From: a bacterium
Lineage (GTDB): Bacteria > UBA8248
DNA length: 64,000 nt
Direction: 5' to 3'
Assembly: GCA_965219955.1 (NCBI GenBank)
Contig: OZ244799.1
Location: 4,128,001-4,192,000 of the forward strand
Below are positions 1-64,000 of the stretch, piece after piece. The notes below the pieces were generated by a model. It saw only the letters and a program-made list of their open reading frames with translations. It searched no databases and was not told the origin of the DNA. Within the stretch, counting starts at the first letter, position 1; the number at the start of each line of letters is the position of its first letter. The translations under genes were made by a program, and so were the position numbers.

Positions 1-999
1 GCGCGCAACCCGTGGGACACCGAGCGCATGACGGGAGGCTCGAGCACGGGGTCGGGCGCATCGGTCGCCGCCGGCCTTTGCCCCGCCGCCATCGGGACGG
101 ACACGGGCAGCTCCATCCGCGGGCCTTCGGCGCTTTGCGGGCTCGTGGGGCTCAAGCCCACCCACGGGCGGGTGAGCCTGCGCGGCGTGTGTCCCAACTG
201 CCTGAGCTACGACCACGTGGGGCCGATAGCGCGCTCAGCGCGCGACGCCGCTCTCTTCTTGCAAGGGATGGCGGGCTACGACGCGAGGGACCCCTACAGC
301 CGCGACGTGCCGGTCCCCGATTTCTCCGCCCGGCTCGGGGAGGGCGCAGCGGGTTTGAGGGTGGGCCTTTGTCCCGGTCTTTCGGGCGATTTCGAGGCGG
401 ACGCCGAAGTGACGCAGGCTTTCGAGCGGGCCGTCGGCGTGTTCCGGGAGTCGGGAGCGAGTGTCGAGACGCTGCCCTTCGACGACGCGGAGCGCCTGAT
501 GGCTGTGAACCGCGTCATCATCCAGTGCGAGTTCGCCGAGTTCCACAGGCCGCTCTATGAACAGGACCCCGACGGCTACGGCCCCTCCACGCGCGAGCGG
601 GTGGAGGCGAGCCTCGCGGGCGCCGACCTGGACGAGTACATCCGCGCGGGGCGCGAGCGGGAAGTGCTGCGGCGCAAGGTGCTCAGTCTGTTCGAGGGGG
701 TGGACGTCATTCTGACGCTCGCCCTGCCGTGCATCGCCCCGCGGCTCGACGACTTGATGGCCCACATCAACGGCGAGGAGGTGGATTACTCCCTCGGCCT
801 CACCATGCCGTACCTCACCCACCAGAACCTGACGGGGTTCCCGGCGGCGGTGGTTCCCACCGGGTTTTCGGAAAAAGAGGGCATGCCCATGTCGCTTCAG
901 GTGATAGGGCGGCCCTGGGAGGAGGCGGAGGTGCTGCGCGCGGTCCACGCCTACGAGACGGCGACGCCCGAACTGCGGAACCGGCGGCCCGAGTTGTAA
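1..999 (+). CDS. Amidase signature family protein (GatA-like), 5'-partial
   Basis: Frame open from base 1 (ARNPWD..MTGGSSTGS); GTDTGSSIRGPS and GLKPTHGRVS amidase signature motifs. Confidence 0.9.
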   Translation, partial: ARNPWDTERMTGGSSTGSGASVAAGLCPAAIGTDTGSSIRGPSALCGLVGLKPTHGRVSLRGVCPNCLSYDHVGPIARSARDAALFLQGMAGYDARDPYSRDVPVPDFSARLGEGAAGLRVGLCPGLSGDFEADAEVTQAFERAVGVFRESGASVETLPFDDAERLMAVNRVIIQCEFAEFHRPLYEQDPDGYGPSTRERVEASLAGADLDEYIRAGREREVLRRKVLSLFEGVDVILTLALPCIAPRLDDLMAHINGEEVDYSLGLTMPYLTHQNLTGFPAAVVPTGFSEKEGMPMSLQVIGRPWEEAEVLRAVHAYETATPELRNRRPEL

Positions 1000-1710
1000 G
1001 GGGTTGTTGAAGAAGTTCTTGTCGGGAGGCATCGCTTTTATATCCCCCTGTCAAGGGTTTGTTGAAAAAGCCGGTATGCGGGCCCTACGAAGATCGCTTA
1101 CACAAATGAGAACACCAAAATCACTCCCCCCTTGAGGGGTTGTTGAAAACCCCTCCCGAGGAAGGGAGGGAATCCCGATCATCGAATTGTTTGCCGTAGG
1201 GACAGGCCTCCGTGCCTGTCCTGACGAAGGAGAACCACGGAGGGCAGGACAGGCACGGAGGCCAAGACAACCCTTTTGGGTTGTCCTGCTACAAAACCAT
1301 CGTACCCCCCACCGCTTGAGAGGACTTTTTCAACAACCTCGTCAAGAGGGGTAGGGGGGGTGCCTTTCATGCAGGGGCTGTTTTCCGGCGTCCCTCGATA
1401 CGGCCCTTGCGGGCCTACTCGGGATGAGGAAGTTTTTTTCCCTCACCCTGAGTAGCGGCGAAGCCGCGTATCGAAGGGCAATCGCGCCCAATGCAGAAGC
1501 GATGCGCCGCACGCCGGGGGAGGCCTTTTGACCCTCTCTCTTCGGTCGGGCCAAACCTTCGATACGGCTTTCGGACCTACCCGGGATGAGGTTTTGTGGC
1601 CGCCTGCGTGGTAGAAAGGGGAACCGCCGCGTAATCTGCCATACCATCCGCTCGCCCTCGACTCGAAAACCAACCCCCCCTACCCCCCCCCCTTGACAGG
1701 GGGGTAAAAA
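1000..1710. repeat. Mosaic cluster of palindromic REP/MITE-like repeats
   Basis: GGGTTGTTGAAAA/TTTTCAACAACC ends, GTAGGGACAGGCCTCCGTGCCTGTCC and CCTCACCCTGAGTAG..CGTATCGAAGGG units that recur in many spacers of the window. Confidence 0.85.
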
Positions 1711-1823
1711 AAGGCCTCCCTGTAAGGGTCGTTTACCTGATGTTTGTATTCTCCCGCACAGGGCCGCCCGTAAGATTATCCGGTTCAGGCGGCCCGGCGC
1801 CGCCTTGGCAGAAGGAACCAGGT

Positions 1824-2822
1824 ATGCAGATGAAAGCAGCTGTTTATCACGGACCGAGGGACATCCGGGTGGAGCAGGTGGATCGGCCGGGCGCCGGCGA
1901 ACATGACGTTTTGGTGCGCGTCAGGGCGTGCGGCATTTGCGGGTCCGACCTGCACATGTACCGCCTCGGCATGTTCGAGGTGCTGGGGCGGCGGATAGAC
2001 GAGCGCCGCCGCATCATGGGTCATGAACTGAGCGGTGAAATCGTCGAGGTGGGGGAGAAGGTAAGCGGCTTCCGGGTCGGGGACCGCGTCACCGGGCTGG
2101 GCCACGGCGGTTTTGCGGAGTACGTGCCGGTTCGCGCGACCGAGCGCAGCCCGCACATCCTGCCGGAGTCCGTCAGCTTCGAGGAGGGCGCGACGCTCGA
2201 GCCGCTGGCCACCTCCCTGCACGGCGTGTCCCTGGGGCAGCCCGCGGCCGGTGAGACGGTGGTCGTGCTGGGCGCAGGCATCATCGGCTTGGGCTGCATC
2301 CAGGCCATCCGGGCGAGCGTCGACTGCCGCGTCATCGCCGTGGACGCTTCCGAGCGCCGCCTGAGCATGGCCGAACGTCTCGGCGCCGACGCCGTCGTCA
2401 ACCTGAGCGAAACCGACCCGGTGGAAGCCGTGATCGAACTCACGGGCGGCGCCAGGCCGGTGGAGCGTTTCGGCGTACGAGGCGGCAACGCCGATCTGGT
2501 GATCGACTGCGCCGGCGCGCCGTCTTCGCCGAACCAGGGCCTGCTCATGCTGAAGCAGGATTACGGCCGTCTGGTTCTGGTCGCCCTGTTCGAGCATTCT
2601 GCGGATCTGGACTTCAACCAGGTGGTGCGCAAACACGTCGCCATCCATGGGTCCTGGACCTGGACCGGGGACGACTACCGCCGCGCCGTCGAGCTGGTCG
2701 AAAGCGGGGTGGTCCGGCGCGGGCCACTGATTTCCCATGTTTTCGGACTGGATGAAGCTCCCGAGGCGTTCGCGGTTCAGGACAAGCCGGACGCGGCCAT
2801 CAAGGTGATGCTGAAACCCTGA
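1824..2822 (+). CDS. Zinc-binding (MDR family) alcohol dehydrogenase
   Basis: MKAAVYHGPRDIRVE start, CGICGSDLH, GHE and GAGIIGLG motifs; AAGGA RBS upstream of ATG 1824. Confidence 0.9.
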   Translation: MQMKAAVYHGPRDIRVEQVDRPGAGEHDVLVRVRACGICGSDLHMYRLGMFEVLGRRIDERRRIMGHELSGEIVEVGEKVSGFRVGDRVTGLGHGGFAEYVPVRATERSPHILPESVSFEEGATLEPLATSLHGVSLGQPAAGETVVVLGAGIIGLGCIQAIRASVDCRVIAVDASERRLSMAERLGADAVVNLSETDPVEAVIELTGGARPVERFGVRGGNADLVIDCAGAPSSPNQGLLMLKQDYGRLVLVALFEHSADLDFNQVVRKHVAIHGSWTWTGDDYRRAVELVESGVVRRGPLISHVFGLDEAPEAFAVQDKPDAAIKVMLKP

Positions 2823-2883
2823 TATCTGCAGCAATTCGCTCCGCTTGCTTAGTCGGCGTCCCGCGCTCCAGGGATTCGGCTGC

Positions 2884-3489
2884 CTAGTTTTCGTCTTTCC
2901 CCTTGCCGAGCAGTTCGTCTACCAGCTCTTTGCGCTTATAGAGCAGCATCGCGGCGATGATGACGGTGAGGACCATCAGGGGGACGTCTCCCTTGCCGAC
3001 GAAGATGGCGACGCCCGGCATCAAGAGGATGGCGATGAGTTCCGCGTGGTCGCGCCTGCCGGTCAGCGCGGAGATGAGCAGGGCGACGGTGGCGCAGATC
3101 ACCAGGGTGAGCGGCGATACGCCGAGAAGCGCGCCCGACGTGGTCGCCGTTCCGCGTCCGCCCCAAAACCCGTGGAACACGGGCAGTATCTCGCCGAGCA
3201 CCACGCAGACGCAGGCCAGGGCGGCGATCCACGGGGAGTCGCTCATGTACCACGCGAAGGCCAGCGCCAGTTGCGCCTTCAGGAGGTCGGCGATGAAGAC
3301 GAGCGCGCCCACGCCGTCACCCAGGACCATCCAGGCGTTCGCGAAGTCGAGGTTCCCGCTTCCGTATATGCGCAAATCGATCCCGCGCGCCTTGCCGGCG
3401 AACCAGGCCGCGGAAACCGAGCCGATGTCGTAAGTGATACACCCCACGATGATGACAGGGACGAGAATTTCCAAGAAAACCTCCGGCAA
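2884..3489 (-). CDS. PlsY-like glycerol-3-phosphate acyltransferase (divergent)
   Basis: Hydrophobic; DLRxxGSGN, DLLK and FxGFxGGRGxAT resemble PlsY motifs 1 and 2, but several consensus residues differ. Confidence 0.7.
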   Translation of the reverse strand: MPEVFLEILVPVIIVGCITYDIGSVSAAWFAGKARGIDLRIYGSGNLDFANAWMVLGDGVGALVFIADLLKAQLALAFAWYMSDSPWIAALACVCVVLGEILPVFHGFWGGRGTATTSGALLGVSPLTLVICATVALLISALTGRRDHAELIAILLMPGVAIFVGKGDVPLMVLTVIIAAMLLYKRKELVDELLGKGKDEN

Positions 3490-3571
3490 GAAAAATCACG
3501 GCTCCTTATTCTGCAGCATTCTCGCGCGCATGAAAAGCGGTGCGCGCCCAAAGAAGAGTGATCCAAGAGTG

Positions 3572-3700
3572 ATGGGTGAGCGGATCGGTTATATCGGACC
3601 GGGCTTACCGGAGCTTCTGCTGGAAGACGGCCGCGAGGCCTGCGGCTTCGACGTGGACGAGGGCAAGGCCGGGGAGCAGGGAGGCCGTGTTTTTGCAGGG
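3572..3700 (+). pseudogene. Possible N-terminal remnant of an NAD(P)-binding oxidoreductase
   Basis: MGERIGYIGPG..LLLEDGREACGFDVD resembles a Rossmann beta-alpha-beta start; the frame then runs into repeats; end approximate. Confidence 0.35.
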
Positions 3701-3762
3701 GCGTATCAAGCCTCTTCCCGGGTTTCGTCGGCTCTTTCGTCGGCGAGGAGGTTTCGAAAATT

Positions 3763-4175
3763 ACTCCCCCTCGAGGGGTTGTTGAAAGGATCTTCCGCGA
3801 GGAGGGAGGGAATCCCGATCATCGAATTGTTTGCCGTAGCAGAGACAGGCCCCTGCGCCTGTCTCAGGCCTCCGTGCCTGTCCTGACGAGGGACAACCAC
3901 GGAGGGTTGTCCCTACAACCTCCAACCCTCCTTTATCGGACTTTTTCAACAACCCCTTGAGGGGGTGTTGAAAAGGTCTTCACATCTCCCTCATCCTGAG
4001 TAGCGGCGGAGCCGCGTATCGAAGGATGCCCTCTCGCACGCCGGTAGACGCCTCCCATCCTTCGATACAGCGCTTTCGCGCCTACTCAGGATGAGGTTTT
4101 GTGGCCGTCTGCGCGGCAGGCAGGAGAACCATCGCGCAACCCCCGCTCCCGAATCAGGCTTTTTCAACAGGCCTT
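3763..4175. repeat. Mosaic REP/MITE-like repeat cluster
   Basis: Two adjacent GTTGAAA...TTTCAACA-bracketed units; the first shares GAGGGAATCCCGATCATCGAATTGTTTGCCGTAG with the unit near 1165-1200. Confidence 0.85.
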
Positions 4176-4191
4176 TATCCGGCGGGTCCGG

Positions 4192-5046
4192 CTATTTGTT
4201 GAGAATCTCTTTCTTGCGGCGCTGGAGGAAGACGCTGCGGATCAGGGCGTAGTAGTCCAGGGCGAGGGGATCTTTCCTGAGCATTTCGATGGGTTCGATG
4301 AGACGCTCGCGGGCGTCCACGCCCTCCAGGAGCCTCACCCCGAAAAGAAAGTCCGCCAGGTAGCGGGGGTGGCCGAAGAAGATTTTCTCCGCGTCTTTAC
4401 CGGCGGCGCCCGCGTAGTTGAGCGGATTGAGAATGGCGTCTCCCACCTTGCCCAGGCCGTCGCGGACCGTCGATGGCCCCAGAATGGGCAGCACGAGGTA
4501 TACACTTTCCTCTATGCCCCACACGCCGAGAGTCTGGCCGAAATCCTCGTCGTGATGTGGCACTCCGATACCCGTCGCCACGTCGAACAATCCCCCCACG
4601 CCCAGAGTGGTGTTGATCAAAAACCGGCTCAGGGTCATGCCGGCGCGGTCTCCTTCCCCCTGGAGGACGTCGTTCGCCAATACGAAGGGAGCGTTCAGGT
4701 TGCGCATGAAGTTGCGGAACGAATCGCGGATGGGTTTTGGGAAAATGGCCCGGTATATCTTCGCGAGCGGAAGGAATATGACGGCGTCGAGCGCCTCGTT
4801 GAAATCGAAGACCGCGCGGTTGAAGTCCTCGAACGGGTCTATGGATTCAGTCGCTTGTTCCTCTTCGCCAGGATCGTGGTCCGAACTCCAGGCGATAGAA
4901 GCCGGAGCGATCAAAAGCGCGAGGCTCAAGGCCAGGGCGAGCAGGACGCGCGGCCGCTCATATCGCTGTCTGGTTCCTCTCGTCGGGCGGGACAATGGAA
5001 TTGGCTCCGTTTTCATGTCGTATCGCAACGCTGGAACATCGTGCAC
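4192..5046 (-). CDS. mlaA: VacJ/MlaA family outer-membrane lipid asymmetry protein
   Basis: DPFEDFNRAVFDFN, RFLINTTLGVGGLFDVA, EDFGQTLGVWG and YLVLPILGPSTVRD motifs. Confidence 0.92.
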   Translation of the reverse strand: MHDVPALRYDMKTEPIPLSRPTRGTRQRYERPRVLLALALSLALLIAPASIAWSSDHDPGEEEQATESIDPFEDFNRAVFDFNEALDAVIFLPLAKIYRAIFPKPIRDSFRNFMRNLNAPFVLANDVLQGEGDRAGMTLSRFLINTTLGVGGLFDVATGIGVPHHDEDFGQTLGVWGIEESVYLVLPILGPSTVRDGLGKVGDAILNPLNYAGAAGKDAEKIFFGHPRYLADFLFGVRLLEGVDARERLIEPIEMLRKDPLALDYYALIRSVFLQRRKKEILNK

Positions 5047-5130
5047 CCGGGGTTATCGAAAAAAAGCGCGAAAAACATCATAGCTTGATGAGCGGATGGA
5101 GACCAGAAAATTTCCCGGCGGTTTCGCTCT

Positions 5131-6120
5131 CTACGCCAGAGAACCTCCGCAGGAGGAGCCGGCCCCCGCCGTGCAGCCGAAGCAATGATCGCCCAGCAGA
5201 ATTTCCCGGCCCAGCAGTTCGGCGGGTGCGACGTCCCAGAGTTTCAGGGGCGTCCCGTTACCGAGGGACATGTCGAGCATCTGGTTGAAGTCGCAATCAT
5301 ACAGGACGCCGTCCCATCCCACGCTGATGAGATTTCGGCACATCAGGTCGGGCAGCGTCCCGGGGTTGTAGGCTTCGCGCAAGGTGGTCATATAGGAATC
5401 CAGCTTGCCGCGCACCTTCAGGTAGCTGGCGAAGCGGGTGATGGGCATGTTGGTGATGGTGTAGAGATGGTGAAAGCGGATGCCGTAGCGCTTGAGGAGT
5501 TCGCGCTTGTAGTCCGCCTCGAGCGTTTCCTGGGGCGGCGGGAGATTATCGTCCACGGGGTTGTAGACGAGGTTCAAGGCCAGGTCTCCCGGAGGGCCGA
5601 ACCCCGCCTCGTTCAAATCGCGGAGCGCACGGATGGATTTTTCAAAGACGCCGTCTCCGCGCTGGGTGTTCACGTTTTCCTCGAGATAACAGGGCAGCGA
5701 GCAGATGAGCTCCACGCGGTTCTCGCGGTAGAAGTCGATCAGGTCCTCCTGGCCCGGCTCGTAGACGACCGTGAGGTTGCAGCGGACCATCACGTGGCGG
5801 TCCTTGCGGCGGGCTCTGGTGACGATGCGCCGGAAATGGGCGTTGAGTTCGGGCGCGCCTCCCGTGATGTCGACGTTGGGGATCTGCGTGTCCTCGAGCC
5901 ATTCGATAATGCGGCTCGCCGTCTCCCCGGTCATGATCTCCTTGCGATGCGGGCCCGCGCCCACGTGGCAGTGCGCGCATGTCTGGTTGCAGTATTTGCC
6001 CACGTTGATCTGCAGCGTGGAGAGTTCGGTGCGATCCAGGTGAGGAGCGTCCTCCCGGATGTGGTCCTGGAATTTTAATGCCCCGTTCGAGGACAGGGGC
6101 AGGGAAATGTGTGCGGGCAT
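5131..6120 (-). CDS. Radical SAM/Cys-rich protein, ArsS-like (DUF3641)
   Basis: LQINVGKYCNQTCAHCHV (CxxxCxxC), DITGGAPE, LYDCDFNQML and C-terminal HCFGCTAGAGSSCGG. Confidence 0.88.
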   Translation of the reverse strand: MPAHISLPLSSNGALKFQDHIREDAPHLDRTELSTLQINVGKYCNQTCAHCHVGAGPHRKEIMTGETASRIIEWLEDTQIPNVDITGGAPELNAHFRRIVTRARRKDRHVMVRCNLTVVYEPGQEDLIDFYRENRVELICSLPCYLEENVNTQRGDGVFEKSIRALRDLNEAGFGPPGDLALNLVYNPVDDNLPPPQETLEADYKRELLKRYGIRFHHLYTITNMPITRFASYLKVRGKLDSYMTTLREAYNPGTLPDLMCRNLISVGWDGVLYDCDFNQMLDMSLGNGTPLKLWDVAPAELLGREILLGDHCFGCTAGAGSSCGGSLA

Positions 6121-6163
6121 CGTTTCTCCCGAGGAAATGGAATCGCCGGGCGGCGGATTCGGC

Positions 6164-6547
6164 TCAGGCGGTTCGCACCAGTTTTCTGCGAAGCGATTTC
6201 ATGCGTCTTCTCACGCGCTTGAGCTGAACGCCGTCTTTCGCCTCGATATGCTGATCCCGCATGCTCTTGAGATCCTTGATCTGTTGCTTGACGGCGCTCC
6301 TGTCGATTTTGGAGGTGCGCTTCGCCTCGACCAGCGGAATGTCGTTTATCTCCTTGAGCGCCCGGATCAAGTGGGTTTTGTCCATCCCGTGGACGCCCGA
6401 GATCTTGCCGCCGTAGGCCAGGGCGGCTTCCTTGAGCTTGGGCACGTTCATCTTGTCAATCTCTTTGGCCGTCAGAACGGGGCCCGCCTGTTCAGGCGCC
6501 TCGTCTTGTTCCGGCGCTTCAGCTTCGTTTTTTTCTTCTTCCGCCAT
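6164..6547 (-). CDS. Small basic protein with Rho N-terminal-like domain
   Basis: IDKMNVPKLKEAA..ISGVHGMDKTHLI resembles the Rho_N helical motif; GGAGAGGG RBS; Lys/Arg-rich C-terminus. Confidence 0.65.
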   Translation of the reverse strand: MAEEEKNEAEAPEQDEAPEQAGPVLTAKEIDKMNVPKLKEAALAYGGKISGVHGMDKTHLIRALKEINDIPLVEAKRTSKIDRSAVKQQIKDLKSMRDQHIEAKDGVQLKRVRRRMKSLRRKLVRTA

Positions 6548-6878
6548 TTTCCCTCTCCAGTGAAGAACGATTTCACCCAGATGCGCAACGATGCGCTTTC
6601 ATGGGGGATGCTCCCGCAGAAACGGGCTGACCGCCAAACCTAGCAAAACGGGGTTCGATGATCAACGGCTTCGCGCGATAGCGGCCCGCCGGGAAACAGA
6701 ACGGGGAAGCCTTGCCGCCTCCGGGCGGGGGGAGCCGCCTCCCGGACCGGGGCGGGGCAGATGTTCCGCCGATGCGCCGATAGTTCTTTTCGACTTGCCC
6801 GGCGGTGGCCGCAATGATAGAAGTTGATTATACGTTATCTTGCAGCGCGGGTTTTCACTGGACTGGAGAGGCGTGGCC

Positions 6879-7892
6879 GTGGCGGACAAACTACTCGAAG
6901 TAAAAGACATGGTGAAACACTTCCCGGTGCGCGGGGGCGTATTCTCCCGGGTCCGCAACTATGTGCGCGCCGTGGACGGGATAAGCTTCGATCTGGAGCC
7001 GAGGGAAACGCTCGGGCTCGTCGGGGAGAGCGGATGCGGGAAGTCCACGACCGGCCGGGCCCTCCTGCGCCTCATCGAGCCGACCTCGGGCGAGGTGAAC
7101 TTCCAGGGCACCGACGTCTGCTCCCTGAACAGGGAGTCGATGCGCAGGCTGAGACGCGAGATGCAGATCATCTTCCAGGACCCGTATGCCTCCCTGAACC
7201 CGCGCATGACGGTGGGCAGCATCGTCGGCGAGCCGCTGACCATCCACGGCATCGCCAAGGGAAAGGAAAAAGAAGAGCAGGTCGCCTCGCTTCTCCACCG
7301 GGTGGGTTTGAGGCCCGAGCATATTCGCCGCTATCCGCACGAGTTCTCGGGCGGACAGCGCCAGCGCATCGGAATCGCCCGCGCCCTGGCGCTCAACCCG
7401 AAACTCATCATCGCGGACGAGCCCGTCAGCGCGCTCGACGTGTCGATTCAGGCGCAGGTGATCAACCTGCTCGAAGACCTGCAGAAAGAGTACGGCATCG
7501 CGTTCGTGCTCATCGCGCACGATCTGGCGGTCGTCCAGCACGTGAGCGATCGAATCGCCGTCATGTATCTGGGCAAGATCGTGGAGATGGCCTCGGCCGA
7601 CAAGGTGGTCATGGAGCCGAAGCACCCCTATACCGAGGCCCTGCTCTCCGCCGTGCCGATCCCGGATCCGACGCTCAAGAAAAAACGCATGATCCTGACC
7701 GGCGACGTGCCCAGTCCCGTGAACCCCCCCTCGGGGTGCCGGTTCCATACGAGATGTCCCTACAAGGAAGACAGGTGCGTCGCGGAGGAGCCGCCGATGC
7801 GTGAGATCAACACGGGTCATTTCGCGGCGTGCCACTTCTCGGAAAAACTCTATGGCGTGGGGCCGAAAACGAACGGGGCGCCCGCGGGCTAG
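6879..7892 (+). CDS. Oligopeptide/dipeptide ABC transporter ATP-binding protein (DppF/AppF-like)
   Basis: [29 protein letters not shown] and CRFHTRCP motifs; GTG start after GGAGAGG. Confidence 0.93.
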
Positions 7893-7979
7893 GCGGTTCT
7901 ACGCGTTGCCCGGCGATATGAGGGCGTATCGCTTTTCTTCGAGCGGGGCGTATCGCCCGGCTGGGGCATCGGCCGACGT

Positions 7980-9542
7980 GTGATGGACGAGAATTCCAAA
8001 AAATCAATTTCCCCCATTCTGCTGTTTGCGCTCATCACGGCTCTGTTTGCGGCGGGTGCGACCTATTTCGCCCATCGAGCCGTCCGGGGCGTGCTCCAGA
8101 GCCGACACGCCGAGCGCGACGCGAGGCGCCTCGGGGACCTGAAAACCAGGATGCGGGGCCGCGTCGATTCTCTGCTCGGGAAGATTCAGGGAGCCGAGCT
8201 TCTGATGGCGGCGGTTCCGGGCGTCGCGAACAGGGAGGGGAAAGCGCTTTCGTTCCTCCTGGGCGGAGAATCGAGAGAATCCTTTGCCGCCTCGGTGCTG
8301 CTCGACGAACGGGGCGGAATACTGGACTCGCGCAGGGTGGGGAACATGCCGCCGCCCGGACCCGAGGAGAAGGGCCTCTGGTCGGGAGCGAGGCGTTCGC
8401 TTCTCTCCTTATGGAAGCGGGAAGGGAAGTCGGAACCGCCGAGGCGCAAGTTCGACGTTCAATCGAGCACGCTGGAAGGTGCGCCGGCGGTGCTGGTGCT
8501 GGCGCCCTCGTCGTCGACCAAGGGTTTTTGGGGCGTCATCGTTTCCGCGGAATCCCTGCTGCCTTTGCGCGAGGGCGATCTGGCTCCGGGCGAGAGCGTT
8601 TTTCTGCTGGCGGAACCCGAGCAGAAGGTTCTCTTCGCCAGTCGCGGGGGGGCGTTCCTCGCTGAGAGCGTCGACGGGAGTTTCAAAAGGGAACTCGCCT
8701 CGCTCCTCGACGTTCCGGTTTGCTGCGAACCCGCCGCCTTCAACGCCGCGAACGAGAACAAACGCTCGATGGCGCAGTCCATATTCCACCTCGGGGTGAG
8801 GCGAGTGCGCCTCGTCCACCTGGCGGAGCGGTCGGGCGCGGACTCCGGCTCGGCGCTGACGATATTGGCCGGCGTGATGCTGGCGGGGTGGCTCGCGTCG
8901 CTCGCCTTGTTTTCTTTTCTGAAGCCCCGGGAGGGGAGCGAAGCCACTGTTCCCCGGACGGGAGAAGCCGGCGCGGACGAGGAAGCATCCGGCCGTCGGC
9001 TCGGTTCGGACCAGCTCGCGACTATCTGCAAGGTGAGCGAATCGGTGGCGGCGGGCGCGCACTTCCGCGAGGTCATCCTCACCGTCGCGCAGGAGGCCTG
9101 CCGCTTTTTCTCGACCGACAGGTATTACGCCGCGTTGTACGACGAGGCGACGGAGCGGTTTCTCGAGATTTGCTCCTCGCGCCTGGGCCAGGCCTACCGG
9201 CGCGCCATCACTTCTCCCGATTCCGGCCTGCCGGAGAGAATCGCCCTGAGAGAAAAAGAGATCGTCGAGGTGCTCTATGCCGATGAATGGCACGGCGCGC
9301 CCGAGGTGCTCAAGGCCGAAAAGGTGGGCGGAGTCGTGGTTTTCCCCCTGGTCGCGATGGGAAAAGTGGTGGGGCTGGCTTCTGTTTATTTCGACTCCCC
9401 CCGGGAGATGCCGGATGACGAAGTCGACTATTGCGCCGCTCTCTTTCACCAGGCCGCCGTGGCCATATCGCGGACCTTGGCCGCCGCTCCGGGAACGCGC
9501 TCTACGGATTCGCCCGAAGAGGCAGGCGAAGATGAGGCGTAG
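7980..9542 (+). CDS. Membrane-anchored protein with extracytoplasmic region and C-terminal GAF domain
   Basis: Two hydrophobic segments flank a ~250-aa region; the C-terminus has GAF-like VVFPLVAMGKVVGLASVY..QAAVAI. Confidence 0.7.
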   Translation: MMDENSKKSISPILLFALITALFAAGATYFAHRAVRGVLQSRHAERDARRLGDLKTRMRGRVDSLLGKIQGAELLMAAVPGVANREGKALSFLLGGESRESFAASVLLDERGGILDSRRVGNMPPPGPEEKGLWSGARRSLLSLWKREGKSEPPRRKFDVQSSTLEGAPAVLVLAPSSSTKGFWGVIVSAESLLPLREGDLAPGESVFLLAEPEQKVLFASRGGAFLAESVDGSFKRELASLLDVPVCCEPAAFNAANENKRSMAQSIFHLGVRRVRLVHLAERSGADSGSALTILAGVMLAGWLASLALFSFLKPREGSEATVPRTGEAGADEEASGRRLGSDQLATICKVSESVAAGAHFREVILTVAQEACRFFSTDRYYAALYDEATERFLEICSSRLGQAYRRAITSPDSGLPERIALREKEIVEVLYADEWHGAPEVLKAEKVGGVVVFPLVAMGKVVGLASVYFDSPREMPDDEVDYCAALFHQAAVAISRTLAAAPGTRSTDSPEEAGEDEA

Positions 9543-9551
9543 CGGGAAAAG

Positions 9552-10229
9552 ATGAGTGCGGCGAGGCTGCGGCCGGAAGATTTCGAGGCGCTCTACGCGG
9601 GCTTCGCGAGTCCGCCGGCGCGGTTCGACTGCGGAAAGAAGTGCGCGCCCTTCAACGAGGGGGTTCCTTTCTGCTGCGATTCGGGCTGGGTGGTTCCCGT
9701 CGCCTGTCGCGAGGAATGGAAGTTTCTCGAATCGCGCACGCGGCTCTGGCACGAGTTCAGGCCGCGCACACTCCCCGAACTCGCGATGGTCGAGGAAGTC
9801 GACGCGGAGCAGAGCGTTTTCATCGAATGCCGCGGCGCCTTGCATTGCGAGCGGGAAAACCGCTCCGTCTCGTGCCGCACGTTTCCCTATGAACCCTATT
9901 TCGACGGCGACGAGAATCTCCTGGGACTGGTCTACAACCGGGTGCTGGAGGACAAATGCTACCTCGTGGATCGCCACCGCGTGGCGACGAAGAAGTATGT
10001 GGGTGAATTCCTGCGCTTTTTCGACCGGCTGTTCGAGCTGCTGCCCGCCGAGCGCGAACTCTACATCGCGCAAAGCAGGCGTTACCGCCGGACGATGAGC
10101 CGAAGAAAAAGGCCCCTCGTGGTCCTGACGCCGGACGGCCCCTACGAGGCCGCCTGCCGGGGCGGAAAGCTCCTCCGCCGGTGGAACAGGCCCGACCCTC
10201 CCGAGAGCGCGTACCGGCCCGGGGGGTGA
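9552..10229 (+). CDS. Cys-rich hypothetical protein (YkgJ/CxxxCC-like, possible Fe-S or Zn binding)
   Basis: DCGKKC..FCCD, ECRGALHC and SCRTFPY cysteine pattern; 9-bp gap after the GAF gene. Confidence 0.65.
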   Translation: MSAARLRPEDFEALYAGFASPPARFDCGKKCAPFNEGVPFCCDSGWVVPVACREEWKFLESRTRLWHEFRPRTLPELAMVEEVDAEQSVFIECRGALHCERENRSVSCRTFPYEPYFDGDENLLGLVYNRVLEDKCYLVDRHRVATKKYVGEFLRFFDRLFELLPAERELYIAQSRRYRRTMSRRKRPLVVLTPDGPYEAACRGGKLLRRWNRPDPPESAYRPGG

Positions 10230-10232
10230 TCA

Positions 10233-10475
10233 CCGTCATTCCGGCGAAGGCCGGAATCCATTTTCGCCTTTGCCTTTTCACCTCCTCGTTCGGACGTCTT
10301 TACGCCCGGGCGGGGAGGGTCGGAATCGAACACAAAAACGAAAGACGAATTCCTTGGATTCCGCATTCGAACGCCGCGCAACAACAAGGTCGTGGCCGCC
10401 CCGCCCGGTGAAAAGTCAAAATGGATTCCGGGCAATCCCTCCCTCCTCGGTCGGCATTGATTGCCGGAATGACGG
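10233..10475. mobile_element. MITE-like element with CGTC-type terminal hairpins (family A)
   Basis: CGTCATTCCGGCGAAGGCCGGAATCCATTTT ... AAAATGGATTCCGG..CCGGAATGACG; related copies at 26454, 37844 and 56540. Confidence 0.85.
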
Positions 10476-10667
10476 CGGCGGGGCCGGTCTCGATAACGGC
10501 GGGAGGGTTTGCGGTTTTCGTAGGGCTCGGACATATATGTCCGACTGTGTGTTCTCCCGTTTTACCGTGTTTTCGTCCGAGCGTTTGGGGCGATGGGGTG
10601 GACGCCTCCTTCCGGCGGATTAGAATGTGGCGAGACGACGTCACACACCGCCCGGAAGGAGACGACC

Positions 10668-11693
10668 ATGGGAGGAGTCTACATCATCGGGGTCGACTTG
10701 GCGAAACACAGTTTTCAACTCCACGGCGCGTGGGCGGACGGGCGGGTCGCGTTCCGCAAGAAGCTGACGCGGGCGAAGGTGCTGGAGTTTCTGTCGTCGC
10801 AGCCTCGATGCGTGGTGGCGATGGAGGCGTGCGCGAGCGCGCACTACTGGGGGCGCGAGGTCGGCAAGCTCGGCCATGAGGTTCGGCTCATGCCGCCGGT
10901 CTACGTGAAGCCCTACGTGAAGCGCCACAAGAACGACGCGGCGGATGCGGAGGCGATATGCGAGGCGGCCACCCGGGCGACGATGCGCTTCGTGGCGGTG
11001 AAGAGCGAAGCGCAGCAGGGGTGTGGGATGGAGTACCGCACGCGGGATTTGCTGGTGCATCAGCGCACGCAGGCGCGCAACGCGCTGCGCAGCCACCTGG
11101 CGGAGTTCGGGGTCGTCGAGCGGCAAGGGCCCGTGGGCCTCACACGGCTGGCGGCGGCGGTTCGGGGAGCGGAATCGGGCCTGCCCGAGGAGGTCCGGGA
11201 GCTGGGCGAAGTTCTGCTCGCCCAGATTGTCGGCCTCGATGCGAAGGTCCGGGAGTTGACCGGACGGCTCCGGGCGAGCGCATACGCGGACGAGGAGGCG
11301 CGGCGTCTGATGAGCATCCCGGGTGTTGGTCCGATTACGGCGTCGGCGATCCGGGCGTTCGCGCCGCCGGTGGAGAACTTCCGTCGGGGCCGTGACTTCT
11401 CGGCCTGGCTGGGTCTGGTTCCCCGGCAGCACTCCACGGGGGGCAAGCCCCGTCTGGGGGGCATGTCGAAGATGGGCCAGCGCGACGTGAGGCGTCTGTT
11501 GATATCGGGCGCGATGTCGGAGATACGCTGGGCGGGGCGTCGCCGGAAGCCGCCGTGTCCGTGGCTGGCGCGGATGCTGGCGCGCAAGCCGAGGAAGGTG
11601 GTGGCGGTGGCGCTGGCGAACCGGATGGCGCGCATCGCGTGGGCGCTGATGCGGAACAAGGATGTCTACAGGGAGCCGGCGCCCCTCGCCTGA
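10668..11693 (+). CDS. IS110 family transposase (DEDD recombinase)
   Basis: GVDLAK, AMEAC and KNDAAD (DEDD), SIPGVG, and WLGLVPRQHSTGG with the conserved Ser; GGAG RBS. Confidence 0.96.
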   Translation: MGGVYIIGVDLAKHSFQLHGAWADGRVAFRKKLTRAKVLEFLSSQPRCVVAMEACASAHYWGREVGKLGHEVRLMPPVYVKPYVKRHKNDAADAEAICEAATRATMRFVAVKSEAQQGCGMEYRTRDLLVHQRTQARNALRSHLAEFGVVERQGPVGLTRLAAAVRGAESGLPEEVRELGEVLLAQIVGLDAKVRELTGRLRASAYADEEARRLMSIPGVGPITASAIRAFAPPVENFRRGRDFSAWLGLVPRQHSTGGKPRLGGMSKMGQRDVRRLLISGAMSEIRWAGRRRKPPCPWLARMLARKPRKVVAVALANRMARIAWALMRNKDVYREPAPLA

Positions 11694-11960
11694 GCGGCGG
11701 GCGCACGGATAGAGCCGGGAGGAATGTGAGCAGGCCGGAGGAAGGGTAAGGGCAAACGGTCATCGAGACGGGACCGGGAAAACCAGATGCGTGTCCAGAG
11801 CCACCGAGCTCACCAGGTCGATTTGGACCCGGTCCACCTATCTCCATACGGGCCCGCGGCCAGAGTAAAGCGCCGCAACGAAGAGGCCGGATATACGACT
11901 GAGCCGAACCGCTTTGCGCCGAACCCTCCCCAAAAACCGCTTGCATTCTCGTGGGCGTCC
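11694..11960 (+). ncRNA. Putative bridge RNA/seekRNA of the IS1111-type element (boundaries approximate)
   Basis: Non-coding region 3' of the transposase; GGACCGGG..CCCGGTCC stem encloses TGCGTGTCC (11788-11796), the reverse complement of the target flank; ATATACGA matches the circle junction. Confidence 0.7.
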
Positions 11961-12037
11961 ATATACGACTGAGCCGAACCGCTTTGCGCCGAACCCTCCC
12001 CAAAAACCGCTTGCATTCTCGTGGGCGTCCATATACG
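11891..12037 (+). repeat. Perfect 70-bp tandem duplication of the IS right end (2 copies + 7 bp)
   Basis: 11891-11960 is identical to 11961-12030, followed by ATATACG. Confidence 0.97.
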
Positions 12038-12180
12038 GACACGCAGGTCCGCCCCTACACATCGAACCCGATGGAGCAGGACTTTTTCAACAACCCCGCA
12101 TTGGTCGGCGTGCCCCCCGTAGGGACAGGCCTCCGTGCCTGTCCTGACGAAGGACAACCACGGAGGGTTGTCCCTGCAAA
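12038..12180. repeat. GTAG-type REP units flanking the IS
   Basis: GACACGCAGGTCCGCCCCTAC half-hairpin, TTTTTCAACAACCCC, GTAGGGACAGGCCTCCGTGCCTGTCC..GGTTGTCCCTGC. Confidence 0.8.
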
Positions 12181-12223
12181 AAACGCAACATCTATTTTAT
12201 CGGTCGCGATTGCCGCCGCCGGC

Positions 12224-13432
12224 TCAGCCCGTCATCTCCTCGGCCATGTCGGCGATGGCGCGGCCTATCATCAGCGAGGCCGTCGCGCCCGGCGAGGGGG
12301 CGTTGCACACGTGGACGGCGCCCTCGGTCCGGATGATGGAAAAATCATCCAGCAGGCCGCCTTCGCGGTCCACCGCCTGCGCGCGGACGCCCGCGCCCGC
12401 GGGAGCGAGGTCCGATTCGCGGATCTCGGGCATGAGCTTTTGCAGCGCGCGCGTGAAGGCGGACTTGCTGACCGAGCGGACCATCTCACCGAGTCCCGTC
12501 TTCCAGTATTTGAGCGCCAGCCTCAGGAAGCCGGGATACGTCAGGGTTTCGAGCAGATCGTAGGGGTCGACCCGCGTTTTCGTATACCCCTCTCTCATGT
12601 AGGCCAAAACGGCGTTCGGCCCCGCCTCGACGCTCCCGTCCACGCGGCGGGTGAAGTGGACCCCCAGGAAAGGAAACGCCGGGTCGGGGACCGGGTAGAT
12701 CAGGCTCTTCACGAGCGAGCGGCTCCCGGGCGTGAGTTCGTAATACTCGCCCCGGAAGGGCACGATCTTCATCGGCGGCGCCCCGCCTGCGAGTTTGGCG
12801 ATCCTGTCGGCGTAAAGCCCCGCGCAGTTGACGATGAGCTTTCCCCCGAAATCCCCCGCCGTCGTTTCGACGCGCCTTTCTCTTCCCGAGACGGCGATGC
12901 CGGTGACTTCGGCGGACGTCCGGATGCTCTGCCCCGCCCCGGTGACGATGCGGGCGTAGGCGCGCACGACGGCGCCGTAGTCGATGATGCCCGTGGAGGG
13001 CACCCGCAGGGCCTTGACGCCCCGGGCGTGGGGTTCGAACTCGCGGAGTTCCTCCGGCCCCAGAACCGCGATGTTCTCGATGCCGTTCGCCTCGCCACGG
13101 CGGCGTAATTCCTCGAGCCGGGGGATTTCCGCCTCCTCCGTGGCGACGACCACCTTGCCGCAGATTTCGTGGGCTATCCCGTGTTCCCGTGCGAAGCGCA
13201 CCATGGCGGCCGCGCCCTCCACGCAGGTCCTGGCCTTGAGCGAGCCGGGGCGGTAGTAGAGTCCCGCATGGATCACGCCGCTGTTGTGGAGCGATTGGTG
13301 GCGGCCGACGCCGGTTTCTTTCTCGAGGACGAGGACGCGTTTTTCGGGTCGGCGGCGGGTGATCTCCATGGCGGTGGAAAGGCCGAGAATGCCGCCTCCG
13401 ATGACGATGACGTCCCACGTTGTCTGATTCAT
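12224..13432 (-). CDS. lhgO: L-2-hydroxyglutarate oxidase-like FAD oxidoreductase
   Basis: GGGILG, HQSLHNSGVIHAGLYY, PFRGEYY, PFLGVHFTR, AGVRAQA and NAPSPGATAS motifs. Confidence 0.88.
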   Translation of the reverse strand: MNQTTWDVIVIGGGILGLSTAMEITRRRPEKRVLVLEKETGVGRHQSLHNSGVIHAGLYYRPGSLKARTCVEGAAAMVRFAREHGIAHEICGKVVVATEEAEIPRLEELRRRGEANGIENIAVLGPEELREFEPHARGVKALRVPSTGIIDYGAVVRAYARIVTGAGQSIRTSAEVTGIAVSGRERRVETTAGDFGGKLIVNCAGLYADRIAKLAGGAPPMKIVPFRGEYYELTPGSRSLVKSLIYPVPDPAFPFLGVHFTRRVDGSVEAGPNAVLAYMREGYTKTRVDPYDLLETLTYPGFLRLALKYWKTGLGEMVRSVSKSAFTRALQKLMPEIRESDLAPAGAGVRAQAVDREGGLLDDFSIIRTEGAVHVCNAPSPGATASLMIGRAIADMAEEMTG

Positions 13433-13536
13433 CCCCCAACCTCGAAAATAACAGCAATAAGAAAAAACGAAAGATTTTTCAGGCGATGAGAATACCCCAA
13501 AGAGCTGAAAATAACCCGCTGGAATTTAGTTTCCTG

Positions 13537-13565
13537 TTGACATCGGGTTTTTCGCTCATTATCCT
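13537..13565 (+). promoter_or_regulatory. Sigma70-like promoter upstream of the TAXI-TRAP operon
   Basis: TTGACA-17 bp-TATCCT in an AT-rich divergent spacer. Confidence 0.55.
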
Positions 13566-13742
13566 TGAATCGGGCAATCATACCGAGAACAAAGAATCGG
13601 CAAGAGCCGGTTTTTAGAGGTTTTCCCTGGAATTCGTCATCCACGAGGAGGATGTATGGATGTCGATTATAAAGAGGAAACGCTCATAAGGAATGCTCGG
13701 CAAGTCTATTTTTCCCCTCACTTCACTCAAGGAGAATATGCG

Positions 13743-14708
13743 ATGAAAAGGACAATGAAATTCATACTCGCTTCCGTCGTGGCGATTTCACTGGCGGGAG
13801 CGGCGGTCCCTGCGAGCGCCGCGAAATTTCTCGTGGTCGGCGGCGGCTCCACCACGGGCGTGTACTACCAGGTCGCTCTCAACGTCTGCAAGCTGGTGAA
13901 CAAGACGTTGAAAAGCAAGGGTTATAACTGCATCGGCCGTCCCGCGCTGGGTTCGGTGTTCAACATCAACGCCATCAAGCGCGGCCTCCTGAACTTCGGC
14001 GTCGCCCAGTCCGACAGGAACTTTCAGGCGTACAACGGCACGGCCGACTGGAAGGGCAAAGCCTTCAAGGGTCTCAGGAGCGTCTTCAGCGTTCATCCCG
14101 AAACCGTCATGCTCGTCGCTCGCGCGGATTCGGGCATCATGAAGGTATCGGACATCAAGGGGCGCCGGGTGAACATCGGCAACCCCGGCTCCGGCCAGCG
14201 CGGTAACGCGACGGACATCCTGAAAATCTACGGCATCGGCATGAAGGACATCAAGGCCGAGGGCCTGCAGCAGGGCGGGGCGAGCCGCGCGCTGGTGGAC
14301 AAGAAGATCGACGCGTTCTTCTACACCGTCGGCAACCCCTGGGGCGGCGGTCTCGAGATCTCCAACAGCACAGCGATCCGCATGATCCCCATCAACGCCA
14401 AGGGCATCATGGATCTGGTGTCCGGCAAGCCCTACTACGTGATGACGAACATCCCGGGCGGCATTTACAAGGGCGTCAATAAGGACGTGCCGACCTACGC
14501 GGTGAAGGCCACTTTCGTGACCGGCGCGAATCAGCCCAACGACGTGGTCTACAACGTCGTGAAGACCATCTTCGATAATCTCGACCAGTTCCGCGCCACG
14601 CACGCGGCGTTCAAGTACCTGACGAAGAAAGACATGCTCGGTGGTCTCTCGGCTCCCTTCCATCCGGGCGCCACGCGTTACTACAAGGAAAAAGGCTTGA
14701 TGAAGTAG
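13743..14708 (+). CDS. TAXI family TRAP transporter solute-binding protein
   Basis: Signal peptide; GSTTGVYY, GSVFNI, VAQSD, GNPGSGQ and PFHPGA motifs; AAGGAG RBS. Confidence 0.93.
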   Translation: MKRTMKFILASVVAISLAGAAVPASAAKFLVVGGGSTTGVYYQVALNVCKLVNKTLKSKGYNCIGRPALGSVFNINAIKRGLLNFGVAQSDRNFQAYNGTADWKGKAFKGLRSVFSVHPETVMLVARADSGIMKVSDIKGRRVNIGNPGSGQRGNATDILKIYGIGMKDIKAEGLQQGGASRALVDKKIDAFFYTVGNPWGGGLEISNSTAIRMIPINAKGIMDLVSGKPYYVMTNIPGGIYKGVNKDVPTYAVKATFVTGANQPNDVVYNVVKTIFDNLDQFRATHAAFKYLTKKDMLGGLSAPFHPGATRYYKEKGLMK

Positions 14709-14824
14709 TGTAATTCCGGACGAACGTCTACCACATGGGCCGGGGGCCGCACGCCCCCGGCTTCGTGTGGTGATTCGAGTTTCATTCTTTCATGAAGTGG
14801 GGTAAACGTTTGAGGGGCGAATAA

Positions 14825-17074
14825 ATGAGCGAGCCGGGTGATTCCGCTGACGTTTTGGGCGCAGGGATCGACGAAGAATCGAAGCGGGCGGCGGAGGAAA
14901 TCGCCGCCGAAGCGGAATCCGGCGGGCGGCAGCCCAAGAACCTCACGGCCTGGCTGGTCTCCGTCCTCGCGATCTCCTGGTCCTGTTTCCAGCTCTACAT
15001 CGCCTACACCCCCCTGAACTCCATCATCGCCAGAAGCATCCACCTCACCTTCGCCATCACGATGGTCTACCTGGCCTTCCCGGGGACGAAAAAGCCCGGC
15101 GAGACCTGGATTCAGCGCATGTCGCTCCAGCTTTTCCCCTACTTCATGCGGTCCCAGCGCTCCACGCGGGAGGTCATCCCCTGGTACGACTATGCGCTCG
15201 CGATCATAGCGGGGCTGGGCGCGTTCTACATGGCCTGGGACTACGCGAACATCATCCAGCGCTCGGGCCTCCCCATCCAGCGCGACGTCATCGTGGGGGC
15301 GATCCTCGTCGTTCTTCTTCTGGAAGCCGCGCGGCGCGCGCTCGGACCCGCGCTGCCGATCCTCGCCATCCTGTTCCTGCTCTATTGCTTCGTGGGTCCC
15401 TACATGCCCTCGTTCATCGCGCATCCGGGCGTTCCGCTCGAATTCGTCGTGGACCACATGTATCTGAGCGACAGCGGCATCTGGGGCGTGCCCATCGGGG
15501 TGTCGACGAGCTTCGTGTTCCTCTTCGTGCTGTTCGGCTCGCTGCTCGACAAGGCGGGCGCGGCGAACTACTTCGTGCAGGTGGCCTTCGCGGCGCTGGG
15601 CCGCTTCCGGGGCGGACCCGCCAAGGCGGCCGTGGTCGCCTCGGGTATGACGGGTCTCGTCTCGGGCTCATCCATCGCGAACGTGGCGACGACGGGAACC
15701 TTCACGATCCCGCTGATGAAAAAAGTGGGCCTGCCCGCCTACAAGGCGGGCGCCGTGGAAGTGGGCGCGAGCACGAACGGACAGCTCATGCCGCCGGTCA
15801 TGGGCGCCGCCGCGTTCATCATGGCGGAATTCCTGGGATTGGCGTATCTCGACGTGGTGCGCGCCGCCATACTGCCGGCCCTGCTGTCTTATATCGCCCT
15901 GTTCTACGTCGTTCATTTGGAAGCGCTCAAGCTGGACTTAAGACCGCTGAGGGAGGATGAACTGCCCTCGTTCTGGCACACGCTCATCAGCGGCATCCAC
16001 TACGTCGTTCCCATCCTGGCGCTCATCTACACGCTCGTCATCCTGCGCATGTCGGCCGTGGCGTCGGCGTTCAACGCGATCCTGCTGACGATGGCGATCA
16101 TCGTCGTCCAGCGTCCCATGCAGAACACCATCGCCGTCCTGGGCGGCATGAAGCGCGAGAAGGGCGTCGCCCATCTGCGGGAGTTGTTCGGCGAGGCGCA
16201 TTTCAAGGAACTCGAAGAGCGCCTGTGGGACGGGGTGCTCGCCGGTTTCGGCCAGAGCTTCGGCGACGTCTGGCAGGGGTTGATGGCCGGGGCCAAGAAC
16301 ATGATGGGCATCGGCGTCGCGACCGCGGCGGCGGGCATCATCGTGGGCACCGTCACGCTTACCGGCTTGAGCGGACGCTTCATCGAGCTTATCGAGATCG
16401 TCTCCCTGGGCAACGTGGTGCTCATGCTCCTGCTCACCGCGATCTGCTCCCTCATCCTGGGGATGGGGCTTCCCACGACGGCGAACTACATCGTCATGGC
16501 GACGCTCACCGCGCCCGTCATCGTGAGCCTGGGCGGCAAGGCGGGCCTCGTGGTGCCGCTGCTCGCGGCCCATCTGTTCGTCTTTTATTTCGGCATCCTG
16601 GCCGACGACACGCCGCCCGTGGGTCTGGCCGCGTTCGCCGCCTCGGCGATAGCCAAGTCCGACCCCATCCAGACGGGCGTGCAGGGCTTCGTCTACGACC
16701 TGCGGACCGCCGTGCTGCCGTTCGTCTTCATCTACAACCTGGAGCTCCTGATGATGCAGGGCGTCGGTCCCAAGGGCGAGATCATCTGGATCAACGATAT
16801 TCTCAAAATCGCCTGGGTGTGTTTCGTCTCTCTGGCGGCGATTTTCGCCTTCGCCTCCGCGCTTCAGGGCTATTTCGCCGATAACTGCAACTGGGGCGAG
16901 CGGGCGATCCTGATGGTGGTGTGCGTCTCGGCGTTCAGGCCCTCGCTCATAACGGATTTCACCGGCGGCCCGCGGCCCGTGGTGCAGCTCGTCGCGGTGG
17001 CGATTTTCGCCGCCTTGTACTGGTATCAGCACAGCAGGCGAAAAGGGCAAACGCCTCAGCCGGCGCCCGCCTGA
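14825..17074 (+). CDS. TRAP transporter 4TM/12TM fused permease
   Basis: [34 protein letters not shown] and [10 protein letters not shown] motifs. Confidence 0.94.
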
Positions 17075-17161
17075 CCCGCGCGGGCCGCTCGGCCCGGCTT
17101 TACTTCTGTTTCTCCCCCAGGTTCCGGTGCGCGAATGGGTTGTGATAGGCTTGCGGCCCAT

Positions 17162-17238
<77 letters not shown>

Positions 17239-17409
17239 GGAAAAAATATCATCGCCATACTCCTTTCGCGTCGGAGGAGAATCGCGTCCCCGGAACCGTG
17301 AAATTCACCCCCTCCGGCACTGCGCAAACGCGCTCGATTCTGCTACCTTATGGGCGGATGAATCTCCCTTGTTCTTGAGTCGCTGCATTTTCTTCACAGG
17401 AGCGCGTTC

Positions 17410-18597
17410 GTGCAGAATCACTCTCTACCCCTGTCCCGTTTCAAGGTCCTGGATCTCACCCGCGCGCGGGCCGGCCCCACGGCGGTTCGCCAGTTCGCGG
17501 ACTGGGGGGCGGACGTCATCAAGATAGAGGCGCCGCCCACGAGCGGCTTTTCGGACAACATGGCCCAGCCCCGGAGCGGGTATGAGGCGCAGAACCTGCA
17601 CCGCAACAAGAGGGGCATGACCCTCAACCTGCGCGAGGAAAAGGGCCGCGAGATATTCTTCCGCATGGTGAAAGACGCCGACGTGGTGATCGAGAACTAC
17701 CGGCCCGACGTGAAGCACCGCCTGGGCGTGGATTACGAGGCCTGTCGCGCCGTGAACCCGCGCATCGTCTACGGGAGCATCTCCGGCTTCGGGCAGGAGG
17801 GACCCTACAGCAAGCGACCGGGGCTGGACATGACGGCCCAGGGGCTGAGCGGCCTCATGTCCGTCACCGGCAAGCCTGGCGAGGGGCCCATGCGTGTGGG
17901 CATTCCGCTCGCCGATCTGTCTGCCGGCTTCATGCTCGCGCAGGGGATTATGATCGCCCTGCTCGAGCGCGAAGTCTCGGGTGAGGGGCAATGGGTGCAC
18001 ACCTCGCTTCTCGAAGCCCAGATTCAGATGATGGACTTCCAGGCCGCGAGATACCTGCTTTTCGAGGACGTGCCCACCCAGCAGGGGAACAACCACCCCA
18101 CCTTTTTGCCGGCGGGCGTTTTCGAGACCGCGGACGGGCGGATCATCATCCAGTCCGGTCCCCAGCATCTCTGGGAGCGCCTCGTGAACGCGCTGGAATT
18201 GCCCGAGCTGCTCGAGAATCCCGATTACGGGAGCGTGCCGAAGCGCTTCGAGAACAAAGAGGCCCTGCACGAGACCATCACCCGCCGCACGCGGGCGAAG
18301 CCGGGTGCGGAGTGGATCGAGATACTGAACGAGGCGGGAATCCCCTGCGGGCCCATCTACACGGTGGACAAGACGTTCGCCGATCCCCAGGTGAAGGGGC
18401 TGAACATGTCGCCCGAGGTCGAGCACCCCGAGATGGGGCCGATAAAGATCGTGGGCCAGGCGGTCAAGCTCGCCCGCACGCCGCAGAAGATGCGCAACTC
18501 GACGCCCGAGGTGGGCGAGCATACGGAAGAGATTTTGAAGAATTTGGGCTACGATGCGGACGCGATAAGTCGATTGCGCGATGCGGGCATCGTCTAG
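17410..18597 (+). CDS. CaiB/BaiF family III CoA-transferase
   Basis: VLDLTRARAGP, GADVIKIE, HRNKR, ADVVIENYRP and SISGFGQEGPY motifs. Confidence 0.94.
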   Translation: MQNHSLPLSRFKVLDLTRARAGPTAVRQFADWGADVIKIEAPPTSGFSDNMAQPRSGYEAQNLHRNKRGMTLNLREEKGREIFFRMVKDADVVIENYRPDVKHRLGVDYEACRAVNPRIVYGSISGFGQEGPYSKRPGLDMTAQGLSGLMSVTGKPGEGPMRVGIPLADLSAGFMLAQGIMIALLEREVSGEGQWVHTSLLEAQIQMMDFQAARYLLFEDVPTQQGNNHPTFLPAGVFETADGRIIIQSGPQHLWERLVNALELPELLENPDYGSVPKRFENKEALHETITRRTRAKPGAEWIEILNEAGIPCGPIYTVDKTFADPQVKGLNMSPEVEHPEMGPIKIVGQAVKLARTPQKMRNSTPEVGEHTEEILKNLGYDADAISRLRDAGIV

Positions 18598-18627
18598 GAA
18601 CTATCCTGCCCCGTTGGGGCGCAGCGT

Positions 18628-19434
18628 ATGGAGCATGGAATGCAGTTATCGACGGAGAAGATGGCTTTCGAGGTGGACGGCGGCATCGGCTGGATGATCT
18701 TCAACAACCCCGAGCGGAGGAACGCGCTCTCGCTCGAGATGTGGGGAGCCATCGCCGAGATACTCGAGAATTACGAGGCGGACGACGCGGTCCGCGTCGT
18801 GGTGATGAAGGGCGCAGGGGACAGGGCGTTCGTATCGGGCGCGGACATCTCGCAGTTCGCGAAGAACAGGAGCAACGCCGAGCAGGCCGCCGAGTACACC
18901 CGGATATCCGAAGAAGCCAAGCAGATCATGATGGGCATGAAAAAGCCCCTCATCGCCATGATCCGGGGCTACTGCCTGGGCGGCGGGCTGGGGATCGCGC
19001 TGAACGCCGACATCCGGATCGCGGCGGACGATTCGCAGTTCGGCATCCCCGCCGGGCGGCTGGGCATCGCCTACGGCTTCGACAACCTGAAGCAGCTCGT
19101 CGACCTCGTGGGACCCGCGAAGGCGAAGGAGATCCTCTTCACGGCCAGGCGCATCCCGGCGGCGAAAGCGCTCGAAATCGGACTGGTGAACGAAGTGGTG
19201 CCCGTGGATGAACTCGAAGACTTCGTGGTGGGCATGGCCTCCACCATCGCGAACAACGCACCGCTGTCGATCAAGGCGTCCAAGCTCACCATCGGCGAGG
19301 TGGTGAAAGACGGCGCCGATCGCGATTTCGACATGATCGCCCGCCTCTCGAAAGAATGCTTCGACAGCGCCGATTACAAAGAGGGCCGCACCGCGTTCAT
19401 GGAGAAGAGAAAACCCGTATTCACGGGCAGGTAG
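18628..19434 (+). CDS. Enoyl-CoA hydratase/isomerase (crotonase) family protein
   Basis: NNPERRNAL, AFVSGADISQF, GYCLGGG and DYKEGRTAFMEKRKPVF motifs. Confidence 0.93.
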   Translation: MEHGMQLSTEKMAFEVDGGIGWMIFNNPERRNALSLEMWGAIAEILENYEADDAVRVVVMKGAGDRAFVSGADISQFAKNRSNAEQAAEYTRISEEAKQIMMGMKKPLIAMIRGYCLGGGLGIALNADIRIAADDSQFGIPAGRLGIAYGFDNLKQLVDLVGPAKAKEILFTARRIPAAKALEIGLVNEVVPVDELEDFVVGMASTIANNAPLSIKASKLTIGEVVKDGADRDFDMIARLSKECFDSADYKEGRTAFMEKRKPVFTGR

Positions 19435-19453
19435 CGCGGGCCGCGAGAATCCG

Positions 19454-20059
19454 ATGAATGACGAGACATTCGCCGAGGTCATCTCTCCCGCCGGCATCCC
19501 CAGGATACCGGATGAGGCCTTGAAGCCCAGACCCGACACGCTGGAGGGCGCTACTCTCGGGATTTTGGAGAACAACAAGGAATTCTCCGACTGGGTGCTG
19601 GACAGGGTGCTTGAGAGGCTTCGAGAGTCGGTCGGCGTCAGGGAAGTCGTCCAGCGCAGGAAGCATCACCTCGCCCAACCGGCATCCCCTGAAATTCTCG
19701 AGGAGTTGAACGCGCGCTGCGACGCCGTGTTGGTCGGCGTCGGGCACTGAGGCTCATCCACCTCGTGGAGTGTCCGCGACGCGGTCCGGCTCGAGCGGCT
19801 GGGAAGCCCCGCCTGCGTCATCGTGAGCCGGGGCTTCAGCCACAGCGGCCGCGCGATAGCGAGGAGGCAGGGCTACGGCGGACTGCCCGTCGTCGAGATG
19901 GACCATCCCCTGGCCGCTCCCGAAAGGGAAGCGCTTCATCCCAAGGCGGACGCCATCGTGAATGAGGTCGTCCACGCGCTCACGGGCGACGCGGGGGAGC
20001 TCCGGGCCGAGTATGCCGAGAAGAAGTTCCGGGGTCCTCGGAATCTCTGCCCGAAATAG
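19454..20059 (+). CDS. UGSC-family selenoprotein (in-frame TGA 19748-19750 read as Sec99)
   Basis: ORFs 19454-19750 and 19823-20059 share one frame; read-through gives CDAVLVGVGH-U-GSSTSWSVRDAVRLERLGSP; selB is present in the window. Confidence 0.82.
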
Positions 20060-20071
20060 GGGAGGCGGAGC

Positions 20072-21145
20072 TTGGCCGGTAACGTCGAAAACCCCTCTCT
20101 GGAGGCGGGCAGGCGGGTTTTGTCGGTCACGGGCTCGCTCGATGAGGTGAACGCCTGTTTCTATGAGCGCGGCTGGACGGACGGGCTGCCCATCGTCCCG
20201 CCCACGCGCGGGCGCGTGGAGAGCATGCTCACCGGCTGGCCGGGGGAGCCGGATGAGGAGATCGCGGAGGTTCCTCCCCTGATGGGGGTGGCGACGGTCC
20301 GCGCGGTTGCGGTGAACGCCGTGATGGCCGGCTGCTTGCCCGAATACCTGCCCGTCGTCGTAGCGGCCGTCTCCGCAATCACGAAGCCGCGCTATGGCCT
20401 CAGCCACCGCCAGACGACGACCCACCCCGCCACCGCGCTCATCATCGTGAACGGCCCTATGGCCAAGCGCCTTAAAGTGAACTCCGGCTCCGGCCTTTTC
20501 GGCCCCGGCTGGCGAGCGAACGCGACGATAGGCCGCGCGCTCAGGCTTTGCCTCATCAACCTGGGGGGCGCCGCGCCCGGCGAGGTGGACCGCGCCCAGC
20601 ACGCGCATCCGGGGAAATACACCTACTGCATCGCAGAGAACGAGGACGCGAACCCCTGGGAGCCTTATCACGTCGAGCGCGGCTTTCAGCCTGGGGAGAG
20701 CACGGTGACGCTCACCTGCGGGGAGGCGCCGCACTGCATCACGGACAACTACAACACCGAGCCCCACGCGCTGCTCTTCGGCTACGCGGACTCGATGGCG
20801 ACGCTGGGCGGGAACAATCTCTCCTCCCAGGGAGAACCCGCCCTCGTCATGGCGCCCGAGCACGCCGCCTACGTCGCGCGGGCGGGCTGGAGCAAGGCGG
20901 ACGTGAAGCGCTATCTGTTCGAGAAGGCGAGGAAACCCTGGAAGCACGTGGGCGTCCGGGGAAAATCGAAAGGCCCAACCTTTCCCGTCTGGGTGGACAG
21001 GACGGACCCCGAAGCCTCCGTGCCCATCCTCACCCACGCCGACGCCCTCATCCTCATCGTCGGGGGCGGCGAGGGCCAGAAATCCATGTGGATACCCACC
21101 CCCGGCGCGCAGACGCTCAGCGTCACCGAGAAGATCAGGGAGTAG
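20072..21145 (+). CDS. Conserved protein of the family commonly found next to UGSC genes
   Basis: GWTDGLPIVPPT, AVNAVMAGC, IIVNGP, RANATIGRA and AENEDANPW motifs; GGAGG RBS. Confidence 0.8.
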   Translation: MAGNVENPSLEAGRRVLSVTGSLDEVNACFYERGWTDGLPIVPPTRGRVESMLTGWPGEPDEEIAEVPPLMGVATVRAVAVNAVMAGCLPEYLPVVVAAVSAITKPRYGLSHRQTTTHPATALIIVNGPMAKRLKVNSGSGLFGPGWRANATIGRALRLCLINLGGAAPGEVDRAQHAHPGKYTYCIAENEDANPWEPYHVERGFQPGESTVTLTCGEAPHCITDNYNTEPHALLFGYADSMATLGGNNLSSQGEPALVMAPEHAAYVARAGWSKADVKRYLFEKARKPWKHVGVRGKSKGPTFPVWVDRTDPEASVPILTHADALILIVGGGEGQKSMWIPTPGAQTLSVTEKIRE

Positions 21146-21225
21146 GGAGGGGATGGTGATATCACCGTCTGATTGCAATATACTGCGTTGCACTTCCATA
21201 GTTGTAAAGGGTTGTATATAGCCGC

Positions 21226-21254
21226 TTGCCTGAATGTATCTTTTGGGATACAAT
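21226..21254 (+). promoter_or_regulatory. TA operon promoter with overlapping operator palindrome
   Basis: TTGCCT-17 bp-TACAAT; inverted repeat TGTATC-N6-GATACA overlaps the -10 box. Confidence 0.6.
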
Positions 21255-21257
21255 TAG

Positions 21258-21551
21258 ATGTTGATCGAGGTTCGTCAAACCGATCAATATGCCCGATGGT
21301 TCGAGAAACTTCGGGATAAGCGGGCGAAGGCGCGCATCAACGCTCGCATCAGACGTTTGTCGTTGGGCAATCCCGGAGATGTACGGGCGGTCGGACAAGG
21401 GGTTTCGGAACTTCGGATCGACTACGGACCCGGCTATCGCATTTACTATGTACAGCAAGGGCAATCATTGGTGGTCCTGCTGGCCGGAGGAGATAAAAGC
21501 ACTCAGGCTCGGGATATCTTTAGAGCGCGGAATCTGGCACTAGAGTTATAG
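21258..21551 (+). CDS. RelE/ParE superfamily toxin (addiction module killer, HI1419-like)
   Basis: GNPGD, GVSELRIDYGPGYRIY and LLAGGDKSTQ motifs. Confidence 0.93.
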   Translation: MLIEVRQTDQYARWFEKLRDKRAKARINARIRRLSLGNPGDVRAVGQGVSELRIDYGPGYRIYYVQQGQSLVVLLAGGDKSTQARDIFRARNLALEL

Positions 21552-21557
21552 GAGTTC

Positions 21558-21845
21558 GTGATGGCGAAGACGAAAACCAGACCGTGGGACGCGGCGGATC
21601 ACCTCAAGACGAAAGAGGATATCGCCCTCTACCTCGAAGCGGCTTTCGAGGACGGCGACCCGGCGCTCATCGCGGCGGCGTTGGGGGACGCCGCGCGGGC
21701 CAGGGGGATGACGAAGGTCGCCGCCGAGACCGGCCTGGGCAGGGAGAGCCTCTACAAGGCGCTCTCGCCCGGGGGAAATCCCGGGTTCGCCACCGTTCTC
21801 AAGGTCATGCGCGCCCTGGGCCTTCGGCTTCGCCCATCTGCTTGA
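21558..21845 (+). CDS. HTH antitoxin (addiction module antidote, HI1420-like)
   Basis: WDAADHL, ARARGMT and RESLYKALSPGGNPGF motifs. Confidence 0.93.
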   Translation: MMAKTKTRPWDAADHLKTKEDIALYLEAAFEDGDPALIAAALGDAARARGMTKVAAETGLGRESLYKALSPGGNPGFATVLKVMRALGLRLRPSA

Positions 21846-22079
21846 AAGCCCGTCAACGATGCCTGATGTCCTCATGAAGCTCCGCCGGTGTGCTTCTCGA
21901 TCATCTTTCCCTGCTTTTTCTGAAAACTCCCCCGCTTCCAACTCCTGAGATTTGGAAAAAAAGTTGTGAGAACGTCCCCATCGTGGTATTTTTGGCTTAT
22001 GCAGCGCCATGCAAACACATCCAGGGAAGTTTCTTTATTTTCTTGATGCCCGCGAGGGCCCATGAGGGAGACAATCACG

Positions 22080-23105
22080 ATGAAAAAACACTTGCTCACC
22101 GTACTTTGCGCGTTTGCCGCCGTGGCGGTAATCGCAAGCGCCGCGTTCGCCGCCAGCCCGACGCTGGAGACGGTGAAGAAACGCGGCAATCTCATTTGCG
22201 GCGTCAACACCGGCCTCACGGGCTTCTCCGCCCCTGACGACAAGGGCGTCTGGAGAGGGTTCGACGTCGATTACTGCCGCGGCATCAGCGCAGCGATTTT
22301 CGGGGATCCCGACAAGGTGACCTACAAGCCGCTGACGGGCAAGACGCGCTTCCCGGCGCTTCAATCCGGCGAGATCGACGTCCTCTCGCGCAACACGACC
22401 TGGACTTTCAAGCGCGACGTGAACCTGGGCTTCGAGTTCGTGGGCGTGCTGTACTACGACGGGCAGGGCTTCATCACCCGCAAGTCCCTGAACGTCAAGA
22501 GCGCCAAGGAACTCGGCGGCGCTTCGGTCTGCATCCAGACGGGCACGACGACCGAACTCAACCTGGCCGACTTCTTCCGCAGCAACAACATGAAGTTCAA
22601 ATCGGTCGTCGTCGAGGACGCGGCCGAGGCGCGCCAGAACTACGCCGCCAACCGCTGCGACGCCTACACGACGGACCGCTCCGGCCTCGCCGCCCAGCGC
22701 TCCGTGCTCAAGAACCCGGCCGACCACGTGATTCTGCCTGAAATCATCTCCAAGGAGCCCCTCGGCCCCGTCGTTCGCCACGGCGACAACGTGTGGGGCG
22801 ACATCGCCCGCTGGGTGCGCAACGCGCTCATCGTGGCCGAGGAACTCGGCATCACTTCCAAGAACGTCGACGCCATGAAGAAATCGAGCAACCCCGAGAT
22901 CAAGCGCATGCTCGGCCAGGAGGGCGACTTCGGCAGCATGCTCGGCCTCCCGAAGGACTGGGCCTACAACGTCATCAAGGGCGTGGGCAACTACTCGGAG
23001 ATCTACGAGCGCCACATCGGCCCCAAGACGGCCATTGGCCTCGCGCGCGGCTACAACCAGCTCTGGACGAAGGGCGGCATTCTCTACTCGCCTCCGTTCC
23101 GCTAG
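22080..23105 (+). CDS. aapJ: General L-amino acid ABC transporter substrate-binding protein
   Basis: GFDVDYCR, LQSGEIDVLSRNTTWT, ISKEPLGP and VGNYSEIYER motifs. Confidence 0.92.
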   Translation: MKKHLLTVLCAFAAVAVIASAAFAASPTLETVKKRGNLICGVNTGLTGFSAPDDKGVWRGFDVDYCRGISAAIFGDPDKVTYKPLTGKTRFPALQSGEIDVLSRNTTWTFKRDVNLGFEFVGVLYYDGQGFITRKSLNVKSAKELGGASVCIQTGTTTELNLADFFRSNNMKFKSVVVEDAAEARQNYAANRCDAYTTDRSGLAAQRSVLKNPADHVILPEIISKEPLGPVVRHGDNVWGDIARWVRNALIVAEELGITSKNVDAMKKSSNPEIKRMLGQEGDFGSMLGLPKDWAYNVIKGVGNYSEIYERHIGPKTAIGLARGYNQLWTKGGILYSPPFR

Positions 23106-23221
23106 GCTGACCCGAGCAATAACGTGAACCCGCTCCGGCTCCGGGGGTTTCCCCGGGGCCGGGCGGCGCGTTCTCGAAGCGAAGATACCGCGCAGGCGAT
23201 GTCGCACCCCGGGGGCTCGAT

Positions 23222-24421
23222 ATGGCGGTAGACTCTCAAGCAGGCGGCGGACGGCCAAGCGCCGCCCGTTGGTGGTACGATCCGAAATTCCGGTCGATCG
23301 CGTTCCAGGTCGCTTTTGTGCTGGCGCTCGTCGGCCTGGGCGTCTACCTCGTCCACAACACGCTCATCAACCTCGAAAAACGCAACATCAAGACCGGGTT
23401 CGATTTCCTCTTCAACCCGGCGGGCTTCGAGATTCCGCTCACGCTCATTCCCTACTCCGTCGAGGCGGGCTCGACCCACGGCGCCGTCTTCATCGTCGGA
23501 CTGCTCAATACGTTCCTCATCTCGGCTTTGGGGATCGTGCTGGCGACGATTCTCGGCTTCATTCTCGGCGTGCTCAGGCTCTCGAACAACTGGCTGGTCT
23601 CGCGCCTGGTGGGGTTCTACATTGAGACGGTGCGCAACGTGCCGCTGCTGCTGCAGTTCCTGTTCTGGCACTTCGCCGTCTTTCAGTCGCTCCCCCTGGT
23701 CCGCCAGGCGATACCGATTTTCGATACGGTTTACATCCACAACCGCGGCCTCACGATTCCCAGGCCCATCCCGCAGCCGGGCTTCCTGGTGGTCGTGATA
23801 TCGGTTTTCGTCGCTGTCGCGGCGATCGTCTGGCTCAAGAAATGGGCGCGCAGGCGCCAGGACGCGACCGGGGAGCAGTTCCCCGTCTTCTGGACGTCGC
23901 TGGGCATCTTCATCGGCGCGCCGCTGCTCGCCTCGGCCGCGTCCGGCTTTCCGCTCACCTGGGAATACGCGGAACTCGGCCGGTTCCGCTTCACGGGCGG
24001 CCTGGGAATCCAGATAGAGCTCTTCTCCGCCCTGGCCGCGCTCACGGTCTACACCTCATCGTTCATCGCCGAGATCGTGCGCGCGGGCATCCTCGCCGTC
24101 TCGAAGGGTCAGCAGGAGGCCTCCTATTCCCTGGGGGTGCGGCCGGCGCCGACGTTGAGGCTCGTCATCATCCCGCAGGCGCTCCGGGTCATCGTGCCGC
24201 CGCTGGTGAGCCAGTACCTGAACCTGACGAAAAACTCCTCGCTCGGCATCGCCATCGGCTACCCCGATCTGTTCAACGTCTTCGGCGGCATCTCGCTGAA
24301 CCAGAGCGGCCAGGCCATCGAGATCGTCGCCATGTGCATGGTGGTGTATCTCACCTTCAGCCTGCTGATATCGCTCTACATGAACTGGTACAACAGGCGC
24401 ATATCGCTGGTGGAGAGGTGA
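23222..24421 (+). CDS. aapQ: General L-amino acid ABC transporter permease
   Basis: GLLNT, RLSNNW, RNVPLLLQ, AEIVRAGI and YLNLTKNSSL motifs. Confidence 0.9.
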   Translation: MAVDSQAGGGRPSAARWWYDPKFRSIAFQVAFVLALVGLGVYLVHNTLINLEKRNIKTGFDFLFNPAGFEIPLTLIPYSVEAGSTHGAVFIVGLLNTFLISALGIVLATILGFILGVLRLSNNWLVSRLVGFYIETVRNVPLLLQFLFWHFAVFQSLPLVRQAIPIFDTVYIHNRGLTIPRPIPQPGFLVVVISVFVAVAAIVWLKKWARRRQDATGEQFPVFWTSLGIFIGAPLLASAASGFPLTWEYAELGRFRFTGGLGIQIELFSALAALTVYTSSFIAEIVRAGILAVSKGQQEASYSLGVRPAPTLRLVIIPQALRVIVPPLVSQYLNLTKNSSLGIAIGYPDLFNVFGGISLNQSGQAIEIVAMCMVVYLTFSLLISLYMNWYNRRISLVER

Positions 24422-24425
24422 TGCC

Positions 24426-25556
24426 ATGAGCGATACCGCAAGCAATCCGGACAGGAGCTTCTTCCGCACGGAGAATGTCCCGCAGTCTCCGCCGCCCGTC
24501 TCGACGGTGGGCGTCCTGGGCTGGATGCGGCAGAACCTCTTCTCCTCGCCGTTCAACACGGCGCTCACGCTGCTGACGCTCTATCTCCTCTATACCATCG
24601 TGCCGCCGCTGTTCCAGTGGGCCTTCATCGACTCGCTCTGGATCGGGGAGTCGAACAAGGATTGCCGGGGCATCGAGGGCGCCTGCTGGGTCCTGGTGCC
24701 GAAACGCTTCGGGCAGTACGTCTACGGCTTCTATCCCGAGCCGGAGCGCTGGCGGGTGAACCTGACCTTCATCCTGTTCTGCCTGAACCTCTTGCCGGTG
24801 CTCTCCGACAGGGTGCCGGGCCGCACCTTCGCGGCGCTCTTCCTCGTCTTCGGTTTTCCCGTCATCGCCTTCATCCTGCTCCACGGCGCTTTCGGCCTGG
24901 AGAGCGTGCCGACGAACAAGTGGGGCGGCCTGACGCTCACGCTGGTGTTCGCCTCGGTCGCCATCCTGTTCTCCCTGCCGATAGGCATTCTGCTGGCGCT
25001 CGGGCGGCGCTCCGAGATGCCCGTCATCCGCACGATCTGCGTCGCCTTCATCGAGTTGTGGCGCGCCGTGCCGCTCATCACCGTGCTCTTCATGGCGTCT
25101 TTCGTGCTGCCGCTCTTCACACCGGAGGGGGTGAACGCGAACGAACTTCTGCGCGCGCTCATCGGCTTCACCATGTTCTCATCCGCCTATATGGCCGAGG
25201 TCGTGCGCGGGGGCCTTCAGGCGCTGCCCAAGGGCCAGACGGAAGCCGCCCAGGCGCTGGGGCTCAACTACTGGAAGTCGATGCAGTTGATCATCCTGCC
25301 CCAGGCGCTCAAAATCGTGATCCCGGGCATCGTCAACACCTTCATCGCCCTGTTCAAGGATACGGCGCTGGTGTCGATCATCGGGCTGTTCGATCTCTTG
25401 CTCGTGGCCCGCTCGGCGGTGACGGACCCGAAATGGCTGGGCCTGGAGCATGAATCCTACATCTTCGCGGCCGTCATCTATTTCGTCTTCTGTTTCAGCA
25501 TGTCGCGCTACAGCCTGTGGTTAGAGCGCAAGCTCGACACGGGCCACAGAACCTGA
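24426..25556 (+). CDS. aapM: General L-amino acid ABC transporter permease
   Basis: [29 protein letters not shown] and FSMSRYS motifs. Confidence 0.9.
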
Positions 25557-25573
25557 GGAGGGAGAACGCGCCC

Positions 25574-26314
<741 letters not shown>

Positions 26315-26453
26315 GGTCAAACGCGATTGATGAATGAGTGTTTGACGTGACTGAGAGGGAGTGATCGCTAGCGAGCGAGATTAGAATCGGCTCGCAATTC
26401 TTCGCTCCTCGAAGTTGTTGAAAAACCTCTCCTCGTGCAGCATTGGCCACCGC

Positions 26454-26667
26454 CGTCATTCCGGCGAAAGCCGGAATCCATTTTCGCCTTTGCCTTTTTG
26501 CCTCCTCGCTCGGACGTCTTTGCTCTCGGGCGGGGAGGAGGGAGTCGAACACAAAAGCGAAAGGCGAATTCTCCGGGTTCCGCATCCGGACAGCGCGCGA
26601 CAAGAAAGTCGTGACCGCCCCGTCCAGCGGAAAGTCAAAATGGATTCCGGCTTTCGCCGGAATGACG
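26454..26667. mobile_element. MITE-like element, family A
   Basis: Perfect terminal IRs CGTCATTCCGGCGAAAGCCGGAATCCATTTT / AAAATGGATTCCGGCTTTCGCCGGAATGACG; interior homologous to the 10233 copy. Confidence 0.88.
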
Positions 26668-26712
26668 AACAAAACCGCAGCGTCTTATCCTGTGCGACGG
26701 TCTTCTCATCCG

Positions 26713-26820
26713 CCTCATCCTGAGTAGGCGCGAAAGCGCCGTATCGAAGGATGCCCTCTCGTTCCGGTACGAGCCCCTCGCCCTTCGATACGCCGCCTTC
26801 GGCGGCTACTCAGGGTGAGG
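26713..26820. repeat. Inverted pair of CCTCA(T/C)CCTGAGTAG..CGTATCGAAGG repeats (family B)
   Basis: Same unit pair at about 1441-1592, 3989-4096 and 40834-40987. Confidence 0.82.
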
Positions 26821-26961
26821 AAAGAGGGGTTGGCGGTTTCATAGTGGACACATACGGGGCTTTTCAGAGGTCCCATTAGGGGAACTCGCGTTCAGGCCAA
26901 ATCATTGGTTATACTCATGCGCCTTTCCGTTTAACCGCCCTTAACTCAAGAGATAGAAAAC

Positions 26962-27912
26962 ATGAACGAAAATTCAGTTTGTCCAATATGGGGAACGTTG
27001 GCTTCAGTAAGAGGAGTTAGCAGTAGAATTAATCTGGAAGTGATTGATTCACCGCGCGCTGGCGGACAATATGTTATTTCTCACAGAGCAGAAAACCTCC
27101 TGAGACATAAAGATGAACACTTCAAAGCGCGGTTGACTTCGTGGTTAGTCGATCAACGGAGATTTGGAGATGAGTACCCGAAAATTACGGAACATACGTT
27201 CAGAGAGATAGAGCAACGACAAAAATTATCAGTTCACGAACGTGCGGACAGACTTCTTCAGGGTATTCAAAAAGCAACTCCGAGTATCGGGGAATACGTG
27301 GATGTGTTCGTTAATATGAGCGCTGTTTTAGCGATGTCGGAATCCATCAATGATCATGAAGTGGAATATCTGTTGGAGTATTTAGAGCGACGGGGTTGGT
27401 TGGAAAAATATGGTTCAGAGAATCGTATACTAACAGTCGAAGGTTACGCTCGACTTGCTGAACTTGAGAATGTGGCCACCGATTTGTCGCAAGCCTTCGT
27501 GGCCATGTGGTTCGATGAGTCAATGGACAATGCTTATGAAAACGGCATCAAGCCGGGTATAGAAGATGCCGGATATGAACCACTCCCCATCAATCGAAAA
27601 GAACACATCAATAAGATAGACGATGAGATTATCGCAGAGATCAGGCGTTCACGTTTTGTCGTCGCGGACTTTACGCACGGGGAGTCTGGAGCGCGCGGAG
27701 GCGTTTATTACGAGGCGGGCTTCGCGCACGGTCTGAACATTCCGGTGATATTCACTTGTCGGGAAGATATATTAGAGGATATCCACTTTGACACGCGCCA
27801 GTACAATCACATTCCCTGGGAGTCGGGAAAACTTGAGGAATTTCGAAAAAACTTGGCAGATCGAATTTCCGCTGTCATCGGAGACGGCCCGAACAAGACG
27901 CAAGACGCCTGA
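26962..27912 (+). CDS. Nucleoside 2-deoxyribosyltransferase/TIR-like domain protein with N-terminal wHTH-like region
   Basis: AFVAMWF, IIAEIRRSRFVVADFT, GVYYEAGFAHG and IHFDTRQYNHI motifs; AT-richer than its flanks. Confidence 0.75.
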   Translation: MNENSVCPIWGTLASVRGVSSRINLEVIDSPRAGGQYVISHRAENLLRHKDEHFKARLTSWLVDQRRFGDEYPKITEHTFREIEQRQKLSVHERADRLLQGIQKATPSIGEYVDVFVNMSAVLAMSESINDHEVEYLLEYLERRGWLEKYGSENRILTVEGYARLAELENVATDLSQAFVAMWFDESMDNAYENGIKPGIEDAGYEPLPINRKEHINKIDDEIIAEIRRSRFVVADFTHGESGARGGVYYEAGFAHGLNIPVIFTCREDILEDIHFDTRQYNHIPWESGKLEEFRKNLADRISAVIGDGPNKTQDA

Positions 27913-27932
27913 TACTTCTACCTAATTAGCCC

Positions 27933-29618
27933 CTAATCCGGCGGCCCATACGCCCCCGGCGCCAAGGCCTCGATGTCCGTGACGACGTCGAGGACCACGG
28001 GGCCTCCCTTCATGCTGAAGGCCTGATCGAGCGCGCTTCCGAGTTCGCCCGGTTTTTCGACGCGGATGCTCGCGGCGCCCATGGATTTGGCTATGTCGGT
28101 GAAATTCGTCTGGTTGAAGTGCCAGAGCTCGTGCGCCTTGCCGCGCTGCTCGCCGCCGTAGGCGTCGTCGAAAATCTTGGTCTCCTGGTTCTGGGAGCCG
28201 TTGTTGTTGACGAGGATGACGGCGTGGATGCCCCAGCGCACGGCGGTCTCGACTTCGCCGATGTGGTACCAGAATCCCGCGTCGCCCGTGAAGAGGATGA
28301 CGGGCCGCTCGGGCGCGCCGCACTTGGCCCCCAGCGCGGCCGGGAATCCCCAGCCCAGGTGGCCCGCCGCGCGCATGAAGCTGACGTCGGGGCTTTTAAG
28401 GTCCAGATATCCCCCCGTCCACATGCCCGAATGCCCGGTGTCGGCGAGGACGATGGCGTCGGACGGCAGATGCTCGCCCAGCGTCTTGCAAACCCTTTCG
28501 GGCCGCATGGGAGCGGCGTCCGAGTTCAGGAGCGGCGCGAATTCCGCCCGCCACGCAGCGCCCACTTGCTCCACGCGGGATAGCCACGCCCCGCGTTCGG
28601 GGACTTCTCCCGCGGCTTGGGTCAGTTTTCCGAGGGCGATTTTCGCATCGCCGATTATGGAGGCCTTAAGCGGGTAGTTGCGCCCGAGTTCCTCGGGGTC
28701 GATGTCGAGCTGAACCGCGGGAACGCCGATTTTGGGCACGCGCCAGAAGTGGGTGGTCATGCCGCCCGTCTGGGTGCCGATGAAGAAGACGAGGTCGGCT
28801 TCCGATACCAGTTCGTTCGCGCTCCTCCTCGAATACGTCCCCACCACGCCGACCGAGAGGGGGTGGTCGCCCGGAATCGATTCCTTGCCGTTCATGGAGG
28901 TGGCGACGGGGATTTGCAGCTTCTCGGCGAAGGCGACGAGTTCCGCGTTGGCGCCCGAGGTCCGCACGCCGCCGCCCGCGACGATGATGGGCCGCTCGGC
29001 TTTCGCGATCACTTCCAGCGCACGGGAGATGCTCGCCGGCTCAGGCTCGGGCCGATAGGCGGGGACCTGTTTGAAATTCTCCTCGACGATGAGTTCGAGA
29101 TCGGCCACGTCCTGTTCCACCTGCCCCAAGTTCCCGCTGAAGCGCAGGTGCACCGGGCCGGGCGTGCCCGAGGTGGCGACGCGGAAGGCCTGTCGGAGCA
29201 GATCGGGGAAGCGCGAGACGTCATCCACCGTGGCGTTGAACTTGGTGACCGGGTCGAACGCGCTGATGTCTTCGGTCTCCTGGTAGGCGTTCCGGTAGCG
29301 GATCTGCGGCGTCGTGCCGCCCGTGAAGGCGATCATGGGCGCGCAGGCCAGGTGGGCGTCGCGAAGGCCCGCCGCCAGGTTCACGCCGCCCACGATCTGC
29401 GCCATGCAGACGCCCGGACGCCCCGAGGCGCGCGCGTAGCCGTCCGCCATGTAGGCCGCCGCCTTCTCCCCGTGGGTGAGGACGCGGGCGATGCCGGTGC
29501 CGCGCTCGTCCATCTGGGCGAGGGAGTGGCTCAGAATCGTCGGCACGAAGAAAATGTGGGTGACGCCGTAGGCGTGGAGGGCGTCAGCCATGAACTGCGC
29601 CCCGCTCATCTTGGGCAT
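27933..29618 (-). CDS. Thiamine diphosphate-dependent enzyme (acetolactate synthase large subunit-like)
   Basis: EKAAAYMADGYARASG, PGPVHL and the GDAG..NN ThDP-binding motif. Confidence 0.9.
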   Translation of the reverse strand: MPKMSGAQFMADALHAYGVTHIFFVPTILSHSLAQMDERGTGIARVLTHGEKAAAYMADGYARASGRPGVCMAQIVGGVNLAAGLRDAHLACAPMIAFTGGTTPQIRYRNAYQETEDISAFDPVTKFNATVDDVSRFPDLLRQAFRVATSGTPGPVHLRFSGNLGQVEQDVADLELIVEENFKQVPAYRPEPEPASISRALEVIAKAERPIIVAGGGVRTSGANAELVAFAEKLQIPVATSMNGKESIPGDHPLSVGVVGTYSRRSANELVSEADLVFFIGTQTGGMTTHFWRVPKIGVPAVQLDIDPEELGRNYPLKASIIGDAKIALGKLTQAAGEVPERGAWLSRVEQVGAAWRAEFAPLLNSDAAPMRPERVCKTLGEHLPSDAIVLADTGHSGMWTGGYLDLKSPDVSFMRAAGHLGWGFPAALGAKCGAPERPVILFTGDAGFWYHIGEVETAVRWGIHAVILVNNNGSQNQETKIFDDAYGGEQRGKAHELWHFNQTNFTDIAKSMGAASIRVEKPGELGSALDQAFSMKGGPVVLDVVTDIEALAPGAYGPPD

Positions 29619-29647
29619 GTTGTTATCCTTGAAAGAGAAGGTGTTCA

Positions 29648-29680
29648 CCGTCATTCCGGCGAAAGCCGGAATTCATTTTT
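29648..29680. repeat. Solo family A terminal hairpin
   Basis: CCGTCATTCCGGCGAAAGCCGGAATTCATTTT with no partner end nearby. Confidence 0.75.
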
Positions 29681-29791
29681 ACGCCTGTTGCCTTTTGTCA
29701 GGGTTCCCGCACATCGGCAGGGAACGAAAAGCCGCCGTTCATTCATCCGCATCCGGCGCATGGAGTCCCACTGTCGGGTCATGTATATCAC

Positions 29792-30204
29792 TGGGACCGA
29801 CCAGGCAAAATTGACAAGATTCGCTTGTCATAAATATCATGATGGAAACATTACTTTCATTCCGAATTCCTTTATAAAATCGGACGAAACGTCTTGAGTA
29901 AGGCTATAAACTATACCGGCCCTTTGGAAAATATTCAAAAAACAAGTCAATTTGACAGGGGATATAATCGTGGATTTCGCCAGAAAGCATCGCGCATCCA
30001 TAGAAACACTGAAAACGGAAGAAGACAGAAAGGGATTTTTAATTTTGGCCCAAAAAGAAGATCGGGAGTTTTTCGCCCTTGCAAAGAAAATCGTAGCCGC
30101 TTCAAGAAAATTTTATGGTGTTGAAAAACCGGTCAAAACAAAAAAGAGCGATGTGACGACGGCTGCATAAACCGGGCGCCGTCAACTTTGCCTGATTGGT
30201 CCCA
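29792..30204. mobile_element. AT-rich cassette bounded by 24-bp imperfect inverted repeats
   Basis: Left TGGGACCGACCAGGCAAAATTGAC versus reverse complement of right TGGGACCAATCAGGCAAAGTTGAC: 21/24 matches. Confidence 0.65.
29952..30170 (+). CDS. Small hypothetical protein or gene fragment inside the IR-bounded cassette
   Basis: 72-aa charged, helical-looking ORF; frame open back to about 29910; start uncertain. Confidence 0.4.
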   Translation: MTGDIIVDFARKHRASIETLKTEEDRKGFLILAQKEDREFFALAKKIVAASRKFYGVEKPVKTKKSDVTTAA

Positions 30205-30382
30205 TGTAATTCTCCCTGAATTTCAATCGTGTTTTTCTGCCTCACGCTGCGCCCAATATCCAGCCTTATATACACGCAGGGCTTTTAAGCAGGCAGTCGG
30301 CGTTTTCGCACCGGAATAGTCGATGCCGATATACCGGGAAAACTTCGGCTTGCTCATGCGCAGCGTTCCTTGCGACTAAGAA

Positions 30383-31177
30383 TCAAATCCCTATCATCGC
30401 TTTCGCCTCGTCCACGCTCGCGATCTCGCGGCCCATCTCGCCCGCGATTCTCGCGATGCGCGCGACGTGGTCGGCGTTGTCGCCGAGTTCGCCGGGGTGC
30501 AAGTATGGCTCGTCTTCCGTTCCCACGCGCACGTGGCCGCCGTGCATGACCGCCATCGTCTGCATGTGGATATGGGTGGGGCCGGTGGCGCTCGCGATGT
30601 AGACCGAATCCGCCGGCAGGTTCGAGACGCGGTGTAAGAACTCGCTCAGCGAGGGCGGCGACCACGCTCCGCCCGGACGCCCGAAGAAGCACGTCATGAG
30701 GATCGGCGGCTCCACGAGGCCCTTCTGGAGGAGGTCGTCGATCATCCAGGTCTCGCCAAGTGCGAAGACCTCGAACTCGGGCTTGACGTTGTAGTCCTTG
30801 CACAGCCGCATCATCTCGGCGAGTTCCTCGCGGGGGTGGAGCATCATCACGTCGCGCGCGATGAAGGCCATGTTGTGCGCCCCCACGGCGACGGACATCA
30901 TCTCGGGATGGTTCTTCACCACCTCTTTACGCTGCTCGACCGTCTGGGTGGAGATGCCGTACTGGAGCATGATGCCGCACTTGTCGCGTATGGCCTTGGA
31001 GTGCGACGCCCAGGCCTCGTAGTTCGTGGGCGGCGCGTGGATGTGGGCGGTGGATGCGCCCGCCTCGTAGGCCTTTTCCACCGAGTCGGCGAGGACTTCG
31101 GAATCCGCGAAGCGCTGGGGAACGCCCTCGTGCATCGAGGTGTCCGCCGCGCAGTTGATGATCATCATCTTTTCCAT
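30383..31177 (-). CDS. Beta-keto acid cleavage enzyme (BKACE/DUF849)
   Basis: AGASTAHIH, KPEFEVF and GGHVRVGTED motifs. Confidence 0.9.
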   Translation of the reverse strand: MEKMMIINCAADTSMHEGVPQRFADSEVLADSVEKAYEAGASTAHIHAPPTNYEAWASHSKAIRDKCGIMLQYGISTQTVEQRKEVVKNHPEMMSVAVGAHNMAFIARDVMMLHPREELAEMMRLCKDYNVKPEFEVFALGETWMIDDLLQKGLVEPPILMTCFFGRPGGAWSPPSLSEFLHRVSNLPADSVYIASATGPTHIHMQTMAVMHGGHVRVGTEDEPYLHPGELGDNADHVARIARIAGEMGREIASVDEAKAMIGI

Positions 31178-31308
31178 TTGGTGTTCCTCTCTCGATGCCG
31201 CGCTAATGTACGGGAATGATATGCTTCAGTTGAGGACTCCTTTTTCCTGCTCGGGCTTTTCTCATTCCACTCTTGAGACCAAACCCAAACAGAACGGAGG
31301 AGGCGACC

Positions 31309-31410
31309 CGTAGGGACAACCCTCTGTGGTTGTCCTGCTTCGGACAGGCACGGAGGCCTGTCCCTGCGGCTCCCTCATCGGATTTTTTCAACAACCCCGA
31401 CAAGGGGGAA
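31309..31410. repeat. GTAG-type REP pair plus TTTTTCAACAACCCC end
   Basis: GTAGGGACAACCCTCTGTGGTTGTCC..GGACAGGCACGGAGGCCTGTCCCT between the two BKACE genes. Confidence 0.8.
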
Positions 31411-31439
31411 GCCGGTCAAGGTCATGTCCCCTCTCAAGT

Positions 31440-32252
31440 CTAGGCCATGCCGAGTATTTTCTTCGCCTCGTCCACCGTGGCCGGGTCGCGGCCGAGTTCG
31501 TGGCCGATGCGCGCGATGCGCGCGACCAATTGCGCGTTGTTCTCGCACAGGACGCCCTCGGTGTAGTAGGGCTCATCCTCGGTGCCCACGCGCACGTGCC
31601 CGCCCTCGATGATGGTGACGGTCTCCAGCGCGTTCGAGGTCGGCCCCGCCGAACTGCACGAGAAAACACAGCCCTCGGGCAGGTGATCGATGCGGTGGAG
31701 AAGCTCTTTCAGCGTGGCGGGAGCGTAGAAGCCGCCCGGCCAGCCGAAGAAGATCGTGATGACGACAGGATCCTCCACCAGCCCCTTGTCCAGCAGCCAT
31801 TCGAGGTTCCAAAGATGCCCCAGGTTGAAGCACTCGAACTCGGGCTTCACGCCGTGGTCGTTGAACAGGCGCACCTGGTCCTCTATCTCCTGGCGGGAGT
31901 GCTCGACGAGGAGGTCGGCGTCCACGAAGGCGAAATCATGCGACCCTAAGGCGATGGAGGCCATGTCGGGCTTCAAATGAATGATCTTCTGCCTGCCCGG
32001 CAGGCCCATCGCGGCGATTCCGAACTGGATGAGCACCTCGGGGCAGGCATCGCGGATGGCGTTCGTGAGCGGCTCCCAGCTTTCGAGCTTCATCGGAATG
32101 CCGTGGATGTGGGCGATGGCGGCCCCCGCCTCGTAGCTTTCCCTGACTTCTTTCGCGACGGCGCCGGGCGTCTGGAGCCGCTTGGGGACGCCCGCGTGCT
32201 TCCGGCTGTCCGCCGCGCAGTTGGTGATGATGAGTTTCTCCATACGGTGCAC
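31440..32252 (-). CDS. Beta-keto acid cleavage enzyme (BKACE/DUF849), paralog
   Basis: AGAAIAHIH, KPEFECF and GGHVRVGTED motifs; likely start MEKLIIT at 32243. Confidence 0.9.
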   Translation of the reverse strand: MHRMEKLIITNCAADSRKHAGVPKRLQTPGAVAKEVRESYEAGAAIAHIHGIPMKLESWEPLTNAIRDACPEVLIQFGIAAMGLPGRQKIIHLKPDMASIALGSHDFAFVDADLLVEHSRQEIEDQVRLFNDHGVKPEFECFNLGHLWNLEWLLDKGLVEDPVVITIFFGWPGGFYAPATLKELLHRIDHLPEGCVFSCSSAGPTSNALETVTIIEGGHVRVGTEDEPYYTEGVLCENNAQLVARIARIGHELGRDPATVDEAKKILGMA

Positions 32253-32280
32253 TCCCAGGGCTATTCTTGCGGTGGTTTCT

Positions 32281-33054
32281 CTAATCCAGGGAACCTTCCA
32301 CGTAGAGGAGGTTTCGGATTCTCTGCGTGAGTTCGACGAACATCTCGTCGCCCATGGTGTCGAGCGAGCGCGGGCGCGGGATGTCGACGGTGATGATCTC
32401 CGATATCCGGCCCGGCCTCGGCGTCATGACGATCACCCGGTCGCCCAGGAACACGGCCTCGGGGATGGAGTGGGTGATGAAGAAGACGGTCTTCTTGCTC
32501 TCCAGCCAGATTCGCTGGAGTTCGAGGTTCATCTGTTCGCGCGTCATGGCGTCGAGCGCGCCGAAGGGCTCGTCCATCAGCAGGACGTTCGGGTCGTGGA
32601 TGAGGGCGCGGATGATGGCGTTTCGCTGGCGCATGCCGCCCGAGAGTTCGTGGGGGTACTTGTCCTCGAAGCCGTCCAGGCCCACGAGCTTGATGAGGTC
32701 GTGCGCGCGCGGGAGCGTCTTCTTCGCGTCCAGCCCGAGAATTTCGGCGGGCAGCATGGTGTTCTGGAGCACGTTCCGCCACAGGAGCAGAACCGGGTCC
32801 TGAAACACGATGCCGACGTCGTTGCGCGGGCCGTCGATGGGCGTGTTCTTGAGCGAGCACGTGCCGGACGTCTTGGCGAGCAGGCCGCCCAGGATCTTGA
32901 GCAGCGTGCTCTTGCCGCAGCCGCTCGGCCCGACGACGGAGATGAACTCGCCCTCCGCGATCTCGAAGTTGATCTCCGTCAGGGCGTGCACGATCTCGCG
33001 GCTCGCGGTGACGTATTCCTTCTCCAGGTTCGATACCGAAATATATCCGTTCAT
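32281..33054 (-). CDS. NitT/TauT family ABC transporter ATP-binding protein
   Basis: GPSGCGKST, LSGGMRQR, DEPFGALD and ITHSIPEAV motifs. Confidence 0.93.
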   Translation of the reverse strand: MNGYISVSNLEKEYVTASREIVHALTEINFEIAEGEFISVVGPSGCGKSTLLKILGGLLAKTSGTCSLKNTPIDGPRNDVGIVFQDPVLLLWRNVLQNTMLPAEILGLDAKKTLPRAHDLIKLVGLDGFEDKYPHELSGGMRQRNAIIRALIHDPNVLLMDEPFGALDAMTREQMNLELQRIWLESKKTVFFITHSIPEAVFLGDRVIVMTPRPGRISEIITVDIPRPRSLDTMGDEMFVELTQRIRNLLYVEGSLD

Positions 33055-33120
33055 CTTTCCCCGAAACCCCCGGAGGAGCGGGTTGCTCCGCCGGGGGCCG
33101 TTTCCTTGAGATATTCGCCT

Positions 33121-34041
33121 CTAGGCGCCCATCGTCTTGTCCGTCTCGGGCGCCCAGAAGAGCACTTTTTTCTTCACGAAGCGCACCACCTGGTGCATCC
33201 CCAGACCCATGCACGAGAGGATCACCAGGATGGCGAACGTGCCCGTCGTGTCGCTGCTGAAGCTCATCTGCATGAGCAGAATCCCCAGGCCGCACTGGCC
33301 GCGGCCGCCCCACATGCACTGGCCCGCGCCCACGAACTCGCCCAGAATCGCGCCGAGCAGACTGAACACCACCGCGATCTCAAAGCCCGCGAAGATGAAG
33401 GGCAGGGCGTTCGGGAACTGCATCTTCCAGAACATCTGCCAGCGCGAGGCGGAGAGCGAGCGCATGAGGTCTATCTGGTCCGTCGCGGCGGACTTGAGCC
33501 CCACCATGGTGTTCACCAGAAGCGGGAAGAACGCCACGAGGCCGGCCAGGAATATCTTCGACTTCACCTCGTAGCCGAACCAGATGATGAACAGGGGCGC
33601 GATGGCAAGCTTGGGCAGGGTCTGGAACGCCACCACGTAGGGCATGATGATCGCCTCGACCCATTTCGACTGCATGAAGGCCAAGCCTAAGCCCAGCCCG
33701 ATGAAGCTGCCCATGAAAAAGCCCATGACGGCCTCGAACAGCGTGTGGCTGATGTGGTTGTAAAAGCTCGTCTTCATGAGTCCCATGAAGTCCGCGGCCC
33801 CTCCCACGCCGCTGCCCACGTCATAGAAGAACAGCCCGCGCATGAGCGCCATCGCCACGCCCGAGGGCGCCGGGAAGATGAAGTCGTCCACCTCGAAGTA
33901 GTTCACCGTCCACTCCCAGACGATCAGCAGTATCACGAAGGATATGCCGAACAGGAGATACGGCCTCTGGAGCAGCGTCTCCGAAAGCGAGGGGCCGCCC
34001 GCGCTCCTCGGGGTTTCGTTGTTCTGGTCGGTGGTCGCCAT
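33121..34041 (-). CDS. NitT/TauT family ABC transporter permease
   Basis: PAPS, QTLPKLAIAPLFIIWFG, PNALPFIF and GEFVGA motifs. Confidence 0.92.
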   Translation of the reverse strand: MATTDQNNETPRSAGGPSLSETLLQRPYLLFGISFVILLIVWEWTVNYFEVDDFIFPAPSGVAMALMRGLFFYDVGSGVGGAADFMGLMKTSFYNHISHTLFEAVMGFFMGSFIGLGLGLAFMQSKWVEAIIMPYVVAFQTLPKLAIAPLFIIWFGYEVKSKIFLAGLVAFFPLLVNTMVGLKSAATDQIDLMRSLSASRWQMFWKMQFPNALPFIFAGFEIAVVFSLLGAILGEFVGAGQCMWGGRGQCGLGILLMQMSFSSDTTGTFAILVILSCMGLGMHQVVRFVKKKVLFWAPETDKTMGA

Positions 34042-34053
34042 GTCGCCCGCCTC

Positions 34054-35196
34054 TTACTTCTGCATCTTCATCATCGCCTTGAATTTCTTCAATTCCTTGG
34101 CGAAGTCGAAGTTCTTGGCGCGGTTGATGACCTCGTTGCGGTCGAAGTTGTTGACCTCGTCGATCAACTCGTTCGTGTAGAGCGATTTCACCTGCGCGTC
34201 CGTGAGCTTCTTGTCCAGCCCCACGAACTTCACGTACTCGGCCCACTCGCCGTCGTGGTGCGCGCCGAACTTCTTGATCTTCTCGTCATCGAGCTTCAGC
34301 TTGGGCGCGCGCGCCTTGAGCACCTTGATCATCAAGGCGGTGGCCTTCTCGTCGCTCATGCCCTTGGGCTTCGATTCGGGGTAGAGCACCCAGTGGATCT
34401 TCAGAGCGGCTTCGGGGTTCGTATAGAAGAAGAGGCTCCCCTTGGCCAGGCCGCGCAGGAAGCCCACCACGGTGGCGCGGTTGTCCGCCAGGAACTTCTT
34501 GTTGATCCACACGACGTTGCCGAAGAGGTTCTGCGTCCAGTCCTTCTGGTAGGGGATCATGTCGAACTTGAACCCGCGCGCCTTCGCGAGCGTGTACTGG
34601 ATGTCCACGTTGGCCCAGGCGTCCACGCGGCCGAGCTTCATCGCCGTGGCGGCTTTGGAGACCGGCCCGACGGGAAGGTAGGTCACTTCCTGCTTGTCGG
34701 CGGGGATGCCGCAGGTCTCGAGCGCCTTCCTCACGAAGATGGGGCCGGAATCGCGCTGGCTCATGACGCCGACTTTCTTGCCCTGCAAATCGCAGACGGA
34801 CTTGATGCTGCTGCCCGGGGGCACGGCCACGCCGTCGGCGTAGATGGCGTCTCTGTTCAGGATGTAGACGCCCTTGACGGGGGGCATCTTCTTGCCGCGC
34901 GCGGCGCGGAAGAGGATGGGGATGGGCCTCGGCAGGCCGACGTGCGTGCGGCCCGAGAGCACCCAGCCCATCGCCTGCGCGCCGCCCTGGGCGGCGACGA
35001 ACTGCGCGTCCACGCCGCTTTCCTGGTAGTAGCCCAGGAAATTCCCTATCCAGAGAAACGATATGCCCGGGTTGAACAGCGGGTTCGCCATCGTCACCTT
35101 GATGTTCTTGAGTTTCATGGCGTCGGATGGCGCCGGCGCCGCAATGATGAGCGCGAACAGGGCCGCGACGGCGATGATGAGCCTGAATTTCTTCAT
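34054..35196 (-). CDS. ABC transporter substrate-binding protein (SsuA/THI5-like)
   Basis: Signal peptide, GYYQESGVD, IKSVCDLQGKKVGV; same operon as the NitT/TauT genes. Confidence 0.85.
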   Translation of the reverse strand: MKKFRLIIAVAALFALIIAAPAPSDAMKLKNIKVTMANPLFNPGISFLWIGNFLGYYQESGVDAQFVAAQGGAQAMGWVLSGRTHVGLPRPIPILFRAARGKKMPPVKGVYILNRDAIYADGVAVPPGSSIKSVCDLQGKKVGVMSQRDSGPIFVRKALETCGIPADKQEVTYLPVGPVSKAATAMKLGRVDAWANVDIQYTLAKARGFKFDMIPYQKDWTQNLFGNVVWINKKFLADNRATVVGFLRGLAKGSLFFYTNPEAALKIHWVLYPESKPKGMSDEKATALMIKVLKARAPKLKLDDEKIKKFGAHHDGEWAEYVKFVGLDKKLTDAQVKSLYTNELIDEVNNFDRNEVINRAKNFDFAKELKKFKAMMKMQK

Positions 35197-35242
35197 GATG
35201 GTTCTCCTTCCTGGGAGTTATGAGTCAGCAAGAATCCTCTTC

Positions 35243-36016
35243 CTATTCCTCCACTATCGCGACCGGGCGCACCCACGCGCCGCTCGCGTCCTTCACGTTG
35301 ATCGGGAAACAGCATATCTTGAAGCCGTGCGGCTTGGGGATCGCCCCGATGTTGGTGATCTGCTCGATCTGGAAATACTCGCGCTGCCTGCCGAGAATGT
35401 GGTGGCAGGGCATGAGCGATTCGCGCTTGCCCGCCTTGAACTCGGGAACCTGGAAGCTGAAGGGCCTGTCGAAGCCGAAAGCGTCGATGCCGATGACGCG
35501 CACGCCGCGGTCGAGCAGGTACTCCGTCGCCGGGATGCTCATGCCCGGGTGGAGTTCTGGGTAATCGGGGCTGTCGCGGTGCTCGTCCGTGCCCGTCCAG
35601 AGGAGCACGATGTCGCCTTCTTTTACCTCGTAGTCGATCCTGGCGAGGCACGCCTTGATGTCCTCCTCGCTAATCCAGTCCCCCGTGTTCTTGTGCCGCA
35701 AATCCAGCACCACGCCGTCGCCGTAGCACCACTCGAGCGGGACCTTGTCGATCTTGCGCGAGGGCTCGCCCGCCACGGTGGGGCCGTAGTGCCAGGGGGC
35801 GTCCATGTGGGTGGCCGAGTGGGTGGAGACGGTGACGAACTCCGCCGCTCCGCCCACGCCGTCGTGTAGTTCTTCTATCGGGATGCCCCAGCCCTTGGCC
35901 GAGCGCGCGCCGAACTCTTCATGACCGAGGTAGGTGACCTCGGGCGGGCGCGGCTCGTTCGAGCCGTTCATGATGGGGGTGCTGAGATCGATGAATCGCG
36001 TGGCGCACATGGTCAA
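35243..36016 (-). CDS. Cyclase family metal-dependent hydrolase (kynurenine formamidase-like)
   Basis: IDLS, HSATHMDAPWH, GIDAFGFD and GAWVRPVA motifs. Confidence 0.9.
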   Translation of the reverse strand: MTMCATRFIDLSTPIMNGSNEPRPPEVTYLGHEEFGARSAKGWGIPIEELHDGVGGAAEFVTVSTHSATHMDAPWHYGPTVAGEPSRKIDKVPLEWCYGDGVVLDLRHKNTGDWISEEDIKACLARIDYEVKEGDIVLLWTGTDEHRDSPDYPELHPGMSIPATEYLLDRGVRVIGIDAFGFDRPFSFQVPEFKAGKRESLMPCHHILGRQREYFQIEQITNIGAIPKPHGFKICCFPINVKDASGAWVRPVAIVEE

Positions 36017-36052
36017 TCCTTTGCTGGTTGAAAATCTGATGATCCGGGCCGC

Positions 36053-37288
36053 CTAGACGACCCAGAGTTTTCTCTCCTGCGGGTAGACGGGTTCATACCC
36101 GGTTTCGGTGACGACGACGGTCTTCTCTATCTGGGTTCCGCCCATGCCGAATATCTGGCAGGGGTTTTCGACGCATATCGTGGTGCCCGCCTCGAGCGGG
36201 AAATCGCTCGAATCCGGCAGGAAGGGGCTGCCCTGCGGCGCGGGTTCGGCGAGAACGTAGGGCACTTCGCGCTGCTCGAGACCTATGGCGTGGCCGGCGA
36301 AGTTGCCGTTGTGCTCGGGCAGTCCCGCCGCGCGGGTGGCCGCGAGCAGGGTGCGGTGGATGGTGGAGCCGAGCACGCCCGCCCTGACCTTCGACATCGC
36401 GGCCTCGAAACCCTCCTCAGTCGCCTTCCACAAGTCGAGCTGCGCCCGGGTCGGCTCGCCGAGTACGCCGCCCCAGCCGGTGTCTCCCTGGTAGTTGTTC
36501 AAAACGACGCCGGCGTCGAACTTCCACATCTCGCCCTTGGCGATCTTCTTGTCCGTGGGCGGGAAGATGCCCGTCGCCCGGCGGCCCGAGCAGAAGTGGA
36601 ACCACTGCCACTTGCCGCCCATGCGCCCGACTTCCGCCGCGAAGACGGAAGCCACCTCGCGTTCGGTCGCCCCCTCGGCCACCGCGTTCGAGGCGGCGAT
36701 CCCCGCCTTCTCGTTCACCTCGGCGGCGGCGGCGAGCGCCGCGATCTCGTCGGGCGTCTTGACCATGCGGATGAGCCGGAAGAAATCCGCCGCGTCGACG
36801 ATCTCCGCATCGGGCAGGGCCGCCTCTATCTGCGCGCGCACGTTCGGCATCACGCGCTCCTGATCGAGCGCGAGCCGCGCCTTGGTGAGGCCGCGGTTTT
36901 TGAGCGCGAGCGCAAGAGCCTCTCCCGGGTTCTTGCCGCGTTTTCCGTCGTCGTTGTAGAGGCCGAGGTAGGTTTCTTCTTCGGGCGTCTGCGCCTGTTC
37001 TCCGGGCGGCTGGATGAGCGCGCTCTTGCCGCCGAAGGTGTAGAGGTCCTTGATCCAGGACTGCTGGGCCGAGACGTAGGTGACCTCCTGGCCCGGCACG
37101 ATGAGTGCGGGGGCCGCCCCCTCGTCGCGCGCGAAGACGGCGAGCATGTGGACGGAGTAGGCGTAGACCTTGTTCGACCAGCCCACGGTGCCCGCCAGAT
37201 AGGTGACGTTCTCGGGCGTGGAGGCGATGATGGCGTCGAAGTCGAAATCGGCCATCAGCCCCCGCGCGCGCTCTGCGTTCAGATACAT
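36053..37288 (-). CDS. M24 family (Xaa-Pro peptidase/creatinase-like) hydrolase
   Basis: ENVTYL, RMVKTPDEI, D..YQGD, GHAIGL, E..E pita-bread fold ligands. Confidence 0.88.
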   Translation of the reverse strand: MYLNAERARGLMADFDFDAIIASTPENVTYLAGTVGWSNKVYAYSVHMLAVFARDEGAAPALIVPGQEVTYVSAQQSWIKDLYTFGGKSALIQPPGEQAQTPEEETYLGLYNDDGKRGKNPGEALALALKNRGLTKARLALDQERVMPNVRAQIEAALPDAEIVDAADFFRLIRMVKTPDEIAALAAAAEVNEKAGIAASNAVAEGATEREVASVFAAEVGRMGGKWQWFHFCSGRRATGIFPPTDKKIAKGEMWKFDAGVVLNNYQGDTGWGGVLGEPTRAQLDLWKATEEGFEAAMSKVRAGVLGSTIHRTLLAATRAAGLPEHNGNFAGHAIGLEQREVPYVLAEPAPQGSPFLPDSSDFPLEAGTTICVENPCQIFGMGGTQIEKTVVVTETGYEPVYPQERKLWVV

Positions 37289-37512
37289 TTTGCGTTCCTC
37301 AAAGCTGGGGGATCCGGACAGGGCCGAAATGCCCCATCCGGCCTCGGCGCTCCTGAGCGATCCGCGTTATGTCGATTGCAAGAAGCGTATCAAATCGTCC
37401 CGAGCCTGAAAAGCGAAGCGGGGGTTCGAATGGCGATAATCCGTTCCACATGGTGGGACGGGGAGGGTGTTTGAGAAATTGGAGAGAGAGGTCGAGGCCC
37501 GTCCCCTGCGCC

Positions 37513-38077
37513 CCTCACCCTGGGTAGCGGCCGGAGGTAAAACGCGACTGAGAAGGGGCTGTTGAAAAAGCCTGTTTCGGGATCGGCGGCAAGGAGGTTC
37601 ATGCGGCGCAGACGTGATGGTTTTGTAGGGACAGGCCTCCGTGCCTGTCCTGCTCTTCGTGGTTGTCCTTCGTCAGGACAGGCACGGAGGCCTGTCCCTA
37701 CGGCGAACAATCTCGAAGGTCGGACAGGACTTTTTTAACAAGCCCGAGAAAGAAGTGTTTGTATCGAAGGGGCGCGTCCATCCCTCGATATGGCCCTTCG
37801 GGCTTACTCGGGATGAGGGGGAGGGCGCTCGGCGGCCCCGGTTCGTCATTCCGGCGAAAGCCGGAATCCATTTTCGCCTTCGTCTTTTCGCCTCCTCGTT
37901 CAGAAGTCTTCACGCCCGATCGAGGAGGATCGGAATCGAACACTAAAACGAAAGGCAAAAGATCATTCAATGGATTCCGGCTTTCGCCGGAATGACGGTG
38001 AAAATTCCGGGAAGGGGGTACAGAAAACCGCTACGCGGCTCCCACAAGGGTAGGGACAGGTCGCGGCCTGTCCCTAC
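37513..38077. repeat. Nested repeat cluster including a shortened family A MITE (37844-37997)
   Basis: Family B unit interrupted by a GCTGTTGAAAAA..TTTTTAACAAGCCC unit holding GTAG REPs, then a family A element with perfect IRs. Confidence 0.85.
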
Positions 38078-38108
38078 TATTGAGCGTGCTTATTTTCTGT
38101 GCCGAACC

Positions 38109-39017
38109 CTACACCGGCTGCGCGCCCTGGATCTGGGTGCGGTGCATCAGGCGCGGATGCGTGCCCGCGTGGGGTTCGCGGTAGTGCATGGTGCAGCGGT
38201 TGTCCCACAGCAGCACGTCGCCGAGCCGCCAGACGTGCGCCCAGACGAGCTCATCCCTACAGGCGTGCTCCCAGAGGAAATCGAGAAGCTCCTCGCTCTC
38301 CTGCTCTTCCATGTCGTCGATGTATTGCGACGGATAGGCCCGCCTGCGGCCCAGGTAGAGCGCGCGCCTTCCGGATTCAGGATGCGTGCAGACGAGGGGA
38401 TGGTGCGGTCCGGGCACTTCCGAGGGCTTGGTGGGCAGCTTGACGCCGGGCCTGAGCGTGCCCGCGGAGTTCCGGCTCGCGTCGTGGACGGCGGTCTTGC
38501 CCTCGATTTTCTGTTTCACGTCCTCGGGCAGGGTCTCGTAGGCGGTGTACTGGTTGCTGAAACAGGTGTTCCCGCCCGAGGGGGGCAGCCTCCGTCCGTA
38601 GAGCATGCTGCCCGCTGGCGGTTTCTCGGCGTAGGAATTGTCGTTGTGCCAGACGACCTCGCCTGATCCCAGGCTCTCGTTCTGCTGCACGGGATTGCCG
38701 TCATCATCCAGGTTGTGGACGACGGTGATCTCGGCGTACTTGGCCGCCCAGGTCTGTTCTTTCCCGGCCTTGTCGTAATAGGCCTTGGCGGCGGGCACGA
38801 CGGCCTCGCCGAAGATGCGCGTGGCGTCCAGGTGCTGCTCCTCGGTCATCTCCTGATCCCGGAACAACAAGACGAGGTGCTCCGTCCAGGCGTCGCGCAG
38901 GGCGTCCTTCACCTCATCGGACATGGGCTGCGCCAGGTCGATTCCCCTGATCTCCGCACCCAGGGCGGCGCCCGTCGGCACTACTTCCAGACTGTCGAGT
39001 GTGTTTTTCGTGCTCAT
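38109..39017 (-). CDS. TauD/TfdA family Fe(II)/2-oxoglutarate dioxygenase
   Basis: LGAEIRGIDL, WHNDNSY (HxD), GGNT, HPLVCTHP and WDNRCTMH..R motifs; AGGAG RBS. Confidence 0.94.
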   Translation of the reverse strand: MSTKNTLDSLEVVPTGAALGAEIRGIDLAQPMSDEVKDALRDAWTEHLVLLFRDQEMTEEQHLDATRIFGEAVVPAAKAYYDKAGKEQTWAAKYAEITVVHNLDDDGNPVQQNESLGSGEVVWHNDNSYAEKPPAGSMLYGRRLPPSGGNTCFSNQYTAYETLPEDVKQKIEGKTAVHDASRNSAGTLRPGVKLPTKPSEVPGPHHPLVCTHPESGRRALYLGRRRAYPSQYIDDMEEQESEELLDFLWEHACRDELVWAHVWRLGDVLLWDNRCTMHYREPHAGTHPRLMHRTQIQGAQPV

Positions 39018-39127
39018 TGCGTTGAACTCCTGTCGTTGTAGGTTTCTCTTCTCCGGTAGAGACTCCCCGGAAGATGTGATTGGCCGTTTGCTCCAGTCTA
39101 GTAAAACGGCGCTCCCCTGTAAAGATT

Positions 39128-40315
39128 TCAAGCGGCGGCGCTCACGCGCGCGCGTCTTTTCTGCTCCGCGTGAATCAGCCAGGCGAGGCTCGTGGCGACG
39201 AGGCAGAGCAGGGAGTAGAAGAGAAACGATTGCCTGAGTCCCACCGCCTGGGCGATGAGTCCTCCCAGGAAGGGCGACGCCACGGACGCCGCCTCGTTCG
39301 CCGTATACATGAGGCCGATGGCGCTCGTGCGGTTTTTCTCGCGAACCACGCCGGTGGTCAGCGTGAGCATGAGGCTTTGTGAGGGGTTCAAGCACGCGCC
39401 CAAAAGCGCCAGCAGGCCGAAGAAGACGACCGCGGATTCGGCTTGCGACAGGAAAGCCAGGGAGGCGGCGCTCGTCGCCATCATGAAGAGGATGATGCGC
39501 GTCTCGTTCTTCGGGTCGGAGTATTTCCCCCATATCACGGCGAAGACGGTGCCGACGAGGAAATAGCCCGTGATCGCCCAGCCCACCTCGATGGTGCCCA
39601 GCCCCAGCCCCTCGGCCAGCAGAAGCGGCAGAAAGGTCATGATGCCGCGCAGGCCCATCACCCGGCAGGAGGAGAGCAGCGTCATCAGGATCATGAACTT
39701 GTCGCCGAGCAATTCACTGAATGTGGAGCGGGCTTCTTTCGCCATCGATTTCCGCCTGCCGGGCGCGTCCTGAAACCGCATCCAGATGATGAGCGCGCAC
39801 GCGACCCCCGGCAGCACGAAATACTGCGCCGCCGCCCGCCAGCTCGCGAGATAAACCGTGAGCCAGCCCATGGCCACCGGCGTCAGGATGCTGCCGAAAT
39901 CACCGCCCGCCTTGAAAAGGCCCATGGCGAGGCCGCGGTTCCTGGGGCTTTCCGCGGCGATCATCGAGACGGCCGCGGGGTGATAGGCCGAACAGCCCAG
40001 GCCGCTTAAGAACACGAAGGTGAGCAGGGCCGCGTAGGTATCCGAATAGCCGTAGAACCAGGCGGGCAGGGCGTTGAACAGGAGAGACAGCCCCAGGATG
40101 AGGCGGGTTTTTCCGGTGAAATCGCCCAGAAAGGAGATGGGCAACTGAAACAGGCTGCTCGATAAGGCGTAGACCGAGGCGATGAGGCCCGTTTGCGCGT
40201 AGTTCAGGCCGAAATCCGCCATGATGAGCGGGAGGATGGGCGTCAGAATCCGGTTGTAGAGCGAGTTCACCGAATGGCTCGACGCGATGATCAGGATGTT
40301 GGCGCGTGTGCTCAT
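39128..40315 (-). CDS. MFS transporter (Fsr-like)
   Basis: About 12 hydrophobic segments; SH..N, FQLP, GLGCSAYHP and RGLAMG motifs. Confidence 0.88.
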   Translation of the reverse strand: MSTRANILIIASSHSVNSLYNRILTPILPLIMADFGLNYAQTGLIASVYALSSSLFQLPISFLGDFTGKTRLILGLSLLFNALPAWFYGYSDTYAALLTFVFLSGLGCSAYHPAAVSMIAAESPRNRGLAMGLFKAGGDFGSILTPVAMGWLTVYLASWRAAAQYFVLPGVACALIIWMRFQDAPGRRKSMAKEARSTFSELLGDKFMILMTLLSSCRVMGLRGIMTFLPLLLAEGLGLGTIEVGWAITGYFLVGTVFAVIWGKYSDPKNETRIILFMMATSAASLAFLSQAESAVVFFGLLALLGACLNPSQSLMLTLTTGVVREKNRTSAIGLMYTANEAASVASPFLGGLIAQAVGLRQSFLFYSLLCLVATSLAWLIHAEQKRRARVSAAA

Positions 40316-40419
40316 GCGGATTCCAGGGTGGGAAAATACTCGAACGAATGAAGCCGCGCCATACATACCACTAAACGGCGCGCGCGGGGAAGCGGGCGCG
40401 ATGGGGCTTCCCGCGCGGG

Positions 40420-41010
40420 GTCGTTGGAAAAGCCTTTGCCAAAGGAGCAACCCCCCCTGCCCCCCTTGTCGGAGTTGTTGAAAAACCCTGAGGAGAGAGG
40501 AATCACTCCCCCCTTGAGGGTCGGCCTTTCCTCCTCGGGAAGGCCGACGAAGAGCTAAGGGCATAAGCCCGCAAGCGAATCGGTGAGGGGGATAATTCGG
40601 AATGGCGATAAAACGCGATTCACCCCCCACCGCATCAGCCTTCGCAAAAATCGCTCGGCTTCACTGACTCCCCCTCCAGGGGCTGTTGAAAAAGTCCGAT
40701 AAAGGAGGAAGGGCGGTTGTAGGGACAACCCTCCGTGGTTGTCCTTTGCGGGATGGTTGCCGTCAGGACAGGCACGGAGGCCTGTCCCTACAAAACCCCC
40801 GTATGCGACACCCGCAAACCGCCAACGCCTTTTTCCTCACCCTGAGTAGCCGCCGAAGGTAAAACGCGACTGAGAAAGGAGCGTTTGTATCGAAGGGCGG
40901 AGGCTCGCGCCGTGGCGAGAGCAAACGCTCATTCATCAATCACGTTTGACCTTCGATGCGCGGCTCCGCCGCTACTCAGGATGAGGCGGATAGGCTTTTT
41001 CAACAATCCC
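40420..41010. repeat. Mosaic REP/MITE-like repeat cluster
   Basis: CACTCCCCCTTGAGGG unit, GCTGTTGAAAAA..TTTTTCAACAA brackets, GTAG pair and family B pair. Confidence 0.85.
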
Positions 41011-41102
41011 GAGCGCGCTCACGATTCACCGGGGGTATGATATGTTGTGGGCGGAAGCCCGCACGCATTCTCGGCGATGAAATATGCGAGAGGACTCAGC
41101 GC

Positions 41103-42719
41103 TTGAAATACGATGTCGATACGCTTCGCGGGGACCTGTTCGGCGGCGTCACCGCCATGGTGGTGGCCCTGCCGCTTTCGCTGGCCTACGGCGTGGCGGC
41201 GGGCATGGGCGCGGCGGCGGGCCTGTACGGCGCGATAGCGGTGGGCTTTTTCACGGCGGTATTCGGCGGCACGCCGACCCAGATATCCGGCCCCACCGCG
41301 CCGATGACCGTCGTCATGGCGGTCATCATCACCACGTACGCGGAAAATCTCACCGAAGCCTTGACGATAGTCGTTCTGGGCGGCCTGATGCAGGTGCTTC
41401 TGGGCGTGTTGAAGTTCGGCCGCTTCGTGGCCTACACGCCCTACCTGGTCGTTTCGGGCTTCCTGTCGGGAATTGGTATCATCATCATAGCGATTCAGGT
41501 GTTGCCCTTTTTGGGATCCGACCCCGTGCCCGGCGGGGCCGTGGGCATGATTCTCGCGCTACCCGAGGCGCTGGCAGAAGCCAACTCGAGCGCTTTCGGG
41601 GTGGGCGCCGTCACGCTCGGCGCCGTGGTCTTCTGGCCGGCCCGGTTCAGGAAAATCCTCCCCACGCCACTCGTGGGGCTTTTCGCCGGAACGATCGTGG
41701 GCGTCTTGTGGCTGGGTGATGCGCCCGTCCTCGGGAAGATTCCGAGCGGGTTGCCGGGACTGCAACTGGGGCTGCCTTCTCTGGCCTTGCTGGCGCGCGC
41801 GGTGGAGCCCGCGCTCATTTTCGCCCTGGTCGGCTCGGTGGTCAGCCTCCTCACCAGCCTCGTGGCTGATTCGCTGACCCGCACGAGCCACGATCCGGAC
41901 CGCGAACTCATCGGCCAGGGCGTGGGCAACGCGGCCGCGGGCCTCATCGGCGGTCTGCCCGGTTGCGGGACGCCCGTATACACGGTGATCAACATACGCG
42001 CCGGCGGGCGGACCCGGGCGGCGGGTGTGATATTCGCGCTCCTCCTGCTGACGACCCTGCTGGGCCTCGGGCCGTTCGTCGAGTCGGTTCCGTTCGCCGC
42101 CCTCTCGGGCGTTCTGATGAAGGTGGGCTGGGACCTCATCGACTGGCGTCTGCTCTGCCATCTTCACCGCATCCGGCGCGAACATCTCTTCATTATGTTG
42201 ACGACGCTCGGCCTCACGGTGTTTGTCGACCTGATCAGCGCCGTGGCGATAGGCCTTATCGTGTCGGGCCTGGCCCACGCGGGGCAGTTCGAAAGATTCG
42301 AACTCGACAGCGTGGTCTCCGTGCCCCTGCTGGACCGGATGTTCCTCTACCGGGGAGAGAAAGTGGAGGGAGTCGACCCGTTCGAGGCGCGCGTCGGCAT
42401 GGTGGCGCTCCGGGGGAGCTTCACCGTCGCGTCGTCCAAGAAGCTGGTGCGGACGATTAGTCTCGACATCAAGGATCACGAGGTCGTCATCTTTAATTTC
42501 ACGGAAGCCACCTACATCGACGACAGCGCCGCCATGGTCATCAAGCAGCTCATCGACGTCGCCGCTGAAGAAGACACCGAGTCCATCATCCTCGGGCTTT
42601 CGGGCGACGTGAAGCACACTCTTGAAACGCTCAATATCCTGTGGAGCGTGCCGGAGGGGCGTATCGTCGAAACACTGGGCGAGGCGCGAGAGACGGCGAG
42701 AACTCTCCTGAGAGATTGA
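41103..42719 (+). CDS. SulP/SLC26 family anion transporter with STAS domain (copy 1)
   Basis: GDLFGG, GLYGA, QISGPT, RELIGQG motifs; STAS segment IDDSA. Confidence 0.92.
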   Translation: MKYDVDTLRGDLFGGVTAMVVALPLSLAYGVAAGMGAAAGLYGAIAVGFFTAVFGGTPTQISGPTAPMTVVMAVIITTYAENLTEALTIVVLGGLMQVLLGVLKFGRFVAYTPYLVVSGFLSGIGIIIIAIQVLPFLGSDPVPGGAVGMILALPEALAEANSSAFGVGAVTLGAVVFWPARFRKILPTPLVGLFAGTIVGVLWLGDAPVLGKIPSGLPGLQLGLPSLALLARAVEPALIFALVGSVVSLLTSLVADSLTRTSHDPDRELIGQGVGNAAAGLIGGLPGCGTPVYTVINIRAGGRTRAAGVIFALLLLTTLLGLGPFVESVPFAALSGVLMKVGWDLIDWRLLCHLHRIRREHLFIMLTTLGLTVFVDLISAVAIGLIVSGLAHAGQFERFELDSVVSVPLLDRMFLYRGEKVEGVDPFEARVGMVALRGSFTVASSKKLVRTISLDIKDHEVVIFNFTEATYIDDSAAMVIKQLIDVAAEEDTESIILGLSGDVKHTLETLNILWSVPEGRIVETLGEARETARTLLRD

Positions 42720-42898
42720 GGCGGGAGGCGTTGTCGTCCTCCGAGGGATTCATTCCGGCGGCGCGGGTGTTTTCACGTCCGCCGTCACTGCTCTTTCCGG
42801 CGCGCGCCCACGATTCATCGAGGGTGTGATATGCTGTCTAAGAACATGCGATCATCACGACCATCGCCCGGAGACGAAGCGCGAAGGGGCATAATCGC

Positions 42899-44521
42899 GT
42901 GAAATTGAAATACGATTTCGATACGCTTCGCGGAGACCTTTTCGGCGGCGTCACCGCCATGGTGGTGGCCCTGCCGCTTTCGCTGGCCTACGGCGTGGCG
43001 TCGGGCATGGGGGCCGCGGCGGGACTCTACGGCGCGATAGCGGTGGGATTTTTCGCGGCCGTCTTCGGCGGCACGGCGACCCAGATATCCGGCCCCACCG
43101 CGCCGATGGCCATCGTGATGGCGGTCATCATCACCACGTATGCGAAAGACCTCACCGAAGCCCTGACGGTGGTCGTGATGGGCGGTCTCCTGCAAGTCCT
43201 CCTTGGCGTCTTGAAGCTCGGCCGTTTCGTGGCCTACACGCCCTACGTGGTCGTATCGGGCTTCATGTCCGGCATCGGCGTCCTCGTGATGGCGATTCAG
43301 GTGCTGCCCTTTTTCGGCTCGGACCCCGTGCCGGGCGGCGCCGTGGGCATGATTCTCGCGCTGCCCGAGACGCTGGCCAAGATCAACTGGAGCGCTTTGG
43401 GCGTCGGGCTCGTCACGCTCGGCGTCGCGGTCTTCTGGCCGTCGAGGTTCCGGAAAATCCTGCCCACGCCCCTCGTGGGGCTGATCGCCGGCACGCTCAT
43501 CGGCGTCTTGTGGCTCCATGATGCGCCCGTCATCGGGGAGGTGCCGACCGGCCTGCCGGGGCTCAAGATAGGGCTCCCGTCGCTCGGCTTTCTGGCGCGC
43601 GCCGTGGAGCCCGCGCTCATTCTCGCCCTCATCGGTTCGGTGGTGAGCCTCCTCACCTGCCTCGTGGCCGACTCGCTCACCCGTACGAGCCACGACCCGG
43701 ACCGCGAGCTCATCGGCCAGGGCGTGGGCAACGCGGCCGCGGGCCTGATCGGCGGACTGCCCGGTGCGGGCACACCCGTGTATACCGTGCCCAACATCCG
43801 CTCCGGCGGGCGGACCCGGGCGGCGGGGGCGATATTCGCGGTGTTTCTGCTGGCGATCCTGCTGGGTCTGGGACCCTACGTCGAGTCGATTCCGCTCGCC
43901 GCACTGGCGGGCGTCCTGATCAAGGTCGGCTGGGACATCATCGACTGGCGGCTCCTCACCCGCCTGCACCGCATCAAGCGCGAGCACCTCTTCGTCCTGC
44001 TGACGACGCTCTGCCTCACGGTGTTCGTCGATCTCATCAGCGCCGTGGCGATAGGCCTCATCGTCGCAGGTCTGGCCCACGCGGGACAGCTCGAGAACCT
44101 GGAGCTCGACAGCGTGGTCTCCGTGCCCCTGCTGGACCAGATGTTCCTCTACGAGGGGGAAGAGGTGGAAGGGGTCGACCCGTTCGAGGCGCGCGTCGGC
44201 ATGGTGGCGCTCCGGGGGAGCTTCACCGTCGCGTCGTCCAAGAAACTGGTGCGGACGATAAGCCTCGACATCAAGGATCACGAGGTCGTCATCTTCAATT
44301 TCACCGAAGCCACCTACATCGACGACAGCGCCGCCATGGTCATCAAGCAACTCATCGAAGTCGCCACCGAGGAAGACACCGAGTCCATCGTCATCGGCCT
44401 TACGGGCGACGTCGCCGAGACGCTCGACGCGCTCGACGTCCTGCGCGAGGTGCCGCCCGAGCGGGTCGTCGAAGACCTGGACGAGGCGCGCGAGATCGCG
44501 AAGCCCCTCGTGGGGGCCTGA
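42899..44521 (+). CDS. SulP/SLC26 family anion transporter with STAS domain (copy 2)
   Basis: Same motifs; close paralog of copy 1. Confidence 0.93.
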   Translation: MKLKYDFDTLRGDLFGGVTAMVVALPLSLAYGVASGMGAAAGLYGAIAVGFFAAVFGGTATQISGPTAPMAIVMAVIITTYAKDLTEALTVVVMGGLLQVLLGVLKLGRFVAYTPYVVVSGFMSGIGVLVMAIQVLPFFGSDPVPGGAVGMILALPETLAKINWSALGVGLVTLGVAVFWPSRFRKILPTPLVGLIAGTLIGVLWLHDAPVIGEVPTGLPGLKIGLPSLGFLARAVEPALILALIGSVVSLLTCLVADSLTRTSHDPDRELIGQGVGNAAAGLIGGLPGAGTPVYTVPNIRSGGRTRAAGAIFAVFLLAILLGLGPYVESIPLAALAGVLIKVGWDIIDWRLLTRLHRIKREHLFVLLTTLCLTVFVDLISAVAIGLIVAGLAHAGQLENLELDSVVSVPLLDQMFLYEGEEVEGVDPFEARVGMVALRGSFTVASSKKLVRTISLDIKDHEVVIFNFTEATYIDDSAAMVIKQLIEVATEEDTESIVIGLTGDVAETLDALDVLREVPPERVVEDLDEAREIAKPLVGA

Positions 44522-44561
44522 GGCGGGGGATGTATTTCGAGACGGCGGAGGGCTTCCACCC

Positions 44562-46178
44562 GTGAACTACGATCTCCGGACGCTTCGCGGCGACGTCTCC
44601 GGCGGCCTCACCGCTACGGTGGTCGCGCTTCCATTCGCGCTTTCTTTCGGCGTGGCCTCCGGCCTGGGGGCTGCGGCGGGGCTTTACGGCGCGATAGCGG
44701 TGGGTTTTTTCGCGGCGCTATTCGGCGGTACGCGGACGGTTATTTCAGGCCCTGCGCCTTCCATGACGGTCGCCATGGCGGTCATCGTCACCACCCACGC
44801 GGCGAATCTCGCAGAAGCCCTGAGCATCGTCGTGCTGGGCGGCCTGCTGCAAGTGCTTCTGGGCGCGCTGGGGGCCGGGCGCTTCGTGGTCTACACGCCC
44901 TATGTGGTCGTCTCGGGCTTCATGTCCGGCATCGGCGTCATCATCATGATGATCGAGGTGCTGCCCTTTCTCGGCGCGCCGCCTGCGCCCGGCGGATTCA
45001 TGGGCGCGATTCGCGCGCTGCCCGAGGCGATGAGCGGGCTCAACGCAGACGCCCTGGGCGTCGGCGCCGCCACGCTCGCCGCCTTCGCCTTCTGGCCGCG
45101 CCGCTACGCGAGGATTCTGCCTCCTCCCCTGATGGCGCTTCTCGTCGGGTCGCTTCTGGGCGTCTTGTGGCTTCATGAGGCGCCCGCCATCGGGCGGATT
45201 CCGGCGGGCCTGCCGGGGCTGCAACTGGGACTGCCCTCCGCCGGCTTCCTGCTGGGCGCCCTCCAGCCGGCGATCGTTCTCGCCCTGCTGGGCTCCATCG
45301 ACAGCCTCCTCGCCGCCCTGGTGGCCGACTCGCTGACCGGCTCGCGCCACAACCCGAACCGCGAGCTGGTGGGGCAGGGGATCGGCAACGTAGCCGCGGG
45401 CCTCATCGGCGGACTGCCCGGCGCGGGGGCCACCGTGAGCACGGTGACGAACATCCGCGCGGGGGGGCAGACCCCGGTCTCGGGCGTACTGCGCGCCGTG
45501 TTGCTGCTGGCGCTCCTGCTGGGTTTCGGGCCATACGTCGAGTCGGTTCCGCTCGCCGCCCTCGCGGGCGTGCTGATGAAGGTGGGCTGGGACATCGTCG
45601 ACTGGCGGCTCCTCGCGCGGTTCCGCCACATCCGGCGCGAGCACCTCTTCGTCATGCTGATGACGCTCGGCCTCACGGTGTTCGTCGACCTGCTGACCGC
45701 CGTGGCGATAGGCCTCATCGCCGCCGGGATGGCCCACGCGCGGCACCTCGAGCGCCTCGAGATCGACAACGTGGTCTCCGTGCCGATGCTGGACCACATA
45801 TTCCTTGGTGAACTTCAGGACGCGGCCTCGGTGAACCCCTACACGGCGCGCGTCGGCCTGGTGTCGCTCCGGGGGAGCTTCACCGTCGCCTCATCGCACG
45901 AGCTGGTCGCGGCCATCAGCGCGGACATCAAGGACCACGAGGTCGTCATCTTCGATTTCTCGAGTGCGACCCATCTCGACGACAGCGCCGCCATGCTCAT
46001 CAGGCGGCTCATGGACGTCGCCGCGCAGGAGCGCACCGCGTTCATCGTGATGGGCCTGGCGGGCGACGCCGCGCGCACCCTCCGCGCGTTCGACGTTCTG
46101 CGCGACGCGCCCGGGGAGCGGGTCGTCGAGACCCTGGAGGAGGCGCGGGAGTGCGCGAAGAAGATCCTGGGCGTGTAG
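44562..46178 (+). CDS. SulP/SLC26 family anion transporter with STAS domain (copy 3, most BicA-like)
   Basis: LGSIDSLL, NRELVGQG and PGAGAT motifs; GTG start. Confidence 0.93.
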   Translation: MNYDLRTLRGDVSGGLTATVVALPFALSFGVASGLGAAAGLYGAIAVGFFAALFGGTRTVISGPAPSMTVAMAVIVTTHAANLAEALSIVVLGGLLQVLLGALGAGRFVVYTPYVVVSGFMSGIGVIIMMIEVLPFLGAPPAPGGFMGAIRALPEAMSGLNADALGVGAATLAAFAFWPRRYARILPPPLMALLVGSLLGVLWLHEAPAIGRIPAGLPGLQLGLPSAGFLLGALQPAIVLALLGSIDSLLAALVADSLTGSRHNPNRELVGQGIGNVAAGLIGGLPGAGATVSTVTNIRAGGQTPVSGVLRAVLLLALLLGFGPYVESVPLAALAGVLMKVGWDIVDWRLLARFRHIRREHLFVMLMTLGLTVFVDLLTAVAIGLIAAGMAHARHLERLEIDNVVSVPMLDHIFLGELQDAASVNPYTARVGLVSLRGSFTVASSHELVAAISADIKDHEVVIFDFSSATHLDDSAAMLIRRLMDVAAQERTAFIVMGLAGDAARTLRAFDVLRDAPGERVVETLEEARECAKKILGV

Positions 46179-46210
46179 GGGGGTGTGTGTTGATTCAGCC
46201 CCTGGAATTT

Positions 46211-46564
46211 TCAGGCGGAGACGGCGCCTTTGGGCGGACTCGCCGGCTCGATCCCGGGAAGAACCTCGGCGAGTTCGACTTTGGCCGCCTCAATGTCATA
46301 GGTCATCTGCATACGCAGCCATAGTTTTGCCGACTCGTCGCCCTTGCCGCACAGCCGGGTGAAACGAAGCGCCAGGTTGGGCGTAACGCGCTCCGGCTTG
46401 TTTTCACGTATGACCGCGTGTAGCCGCTGGCGGGATATCCCCATCCGCTTTGCGGCATCGGTGACGCTCAGATGGAGACCCTCATTCAGGATGATGCCCC
46501 AGGCCTCACCCGGATGGGAGGCGCGCATGCTACGCTCGCCCGCGGGGAGTTCTTTCTTTCGCAT
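46211..46564 (-). CDS. higA: HigA family antitoxin
   Basis: HPGE, LSVTDAA..GISRQ HTH, TPNLALR and WLRMQ..YD motifs; ATG overlaps the upstream TGA. Confidence 0.8.
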   Translation of the reverse strand: MRKKELPAGERSMRASHPGEAWGIILNEGLHLSVTDAAKRMGISRQRLHAVIRENKPERVTPNLALRFTRLCGKGDESAKLWLRMQMTYDIEAAKVELAEVLPGIEPASPPKGAVSA

Positions 46565-46623
46565 CAGTGATAGTCCTCCAAATCGACGCGGATGGCCGCG
46601 TTGTTGTCTTTGCTCCATTGCAA
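46564..46623 (-). pseudogene. higB: C-terminal remnant of a HigB toxin
   Basis: QWSKDNNAAIRVDLEDYH-stop is coupled (TGATG) to higA; the frame is closed by TGA TAA a few codons upstream and has no convincing start. Confidence 0.65.
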
Positions 46624-46839
46624 TTTGTCGCTTTCCGACGAGCCAAGAGTTTATCAGAAAATTGGGGTATAGAGCGTGGCCTCTTCGTGATTGATCAAAC
46701 GAGAACGCCTCTAACGTGTTGATAACCGATTCGAGGAAGGCAAGGATACCAGATACATGTTTTCACTCGAATGAATCATGAGTATATCTGGATTAGTCAC
46801 TTGAAGCCATTCTTCGACAGAGCAAGCACTGCTGAGAGA

Positions 46840-47451
46840 TTAGGGGTGGGGGTTTCTTACAAGTTCATTAAATTGAAGTCTTGTTTTCCCATGCGTTTTG
46901 ATTCTCAACTTATTTTCGGGGGTGTTGTGTAAAACAGATTTAGGTGGTATTCGCGTCGGCGTTTTGCCCATACTTGTTTTGATATCTGTAATGCAGACAA
47001 AGCATTGTTGATAGTTCTTCTCTTCCAGAAATTTTGGCTCTTGCCAGAATTCCCGACCTATAGCGCGGCAATAGGCGACGAGACACTGCGCTCCTTTTAA
47101 TTGTTGTACAATTTCTTTATTATTTAAATTACCGCCTGCGCTACTTTTCATCTCAATATGAAGAATCCAGTTTTTGTTGCCAGCCTGAGCGACAACAATA
47201 TAATCGGCCCGTTTTCGTTCTCCTTTGTTACCCATGAAGAAATTATTTGGAGATGGGAACTTATCGGCTTTGATTATTACGATTTCATCTGGAATTTTTG
47301 TTATCTTAAGCGAATAATTATTCTTCGTAGTGTTTCTAGGTTCTTCGAGTGTAACTTCTGCCTTGCCATAAGGATTCTTCCCAGGGAGCACGGTAGCTTC
47401 TTTTTTTATCAATGCTCGCAGGATATCCAAGTCGTACTTATTACTCATCAT
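46840..47451 (-). CDS. Hypothetical protein with PD-(D/E)xK nuclease-like motif
   Basis: RADYIVV..ILHIEMKS..QQLKG; AT-rich; overlaps the ATPase stop codon. Confidence 0.6.
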   Translation of the reverse strand: MMSNKYDLDILRALIKKEATVLPGKNPYGKAEVTLEEPRNTTKNNYSLKITKIPDEIVIIKADKFPSPNNFFMGNKGERKRADYIVVAQAGNKNWILHIEMKSSAGGNLNNKEIVQQLKGAQCLVAYCRAIGREFWQEPKFLEEKNYQQCFVCITDIKTSMGKTPTRIPPKSVLHNTPENKLRIKTHGKTRLQFNELVRNPHP

Positions 47452-48862
47452 CTCCCCAAATTATGGCATCCTGAATTTCATTCATTTCGTTAATCGTTGT
47501 GTCGAAACTCCGCGCCTCGATACCCAACTCCGGGTCTATTTTGGCTTCCACCAGGGTTTGGCATCTGGTCCTGCGCTGGTTCCCGTCGAGTTTTATGAGG
47601 TCCTCTTCAGCGATATACATTTTGATTCTTTGTGAGTTCAAAAGTTCGGCTCTGTCGTACCCTTCTCGCTTGGCGATTTTTTTCAGGTGGGTTTTATCCT
47701 GGTTCAGCATGATCAGGGTGTTGAGTTCCTTGACGATGTAATCGCTGTGCGTGGTGATGAATACCTTGACGCCCAGGTTCACAAGCCGCGCAAAAAGCCG
47801 CGCGATGCGGCGCTGGTTCTCGGGGTGCAGGCTCAACTCCGGCTCATCGACCATCAACAAGTCGCCTGGCTTTGCTTCGTGCCGCAAATAAAAACCGATG
47901 TCGAGCATGGAGCGCACCCCGCTGGCGCTTTCATCCATGCCCAGTTTGATGCGCTTGCCCCTGGGGATGAAATACAACTCGTCGTTGCGCGTCACCCTGT
48001 ATTCACCACCGATGATGTCGGTGAACCGCTTCAGTACTTCGGGATGTTTGTCGACGAGAAAACTTTTTTGCTTGGCAACGTCCTCTAGCTGACGTGTGAA
48101 ATCCACGTTTTTCTCTACAGGCGATGGATAGTCCTGGTAAGATTTGTGCAACATTTCCCGCGGATCGGTTTTCTCATCCGCCTGACTCATTTCTTTCAGC
48201 AAGCGGTTACGGGCGAAGTTAAGTTCCTTTCGAAAAATCGCTGCGCCGGTGCGTTCTGCACTGGCGATAAAAGGATTGGGGAAAAGAGGACCGAAAATGA
48301 TCTCGAAAATAATTTCACTTACTGCTACGTTTATCCTTCGTTCGAGGAAGCCAGGGGGAATTCCCACTTTATCCATATCCATAAGCAGGGAAACTTCCAA
48401 CTCTTCACTTTCTTCTTCCATGGAAAGAGAAAAAATTTGGCGATTCAAAGCACCCATTCTGTGCTTAAATTGTGGCGGTTTGTTGTGGTCGGACAATGAG
48501 CCATTTTCTAAGGATACTTGAAACTGGGTGTGTTGAAATTTCTCCTTTGGTGCGGCAAACACACGGGATAAACTCGAAGAGTAGTGAATACATATAGCAT
48601 CCAGAGTTTTGTGTGCTTCTTGCATGTATTCTAGGGGCTTAATCCGCACGACGCCATTTTTGTGCAAATCGTTCATTATTTCGTCGGGTATGAAGCTGGC
48701 TTCCATATAGTCGAGTTGCTCATGCCATGTATTCAAAAAACCATACAGGGCGTAGGTCGCATAGGTTTTTCCGGTATTGTTTTCACCACAGATGATGGTG
48801 AAATCGCCCAGGCTGAACTCCGCCTGTTTCAGAACACCGAGATTTTTGACTTTTATTTTCAT
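47441..48862 (-). CDS. ABC-type AAA ATPase (AAA_15/AAA_21-like)
   Basis: KNLG, Walker A GENNTGKT, AERTG, signature SASG, Walker B/D-loop DEPELSLHP, H-loop TTHSDY; no membrane partner. Confidence 0.9.
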   Translation of the reverse strand: MKIKVKNLGVLKQAEFSLGDFTIICGENNTGKTYATYALYGFLNTWHEQLDYMEASFIPDEIMNDLHKNGVVRIKPLEYMQEAHKTLDAICIHYSSSLSRVFAAPKEKFQHTQFQVSLENGSLSDHNKPPQFKHRMGALNRQIFSLSMEEESEELEVSLLMDMDKVGIPPGFLERRINVAVSEIIFEIIFGPLFPNPFIASAERTGAAIFRKELNFARNRLLKEMSQADEKTDPREMLHKSYQDYPSPVEKNVDFTRQLEDVAKQKSFLVDKHPEVLKRFTDIIGGEYRVTRNDELYFIPRGKRIKLGMDESASGVRSMLDIGFYLRHEAKPGDLLMVDEPELSLHPENQRRIARLFARLVNLGVKVFITTHSDYIVKELNTLIMLNQDKTHLKKIAKREGYDRAELLNSQRIKMYIAEEDLIKLDGNQRRTRCQTLVEAKIDPELGIEARSFDTTINEMNEIQDAIIWGDDE

Positions 48863-49110
48863 ATCGTCACCTCCACGACCTCACAGTATCGTTGTCGAAG
48901 GTGTTTTGAAGCAACTTGCACGAATTACATCAATCCCACATTTGTTTTTTCTGCGTATGGATTCCTGCGCCGCACTATAAGTGCGCATACGTCCGAAAGG
49001 CAAGATTGCCTTGTAATGTCTTAACCATGTGCGGCGTAGAAAGATGAGAGAGCAGTCGGCTCATCATCAGAGCGATTGAATCATAGCCGCTTAATCCCCT
49101 CGCGCACGAT

Positions 49111-49653
49111 TCAGGCAGGCGGGGTTTCGTCGCCCGCGCCCAGGGCGCGCTGCATGAGCACGCAGTCGAGCCACCTGCCGTGCTTGAAGCCGATCGACGG
49201 CAATACGCCGACGAGCCTGAAGCCGGCGCGCTCGTGCAGCCTGATGGAGGCCGCATTCGCGCTGTCGCCGATGACCGCGACCATCCGGCGCAAGCCCTTT
49301 TGCGTGCAGGAGTCGATCAGCCTGTCGAGCAGCGCAGCACCCAGCCCCCGGCGCATGACGCGATGATCGACGTAGACGGAATTTTCGACGGCGAAGCGGT
49401 AGGCCGGCCTGTGGTGGTAGGGCGCCGCATAGGCGTAGCCGCAGACGGCGCCTTCGACCTCGGCCACGAACCAGGGGAGGCCTTTCTCTTTTACGGCGCG
49501 GAAGCGTCGGCGCATCTCTTCTGAATCGGGCGGCTCCTCCTCGAACGAGGCCAGCCCGCGCAGCACGTGGTGGGCGTATATCTCCCGGATCGCGGGCAGG
49601 TCGGCTTCTGCGGCGTCGCGGACGAGCGGCTCCGTTCTGGTATCGGCCTTCAT
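49111..49653 (-). CDS. GNAT N-acetyltransferase (phosphinothricin acetyltransferase/YncA-like)
   Basis: ASFEEEPP, GYAYA, ENSVYV, NAASIRLH and GFKHGRWLD motifs. Confidence 0.92.
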   Translation of the reverse strand: MKADTRTEPLVRDAAEADLPAIREIYAHHVLRGLASFEEEPPDSEEMRRRFRAVKEKGLPWFVAEVEGAVCGYAYAAPYHHRPAYRFAVENSVYVDHRVMRRGLGAALLDRLIDSCTQKGLRRMVAVIGDSANAASIRLHERAGFRLVGVLPSIGFKHGRWLDCVLMQRALGAGDETPPA

Positions 49654-49803
49654 GGATGTTCCCCGCTCTCGTCAATGCATGGATTCAGCGCACCGGGCGC
49701 TCCCGGCGCGCGGTGATGCGTGATGTCGAACTATATAACGGGTCGTTGCCATTGGCGATGAAAGCCGCGCCGGATGTGCTCGAGGGAGCGGTCGTCGAGA
49801 AGT

Positions 49804-49832
49804 TTGTGCCTGATTTCGAAGTCATGTATAAT
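49804..49832 (+). promoter_or_regulatory. Sigma70-like promoter for the deaminase-SDR-ABC operon
   Basis: TTGTGC-17 bp-TATAAT about 110 bp upstream of ATG 49940. Confidence 0.5.
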
Positions 49833-49939
49833 TCTCCTATCCTGTGCTGTTCATACGATGTTGTGGGTCTTGCGGTTCATGCCGGGGGCCGGCAACTCAC
49901 GCCAGCGGGAATGCCCAATCTACAGAGGAGATTGGAGCC

Positions 49940-51709
49940 ATGTCCTCACGCCGAGCCCTGATCGATGTTGCCCTTGGCAATGAACCGGCCGACCTCGCGA
50001 TAACGAACGGCCGTCTCGTCAATGTACATACCCGTGAAATCTACAGCGCCGGGGTCGCTGTCAAGGGCGACCGGATAGCGGCGGTCGGCGACATCGATTA
50101 CGCGATCGGTGAGAACACGGAAGTCATCGACGCGGAGAACCGCTACGTGACACCCGGCCTGATCGACGGCCACCTCCACATGTATCACTCCTACCTGGGC
50201 GTGAACGAGTTCGTCGAGGGAATGCTGCGCCATGGCGTCACCGCCTACGCAGACGGCTTCTACGGCCAGGGGATCGTCGGCGGCCGGGAGGCGATCCGGT
50301 TTTTCAAGGATGCGCTCGAGGCCACCCCGCTCAGGCTCATATTCCTGGTCCCCACGCTCGCGCACCTGCAGAACCGTGAACTCGGCCTCGAGCCCACCCC
50401 GGGCGTCAGCGTCGAAGAGATGAACGAGATGCTCGACTGGGAAAACTGCGTGGGCCTGGAGGAGCCGCCGTTCCTGCCGGTCTGCGAGAAGTGGGACGAT
50501 TATCTGGACCTCTTCGACCGCTGCCTGGAGCAGCGAAAAACGATTACGGGGCATGCCGCCGGCGCGAGCTGGCGCCAGATGCAGGCATACGCCGCGGTCG
50601 GAACCAGCACCGACCACGAGTCCATCGCGACCGACGAGGCGGTCGACAAGACCCGGGCCGGCTTTCGCCTGCTCATGCGGCTCGGGTCGGGCGCGATTGA
50701 CGTGCCCGAACTCGTCAAGGCGTATCTTGAGCACAAGATCGACCCGAGAGCGCTCGCCATGTGCGCCGATCTCGCGTCGCCGGAGAAACTGCTGCGCGAG
50801 GGCGGGGTCGACGATAATATCCGCGTGGCCGTTCGAAACGGGGTGCCGCCCGTCATCGCGGTCCAGATGGCGACCATCAATGTCGCCGAGGCCTTCTACC
50901 TGCAGAGGGATATGGGGGCGGTTGCTCCGGGCCGCTACGCCGACATCCTGCTCGTCGACGACCTGGTCGCATTCGATATCGCCCGCGTATTCGTCGGTGG
51001 GGAGACCATCGTCCGGGACGGCGAGTTCCTGGCGGACCTGGCCCCCATCGAGTATCCAAGAAACTTCCGTGGAACCGTGAAGATCGAGCGTGAGATCACC
51101 GCCGGTTATCTCGAACCACGGACCGATGCCGAGGGCCCGGTGACCGTTCGGGTGATCGGCGTGACGGACGGCAGCCTCGTCACCGACGACGGAAGGGCTG
51201 TCCTCGCGGTCAATGACGGCGTGATACAGCCGGATCTTGCTAACGACGTCCTGCCGCTGACGATGGCCGATCGGTTCGGCAAGGGAGGGGGGCGCATCGG
51301 CAACGGTTTCGTGCGCGGCTTCGGTCTCAAGCGCGGGGCGATTGCGTCGACCGTCAACGCCGTCTGCGAGAATCTGGTTGCGGTCGGCGCGGACACGTCC
51401 GATATGGCGTTCGCCATGAACAAGCTCGCCGAGATCGGCGGCGGGAAGATCGTCGTTGCCGATGGCGAGATCCTCGCATTGGTGGAGTTGCCCCTTCTCG
51501 GGCTCTTGTCCGAAGAACCGACGGAGGCGGTCACGGCGAAGTTCGATAAGGCGTTCGAAGCCATACGCGAACTCGGGTGCGATCTCGCGAGCCCGTTCTC
51601 GCAGCTCGAGTTCAGCTTCGCCTGCGGCGAAATCGGCGACCTGAGGCTTTCCGACGAAGGGTTGTTGCGGGTTGACCCGCCGGAGATGGTGTCGCTGGTC
51701 GTGGAATGA
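49940..51709 (+). CDS. Adenine deaminase-like amidohydrolase (divergent)
   Basis: PGLIDGHLH, TDHE, QMATIN, GAVAPGRYADI and C-terminal GFGLKRGAIAST; several canonical Ade motifs are altered. Confidence 0.82.
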   Translation: MSSRRALIDVALGNEPADLAITNGRLVNVHTREIYSAGVAVKGDRIAAVGDIDYAIGENTEVIDAENRYVTPGLIDGHLHMYHSYLGVNEFVEGMLRHGVTAYADGFYGQGIVGGREAIRFFKDALEATPLRLIFLVPTLAHLQNRELGLEPTPGVSVEEMNEMLDWENCVGLEEPPFLPVCEKWDDYLDLFDRCLEQRKTITGHAAGASWRQMQAYAAVGTSTDHESIATDEAVDKTRAGFRLLMRLGSGAIDVPELVKAYLEHKIDPRALAMCADLASPEKLLREGGVDDNIRVAVRNGVPPVIAVQMATINVAEAFYLQRDMGAVAPGRYADILLVDDLVAFDIARVFVGGETIVRDGEFLADLAPIEYPRNFRGTVKIEREITAGYLEPRTDAEGPVTVRVIGVTDGSLVTDDGRAVLAVNDGVIQPDLANDVLPLTMADRFGKGGGRIGNGFVRGFGLKRGAIASTVNAVCENLVAVGADTSDMAFAMNKLAEIGGGKIVVADGEILALVELPLLGLLSEEPTEAVTAKFDKAFEAIRELGCDLASPFSQLEFSFACGEIGDLRLSDEGLLRVDPPEMVSLVVE

Positions 51710-51737
51710 CGCAAACCGGAAACAAGAGGGAGAGATC

Positions 51738-52499
51738 ATGAGCAACGGAAAGCTGGCGGGCCGCGTCGCAATCGTGACCGGCGGATCAAGGGGGCTTGGA
51801 CAGGCGATTGCATGGGAATTCGCGAACGAGGGCGCCGACGTGGCCGTGGTCGGGCGAGACGAAAGCGCCCTCACCGAAACGGTTGACGGCATCGAGCAGC
51901 GCGGCGGAAAGGCCGTCGCGATCGCGGCGGAACTCCGTGAAGTCTCCTCGATTCCAGGAGTTTTCGACAAAGCCGAGGAGGCGCTCGGCGAGTCGACGAT
52001 CCTCGTCAACAGTGCGGGCGTACAGGGGGATCGTCCTGCGCTCGACGTCACCGAGGAGCAGTATGACGAGGTGGCCGACACCAACATGAAGGCGCTGTTC
52101 TTCTGCTGCCAGGAGGCCGGCAAGCGGTGGATCGATCGGGAGAGCGGCGGGCGCATCATCAACCTCGGTTCTATTTTCGCCGTCGTCGGGATGCCCAATT
52201 TCTCGGTCTATTGTTCGACAAAAGGCGGCGTGCTGCTGCTTTCCAAGGCTCTCGCGATCGAGTGGGGGCCACACGGAATCAACGTCAACCTGATCGGCCC
52301 CTGCGCCACGATGACGGACATGGTAAGGCCGCTGTTCGACGACCCCGATTTCAAAGCGGCTTACATGCCGAGGGTGCCCGCCGGCGCCCTGCCCGATCCC
52401 CTGGACATCGGCAGAGCAGCCGTCTTCCTGGCCTCGGACGACGCTCGGATGATTCATGGACACCATCTACTGGTAGACTCCGGCTATACGACCAACTAA
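51738..52499 (+). CDS. SDR family oxidoreductase
   Basis: TGGSRGLG, NSAG, YCSTK (YxxxK) and VDSG motifs. Confidence 0.93.
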   Translation: MSNGKLAGRVAIVTGGSRGLGQAIAWEFANEGADVAVVGRDESALTETVDGIEQRGGKAVAIAAELREVSSIPGVFDKAEEALGESTILVNSAGVQGDRPALDVTEEQYDEVADTNMKALFFCCQEAGKRWIDRESGGRIINLGSIFAVVGMPNFSVYCSTKGGVLLLSKALAIEWGPHGINVNLIGPCATMTDMVRPLFDDPDFKAAYMPRVPAGALPDPLDIGRAAVFLASDDARMIHGHHLLVDSGYTTN

Positions 52500-52525
52500 T
52501 CGAGGTTCGGGGGGCTGAGACCCTG

Positions 52526-53620
52526 GTGACTGACCAGAGCGAAACATCAAGCGGTCCTGTCGCAGGCGACCACTCCGGGAACGGTTCCCCACAGGAAACG
52601 ACCAGGACCGGCGGCGCTTTGGAGCGAACGCGCGGTCTGCTGCGCCTCGAGGTGCAGTTGCTGTTCGTCCTCGTCTTCCTCTACCTCGGGTTTTCGGCCA
52701 TAGAACCCGACATCTTCATTTCCGTCAGGACCATCGAGAATCTCGCCAGACAGGCGGGGGTGCTGCTGGTCGCCAGCGTCGGGCAGATGCTGGTGCTCGT
52801 CGTAGGCGGTTTCGACATCTCGGTCGGCGCGACCGCGGGATTCGCCTCCACGGCGCTCGCGCTGCTCGTTGACGATTTCGGGTTGTACGGGGCCGTCACG
52901 GCGGCTTTGGCGCTTGGGGCCCTCGTCGGATCCGTCAACGGTTTCGTTATCGCGTACCTGGGGGTCAACCCCTTCGTGGCCACCCTGGCGATGCTGACGT
53001 TCCTGACCGGGTTGTCGAACGAACTGAGCAGCGGCGCTTCGGTTCCGATCACCGACCGGGGTGTGAGCGCGTTCGGCGCGGACGAGTGGGGGCCGCTGCC
53101 GGGGACAATGGGCATTGGACTGGTTGTCGTGTTCATTGCGTACCTGCTCCTCAACCGCGTCAGGGCGGGTCTCTACATCTATGCGATCGGGGGCGGACGC
53201 GAGACGGCGCGGCTGTCGGGAATTTCGGTCGCCCGCTACGAGGTTCTCGCCTATGCGATGTGCGGTCTTTTCGCGGCCGTCGCCGGGGTCATGCTCGCCT
53301 CCAGGGTCACGCTCGGACAGGCAAGCCTCGGGGCCGGGCTGGAGCTTGAATCCATCGCCGCGGCGGTCATCGGGGGCGCCGCGATCGGCGGCGGGGTCGG
53401 CCGGCTGCTCGGCGCTGCAATGGGGGTGGGGATCCTGACTGTACTCACCAGCGGTCTCGAGATCGTCGGTGTTTCGGAGTTCGCGCGCCAGATGGTTACC
53501 GGCGTCGTGCTGGTCGTAGCGGTCGCCTTCAACCAACGGGGACGGATAGGTGAATGGGCGATCTTCCAGTGGGCCAAATCACTGCTTCGCGGCAACGGTG
53601 CGCGGTTAAGCGGTTCTTGA
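52526..53620 (+). CDS. Sugar-type ABC transporter permease (RbsC-like)
   Basis: GGFDISVG, NGFVIA..VNPFVATL, YAIGG and IAAAVIGG motifs; start approximate. Confidence 0.9.
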   Translation: MTDQSETSSGPVAGDHSGNGSPQETTRTGGALERTRGLLRLEVQLLFVLVFLYLGFSAIEPDIFISVRTIENLARQAGVLLVASVGQMLVLVVGGFDISVGATAGFASTALALLVDDFGLYGAVTAALALGALVGSVNGFVIAYLGVNPFVATLAMLTFLTGLSNELSSGASVPITDRGVSAFGADEWGPLPGTMGIGLVVVFIAYLLLNRVRAGLYIYAIGGGRETARLSGISVARYEVLAYAMCGLFAAVAGVMLASRVTLGQASLGAGLELESIAAAVIGGAAIGGGVGRLLGAAMGVGILTVLTSGLEIVGVSEFARQMVTGVVLVVAVAFNQRGRIGEWAIFQWAKSLLRGNGARLSGS

Positions 53621-53656
53621 CGCAACATTTCGTTTTCACTGCCAAAGGAGAACACC

Positions 53657-54781
53657 ATGCGTATCAAATCCATGATTGCCATGCTGAGTCTCGTCACGTT
53701 TGCGCTTATGTTCTGGGGAGGGAGCGAGGTCAGCGCCCAGAAAATCAAAATCAGTCCCAAAGATGCGGCCTATGCGAAGTATCAGGCGCTTTCGACGGCG
53801 AAGAAGTTGCATTCGAATCTTCCCTGCACGGTTTCTCCCACCCCGGATGAAGCCGCGGCGTACCGCGCGCCGAAGGCGAAGCGCAGATACACAATCGGCT
53901 TCATGGAGCCCACGCTGGCGGGACACTATTACCAGGCTGGTTCGAGCGGCGCGTTCAAGGCTGCCAAAGAGGCGGGCGTGAAACTCGAGTTCGTTTCCGC
54001 CGGTACCGGATACGCGTCGCCCGAGCAGCAGCTCAAACAGGCCGAGCGTCTCCTGCTGAAAGGCGTGGACGCGGTTGCGGTCATCCCGACCGACATCCAG
54101 GGCGGCGTCGCAATCACCAACCTTTTCCTCCGCGAGAAAATTCCGGTCGTGATCGTGGCCACCGAGTCCAGCTCGCCGGACGCCTACATGGTAATGCAGG
54201 ACGACTACCAGATGGGGCGTGATTCGGCTGACCTCCTGGTGAAAGAGACCGGCCCGAATGCCGGGAAGGGCATCGTGATCGCCGGGCCGGCCAACGCCAC
54301 CTGGTCGGCCAAACGGGCAGCCGGCTTCGCGGATCGGGTGAAAGAAAAGTACCCGGGCGTCAAGATCGCCGTCTCGGCGACGCAGAACGTCGATCCCGCC
54401 CAGGGGCTGAAATCGTTCGAGAACGCGGTTCAGGCCCATCCCGATATCAAATGGGTGTATTCGGTCTTCAACCTGCTGCTCGATCCCGACTCGCTGCCGG
54501 CGCGGTACAAGAACGTGGCTTTCGTCACGAACGGTCTGGACCCCGCTTCCATCCAGGATTTGAAAGAGGGCCAATACTCGACGATCATAGGCATCACGCC
54601 GACCCCGATGGGGTATCAGGGGGTCGGTCACGCCGTGGCGATCCTCAATGGCGATCAAAACGTGCCCGCCCTGGTTTGCATCCCGCTGACGCGGTACACC
54701 GCCAAAGACATGCCGCCCAACAAGACCGCGGTGACGCTGGAGCTTATCCAGAAAGGGTTCGAGGTCTCGGCTCAGAAATGA
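53657..54781 (+). CDS. Sugar-type ABC substrate-binding protein (RbsB/TorT-like)
   Basis: Signal peptide, GVDAV, AGP..R..GF periplasmic binding protein type I pattern; AAGGAG RBS. Confidence 0.85.
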   Translation: MRIKSMIAMLSLVTFALMFWGGSEVSAQKIKISPKDAAYAKYQALSTAKKLHSNLPCTVSPTPDEAAAYRAPKAKRRYTIGFMEPTLAGHYYQAGSSGAFKAAKEAGVKLEFVSAGTGYASPEQQLKQAERLLLKGVDAVAVIPTDIQGGVAITNLFLREKIPVVIVATESSSPDAYMVMQDDYQMGRDSADLLVKETGPNAGKGIVIAGPANATWSAKRAAGFADRVKEKYPGVKIAVSATQNVDPAQGLKSFENAVQAHPDIKWVYSVFNLLLDPDSLPARYKNVAFVTNGLDPASIQDLKEGQYSTIIGITPTPMGYQGVGHAVAILNGDQNVPALVCIPLTRYTAKDMPPNKTAVTLELIQKGFEVSAQK

Positions 54782-54830
54782 CCGGCAGGCAGCGCTTCGC
54801 TCACGAGCCTGGTGGTCAGAGAGGACGGAA

Positions 54831-56363
54831 TTGCTGAATTCCCCGGTCGAAGAACGCCGCGTTCCCGCCGTCAGGATGGAGAACGTCACCAAAACGTTCC
54901 CCGGCGTAAAGGCCCTGGATCGCGTCAGCTTTGATGTCGACCACGGCGAGATACACGCGCTGGTCGGGGAGAACGGGTCGGGGAAGTCCACACTTTTGAA
55001 GCTGATGGTGGGCGCTTTCCCGATGGACTCCGGGCTGATCCGCATTAACGGGGACGAGGTGCGGCTGCGCTCGCCGCGTGAGGCCAGGAAGCGGTACGGC
55101 ATCAAGATAATGCCGCAGGACGTCGAGTTGTGCGGACAACTGATTACCGGCCGCAACATCATGCTGGGCCTCGAGGGGGCGCTGGTCGACCGGAACAGGC
55201 TGTCGCGCCGCGAGCGGGCGATGACGACGGAAGTGCTCCGCCTGATCGGCGCCCACGTGGATCCCCAGGTCCTGGGGGAGGATTTAAGCACACCGGAGGC
55301 TCGATTCATCCAGATCGCTCACGCGCTCCTGCCTCCGGTGAACGTGGTCCTTTGCGACGAGCCGACGGCGGTGCTCTCCACAGTGGATGCCGAGGCGCTT
55401 CTGGCCACCCTGACCAGGATTCGGAGCGAGGCGGGTACGGCCATCGTATACGTCAGCCACCGGATCGGCGAGGTTCTCCAGATAGCCGACCGCATCACGA
55501 TCCTCCGTGACGGCCTCAGCGTCGGCACGTTTCGACGCGACGAGATCGACCGGCAACAAATGATCGAGCTGATGACCAAGTCCGCGAGCGACGGCAGGCA
55601 AGGGACGCCGTCTCAGGACGCCCCCCGGGACGCGGCGAAAGGAGGCAGGCTTGCGGTAAAGGAACTTGGCTTCGGTCGAAGCTTTTCGGACGTCTCGCTC
55701 GAAGTAGCGGCGGGGCAAATCGTGGGAATCGCCGGCGCGCAAGGCGCGGGGTTTGGCCCGCTGCTCGCCGCAATTGCGGGCCGCATGAAGTACGACGCCG
55801 GCTCCGTCGAGCTGGACGGGGTCTCCATTCCGCCCGGCTCGACCACGAAAGCGTACAGGTTCGGGATCGCGCTGGTCCCGGCCGACCGGCGGCAGGCGGG
55901 TATCGTCCCGTCGCTCACGGTTCGGGAGAACATCGCCTTGCCCATTACAGGATCGCTTGGACGGAACGGCTTCCGGCTTCGGCGGGCCGAGCGCGAGAAG
56001 AGCCGGAAATTCGCTGAGGTATTCGATATCAGGGGAGCCGGGCTCAACACCATGGCCGGAAACCTGAGCGGCGGCAACCAGCAGAAACTGGCGATTGCCC
56101 GATCCCTTCAGGGAGAGCCGAAGTTTCTTCTGCTCGAAGAACCCACGCAGGGGATCGACATCGGCGCGAAGTCCGAGATCCGCCATCACATCGGCCAACT
56201 CGTTCGCAACGAAGGAATGGGCGCGCTGGTCGCGAGTTCCGAGTTTGAAGATCTCATCGGCTTCTCGGATGTCCTCCACGTGATGCGCCTGGGCCGGATC
56301 GTCGCGACATTCGACGGGAAGACGGCGACCTACTCGGACATCCTCCACGCGGCGCTCCCGTAG
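54831..56363 (+). CDS. Sugar-type ABC ATP-binding protein (RbsA-like)
   Basis: KTFPGVKAL, GENGSGKST, DEPT, LSGGNQQK and EPTQGIDIGAK motifs. Confidence 0.92.
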   Translation: MLNSPVEERRVPAVRMENVTKTFPGVKALDRVSFDVDHGEIHALVGENGSGKSTLLKLMVGAFPMDSGLIRINGDEVRLRSPREARKRYGIKIMPQDVELCGQLITGRNIMLGLEGALVDRNRLSRRERAMTTEVLRLIGAHVDPQVLGEDLSTPEARFIQIAHALLPPVNVVLCDEPTAVLSTVDAEALLATLTRIRSEAGTAIVYVSHRIGEVLQIADRITILRDGLSVGTFRRDEIDRQQMIELMTKSASDGRQGTPSQDAPRDAAKGGRLAVKELGFGRSFSDVSLEVAAGQIVGIAGAQGAGFGPLLAAIAGRMKYDAGSVELDGVSIPPGSTTKAYRFGIALVPADRRQAGIVPSLTVRENIALPITGSLGRNGFRLRRAEREKSRKFAEVFDIRGAGLNTMAGNLSGGNQQKLAIARSLQGEPKFLLLEEPTQGIDIGAKSEIRHHIGQLVRNEGMGALVASSEFEDLIGFSDVLHVMRLGRIVATFDGKTATYSDILHAALP

Positions 56364-56420
56364 GGGCCGGGGCCTCCGCCCGCCCGATCCGGCCTCCTCG
56401 CTCGAAGCCGGAAGTCGCAC

Positions 56421-57140
56421 TACCCCCCCTCTTCGGGGTTGTTGAAAAGCCCCTGTCCGACCTCCGAAATCGTTCGCCGTAGCAGAGACAGGCCCCTGCG
56501 CCTGTCTCAGGCCTCCGTGCCTGTCCGATGAAACTACCACCGTCATTCCGGCGAAAGCCGGAATCCATTTTGACTTTTCACCGGGCGGGGTGGCCACGAC
56601 CTTGTTGTCGCGCGGCGTCCGGATGCGGAATCCAGAGAATTCGCCTTTCGTTTTCGTGTTCGATTCCGATCCTCCCCGCCCGGGCGTAAAGACGTCCGAA
56701 CGAAGAGGCGAAAAGGCAAAGGCGAAAATGGATTCCGGGCAATCCCTCCCTCTCCGGTCGGCATTGATTGCCGGAATGACGGCCAAAACCCGAAACAGGG
56801 CGGAGGCGCAGGCATCTCTTCCTCCCCGATGAGGTTTATCAACAGCCCCCTCAAGGGGCTGTTGATAAAGTCCGTGCGCATCCCCTCGAATGGAGGCCGT
56901 AGGGGCGGCCCTCCGTGGCCGCCCGTCGGTCGTATTCACCCCGATACAAGAAGGGCGCGAGGGTCTCGGACAGGCACGGAGGCCTGTCCCTACCCCTGCC
57001 TCCCCGGTCGGCTCCATACGCCGAATCACGAAATGAGACCTTTTTCAACAACCCCCTCAAGGGGGGAGTGAAGTCTTCTCCCTTCCCGGTCGGTTTCGTT
57101 CGCCGAATCATGAAATCAGGGCTTTTTCAACAGCCCCTCT
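56421..57140. repeat. Nested repeat cluster containing a family A MITE (56540-56782)
   Basis: GTTGTTGAAAA/TTTCAACA brackets, GTAG REPs, CCCCCTCAAGGGG palindromes; family A interior inverted relative to the 10233 copy. Confidence 0.85.
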
Positions 57141-57506
57141 TCAGTCGCATTTCCCCGCAATTGCAATGATGGGATGAAGAGAGAGAGCGCGTATGATAAC
57201 GGAGCCGGCCGGTTTGTCTGGAGAAAAATGAATTTCCGTAAATTTCGATAAAATCAGATAAATTCACGGGGTTTTTCGATAAATTGACGGGGTATTTCCG
57301 GGAATTATTTTCTTGAGGAATGACGCCGCGGAATCGGGGCGCAGGGGAATTCTGCCATGGTCTGCGAGTTCCGCGATGACGGCAAATGCGGGCAAATGCG
57401 GGGGTGAAATTCTCCCGGCGCGCTTTTCATGGGCGCACAGGTATTGTAAGAATGCAGGCGGGCGGAAGGGCCTGATTTCACTGGGGTTTTCCTGGGAGAG
57501 GCGGAC

Positions 57507-58202
57507 ATGGCGCGGCGCATGATTTTCGTATTGACCCTGGGCGTTCTCGTCGGCCTGGCGGGCGCGCCCGCGTGGCGCTGGCTTGAGAGAAGCCTTTTCG
57601 AGAGCCTGCCCGTCTATTCGCAACTGCCTGATTTTGCACTGGTTGACGCTTCGGGCCGGGCGTTTGCGAGAGATCGCCTGCGCGGCAAAGTCTGGGTGGC
57701 GGACTTCATCTACACGCGGTGTGAGGATACCTGCCCCCTCCAGACTTCCGAGATGCGCCGCCTTCAGCGAGCGTTTTCGGGCTCAGAGGACTTCCGGCAG
57801 ATCTCCATCACCACCGACCCCGCGCACGACAAGAAAGAACGCCTCGCGGCCTATGCGCAAAAGTTCGGCGCGGACAGGGCGCGGTGGTTTTTTCTCACGG
57901 GCAAGGAAAAAGAAATCAAGGACTTGGCGCTCAAGGGCTTTCGCCTGAGCTATGCGACGAAACAAGCCGCGCTCCCCCCCGGTTCGGTCGCCGGGCGGGC
58001 CTTCCGGCTTCTCCTGCCCGCCGCGCACGCGCATCACCCGGGGCATCAGGAGGGGGAAAAGACGCCGGGAATCCTGATTTCCCACAGCTCGCGTTTCGTG
58101 CTCATCGACAGGAATTTCACCATCCGGGGCTATTACCACAGCAACGACGCGGAATCTCTCGAGAAGTTGAGGAAGGATTTGAGAGCCCTGCTAAACAGTT
58201 GA
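57507..58202 (+). CDS. SCO1/SenC family copper chaperone
   Basis: ADFIYTRCEDTCP (CxxxC), DPAHD and HSSRFVLID motifs; N-terminal membrane anchor. Confidence 0.92.
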   Translation: MARRMIFVLTLGVLVGLAGAPAWRWLERSLFESLPVYSQLPDFALVDASGRAFARDRLRGKVWVADFIYTRCEDTCPLQTSEMRRLQRAFSGSEDFRQISITTDPAHDKKERLAAYAQKFGADRARWFFLTGKEKEIKDLALKGFRLSYATKQAALPPGSVAGRAFRLLLPAAHAHHPGHQEGEKTPGILISHSSRFVLIDRNFTIRGYYHSNDAESLEKLRKDLRALLNS

Positions 58203-58214
58203 TTTGTTTGCTGA

Positions 58215-59075
58215 TTACGTGGTTTCCATATCTGCGATCATCTCGGCGTAACCCTCCCGATAGGACGGATAGAGAAAGCGATAGCCTGTCACCTTGAGCC
58301 TGGCGTTCGAGCATCGCTTGTTCGCCGCCACGCGCGCGGAGGGGGCTTCGCCGCCCGCGGCTACACGCGGTTGCGGGACGCCCAGCCGCTCCGCCAGCCA
58401 ATTCAATACCTTGCGGCGATCCGCGGGCTCATCGTCGACGCCGACGTATATCGCATCGGGCGCGTCCATCTTCATGAGGTGGGCGAGTACGCCCGCGCAG
58501 TCATCGCGGTGGATGCGGTTCGTAAAGCGGGGCGGCCCCTCAGGGACTTCGGCCTTGCCCGCGCGGACGGCGTCTATCAGGCGCGTGCGGCCGGGGCCGT
58601 AAATGCCTGAAAGTCTCAGGATTGTGGCGGGATGGCCGCTCTCCAGCAATGCGCGCTCGCCTTCGAGCAGGATGCGGCCCGCGTAATGGGTCGGCAGCGT
58701 GGGGGATTCCTCGTCCACCCGGCCGCCGTCTGTCTGCGCGTAGACGGCCGTGCTCGATGTGAAGAAGATGCGCCCGGGTTTTTCTCCTTTCTTATCAATG
58801 GCTTTAAGGAGGTTTTTCGGGCCGTCGGCATACGCCGCCCGGTAGCCGGCCTCGCCGCCACCGCCCGAGGAGAGGGTGTAGAAGATGAAATCGAGGCCCT
58901 CGGGGAGGAGATCGCCCAGGTCCTTGTCGTGAACGTCCGCGCTCAGCGGTTTGATGGATCCGGGCAGGTTATCGGGATTCCGGCGCATCCCCCGGACGAG
59001 ATGGCCCTCGGCGGCGAGCTTCGTCCCGAGCGCTGCACCGACATAGCCGCAACCTATGATGAGCACGTTCGCCAT
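58215..59075 (-). CDS. Atypical SDR/NAD-dependent epimerase-dehydratase (YeeZ-like)
   Basis: GCGYVG, SSTAVY, RLSGIYGPGR, NRIHRDD and YPSYREG motifs. Confidence 0.9.
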   Translation of the reverse strand: MANVLIIGCGYVGAALGTKLAAEGHLVRGMRRNPDNLPGSIKPLSADVHDKDLGDLLPEGLDFIFYTLSSGGGGEAGYRAAYADGPKNLLKAIDKKGEKPGRIFFTSSTAVYAQTDGGRVDEESPTLPTHYAGRILLEGERALLESGHPATILRLSGIYGPGRTRLIDAVRAGKAEVPEGPPRFTNRIHRDDCAGVLAHLMKMDAPDAIYVGVDDEPADRRKVLNWLAERLGVPQPRVAAGGEAPSARVAANKRCSNARLKVTGYRFLYPSYREGYAEMIADMETT

Positions 59076-59105
59076 GACGGGCCTTAATCCTTGAAATCGC
59101 TCGAC

Positions 59106-59954
59106 TTAGGGCGCTTCGAGGGAAGGGATTTGCCCGCGGAATATGCTCTTCAAATGGTGCGGCATGACGCGCAGACCGGCGTAGAAGGGGCCGAACTCGC
59201 CGTACCAGACGCTGGCCTCATCGAAGCGCATCTCGTAGACGAGGCGCTTGAAGACGAGCGGATCTTCCGAGAATAGATACACCCCCCATTCCCAGTCGTC
59301 GAAGCCGATGCTGCCCGTGATGATCTGCTGGACGCGGCCGGCGTAGCGCCTGCCGACGAAGCCGTGCTCGCGCATCATTTGCTGGCGTTCTTCGATGGGG
59401 AGGCCGTACCAGTTCTTCTCCTCACCCCGGCGCTTGTTCATCGGGTAGAAACACAGATATCTCGTCTTTGGGATATCCATGTAGAGGCGCTCTTTCATGC
59501 GCTCTCGCTGGTTGTCCATCTCTGCGGACCATTTGGACTTCCAGTCGTCGCTTCCGGGTTCCAGACCCTCATCCACGAACTGGCCGTGGAGCTTCACGGT
59601 CATTTCGTAGAGGCCGAGTTCCAGGAATGAGAGGTAGGAGGTGGTCTCGTCCATGTATTCCGCCAGCGCCAGCCGCCGCAGCCCCAGTTCGACCTCATTC
59701 AGCGCATCGAGCGTGGGCCTGAAATGAAGAAACAGCAAATCTCCCTTGTGGCCCAGCAGGCTGAAAAGGGCGCTCTCGCCGGATTCGGGCTGGGCGACAG
59801 AAGCGAAGTATTCCGTCGCTTCATCCAGGATGCGGTGCTGCCGGGCGTTCTCCAGGCGGTTCCAGGCGGGCCAGTTCACCCGGAAAACATGGTGCAGAAT
59901 GGCCCAGCCATCGAGCGTTTCGGGCATTTTGGCGTCTTTCAGGTTCGGATTCAC
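59106..59954 (-). CDS. hemQ: Coproheme decarboxylase (chlorite dismutase-like heme protein)
   Basis: TLDGW..LH, GHKGD, FYPMNKRR, NWY, HG..GR.YAG, GFDDWEWGV and YEMRFDE motifs. Confidence 0.85.
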   Translation of the reverse strand: MNPNLKDAKMPETLDGWAILHHVFRVNWPAWNRLENARQHRILDEATEYFASVAQPESGESALFSLLGHKGDLLFLHFRPTLDALNEVELGLRRLALAEYMDETTSYLSFLELGLYEMTVKLHGQFVDEGLEPGSDDWKSKWSAEMDNQRERMKERLYMDIPKTRYLCFYPMNKRRGEEKNWYGLPIEERQQMMREHGFVGRRYAGRVQQIITGSIGFDDWEWGVYLFSEDPLVFKRLVYEMRFDEASVWYGEFGPFYAGLRVMPHHLKSIFRGQIPSLEAP

Positions 59955-60060
59955 AGTTTGCTCCCGCAGGATGACGTGTATCGGCCAAGCGCCGCTTTTG
60001 CAAAGAGATACCCCAGAGTCCGCCGTGTTGCAAACATCGCGGCTTTTGGCGTCGTTCCGG

Positions 60061-60951
60061 CTATCGGGCCGGTGATGGAGCGGGCAGCCTGACGGGTTTG
60101 CCGGTGGAATCCGCTTCCTGGAAGATCCGGTGGCATTCCGAGCACAGCGTTCTTGCGGCGGCGAGATTTCCGGCGAGGCGGTCGTAATCGGGTTTTCGGG
60201 CGTTTATCTCGATAGTTTCAGCCAAGTCGAGCAGTTTCCGGGTCAGGTCATCATACAGCTCTTGCGCCTCGCCCTCTCTGAGGTTCGATATCCAGGGAAC
60301 GAAAAATTTGAACTTTTCCGATAATTGCTTGATTTGGCGTTCCTTTTGCCGGGGGATGAACTTGCCATTTAGACCTAAAGTGAGCGTTTCCCGGCCCAGG
60401 TTCGCCAGGATTTTTTCGAGATCTTTCATCACGTCCTTGACCGATTCGGGGTCGAAATCGAAAGAAAAACGCGTCCGTACGGGATGAGGCGCAAGACCGG
60501 ATATGACGGCCGTGATGGCATACGGGCCCTTTTCGCCCAGTTGGACGTTTGCGCCATAAATTTTTTGTTTATCTTTCCGGAACCTTTTGAGCGTGAAGGT
60601 TTTTTCCCATTCGTTCTGGGTGAATTTCAGTTGCACCTCCAGTTTTTTCGACAGGGGATTCCTGTCTTTCGTATCCTTTATTCTCATCTCGAAACGATGC
60701 GTGAAACGAGATAGCAGCCGATGTGCGTGTTCCATAGATTTGGGCGTGTTTTCTTGTTTGATCAACCTTGGAGGCATGGCGTTCAGCTCTATCTCCATGT
60801 TCTCAATTTTCTTCTTGCCGACCTCCTGGAAGATATACGATATGGAACTGGTGTGGTGCGCAGGAGTGTTACGAGGTGCGAAAGGTGTAAAGATGAGAAA
60901 GAAGAACAGGAGGCTGATTGCCGGGTAGCGGAATTTTCTCATCGCCTGCAT
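60061..60951 (-). CDS. Exported protein with C-terminal cytochrome c'-like heme site
   Basis: Signal peptide; YGANVQL..GPY beta domain; helical C-terminus ending CSECH. Confidence 0.65.
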   Translation of the reverse strand: MQAMRKFRYPAISLLFFFLIFTPFAPRNTPAHHTSSISYIFQEVGKKKIENMEIELNAMPPRLIKQENTPKSMEHAHRLLSRFTHRFEMRIKDTKDRNPLSKKLEVQLKFTQNEWEKTFTLKRFRKDKQKIYGANVQLGEKGPYAITAVISGLAPHPVRTRFSFDFDPESVKDVMKDLEKILANLGRETLTLGLNGKFIPRQKERQIKQLSEKFKFFVPWISNLREGEAQELYDDLTRKLLDLAETIEINARKPDYDRLAGNLAAARTLCSECHRIFQEADSTGKPVRLPAPSPAR

Positions 60952-61271
60952 CTCACTGAAAATGTTTGGAAATCTGCCTCGGTCGGCTTTCTTTGACGGC
61001 AGGACTTATGCTCTCTTTCATAACAGGATTCGGCCCGGTGGCGCAATGAATCCAGGGGAATTGACAGGCCGACCACCCAGAGGGTTGACTTAAAGTGAAA
61101 GGTGCATTACTTGAATGGAGCAGGTTTGAATTTCTGGCTGTTCCGTTTTGATTAGAAGTCAATTTTAGAGGTTCTGCATCTGAAGTCACCGATATCGTGA
61201 GCGAATGATTGCGCGCACGCTTTTTGAAACCAATAGCTGCCAATCTGAAAAATTCTTTGAGAGGAGTAGGC

Positions 61272-62012
61272 ATGATTCCCAAACGCTTTCAATTTTGCTG
61301 GATGTTTGCGGTGCTGTTGAGCATCGCATTGGCCGGCTCCGCGGACGCTTACAAGGAAGGAAAAGTGAGCGGCGGCGGTTCGATTACCGGAGCTATCAAG
61401 TTCGACGGCGCGGCCCCGAAACTGAAAACATTATCCGTGAATAAAGACAAAAAAGTTTGCGCAAAAAAACCGATCAAGGATGAGAGTCTGGTCGTGAAAG
61501 ACGGCGGCGTGGTACGGGCCGTCGTGTCCCTGAAGGGTGTGAAATCCGGCAAGAAGTGGTCGAAGAGCCAGAAAAAAGCGACTATGGACCAAAAAGGGTG
61601 TGTCTACCTGCCTCGAGTCGTGGTGATGAAGCAAAAGACGAAGCTGTTGATGAAGAACAGCGACAAAATTCTCCACAACGTCCACACCCATCCTGGAAAA
61701 ACGGGCAACCCGGTAGCCAACATCGCGCAGCCCAAGTTCAAGAAAAAACTGAGAATGTCGACCCGCTACTTCAAGAAGCCCGGCATCCTGAAAGTGACCT
61801 GTGACGTTCATGACTGGATGAAGGGCTATATCGTCGTTGCGGATAATCCCTATGTCGGCGTCACGGGCGACGGGGGGAAATTCGAGATAAAAGATGTTCC
61901 CGCAGGTTCCTATACCCTCGAGATTTGGCACGAGGTTCTGGGCAAGAAATCCATGAAAGTGTCGGTGAAGGGCGGCGCTGCCACGGCGGTGAACGTAACG
62001 CTGAAAAAATAA
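61272..62012 (+). CDS. Exported cupredoxin-like/carboxypeptidase-regulatory-like domain protein
   Basis: Signal peptide; DQKGC, HNVH, CDVHDWM and VPAGSYTLEIWHE motifs; GAGGAG RBS. Confidence 0.75.
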   Translation: MIPKRFQFCWMFAVLLSIALAGSADAYKEGKVSGGGSITGAIKFDGAAPKLKTLSVNKDKKVCAKKPIKDESLVVKDGGVVRAVVSLKGVKSGKKWSKSQKKATMDQKGCVYLPRVVVMKQKTKLLMKNSDKILHNVHTHPGKTGNPVANIAQPKFKKKLRMSTRYFKKPGILKVTCDVHDWMKGYIVVADNPYVGVTGDGGKFEIKDVPAGSYTLEIWHEVLGKKSMKVSVKGGAATAVNVTLKK

Positions 62013-62028
62013 TCACGCACCAAACGCG

Positions 62029-62062
62029 AAAAAAGCGGCGGTCATATGGCCGCCGCTTTTTT
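62029..62062. terminator. Bidirectional intrinsic terminator
   Basis: AAAAAA-GCGGCGGTCA-TA-TGGCCGCCGC-TTTTTT between convergent genes. Confidence 0.88.
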
Positions 62063-62081
62063 GTGTTTGGTTATTGAACGG

Positions 62082-63269
62082 TTATCCTTTTTTCCTGCCT
62101 GCCGCGATTGCGTCTATCGCATTTGCAATCGAGTCCATTTCGTCTTCCGTGTTCAAATAATGAATGGAAACCCTCACGGCGGGAGGCTCCGTGACCACTG
62201 TCCGGAGGATGATCTGGTGTTTCCTGTAGAGCCTGTCCACCACGTTTTGAGATTCGACGTTCCTGATCCGGAAAGAAACCAGACCAGATTGAGCCTCACC
62301 TTCAGGCGTAATGACTTCAACATTCTTGAGCCCGCGGATTTGCGACATCAGGCGATTCGCGAGTGCCAGAATTCTTTTTTCGATGGATACGGGTCCTGTT
62401 CTCTTGAAGTGTTCGACCGCAGCCCGGAATCCCAGAAAACCAGTTGTATTGAGAGTGCCGACTTCATAGCGCATCGCACTCGGCTCAGGGGTAAACGACA
62501 GGGTTTTTAATCTCTTTTTTTGAGCTGAACGAAAGCTTGCGGATGAGAGCTGAATCTTTTTGCCTGCGCCACGCCTGATATACACGGCGCCCGTGCCATC
62601 CGGACCCATCAGCCATTTCTGGCCTGATATGGTGTAGACATCTACACCGGTGTCTTTGATTTTGACTGGTATATGTCCTATGGACTGGGCGCCATCTACG
62701 ATGAGGAGGGCGCCTGCGGAGACGCATATTTGGCCGATTGCTTCAAGAGGAAGTCTCCTGCCATTCAGCCACGAAATATGGCTCACGCAAACCACTCTTG
62801 TTTTTGGCGTGATAGCCTTTTCCAGGTTTCGGAGGAGCTGCTCATCATTTTGACCGGTTTTGAATAGTTTCACCTTGATGGGATATCTCTTCCGCCAGAC
62901 CAACCAGGGCAGGTAGCCGCCAGGATGCTCCAAATCCGAGACGATTACCTCGTCTCCTGCATTCCATACCAACCCGGCAGCCGCGATGTTGATTCCGACC
63001 GTTGTATTGTTGGTCAACGCTATTTCCGAGGTTTCTGCGCCGATGAGTCTCGCGCAACTCTCTCGGGTACGTGTTAAGGCCTTGGTGGTTTCATTCCTGA
63101 TTTTCGGGTGAAACGAGCCGAGTTCCAAATCGCGTTTCGTGAATTTGTCCATTTCACGAAGAATTGATTTTGACGATGGTCCCCCGCCACCCCAATTCAC
63201 GTAAATCTGATTCTTCAGGGCCGGGACATCCGCCCGCAACTGTTGGATTTTGTTCTTATCGAGAGGCAT
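62082..63269 (-). CDS. Class V PLP-dependent enzyme (cyst(e)ine C-S lyase/CefD-like)
   Basis: YVNWGGGGP, DLEH, VDGAQS, SGQKWLMGP and RYEVGT motifs; no RxGxHC catalytic Cys loop. Confidence 0.82.
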   Translation of the reverse strand: MPLDKNKIQQLRADVPALKNQIYVNWGGGGPSSKSILREMDKFTKRDLELGSFHPKIRNETTKALTRTRESCARLIGAETSEIALTNNTTVGINIAAAGLVWNAGDEVIVSDLEHPGGYLPWLVWRKRYPIKVKLFKTGQNDEQLLRNLEKAITPKTRVVCVSHISWLNGRRLPLEAIGQICVSAGALLIVDGAQSIGHIPVKIKDTGVDVYTISGQKWLMGPDGTGAVYIRRGAGKKIQLSSASFRSAQKKRLKTLSFTPEPSAMRYEVGTLNTTGFLGFRAAVEHFKRTGPVSIEKRILALANRLMSQIRGLKNVEVITPEGEAQSGLVSFRIRNVESQNVVDRLYRKHQIILRTVVTEPPAVRVSIHYLNTEDEMDSIANAIDAIAAGRKKG

Positions 63270-63292
63270 TTTTCATTCCTTATAAAGGGATC

Positions 63293-64000
63293 TTATCTAG
63301 CGTCTGGCCGAAGCACTCTTTTATCTCCCACCCTTAGCGTAATTCGTGCGGTATCAAAATATTCAAGCAGAGGTATGGCGTGTTTTCTTGTAATGCCCAA
63401 CAGATCTCGAAATTCCGCCGCCGTAATTTCGTTGTTGTGTGACAGATGCTCTCTTAGATGGTTTTCTGCTTCGCTCAATGCGCGTTGATGATAGATAATG
63501 TTGTCCTTCAGGCGCAATAAAGCACCTTCATCGATGAGGATTTGCAGAGCATTTTGATTTGTATTGCCTTTGCCGCCACATTGTGAGAATGCATCTTCGA
63601 CGGATGGCGGTTGAAAGTGGGCATTTTTGAAAACCGACTCCAGTTTCGTTTTCACTTCTCCGAGCGCTTCGTCAATTTCCACTGAATGGGAAGCGAGTCT
63701 TAGGATGGCTCCATTTTCGACGATGTTGTTTGATTCGCTTAAATGCTTGAGTGCAGCAGCGAAGATTTTTTCATTCATGTCGCCCGCCTTGCCGCGAACT
63801 TCTTCCCTGGGCGCCCCTGTGCGAAGAGGGTTCTCAGCATGATAGTCACTCAAAAAAGAAAGAATATTATTTTGGGCTGTTTTGAAATGCGCTCTGGTCA
63901 TGGAGAAGAAATTGGCTGGGTCGATAATTTGCACTTCTCCATGGGCTGATAATTCTTGAATGGTTTTTTTTATATCACTCGGCTTTAGTGTGAGACGGCC
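63293..64000 (-). CDS. selB: Selenocysteine-specific elongation factor SelB, C-terminal winged-helix domains (5'-partial)
   Basis: YHAENPLRTG, FQPP and FRDLLGITRKHAIPLLEYFD..T.R.GD.R motifs; frame open to the window edge. Confidence 0.92.
   Translation of the reverse strand, partial: GRLTLKPSDIKKTIQELSAHGEVQIIDPANFFSMTRAHFKTAQNNILSFLSDYHAENPLRTGAPREEVRGKAGDMNEKIFAAALKHLSESNNIVENGAILRLASHSVEIDEALGEVKTKLESVFKNAHFQPPSVEDAFSQCGGKGNTNQNALQILIDEGALLRLKDNIIYHQRALSEAENHLREHLSHNNEITAAEFRDLLGITRKHAIPLLEYFDTARITLRVGDKRVLRPDAR

Follow-up and report, generated by a model that had tools for sequence, protein, structure and literature searches.

The element and its locus

The window, a 64,000-nt stretch of bacterial DNA (contig OZ244799.1, positions 4,128,001 to 4,192,000), contains an insertion sequence (IS) with a single transposase gene, placed in one hairpin of a composite repetitive extragenic palindrome (REP) and followed by a long non-coding region (Table 1). 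The first-pass annotation had called it an IS1111-type bridge recombinase extending to 12060. The IS1111 identity is borne out by the protein domains, the subterminal repeats and the non-coding region, and the end needs correcting: the last 23 nt of that interval are flanking DNA. The element starts with ATGGGG and ends with ...GTCCATATACG. Its canonical form, found in the other seven copies in this genome, is 1375 bp long. The element has no obvious effect on the neighbouring genes and for the host is an ordinary REP-resident IS.

Table 1. Features of the element and its surroundings (positions are those of the window)
Feature	Position	Strand	Remark
Unoccupied type-2 REP hairpin TCGGACATATATGTCCGA	10527..10544	.	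partner in composite repeat
Left half of split type-1 REP, GGGGCG	10587..10592	+	ends in left core CG
Left core CG	10591-10592	+	direct reading
IS element, window copy	10593..12037	+	1445 bp including right core CG
Left subterminal inverted repeat TGGACGCC	10599..10606	+	6 nt in from end
Sigma-70-like promoter candidate TGGACG-16 nt-TAGAAT	10599..10626	+	pattern match alone
Transposase / bridge recombinase gene	10668..11693	+	341 aa, no internal stops
Predicted guide RNA, target-binding module	11758..11854	+	comparative fold
Module stems	11758-61/11851-54, 11765-68/11841-44, 11770-78/11828-37, 11783-84/11825-26	+	
Module inner hairpin	11798-11801/11808-11811	+	
Right-target guide TGCGTGTCC	11788..11796	+	complementary to top strand of right flank
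Left-target guide CAGGTCG	11814..11820	+	same sense as left flank plus core
Left-donor guide ATATACG	11891..11897	+	equals last 5 nt of right end plus core
First 70-bp unit	11891..11960	+	in all copies; TTGCAT 11941-11946, inverted repeat copy 11954-11961
Second 70-bp unit	11961..12030	+	exact duplicate, window copy only; TTGCAT 12011-12016
Right subterminal inverted repeat GGCGTCCA, outermost end	12024..12031	+	direct reading
Right core CG	12036..12037	+	direct reading and copy comparison
Right half of split type-1 REP, GACACGCAGGTCCGCCCC then TAC	12038..12058	+	

The transposase has the two domains of the IS110 family, a DEDD RuvC-like N-terminal domain (PF01548, E = 7.8e-14) and a C-terminal Transposase_20 domain (PF02371, E = 7.7e-23), and it matches NCBIfam NF033542 (“IS110 family RNA-guided transposase”) with 302.5 bits (cut-off 140). 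Distant protein matches reach the ISCro4 and IS621 transposases, both of solved structure. For the IS1111 group, we used the features described in PMC11187229: a length of 330–350 aa, the motif GL-P----S/TG (here GLVPRQHSTG) and a longer downstream non-coding region (here 274 nt, or 344 in the window copy, with 75 nt upstream of the gene). The inverted repeats are 8 bp long, within the 7–17 bp of that group, and each is set 6 nt inside its end; their C/G variant position switches at both ends together in relatives. Insertion is site-specific, and there is no target duplication beyond the shared core. On the left, this core is CG in 8/8 copies; on the right, it is CG in 6/8 and G alone in 2/8. 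All eight copies lie in one target class. The resident promoter pattern near the left end was found once, with 0.2 expected in shuffles.

Target sites

Removing the element at CG does restore a hairpin, as had been claimed: the two halves adjoin the two ends, and the uninterrupted form occurs elsewhere in the genome. The composite repeat at this locus reads as a type-1 hairpin that holds the IS and a type-2 hairpin that is empty. The sequence CGGACACGCA occurs at 15 genome sites. Three of these mark the right-hand junction of an IS copy, and the remainder mostly have ...GGGCG to their left and GGTCCGCCCCTAC to their right.

Short GC-rich hairpins beside GTAG/CTAC, the mark of GTAG-type REPs, are numerous in this genome and belong to several families (744 GTAG-plus-hairpin sites versus 141 in a reversed-genome control). 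For example, CGGAC-N6-GTCCG is present at 69 sites, with ~12 expected from composition, and the targeted GGGCGGAC family has ~35 members. No match to PF01797, the Y1 transposase of RAYTs, was found in the genome (94% complete); an association with RAYTs is usual among REPs, not universal.

The genome holds eight copies at 98–100% identity plus one at 79%. Comparing the eight insertions shows that similar flanks recur, with two REP loop types and one look-alike site. Three copies (A, B and C, A being the window copy) sit in a REP with an ACGCAG loop, each to the left of GACACGCAGGTCCGCCC; four (D, F, G and H) sit in a REP with an ATATAT loop, each to the left of GACATATATGTCCGAC; and copy E is in the look-alike, to the left of ACACGCAGGTG. 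The proposal that the element is aimed at host REPs is thus upheld, with 7/8 copies in GTAG-type hairpins. The ATATAT-loop type exists at only 6 loci, 4 of them occupied, and its ACGCAG-loop sister at 15 sites, 3 of them occupied.

Guide segments and their covariation with flanks

Direct reading confirmed that TGCGTGTCC is the exact reverse complement of the right flank GGACACGCA (12037-12045), and that CAGGTCG stands at 11814-11820; in the predicted fold, the two share one internal loop. The chance expectation for a given 9-mer complement in a 274-nt region is ~1e-3. Both segments lie 3′ of tnp, and in the 5′-to-3′ direction the top-strand complement precedes the bottom-strand complement, as described for IS1111 seekRNAs (PMC11187229). 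The donor-like segment was also as reported: ATATACGA starts at 11891, and the internal heptamer, here ATATACG, equals the right end in 25/25 elements, across 5 variants.

Among these 25 elements there are 17 different guide pairs, which allows one to ask how far guides follow flanks. The longest match between a right guide and its own flank averages 7.2 nt, compared with 3.9 nt in 546 cross pairs. For the left guide, the corresponding values are 5.6 nt (in the 23 elements whose left flank is known) and 3.3 nt in 491 cross pairs. Permutation gave p <= 1e-4 for each guide. Judged by the 9-mer expectation and by a relation that is kept across relatives, the guide-flank match exceeds chance.

A search of the left end against the non-coding region produced a right-donor guide candidate, CTCCATACG (11843-11851), which requires a 1-nt bulge. 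Both it and the left end are nearly invariant, so covariation is uninformative there. Three lineages have a changed left end (ATGGGA), and in one of the three CTCCATACG has a matching change, which also preserves a predicted stem pair.

The predicted guide RNA

Folded alone, the non-coding region (11723-11944) is barely better than shuffles (z = -1.74, marginal), and we therefore used comparative data. Across 18 sequences, 99.3% of cells are paired in the resulting fold. Compensatory (two-sided) changes occur in 12/23 pairs, and 0/500 shuffles reach the observed score. In this fold, the two target guides face each other across a single internal loop, which the stem 11770-11778 / 11828-11837 closes. 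The fold rests on a purpose-built model, as Rfam 15 has no such family, and the alignment (A3) was fitted to that model. When 10300-12400 was scanned against Rfam 15 (E <= 10), only chance miRNA/snoRNA matches, well below gathering scores, were returned.

The covariance model of the family has 103 positions and matched 51/51 distant loci searched, always immediately 3′ of the ORF, in records labelled as several phyla. The suggested folding of this region thus yields a conserved structure with the guides in its loop, i.e., a structured region with loop segments that match both target strands around the core, as in bridge RNAs and seekRNAs. We take the family membership of the protein, the ends of the element, the conserved fold, the covariation of guides with flanks and ends, and the target preference as established. 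The model marks a predicted, conserved target-binding RNA that has no Rfam 15 entry.

Proposed mechanism and junction promoter

Our main reading, to which we give a probability of about 0.9, is that the window element is a copy of an IS1111-group (IS110-family) element which is directed by a guide RNA and targets REPs. A DEDD/serine recombinase would be steered by a guide RNA (bridge RNA or seekRNA) from the 3′ non-coding region. In one internal loop of that RNA, the right-target guide would pair with the right flank (top strand) and the left-target guide with the left flank and core (bottom strand), and the separate heptamer would read the element’s own right end. Recombination at the common CG core would then put the element into the stem of a GTAG-type REP hairpin. 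After excision, a promoter with its -35 in the right end and its -10 spanning the junction could drive transposase and guide RNA from the circle.

The geometry of that junction promoter is as the first-pass annotation described it: TTGCAT (12011-12016), 17 nt, then TACG (12034-12037) joined to AT (10593-10594). Spacing is 17–18 nt in relatives, and agreement with consensus is 3/6 for the -35 hexamer and 4/6 for the -10 hexamer. Because the -35-like TTGCAT overlaps an outer stem of the predicted fold, either the promoter or the stem could explain its conservation.

Contigs assembled from RNA libraries (3 runs, 2 studies) extend across the non-coding region in a close relative, a weak hint at expression. 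Such assembled contigs are blind to RNA ends, strand and level and may include DNA carry-over, and gaps in their cover of the ORF carry no meaning. The joint of right end to left end (...CCATATACG followed by ATGGGG) is missing from the contigs, which cannot show absence. Joints of the “skips 1446” kind are anchored by short sides of 39 nt, with GGG in place of GGGG; their source may be paralogous empty REPs, not an empty site at the window locus. We infer production and binding of the RNA, formation of circles and activity of the junction promoter.

The duplicated tail

The tail of the window copy contains an exact 70-bp tandem duplication that had been overlooked, followed by ATATACG at 12031-12037 (TRF: period 70, 2.1 copies, 100% matches). 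It begins exactly at the donor heptamer, is missing from the other seven copies and, being exact, is therefore recent. Slippage or unequal exchange between 7-bp direct repeats could have produced it with no involvement of the recombinase, since the canonical element already carries two ATATACG repeats at a distance of 70 bp, sufficient for slippage. It could also be an assembly error, as the short assembled contigs break within the repeat and so give no independent confirmation. However, the duplication breaks precisely at the donor guide and at the end of the element, and the internal ATATACG is thereby a left-donor-plus-core half site, the class of off-target substrate described for IS621 (10.64898/2026.08.31.748434). 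Sibling elements in three related genomes also lie at or beside the same internal site. Neither point proves a role for the recombinase, and we give slippage, unequal exchange or assembly error together slightly less than an even chance.

The siblings belong to three lineages, and their target guides are aimed at the donor-guide region of another lineage, where they sit. The internal donor-guide DNA of every copy, a left-donor half site, may itself be a recombination hot spot.

The left-guide mismatch

The left guide had been reported to match the window site only partly, which was taken to suggest relaxed specificity. The poor match is real, limited to the core plus scattered positions, but relaxed specificity is just one of several readings. 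Copy B alone carries the left-guide allele GAGGGCG, which matches the left flank GGGGCG over 5 nt (GGGCG), whereas the window copy’s own CAGGTCG matches it only over the core. Alternatives are therefore a guide RNA acting in trans from a sister copy, which the flank match would suit, or a one-arm (“half-match”) insertion, which would have its parallel in IS621.

It also matters which copy is being read. The ORF and RNA region do fit the description of an intact system, yet the window copy is the odd one of the eight. All eight ORFs are open and B–G (6 copies) encode identical proteins; copy A alone has G131H, G181E, I182V and G188V, and the tail duplication is private to it. Copy A could accordingly be a diverged, possibly crippled element and not the active master, having been inserted in trans by a B-type sister RNA, a scenario to which its left flank and the mostly GGGCG left sides of uninterrupted type-1 REPs both lend weight. 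On the other hand, copy A shows no damage in its guide region, at either end or at either core. Its own RNA might also have been enough, given that IS621 is documented to insert through one arm (10.64898/2026.08.31.748434). We consider the crippled-copy scenario plausible, with the odds leaning somewhat against it.

Guide alleles and possible retargeting

Among the eight copies, 5 of the 6 variable non-coding sites fall within the 16 nucleotides of the guides (P = 2e-6; counting a 3-nt block as one event gives 7.6e-4). That block, at 11789-11791, is GCG in copies A–D and ATA in copies E–H. By complementarity, the ATA allele suits the ATATAT-loop hairpin and the GCG allele the ACGCAG-loop hairpin of one composite REP unit; copy B’s left-guide allele likewise suits the ACGCAG-loop hairpin. 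A copy’s own right guide matches the REP type it occupies in 6/8 cases, the exceptions being D and E. Fisher’s test of guide allele against target type (3/1 versus 1/3) is not significant (one-sided p ~0.24), so the allele argument rests on the position and nature of the differences.

The widespread ATA allele presumably came first. Retargeting would then have begun with ATA to GCG in the right guide, three transitions whose intermediates could wobble-pair, and continued with the altered left guide of copy B, which now fits the sister hairpin. Indirectly, this natural series of alleles supports the idea that changes in the guides redirect insertion.

The remaining alternative is that the protein recognises hairpin shape and the guide-like matches are coincidence or captured REP fragments; every preferred target is a hairpin, the ISPpu10 preprint describes specificity from the target stem-loop beyond base pairing (10.64898/2026.03.19.712850), and D and E occupy sites that their own guides do not match, but guides and flanks vary together across 17 different guide pairs, some aimed at targets other than REPs (such as other IS elements), and the shared non-coding differences among this genome’s copies lie only in guides and convert the complement of one REP loop to that of the other, which makes this explanation very improbable. 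Structure recognition may add to RNA guidance; it cannot replace it.

Comparison with known elements

The element is a further member of the already known RNA-guided IS110/IS1111 type. Compared by description, ISEc11, ISPa11, ISKpn4 and ISPst6 (Siddiquee et al. 2024, PMC11187229) likewise combine a transposase of 330–350 aa that contains GL-P----S/TG with subterminal inverted repeats and an extended non-coding stretch 3′ of tnp. Their guide RNAs are given there as ~80–100 nt, with the same segment order and with segments overlapping at the insertion point. ISPa11 is also described as targeting REPs (PMC11187229, PMC11208160). Relative to the account in PMC11187229, the window element differs in its REP families and host, and in the several guide alleles that coexist in its genome.

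IS621 (Durrant et al. 2024, PMC11208160; 8wt6) is described as a DEDD and serine recombinase guided by RNA, with separate loops for target and donor, a 2-nt core common to both and a circle-junction promoter. Its protein matches the window transposase in the C-terminal part only (E = 1e-9). As described in PMC11208160, the guide RNA of IS621 is in the left end, its left/right guide order is reversed and its core is CT, whereas the window element has its guide RNA in the right end and a CG core. In the modelled fold, the donor-reading nucleotides of the window element appear to lie in a multi-branch region and not, as in IS621, in a simple internal loop. PMC11208160 notes such a region as typical for IS1111 and reports that 93% of IS1111 elements have a bridge RNA predicted in their right end.

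ISPpu9 and ISPpu10 of Pseudomonas putida, as presented in PMC12288879 and 10.64898/2026.03.19.712850, are also multi-copy IS110-family elements; every copy occupies a REP, frequently within a paired unit. Modular forms arise from their repeated end boxes, and in some strains the end-flanked ssr9 module is duplicated in tandem. According to the same sources, they differ in belonging to the IS110 group, with an AG core and an upstream guide, and in that the repeated module is a small-RNA gene; in the window element, it is the element’s own last 70 bp.

Implications

RNA-guided IS110/IS1111 recombinases are under development as genome editors, and their guide rules are known mostly from a few elements assayed in E. 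coli. A limited keyword search returned no published case of guide alleles among the copies of one genome, or of siblings aimed at a donor-guide region. Stepwise natural retargeting, combined with donor-guide DNA as a recombination hot spot at which elements compete with or parasitise each other, is an idea that we rate as unlikely on present evidence. The eight copies are nevertheless a natural experiment: they are near-identical, and their shared non-coding differences are confined to the guides. Their allele/hairpin pairs, together with the two mismatched copies, give testable predictions about mismatch and wobble tolerance, guide action in trans and one-arm insertion.

The element and its insertion sites

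The element starts at 10593 (ATGGGG...), directly after the CG at 10591-10592, and its right end, ...GTCCATATACG, stops at 12037; every string quoted in the first-pass annotation was found in place on direct reading. Its ORF scores 302.5 bits (cut-off 140) against NCBIfam NF033542 'IS110 family RNA-guided transposase', and the nearest solved relatives of the protein are the ISCro4 and IS621 transposases, a distant match confined to the C-terminal part. We place the element in the IS1111 group, using the definition in PMC11187229 (section 6) and PMC11208160, because it has 8-bp subterminal inverted repeats, non-coding ends that are short on the left and long on the right, and the transposase motif GLVPRQHSTG. 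The genome holds eight copies at 98-100% identity (A-H, A being the window copy) and one relative at 79%. Six copies encode identical proteins, which argues for recent activity. The same genome also carries another IS110-family ORF, which contains a single in-frame TAG (G000:C1:2634695-2635666) and two relics of related elements' non-coding region at 74-77% identity (C1:1860727-1860986 and C1:3812420-3812614).

Features of the element and its surroundings (window coordinates)
Feature	Position	Detail
Empty type-2 hairpin	10527-10544	same composite repeat as the window IS
Subterminal inverted repeats	10599-10606 and 12024-12031	8 bp
Resident promoter-like site	10599-10626	TGGACG, 16 nt, TAGAAT; sole match of pattern scan
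Transposase ORF	10668-11693	341 aa; matches Pfam DEDD_Tnp_IS110 and Transposase_20
Target-binding module	11758-11854	97 nt
Stem closing internal loop from below	11770-11778 / 11828-11837	RNAalifold
Hairpin closing internal loop from above	11798-11801 / 11808-11811	RNAalifold
Right end, unit 1	11891-11960
Right end, unit 2	11961-12030
ATATACG repeated after unit 2	12031-12037
-35-like TTGCAT	12011-12016; also 11941-11946 in unit 1	17 nt from terminal TACG

Copy A splits a GTAG-type repetitive extragenic palindrome (REP) into GGGGCG (10587-10592) and GACACGCAGGTCCGCCCC-TAC (12038-12058), and the uninterrupted hairpin is present elsewhere in the genome. Type-1 hairpins (loop ACGCAG, right flank GACACGCAGGTCCGCCC) are occupied by copies A, B and C, and type-2 hairpins (loop ATATAT, right flank GACATATATGTCCGAC) by D, F, G and H; copy E lies in a look-alike site whose right flank, ACACGCAGGTG, is one G short. 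These positions bear out the proposal that the element is aimed at host REPs. The type-1 right half, CGGACACGCA, has 15 genome sites, three of which form the right junction of an IS copy, the rest mostly having ...GGGCG to the left and GGTCCGCCCCTAC to the right; type-2 hairpin loci number six, four of them occupied. The two hairpin types make up a single composite repeat of ~105 bp, which has GTAGGGG and CCCCTAC at its borders.

The targeted REP family is a minor one (about 35 members) among the several that make up the 744 GTAG-plus-hairpin sites genome-wide (141 in a control on the reversed genome). A search for a Y1 (RAYT-type) transposase gene found none in the genome, which is 94% complete, despite its hundreds of GTAG-type REPs. 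The surroundings of the window IS (10240-10592 and 12038-12200) are intergenic and dense in REPs of several families, including the commonest (example GTAGGGACAGGCC..., about 250 members genome-wide); weak Rfam miRNA matches at 12103-12172 are REP hairpins.

CG, the core common to both junctions, closes the left flank in all eight copies and is present at the right junction in six, its C being absent in D (C1:694055-695433) and H (C1:4205787-4207168). These two read …CCATATA-GGACAT… at different loci and carry different guide alleles. An RNA-library contig from another study (run X19, window 12036) has the same C loss beside a type-1 flank, and among relatives the right-junction core position reads GG at L037 and CA at L048, L050 and L053. 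These altered junctions may be products of a mismatched core, or copies locked by a damaged core and hence longer-lived.

Target guides

Two segments of the non-coding region, 11788-11796 and 11814-11820, had been proposed as target guides. Of 61 genomes searched, 19 (counting the window's own) have homologues of this region, including 16 of the 22 further genomes from the same genus and two of seven from one other family. From the fetched loci, 25 elements could be defined, and 17 different guide pairs occur among them. The longest exact match between the 5'-side loop guide and an element's own right flank averaged 7.2 nt, against 3.9 nt in 546 cross pairs; for the 3'-side loop guide and left flank, the means were 5.6 nt (23 elements with known left flank) and 3.3 nt (491 cross pairs). 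When each guide pair was represented once and the flanks were shuffled, both guides gave p <= 1e-4. For example, elements with left guides CCGGGACG, CCGGGCCG and CCGGGTCG have left flanks that end in GGGACG, GGGCCG and GGGTCG, respectively. Misses occur at L028 (guide GGGTCG, flank ending GGGCCG), L027 and L046 (one right-guide mismatch each), L033 (two left-guide mismatches) and L032 (poor match on both sides). Judged by sequence comparison, the target guides are real: they covary with their own flanks in relatives, and the allele sites among the eight copies fall within them.

The segment order, top-strand complement then bottom-strand complement with overlap at the core, is that described for IS1111 seekRNAs and the reverse of that in IS110-type elements (PMC11187229). 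In some cases one insertion is present at the same locus in different species of the genus or family (L050, L051 and L053 in G008, G006 and G004; L033 and L034 in G042 and G044); such copies are old and fixed, and their guides have started to diverge from their flanks.

Guide alleles among the eight copies

An alignment of the eight copies has 35 substitution columns; the ORF region accounts for 29, almost all of them private to copy A or copy H. The 274-nt non-coding region has six variable sites, and five fall in the 16 proposed guide nucleotides (chance 2e-6, or 7.6e-4 with a 3-nt block taken as one event). The right guide reads GCG at 11789-11791 in A-D and ATA in E-H, while B alone differs in the left guide, at 11814 and 11818 (GAGGGCG rather than CAGGTCG). 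The sixth site, 11774, is T in B, with the stem pair kept as G-U.

The GCG guide is perfectly complementary to the type-1 flank GGACACGCA over 9 nt, and the ATA guide to the type-2 flank GGACATATAT over 10 nt. A copy's own right guide fits the REP type it occupies in six of eight cases, the exceptions being D, a GCG copy in a type-2 site, and E, an ATA copy in a type-1-like site. ATA is present in the sister species (G011) and is the only allele seen in the three RNA libraries; GCG was seen only in the window's genome and the run best holding that genome. Few free loci remain for the hairpin fitted by ATA (4/6 occupied), and the other hairpin is occupied at 3/15. Three transitions separate the alleles: on an ATATAT target, a GCG guide would make two G-T wobbles and one C-A mismatch, and on an ACGCAG target, an ATA guide would make one U-G wobble and two A-C mismatches. 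The first combination is the more tolerant one, and copy D agrees with it.

From the presence of ATA in the sister species and the libraries, the hairpin occupancies, the wobble-tolerant transitions and copy D, we infer a guide retargeting series, which would run from ATA with CAGGTCG (E-H) through GCG with CAGGTCG (A, C, D) to GCG with GAGGGCG (B). The remaining variable sites give no clean tree (11774 carries a seemingly ancestral T in B, and 10955/10958 are common to A and H), so exchange between copies must be assumed.

The window copy's right guide matches its own site at 9/9 positions, and its left guide is contiguous over the core only. The first-pass annotation had taken this partial left match as relaxed specificity; the partial match holds, and the reading is close to one of two explanations, that one arm is sufficient. 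One-arm insertion is reported for IS621 in cell-free and re-analysed in vivo data (10.64898/2026.08.31.748434). The other is a B-type RNA acting in trans, the left-guide allele of copy B matching the window site over GGGCG.

Donor heptamer and duplicated right end

The internal ATATACG at 11891-11897, previously suggested as donor guide, equals the last five right-end bases plus core in 25/25 elements, and five variants (ATATACG, ATGTACG, ATGCACG, ATACACG, ACATACG) have changed jointly at both places, which supports that role. Comparing the left end with the non-coding region established no left-end donor guide.

In the window copy, ATATACGA at 11891 also begins an exact 70-bp tandem repeat (2.1 copies, 11891-12037; Tandem Repeats Finder), so its right end is duplicated. 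The other seven copies have a single unit, so the canonical element is 1375 bp and the window copy 1445 bp. The same duplication is absent from the relatives examined. It was read from the genome assembly; the short assembled contigs available break inside the repeat.

A canonical element has ATATACG twice, 70 bp apart, one as donor guide and the other as the end. Two possible origins yield exactly the observed structure: unequal exchange or slippage between the two heptamers, and circle insertion at the internal heptamer followed by loss of one long direct repeat. For the latter, the internal ATATACG is a left-donor-plus-core half site, a class described as an off-target substrate (10.64898/2026.08.31.748434). 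A recombinase role is further favoured by three sibling lineages, in related genomes, that sit in another lineage's donor-guide region with matching target guides: L036 in G005 has a 13-nt match, AGGCCGGATACAC; L035 in G020 has a right guide complementary to CGAATGTAC; and the guide of L031 in G018 is one base off. Each of these nested elements (L036/L052, L035, L031/L054) lies within the non-coding region of an element from another lineage of the group, either at the outer donor heptamer or 2 nt ahead of it. Two right ends in tandem also occur at L039, L040 and L043.

RNA fold and possible expression

RNAalifold on 18 sequences places the two target guides across from each other in a single internal loop and the donor heptamer in a separate branch, which fits the IS1111 donor-binding nucleotides described in PMC11208160 as often lying in a multi-loop. 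In the 18 close relatives, 99.3% of 413 cells of the target-binding module are paired (15-54% in slid controls), with little variation and two pairs changing on both sides. A covariance model of the module matched at full length in 51/51 distant loci searched, always ~65-90 nt after the ORF; these 51 of 80 loci remained after most same-genome second loci and some short contigs were dropped by eye, and have protein identities of 56-82% and records labelled as several phyla. The distant alignment was itself fitted to the model; in it, 12 of 23 pairs vary at both positions, pairing holds in 92.5% of cells (18-47% in slid controls), and 0/500 shuffles reach the observed scores. Rfam 15 has no family for this target-binding RNA.

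The junction-promoter geometry that had been pointed out is present: in a circle, the terminal TACG plus AT of the left end would form a -10-like hexamer 17 nt from TTGCAT. The -35-like and -10-like hexamers agree with consensus at 3/6 and 4/6 positions. GCTTGCA is invariant in 18 relatives, with promoter spacing of 17-18 nt, and a predicted pairing with 11724-11730 involves these bases as well. The non-coding region of a close relative (95% identical, with the ATA allele) is covered by contigs from three RNA libraries, which come from two studies; in runs X18 and X20 the contig continues into a type-2 REP flank. At best this hints at expression. Guide RNA production and present-day mobility are predictions from sequence.

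Relation to known elements

The earlier observation is confirmed and its interpretation supported. REP-targeting IS110/IS1111 elements with guide RNAs are a kind already described (PMC11187229, PMC11208160, PMC12288879); new here are a series of guide alleles among the copies of one genome, a tail duplicated at the donor guide, and the pattern of sibling targeting.

Follow-up and report, generated by a model that had tools for sequence, protein, structure and literature searches.

Selenoproteins of the UGSC family (Pfam PF24696, NCBIfam NF041046) have been recorded as "UGSC-containing protein" in surveys of the marine selenoproteome. Where the literature names the family (PMC2398784, PMC13188914, PMC1976440, PMC9312934), those passages only list it and report no experiment, and the relevant part of a 2026 review still counts it as uncharacterised (PMC13188914). 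The section on the Global Ocean Sampling selenoproteome that deals with these proteins describes a fusion of UGSC to a conserved domain, designated "UGSC/Unknown_1" (PMC2398784). Selenocysteine (Sec) with no cysteine close by is on record in other bacterial selenoprotein families, e.g. in a UxxS arsenate reductase and in proteins with UxxT and UxxG motifs, according to the tabulated families (PMC2398784, Table 2; PMC13188914).

The gene considered here occupies positions 19454..20059 of the forward strand of a 64-kb window (i.e. the whole stretch of DNA that was analysed). It shares with the UGSC family the Pfam domain, the Sec column, the SECIS hairpin and the neighbouring gene, but differs from it in having a serine at the fourth motif position, a histidine instead of an aspartate before Sec, and a score beneath the NCBIfam cut-off.

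The interrupted reading frame and its decoding

Between the ATG at 19454 and the TAG ending at 20059, there are 201 codons with a single in-frame TGA, codon 99 (19748..19750, forward strand), in the context LVGVGH-U-GSSTSW; the subfamily motif reads GVGH-U-G-S-S. Translation table 11 yields two ORFs in the same frame, 19454-19750 (98 aa) and 19823-20059 (78 aa), and translation across the TGA bears out the original prediction that the two make up one 201-aa protein of the UGSC family. The Pfam UGSC model matches residues 9-177 across the TGA (model positions 2-171 of 172, 159.4 bits versus a cut-off of 25), conservation thus running on well beyond that codon, and with our own UGSC HMM, reading through the TGA, 19451-20017 scores 229.1 bits. 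The GC content of third codon positions (GC3) is 0.80 on the 5' side of the TGA and 0.83 on the 3' side. The NCBIfam equivalog model NF041046 returns 123.3 bits for the window protein, below its curated cut-off of 125, and the gene is in this respect indeed "hidden", as had been claimed. A word-based protein search with the window protein retrieved only two relatives, both truncated. No Rfam family matched the gene region, and promoter and terminator scans gave nothing usable. Further read-through genes in the window can be rejected, as a crude filter applied to the 64 kb returned 19454-20059 alone; likewise rejected is a genome-wide reassignment of TGA, which is an ordinary stop in 14 of the 38 family-supported window genes.

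In alignments, the TGA falls in the column where the family has Cys or Sec. Of the 145 representative rows, the query being one of them, 135 have Cys or Sec in this column 99; without the query there are 144, of which 134 have Cys. Locus copies covering the column number 69, with TGA in 63 cases, TGC in four and another codon in two, and in nearly all locus matches this is the only TGA inside. The TGA-bearing relatives (63/69), with copies coming from many phyla, adjoin the same neighbouring gene. In Cys-type genomes the homologous gene encodes one uninterrupted protein, and not the two halves as separate proteins. Fused relatives on Vibrio and Sporomusa plasmids carry Met in this column, so the UGSC domain can exist without a redox residue there. 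Several database relatives are truncated and end exactly at GVGH (P0002, P0003, P0010 and P0027), and gene callers predicted fragments in P0002, P0005, P0010, P0011 and P0027.

Such fragments, together with the two ORFs obtained with table 11, could be taken to mean that the TGA is a true stop, leaving a pseudogene or a 98-aa fragment with perhaps a separate C-terminal piece. The same might be read from the Sec machinery, since selA, selD and the tRNA-Sec gene were not seen within the window: no tRNA-Sec was found in the 64 kb, and neither selA nor selD is among the scanned window ORFs, though all of them may lie outside. What is present is selB, encoding the Sec-specific elongation factor, whose announced occurrence in the window holds for its 3' part only (63293..64000, reverse strand, cut by the window end; SelB-wing_3 with 75.2 bits, SelB-wing_2 with 53.2 bits, TIGR00475 over model positions 405-580 of 581). 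The presence of selB, the TGA column shared by so many copies across phyla, the full conservation 3' of the TGA, the unchanged codon-position GC and the conserved, covarying SECIS described below all speak against a true stop, which we regard as scarcely credible.

Criteria for bacterial SECIS elements, as given in the pertinent section of PMC13188914, comprise a loop of 3-9 nt with a G in its first two positions, an upper stem of 4-16 bp, a UGA-to-loop distance of 16-37 nt and an energy of -7.5 kcal/mol or lower. The hairpin at 19761..19781 (forward strand), 13-31 nt downstream of the UGA, fits these constraints in loop, leading G, spacing and energy: its 7-bp stem (19763-19769 with 19773-19779, one pair being U-G) closes a GUG loop of 3 nt (19770-19772), the distance from the UGA to the loop is 19 nt, and the energy of 19763-19779 is -8.7 kcal/mol, with a z-score of -2.59 for the isolated hairpin. 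An outer C-G pair joins 19761 with 19781. The two hairpins put forward in the original prediction exist as inverted repeats (TCCAC/GTGGA at 19757-19769, -4.1 kcal/mol; CCGC/GCGG at 19774-19784, -3.7 kcal/mol), but the hairpin conserved in the family lies between them. Whole-sequence folding around the TGA gave insignificant z-scores in this GC-rich DNA (+1.05, +0.27 and +0.93).

The same hairpin recurs in most of the TGA-type relatives and is largely missing from three of the four TGC copies. An alignment of 62 sequences has 81.2% of cells paired (71.2% when shuffled) and a covariation score of 0.261 (0.121 when shuffled), a value reached by none of 500 shuffles and by no slid control (0.027-0.111), and pair 21-27 is CG in 28 sequences and GC in another 28; these counts are uncorrected for relatedness or coding constraints, and the structure was derived from the same 62 sequences. 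A covariance model built from the 61 relatives, with the window left out, has a single match in the window, at 19748-19795 (56.4 bits, E = 2.5e-14), the next best reaching 14 bits. UGA codon 99 would be decoded as selenocysteine with the help of this family-wide hairpin. We consider it practically certain that 19454-20059 is a single gene and that it encodes a UGSC-family selenoprotein belonging to a distinct UxxS subfamily.

The serine at the fourth motif position

Codon 102 of the gene (19757..19759, forward strand) is TCC and specifies Ser where the family normally has its second Cys (TGC), as both the sequence and the alignment confirm. At the fourth motif position, 120 of the 145 representative rows have Cys and 13 have Ser; in the DNA alignment, column 11 is G in at least 90% of the 62 sequences and C in the window and in L002-L004. 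The window protein also has His98 before Sec, where the canonical family has Asp. It falls into a UxxS clade of seven rows (98% support), the second Cys being absent from all of them, and the clade persists with an SH-aLRT value of 93.4 when the motif columns are removed. Cys-type members are numerous: among the 120 listed relatives of P0006, the motif is GVGHCGSS in 119 and GVGHCGSA in the remaining one, and at least 384 Cys-type clusters in the clade reach E <= 1e-10. Judging from these sequences, the motif H-[U/C]-G-[S/A]-S characterises a large and widespread subfamily that lost the second Cys. The non-canonical U-G-S-S site flagged in the original prediction is therefore real, but it is no one-off peculiarity of this gene.

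All seven clade members score below 125 with NF041046 (the six others 59.4-111.8), P0053 and P0026 reach 116.1 and 109.1, and each of five canonical members passes (125.7-148.1). It is the position of the whole clade under the NCBI cut-off that makes the gene "hidden": the H-[U/C]-G-S-S branch breaks the very motif after which the family is named and stays below the score at which NCBI would name it, with the result that its Sec forms are annotated in pieces and its Cys forms as "hypothetical protein".

TCC differs from TGC by one base, and the surrounding DNA resembles that of canonical copies (e.g. L056), so one might suspect that the base was misread in sequencing or assembly, or that an otherwise canonical UGSC gene has recently mutated. 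The suspicion is not dispelled by the relatives more than 60% identical, in which codon 102 is unreadable because the database proteins end at the TGA. An explanation of this kind is nevertheless most improbable in the light of the grouping of the protein with Cys-less proteins even minus the motif columns, of His98, which is shared by the clade, of the partner protein, which groups with the partners of UxxS copies with 100% support, and of the sub-threshold NCBIfam scores of the entire clade.

In canonical members, the U-x-x-C motif may cycle through an internal selenenylsulfide that is reduced by the thioredoxin system. The lone selenol of the UxxS subfamily would act as a single nucleophile and, once oxidised, might be resolved by an outside thiol, provided by Cys88 or Cys186 of the partner or by thioredoxin. 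A substitute within the same protein, as envisaged in the original prediction, would be the tail cysteine of the LCPK sequence (TGC codon 199, 20048..20050, forward strand), the tail swinging onto Sec99 to form a selenenylsulfide. The tail may be mobile, residues 190-201 being the least confident part of the structural model (block pLDDT 75 and 69), and its residues G194, P195 and L198 correspond to interface residues of the folded fusion discussed below; a cysteine is also retained in P0011 (VCPR), the closest relative with a visible C-terminus. Clade members L002, L003, P0006, P0009 and P0025, i.e. those with readable C-termini, nevertheless lack it. A tail cysteine occurs in 12 of 37 long-tailed standalone representatives, and nine of these 12 keep the full CGSC, which makes it look like an independent feature and not a compensation. 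Being found mostly in canonical CGSC proteins and absent from other members of the clade, it is no general replacement for the lost Cys, and we consider such a role in the window protein improbable.

The partner protein and the predicted interface

A spacer of 12 bases (20060..20071, forward strand), with GGGAGG at 20060-20065, separates the UGSC gene from the TTG start of a gene for a 357-aa protein (20072..21145, forward strand), hereafter called the partner; the start agrees with 357-aa proteins that are 92-97% identical. The partner represents a highly conserved family of at least 7990 relatives for which neither Pfam nor NCBIfam has a model, and none of the 54 members of our partner alignment matches any Pfam family. 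A sequence search of the PDB gave no match to the partner, and for the UGSC profile only hits with E-values of 0.31 and 0.68. Searching the Atlas with the partner returned solely unnamed clusters and fusions carrying UGSC. The partner has exactly two conserved cysteines, the nearly invariant Cys88 and the highly conserved Cys186; we looked for a cysteine confined to the partners of UxxS proteins and found none.

Among 78 loci, 58 have UGSC directly beside the partner and in the same orientation, a proportion that, as the loci were collected with the partner as anchor, describes the presence of UGSC given the partner and not the converse; the remaining 20 have no UGSC in their flanks, some six of them being situated at the end of a contig. 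The two also occur fused, in both orders, and the partner shares 56% identity with the C-terminal portion of a 556-aa UGSC fusion (P0014). In the partner tree, the window groups with L001-L004 with 100% support, and the partner co-diversifies with UGSC.

The AF2 model of the window UGSC protein (pLDDT 95.3) consists of five beta-alpha units, and its best matches in the PDB are flavodoxin-like domains, with TM-scores of up to 0.48. Sec is predicted to sit at the N-terminus of helix 3 of this flavodoxin-like alpha/beta fold. A thioredoxin fold with a C/U-x-x-C motif can be rejected, as the model is flavodoxin-like and the motif U-x-x-S. The partner was modelled with a pLDDT of 91.2. The fusion P0014, folded as two cut domains, obtained a score of 0.67, the best of three controls scoring 0.00; of 157 solved complexes, 116 attain this mark, as do two of 215 mismatched pairs, counts that hold only roughly here, since the alignment was our own. 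At least 77% of contacts are shared between runs, and the pLDDT of the partner is at least 88. The interface includes C91, the equivalent of Sec99, while Cys88 and Cys186 of the partner are not among the confident contacts. The folded complex is that of a natural fusion with 36% and 56% identity to the two proteins of the window pair, and domains of the same chain provide a weaker test than two separate proteins.

It is on this model that we base the suggestion that UGSC docks onto the partner and that Sec, placed at the interface, may face the invariant HRQTTTH and N-x-G-G motifs of the partner in a composite active site. A physical pairing of the UGSC protein with the 357-aa partner seems to us highly probable. 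The original prediction had also proposed either mono-selenol chemistry or resolution by another cysteine, such as the C-terminal one or one of the partner protein. The location of Sec/Cys at the partner interface in the fusion fold fits a role of the partner, but the LCPK cysteine is not general and the partner has no UxxS-specific cysteine.

Genomic setting and possible function

The genes upstream of the pair, all on the forward strand, encode a TAXI-type TRAP solute-binding subunit (13656..14708; TIGR02122, 310.9 bits), a TAXI-type TRAP fused permease (14825..17074; TIGR02123, 651.7 bits), a family III CoA-transferase (17410..18597; Pfam CoA_transf_3, 386 bits, and also matched in NCBIfam) and an enoyl-CoA hydratase (18628..19434; Pfam ECH_1, 194 bits, likewise matched in NCBIfam). 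The same TRAP set adjoins UGSC and the partner on a Halalkalicoccus plasmid. Near the pair in other loci one again finds genes of the CoA-transferase and enoyl-CoA hydratase families, as well as TRAP or TTT transporters. The neighbour clustering is polluted by antisense shadow ORFs, its second largest cluster being the antisense strand of the partner. Further neighbours in other loci comprise aconitase X with DUF126, enolase, genes of the isocitrate lyase/PEP mutase family, genes of the adenylosuccinate lyase family and CoA ester lyase. The pair may act on a small organic acid or its CoA ester, for which the TRAP transporter would provide uptake and which the CoA-transferase and the enoyl-CoA hydratase would process. 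A thioredoxin reductase gene (trxB) adjoins the pair in three of ten annotated plasmid loci, once together with trxA, and lies in the flanks of three of the 78 genome loci (L030, L052 and L071); no trxB homologue was found in the 64-kb window or in L002-L004, and it is absent from most loci.

Taken as a whole, the data are best explained by a SECIS-decoded UxxS selenoprotein forming, with its partner, a two-subunit selenol/thiol-dependent oxidoreductase, an interpretation that we regard as reasonably probable. For the redox role of the proposed kind, taken by itself, we would claim somewhat less, namely that it is a serious possibility. More tentatively still, there could be a hitherto undescribed enzyme of two parts, with flavodoxin-like UGSC as its small subunit or domain. 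Its large subunit would be the huge conserved family that has neither a Pfam or NCBIfam model nor a convincing structural relative, and the H-U-G-S-S branch would be a single-selenol version of the enzyme, distinct in mechanism and serving organic-acid or CoA-ester catabolism. Were this true, UGSC, which is among the most abundant selenoprotein families of the environment, would be no stand-alone thioredoxin-like protein.

The same neighbourhood accommodates a different chemistry. The pair might be a non-redox hydro-lyase or isomerase of organic acids that holds a metal or an Fe-S cluster at the interface through Sec99 and, on the partner side, Cys88 and Cys186, unless these residues serve there in acid/base catalysis; its layout would recall the two-subunit or fused class I fumarate hydratases, with the loss of the Cys102 ligand leaving one metal position free. 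In the PDB, the partner model matches class I fumarate hydratases only, including a two-subunit archaeal one, the sizes are alike (roughly 200 aa and 350 aa for the separate proteins, 530-570 aa for the fusions), the neighbours include the enoyl-CoA hydratase, aconitase X with DUF126, enolase and lyase-family genes, and two conserved cysteines are at hand in the partner. The fold match is weak, however (E = 8.7e-4, a match probability of 0.63, TM-scores of 0.25-0.30 and an rmsd of about 20 A), none of the 54 members of the partner alignment matches fumarase or another Pfam family, and Cys88 and Cys186 lie outside the confident contacts with Sec/Cys. Moreover, the flavodoxin-like fold of UGSC is presumably unlike that of the fumarate hydratase beta subunit, and the trxB/trxA linkage and the near-universal Sec fit redox chemistry better. 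We therefore deem the hydro-lyase or isomerase reading unlikely.

The window offers a testable picture of UGSC, in which a fixed partner is predicted to share the active site, thioredoxin reductase is linked to the pair in some genomes, and the setting is one of organic-acid/CoA-ester catabolism. Genetics and biochemistry are feasible, since strains with Cys-type pairs are in culture, e.g. Roseovarius sp. THAF8, Variovorax sp. SRS16, Arthrobacter sp. ERGS1:01 and, among the haloarchaea, Halalkalicoccus jeotgali.

Glycine reductase and D-proline reductase are multi-subunit enzymes with Sec in a U/C-x-x-C-type motif, and they receive electrons from thioredoxin reductase and thioredoxin. The UGSC-partner pair recalls them in that trxB, once with trxA, adjoins it in some genomes; homology to the Grd or Prd proteins was not detected, as the only match to Gly_reductase, from one of 102 UGSC proteins, was at chance level (E = 0.068), with no match among the 54 partner proteins. 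Class I fumarate hydratases, which bind their 4Fe-4S cluster through three cysteine ligands, are the best yet weak structural match of the partner and resemble the pair in being built from a small and a larger subunit, or from one fused polypeptide, as well as in the organic-acid context; they are set apart by the TM-scores of only 0.25-0.30, the lack of a sequence-family match and the mere two conserved cysteines of the partner. The likeness to redox proteins that have a single Sec or Cys and no resolving Cys concerns the motif only and is an analogy. A further counterpart of the locus is the "UGSC/Unknown_1" fusion (PMC2398784), whose "Unknown_1" domain we infer to be the partner family. The window differs from this fusion in that its genes are separate, 12 bases apart, with the partner nevertheless 56% identical to the non-UGSC part of the 556-aa fusion.

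The UGSC gene and its in-frame TGA

When TGA is read through, a single reading frame extends on the forward strand from the ATG at 19454 to the TAG at 20059 and encodes 201 residues, its sole in-frame TGA (19748-19750, codon 99) lying in the translated context LVGVGH-U-GSSTSW. Translation table 11 breaks this frame into a 98-aa ORF (19454-19750) and a 78-aa one (19823-20059). The original prediction that these two short ORFs are one protein is borne out, as the Pfam UGSC model (PF24696; cut-off 25) scores 159.4 bits on the joined product, its match spanning residues 9-177 and hence the TGA, and GC content at third codon positions is alike on both sides (0.80 upstream, 0.83 downstream). The NCBIfam model named "UGSC family (seleno)protein" (NF041046) gives the window protein 123.3 bits, slightly below its cut-off of 125. 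Within the window, 14 of 38 family-supported genes end in TGA, which is therefore not generally decoded as an amino acid in this organism, and a crude filter applied to the 64 kb returned no other read-through gene.

A HMMER scan of 1.84 billion representative proteins yielded 1059 relatives (E≤0.001). The query, its first two hits and the best 150 of these relatives were aligned; column 99 is occupied in 145 rows, by Cys in 135 of them (query included), and the motif reads C-x-x-C in 120 of the 145 and C-x-x-S in 13. Four short relatives (P0002, P0003, P0010 and P0027) end exactly at GVGH, precisely what a gene caller halting at a Sec codon yields. Because UGSC alignments were too variable for a locus search, the search was anchored on the downstream partner gene, and six-frame pieces of 78 such loci from GTDB species genomes, with TGA read through, were scanned with our own UGSC HMM. 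The scan detected 72 UGSC domains, distributed over 58 of the loci; in the 69 hits covering the Sec column the codon is TGA in 63, TGC in four and another in two, and inside nearly all of them that TGA is the only one. Most homologues thus have Cys or Sec at position 99, as the original prediction requires.

The SECIS element and selenium-related genes in the window

The two hairpins originally proposed as SECIS candidates do exist. Both are weak, at -4.1 kcal/mol for the first, whose loop does not begin with G, and -3.7 kcal/mol for the second. When the 55 nt following each copy's TGA were folded, a different, recurrent hairpin emerged, with a stem at positions 16-22/26-32 and a G-U-N loop at 23-25 (numbered from the U of UGA). 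Its counterpart in the window, at 19763-19779 (loop GUG, -8.7 kcal/mol), agrees with the constraints for bacterial SECIS elements set out in PMC13188914, i.e. a loop of 3-9 nt starting with G, a stem of 4-16 bp, a spacing of 16-37 nt and an energy of -7.5 kcal/mol or lower. A SECIS was hence rightly predicted after the TGA, only in another stem. Among 62 TGA copies aligned without gaps, the same sequences from which the structure was derived, paired cells amount to 81.2% versus 71.2% after shuffling and the covariation score is 0.261 versus 0.121, a value reached by none of 500 shuffles, both comparisons ignoring relatedness and coding constraints. Sliding the 3' partner by one to three columns gives scores of 0.027-0.111, and pair 21-27 occurs as C-G and as G-C in 28 sequences each. 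A covariance model built with the window sequence left out finds one match in the window (56.4 bits, E 2.5e-14), the next scoring 14 bits; no Rfam family covers the SECIS region. Three of the four TGC copies are devoid of the recurrent hairpin. The nearest TGA relatives (loci L002-L004) also lack it and exhibit instead a stronger hairpin shifted 5-7 nt downstream (-11.5 kcal/mol in L003), whose CGUGA loop occupies positions 28-32, counted from the UGA (L002:4668-4715, L003:4506-4553, L004:4650-4697); the SECIS has apparently been remodelled within the UxxS branch, characterized by H-[U/C]-G-[S/A]-S. The segment 19454-20059 is a Sec-encoding UGSC gene with its own SECIS.

The presence of selB was correctly noted, its 3' part occupying 63293-64000 (-). 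The selA, selC and selD genes, also named in the original prediction, did not come to light, there being no tRNA-Sec found in the window and neither selA nor selD among the window ORFs scanned. The gene that follows selB immediately, likewise on the reverse strand (62082-63269, -), encodes a class V aminotransferase of the SufS/cysteine desulfurase/selenocysteine lyase kind (TIGR01977 177 bits, SufS 174, SclA 118, each below its cut-off), which could supply selenium or sulfur. A full-length match to ArsS, "arsenosugar biosynthesis radical SAM (seleno)protein" (TIGR04167, 437.7 bits, cut-off 300), lies at 5131-6120 (-); the ORF, uninterrupted by TGA, extends over the entire model and has a Cys in its C-terminal ...GSSCGGS... 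tail, presumably at the site of Sec in other genomes, and would then represent a Cys version in a Sec-using organism.

A branch with a U/C-x-x-S motif

In a tree of 205 rows, the window protein falls into a seven-row clade with P0009, P0006, L002, L003, P0025 and P0078 (98% support). The second Cys is missing in all seven, so the non-canonical U-G-S-S site belongs to a clade-wide U/C-x-x-S motif. The clade is kept in a 79-row maximum-likelihood tree with the motif columns removed (SH-aLRT 93.4, under the 95 mark). In the 205-row tree the second Cys is also missing in a separate C-F-G-D-C-G-T-S clade and in some single rows, and the starred branches require the Ser label to have changed three times or more. 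The residue before Sec/Cys is His in the UxxS clade and Asp in 88% of canonical (U/C-G-S-C) rows. A search with the Cys-type member P0006 retrieved 384 clusters (E≤1e-10); the 120 matches listed carry GVGHCGSS (119) or GVGHCGSA (one), and where the source names such relatives, it calls them "hypothetical protein". All seven clade members miss the NF041046 cut-off (59.4 to 123.3 bits), as do P0053 and P0026, and all five canonical members pass it. The term "UGSS" alongside "selenoprotein" was not found in the searchable literature. As for a substitute resolving thiol, the suggested Cys of the C-terminal LCPK fits the window protein and its nearest relative and no others.

The partner protein and the possible role of the pair

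The partner gene (20072-21145, +) begins 12 bases past the UGSC stop, preceded by GGGAGG, and its product matches no Pfam or NCBIfam family, nor does any of 54 relatives match one convincingly. The family is very large, with at least 7990 relatives (7990 of 8000 scored candidates at E≤1e-5), and conserved: 12 sequences down to 59% identity show long invariant motifs and a mean column identity of 75%. P0014, a 556-aa protein, begins with a UGSC domain (motif GVGH-C-GAS), and its C-terminal 330 residues share 56% identity with the partner. In the 58 loci, UGSC hits all lie on the partner's strand, nearly all within a few hundred bases of it (32 upstream, 32 downstream); some overlap it as fusions (that of L004 contains Sec), and some loci have two or three tandem pairs. 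UGSC was not seen in 20 of the 78 partner loci, about six of which are cut by contig ends. The partner tree groups the window with L001-L004 (100% support), four of these five partners being paired with U-x-x-S proteins and L001 being cut at the edge; this mirroring indicates that UGSC and partner diversify together. A "UGSC/Unknown_1" fusion is reported in PMC2398784, and we infer that Unknown_1 is the partner family.

Two contigs of one groundwater Chloroflexi MAG (L056:2326-6628 and L069:2093-6767) harbour three tandem pairs each, one UGSC copy in L069 having Gln at the Sec column; L020 and L038 stem from the same MAG too, so in some genomes the pair forms a multi-copy family. Plasmids of Vibrio europaeus (L083:3368-5053, 561 aa) and Sporomusa termitida (L081:4323-6047, 574 aa) encode fused UGSC-like and partner domains with Met at the Sec/Cys column (GD-M-GTS; 34-40 bits to our UGSC HMM), adjoining aconitase X and a DUF126 gene; this branch has apparently lost the redox residue.

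The AlphaFold2 (AF2) model of UGSC (102 sequences; pLDDT 95.3, pTM 0.89) comprises five beta-alpha units, with Sec99 opening helix 100-116 directly after strand 91-97 and with lower confidence in the C-terminal tail. The "likely Trx-like fold" stated in PMC2398784 is not supported by this model, whose closest PDB folds are flavodoxin-like domains (flavodiiron core, AzoR/AcpD; TM up to 0.48). For the complex, the natural fusion P0014 was folded as two chains (residues 1-200 and 205-556) in place of the window's pair, scoring 0.67 against 0.00 for the best of three controls; among solved complexes this mark is attained by 116 of 157, and among mismatched pairs by 2 of 215, counts that hold only roughly here because our own alignment was used. 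With contact agreement between runs of at least 77% and partner pLDDT of at least 88, the prediction supports, rather than shows, UGSC-partner binding, both domains belonging to a single natural chain. Interface residues assigned with confidence include, on the UGSC side, C91 (the equivalent of Sec99), the next motif residues, a conserved N-terminal stretch and F128, and on the partner side (P0004 numbering) P43-R46, P69-A74, V81, N82, M85, H112, R113, T115-H118, N163-G166, G170-V172 and R174. Partner Cys88 and Cys186 are not among the confident interface residues of this fold; they occur in 96-100% and 76-100% of copies, respectively, regardless of the UGSC motif, and no partner cysteine is peculiar to the U-x-x-S group. 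The models and comparative genomics together support UGSC and its partner as a physical and evolutionary unit with Sec predicted at the interface.

Upstream of the pair, all on the forward strand, lie genes for a TAXI-type TRAP transporter, tRNA-Pro, a family III CoA-transferase and an enoyl-CoA hydratase; the Halalkalicoccus plasmid locus has TAXI, fused permease, CoA transferase, UGSC and partner in common with the window. Recurrent neighbours across the 78 loci are CoA-transferase III (8), short-chain dehydrogenases (7) and TctC receptors (6), others being fewer. In nine of ten annotated plasmid loci the partner is called a "hypothetical protein", and in the tenth, from Acidovorax, the matching region is unannotated. 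Three of the ten have trxB next to the pair (Variovorax, Roseovarius and, together with trxA, Arthrobacter), and three have another flavin or NAD(P) oxidoreductase there. CoA transferase genes occur nearby in four, and TRAP or TTT transporter genes in five. Using the plasmid-locus TrxB proteins, tblastn found homologues in the flanks of L030, L052 and L071, and none in the window or L002-L004.

Several further genes deserve mention. The tRNA-Pro (TGG; 17162-17238, +) interrupts the apparent gene row between the TRAP permease and CoA-transferase genes, and an IS110-family transposase (Transposase_20, DEDD_Tnp_IS110; 10593-11693, +) lies about 2 kb upstream of the row. Directly past the partner gene is a RelE/ParE-family toxin gene (21258-21551, +; TIGR02683 134 bits, Pfam Gp49), followed by a 95-aa ORF (21558-21845), a candidate antitoxin. 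DUF6282 genes directly beside the pair in haloarchaeal plasmids and three genome loci (L082:5036-5869, L087:5053-5904, L088:1-650, L030:1061-1921) may in certain lineages encode an additional part of the system. Elsewhere, 40956-46178 (+) holds three consecutive BicA/SulP-type anion transporter genes (587, 540 and 538 aa; 456-489 bits each to the BicA model, cut-off 880), and a 473-aa ATPase (47441-48862, -) with weak matches to a retron Eco8 effector (39 bits) and a PtuA-type defence ATPase (23 bits), both far below cut-offs, may be a defence gene.

The pair might be a selenol oxidoreductase linked to thioredoxin and acting in the catabolism of organic acids or CoA esters, the lone selenol of the UxxS branch being resolved by an outside thiol. 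The main rival is a hydro-lyase-like enzyme in which Sec and partner cysteines would bind a metal or cluster; it draws on the hydratase- and lyase-rich gene surroundings and on the partner model (pLDDT 91.2, pTM 0.91), whose only matches, class I fumarate hydratases, are weak (E 8.7e-4, probability 0.63, TM 0.25-0.30).

Earlier publications already describe the UGSC family, its Sec and a fusion partner. What is new is the U-G-S-S branch, its size and its scores below the annotation cut-off; a SECIS common to the whole family; the predicted non-thioredoxin fold, the modelled position of Sec at the interface and the trxB link; and the regular pairing and co-diversification of UGSC with a partner family for which Pfam and NCBIfam have no model.
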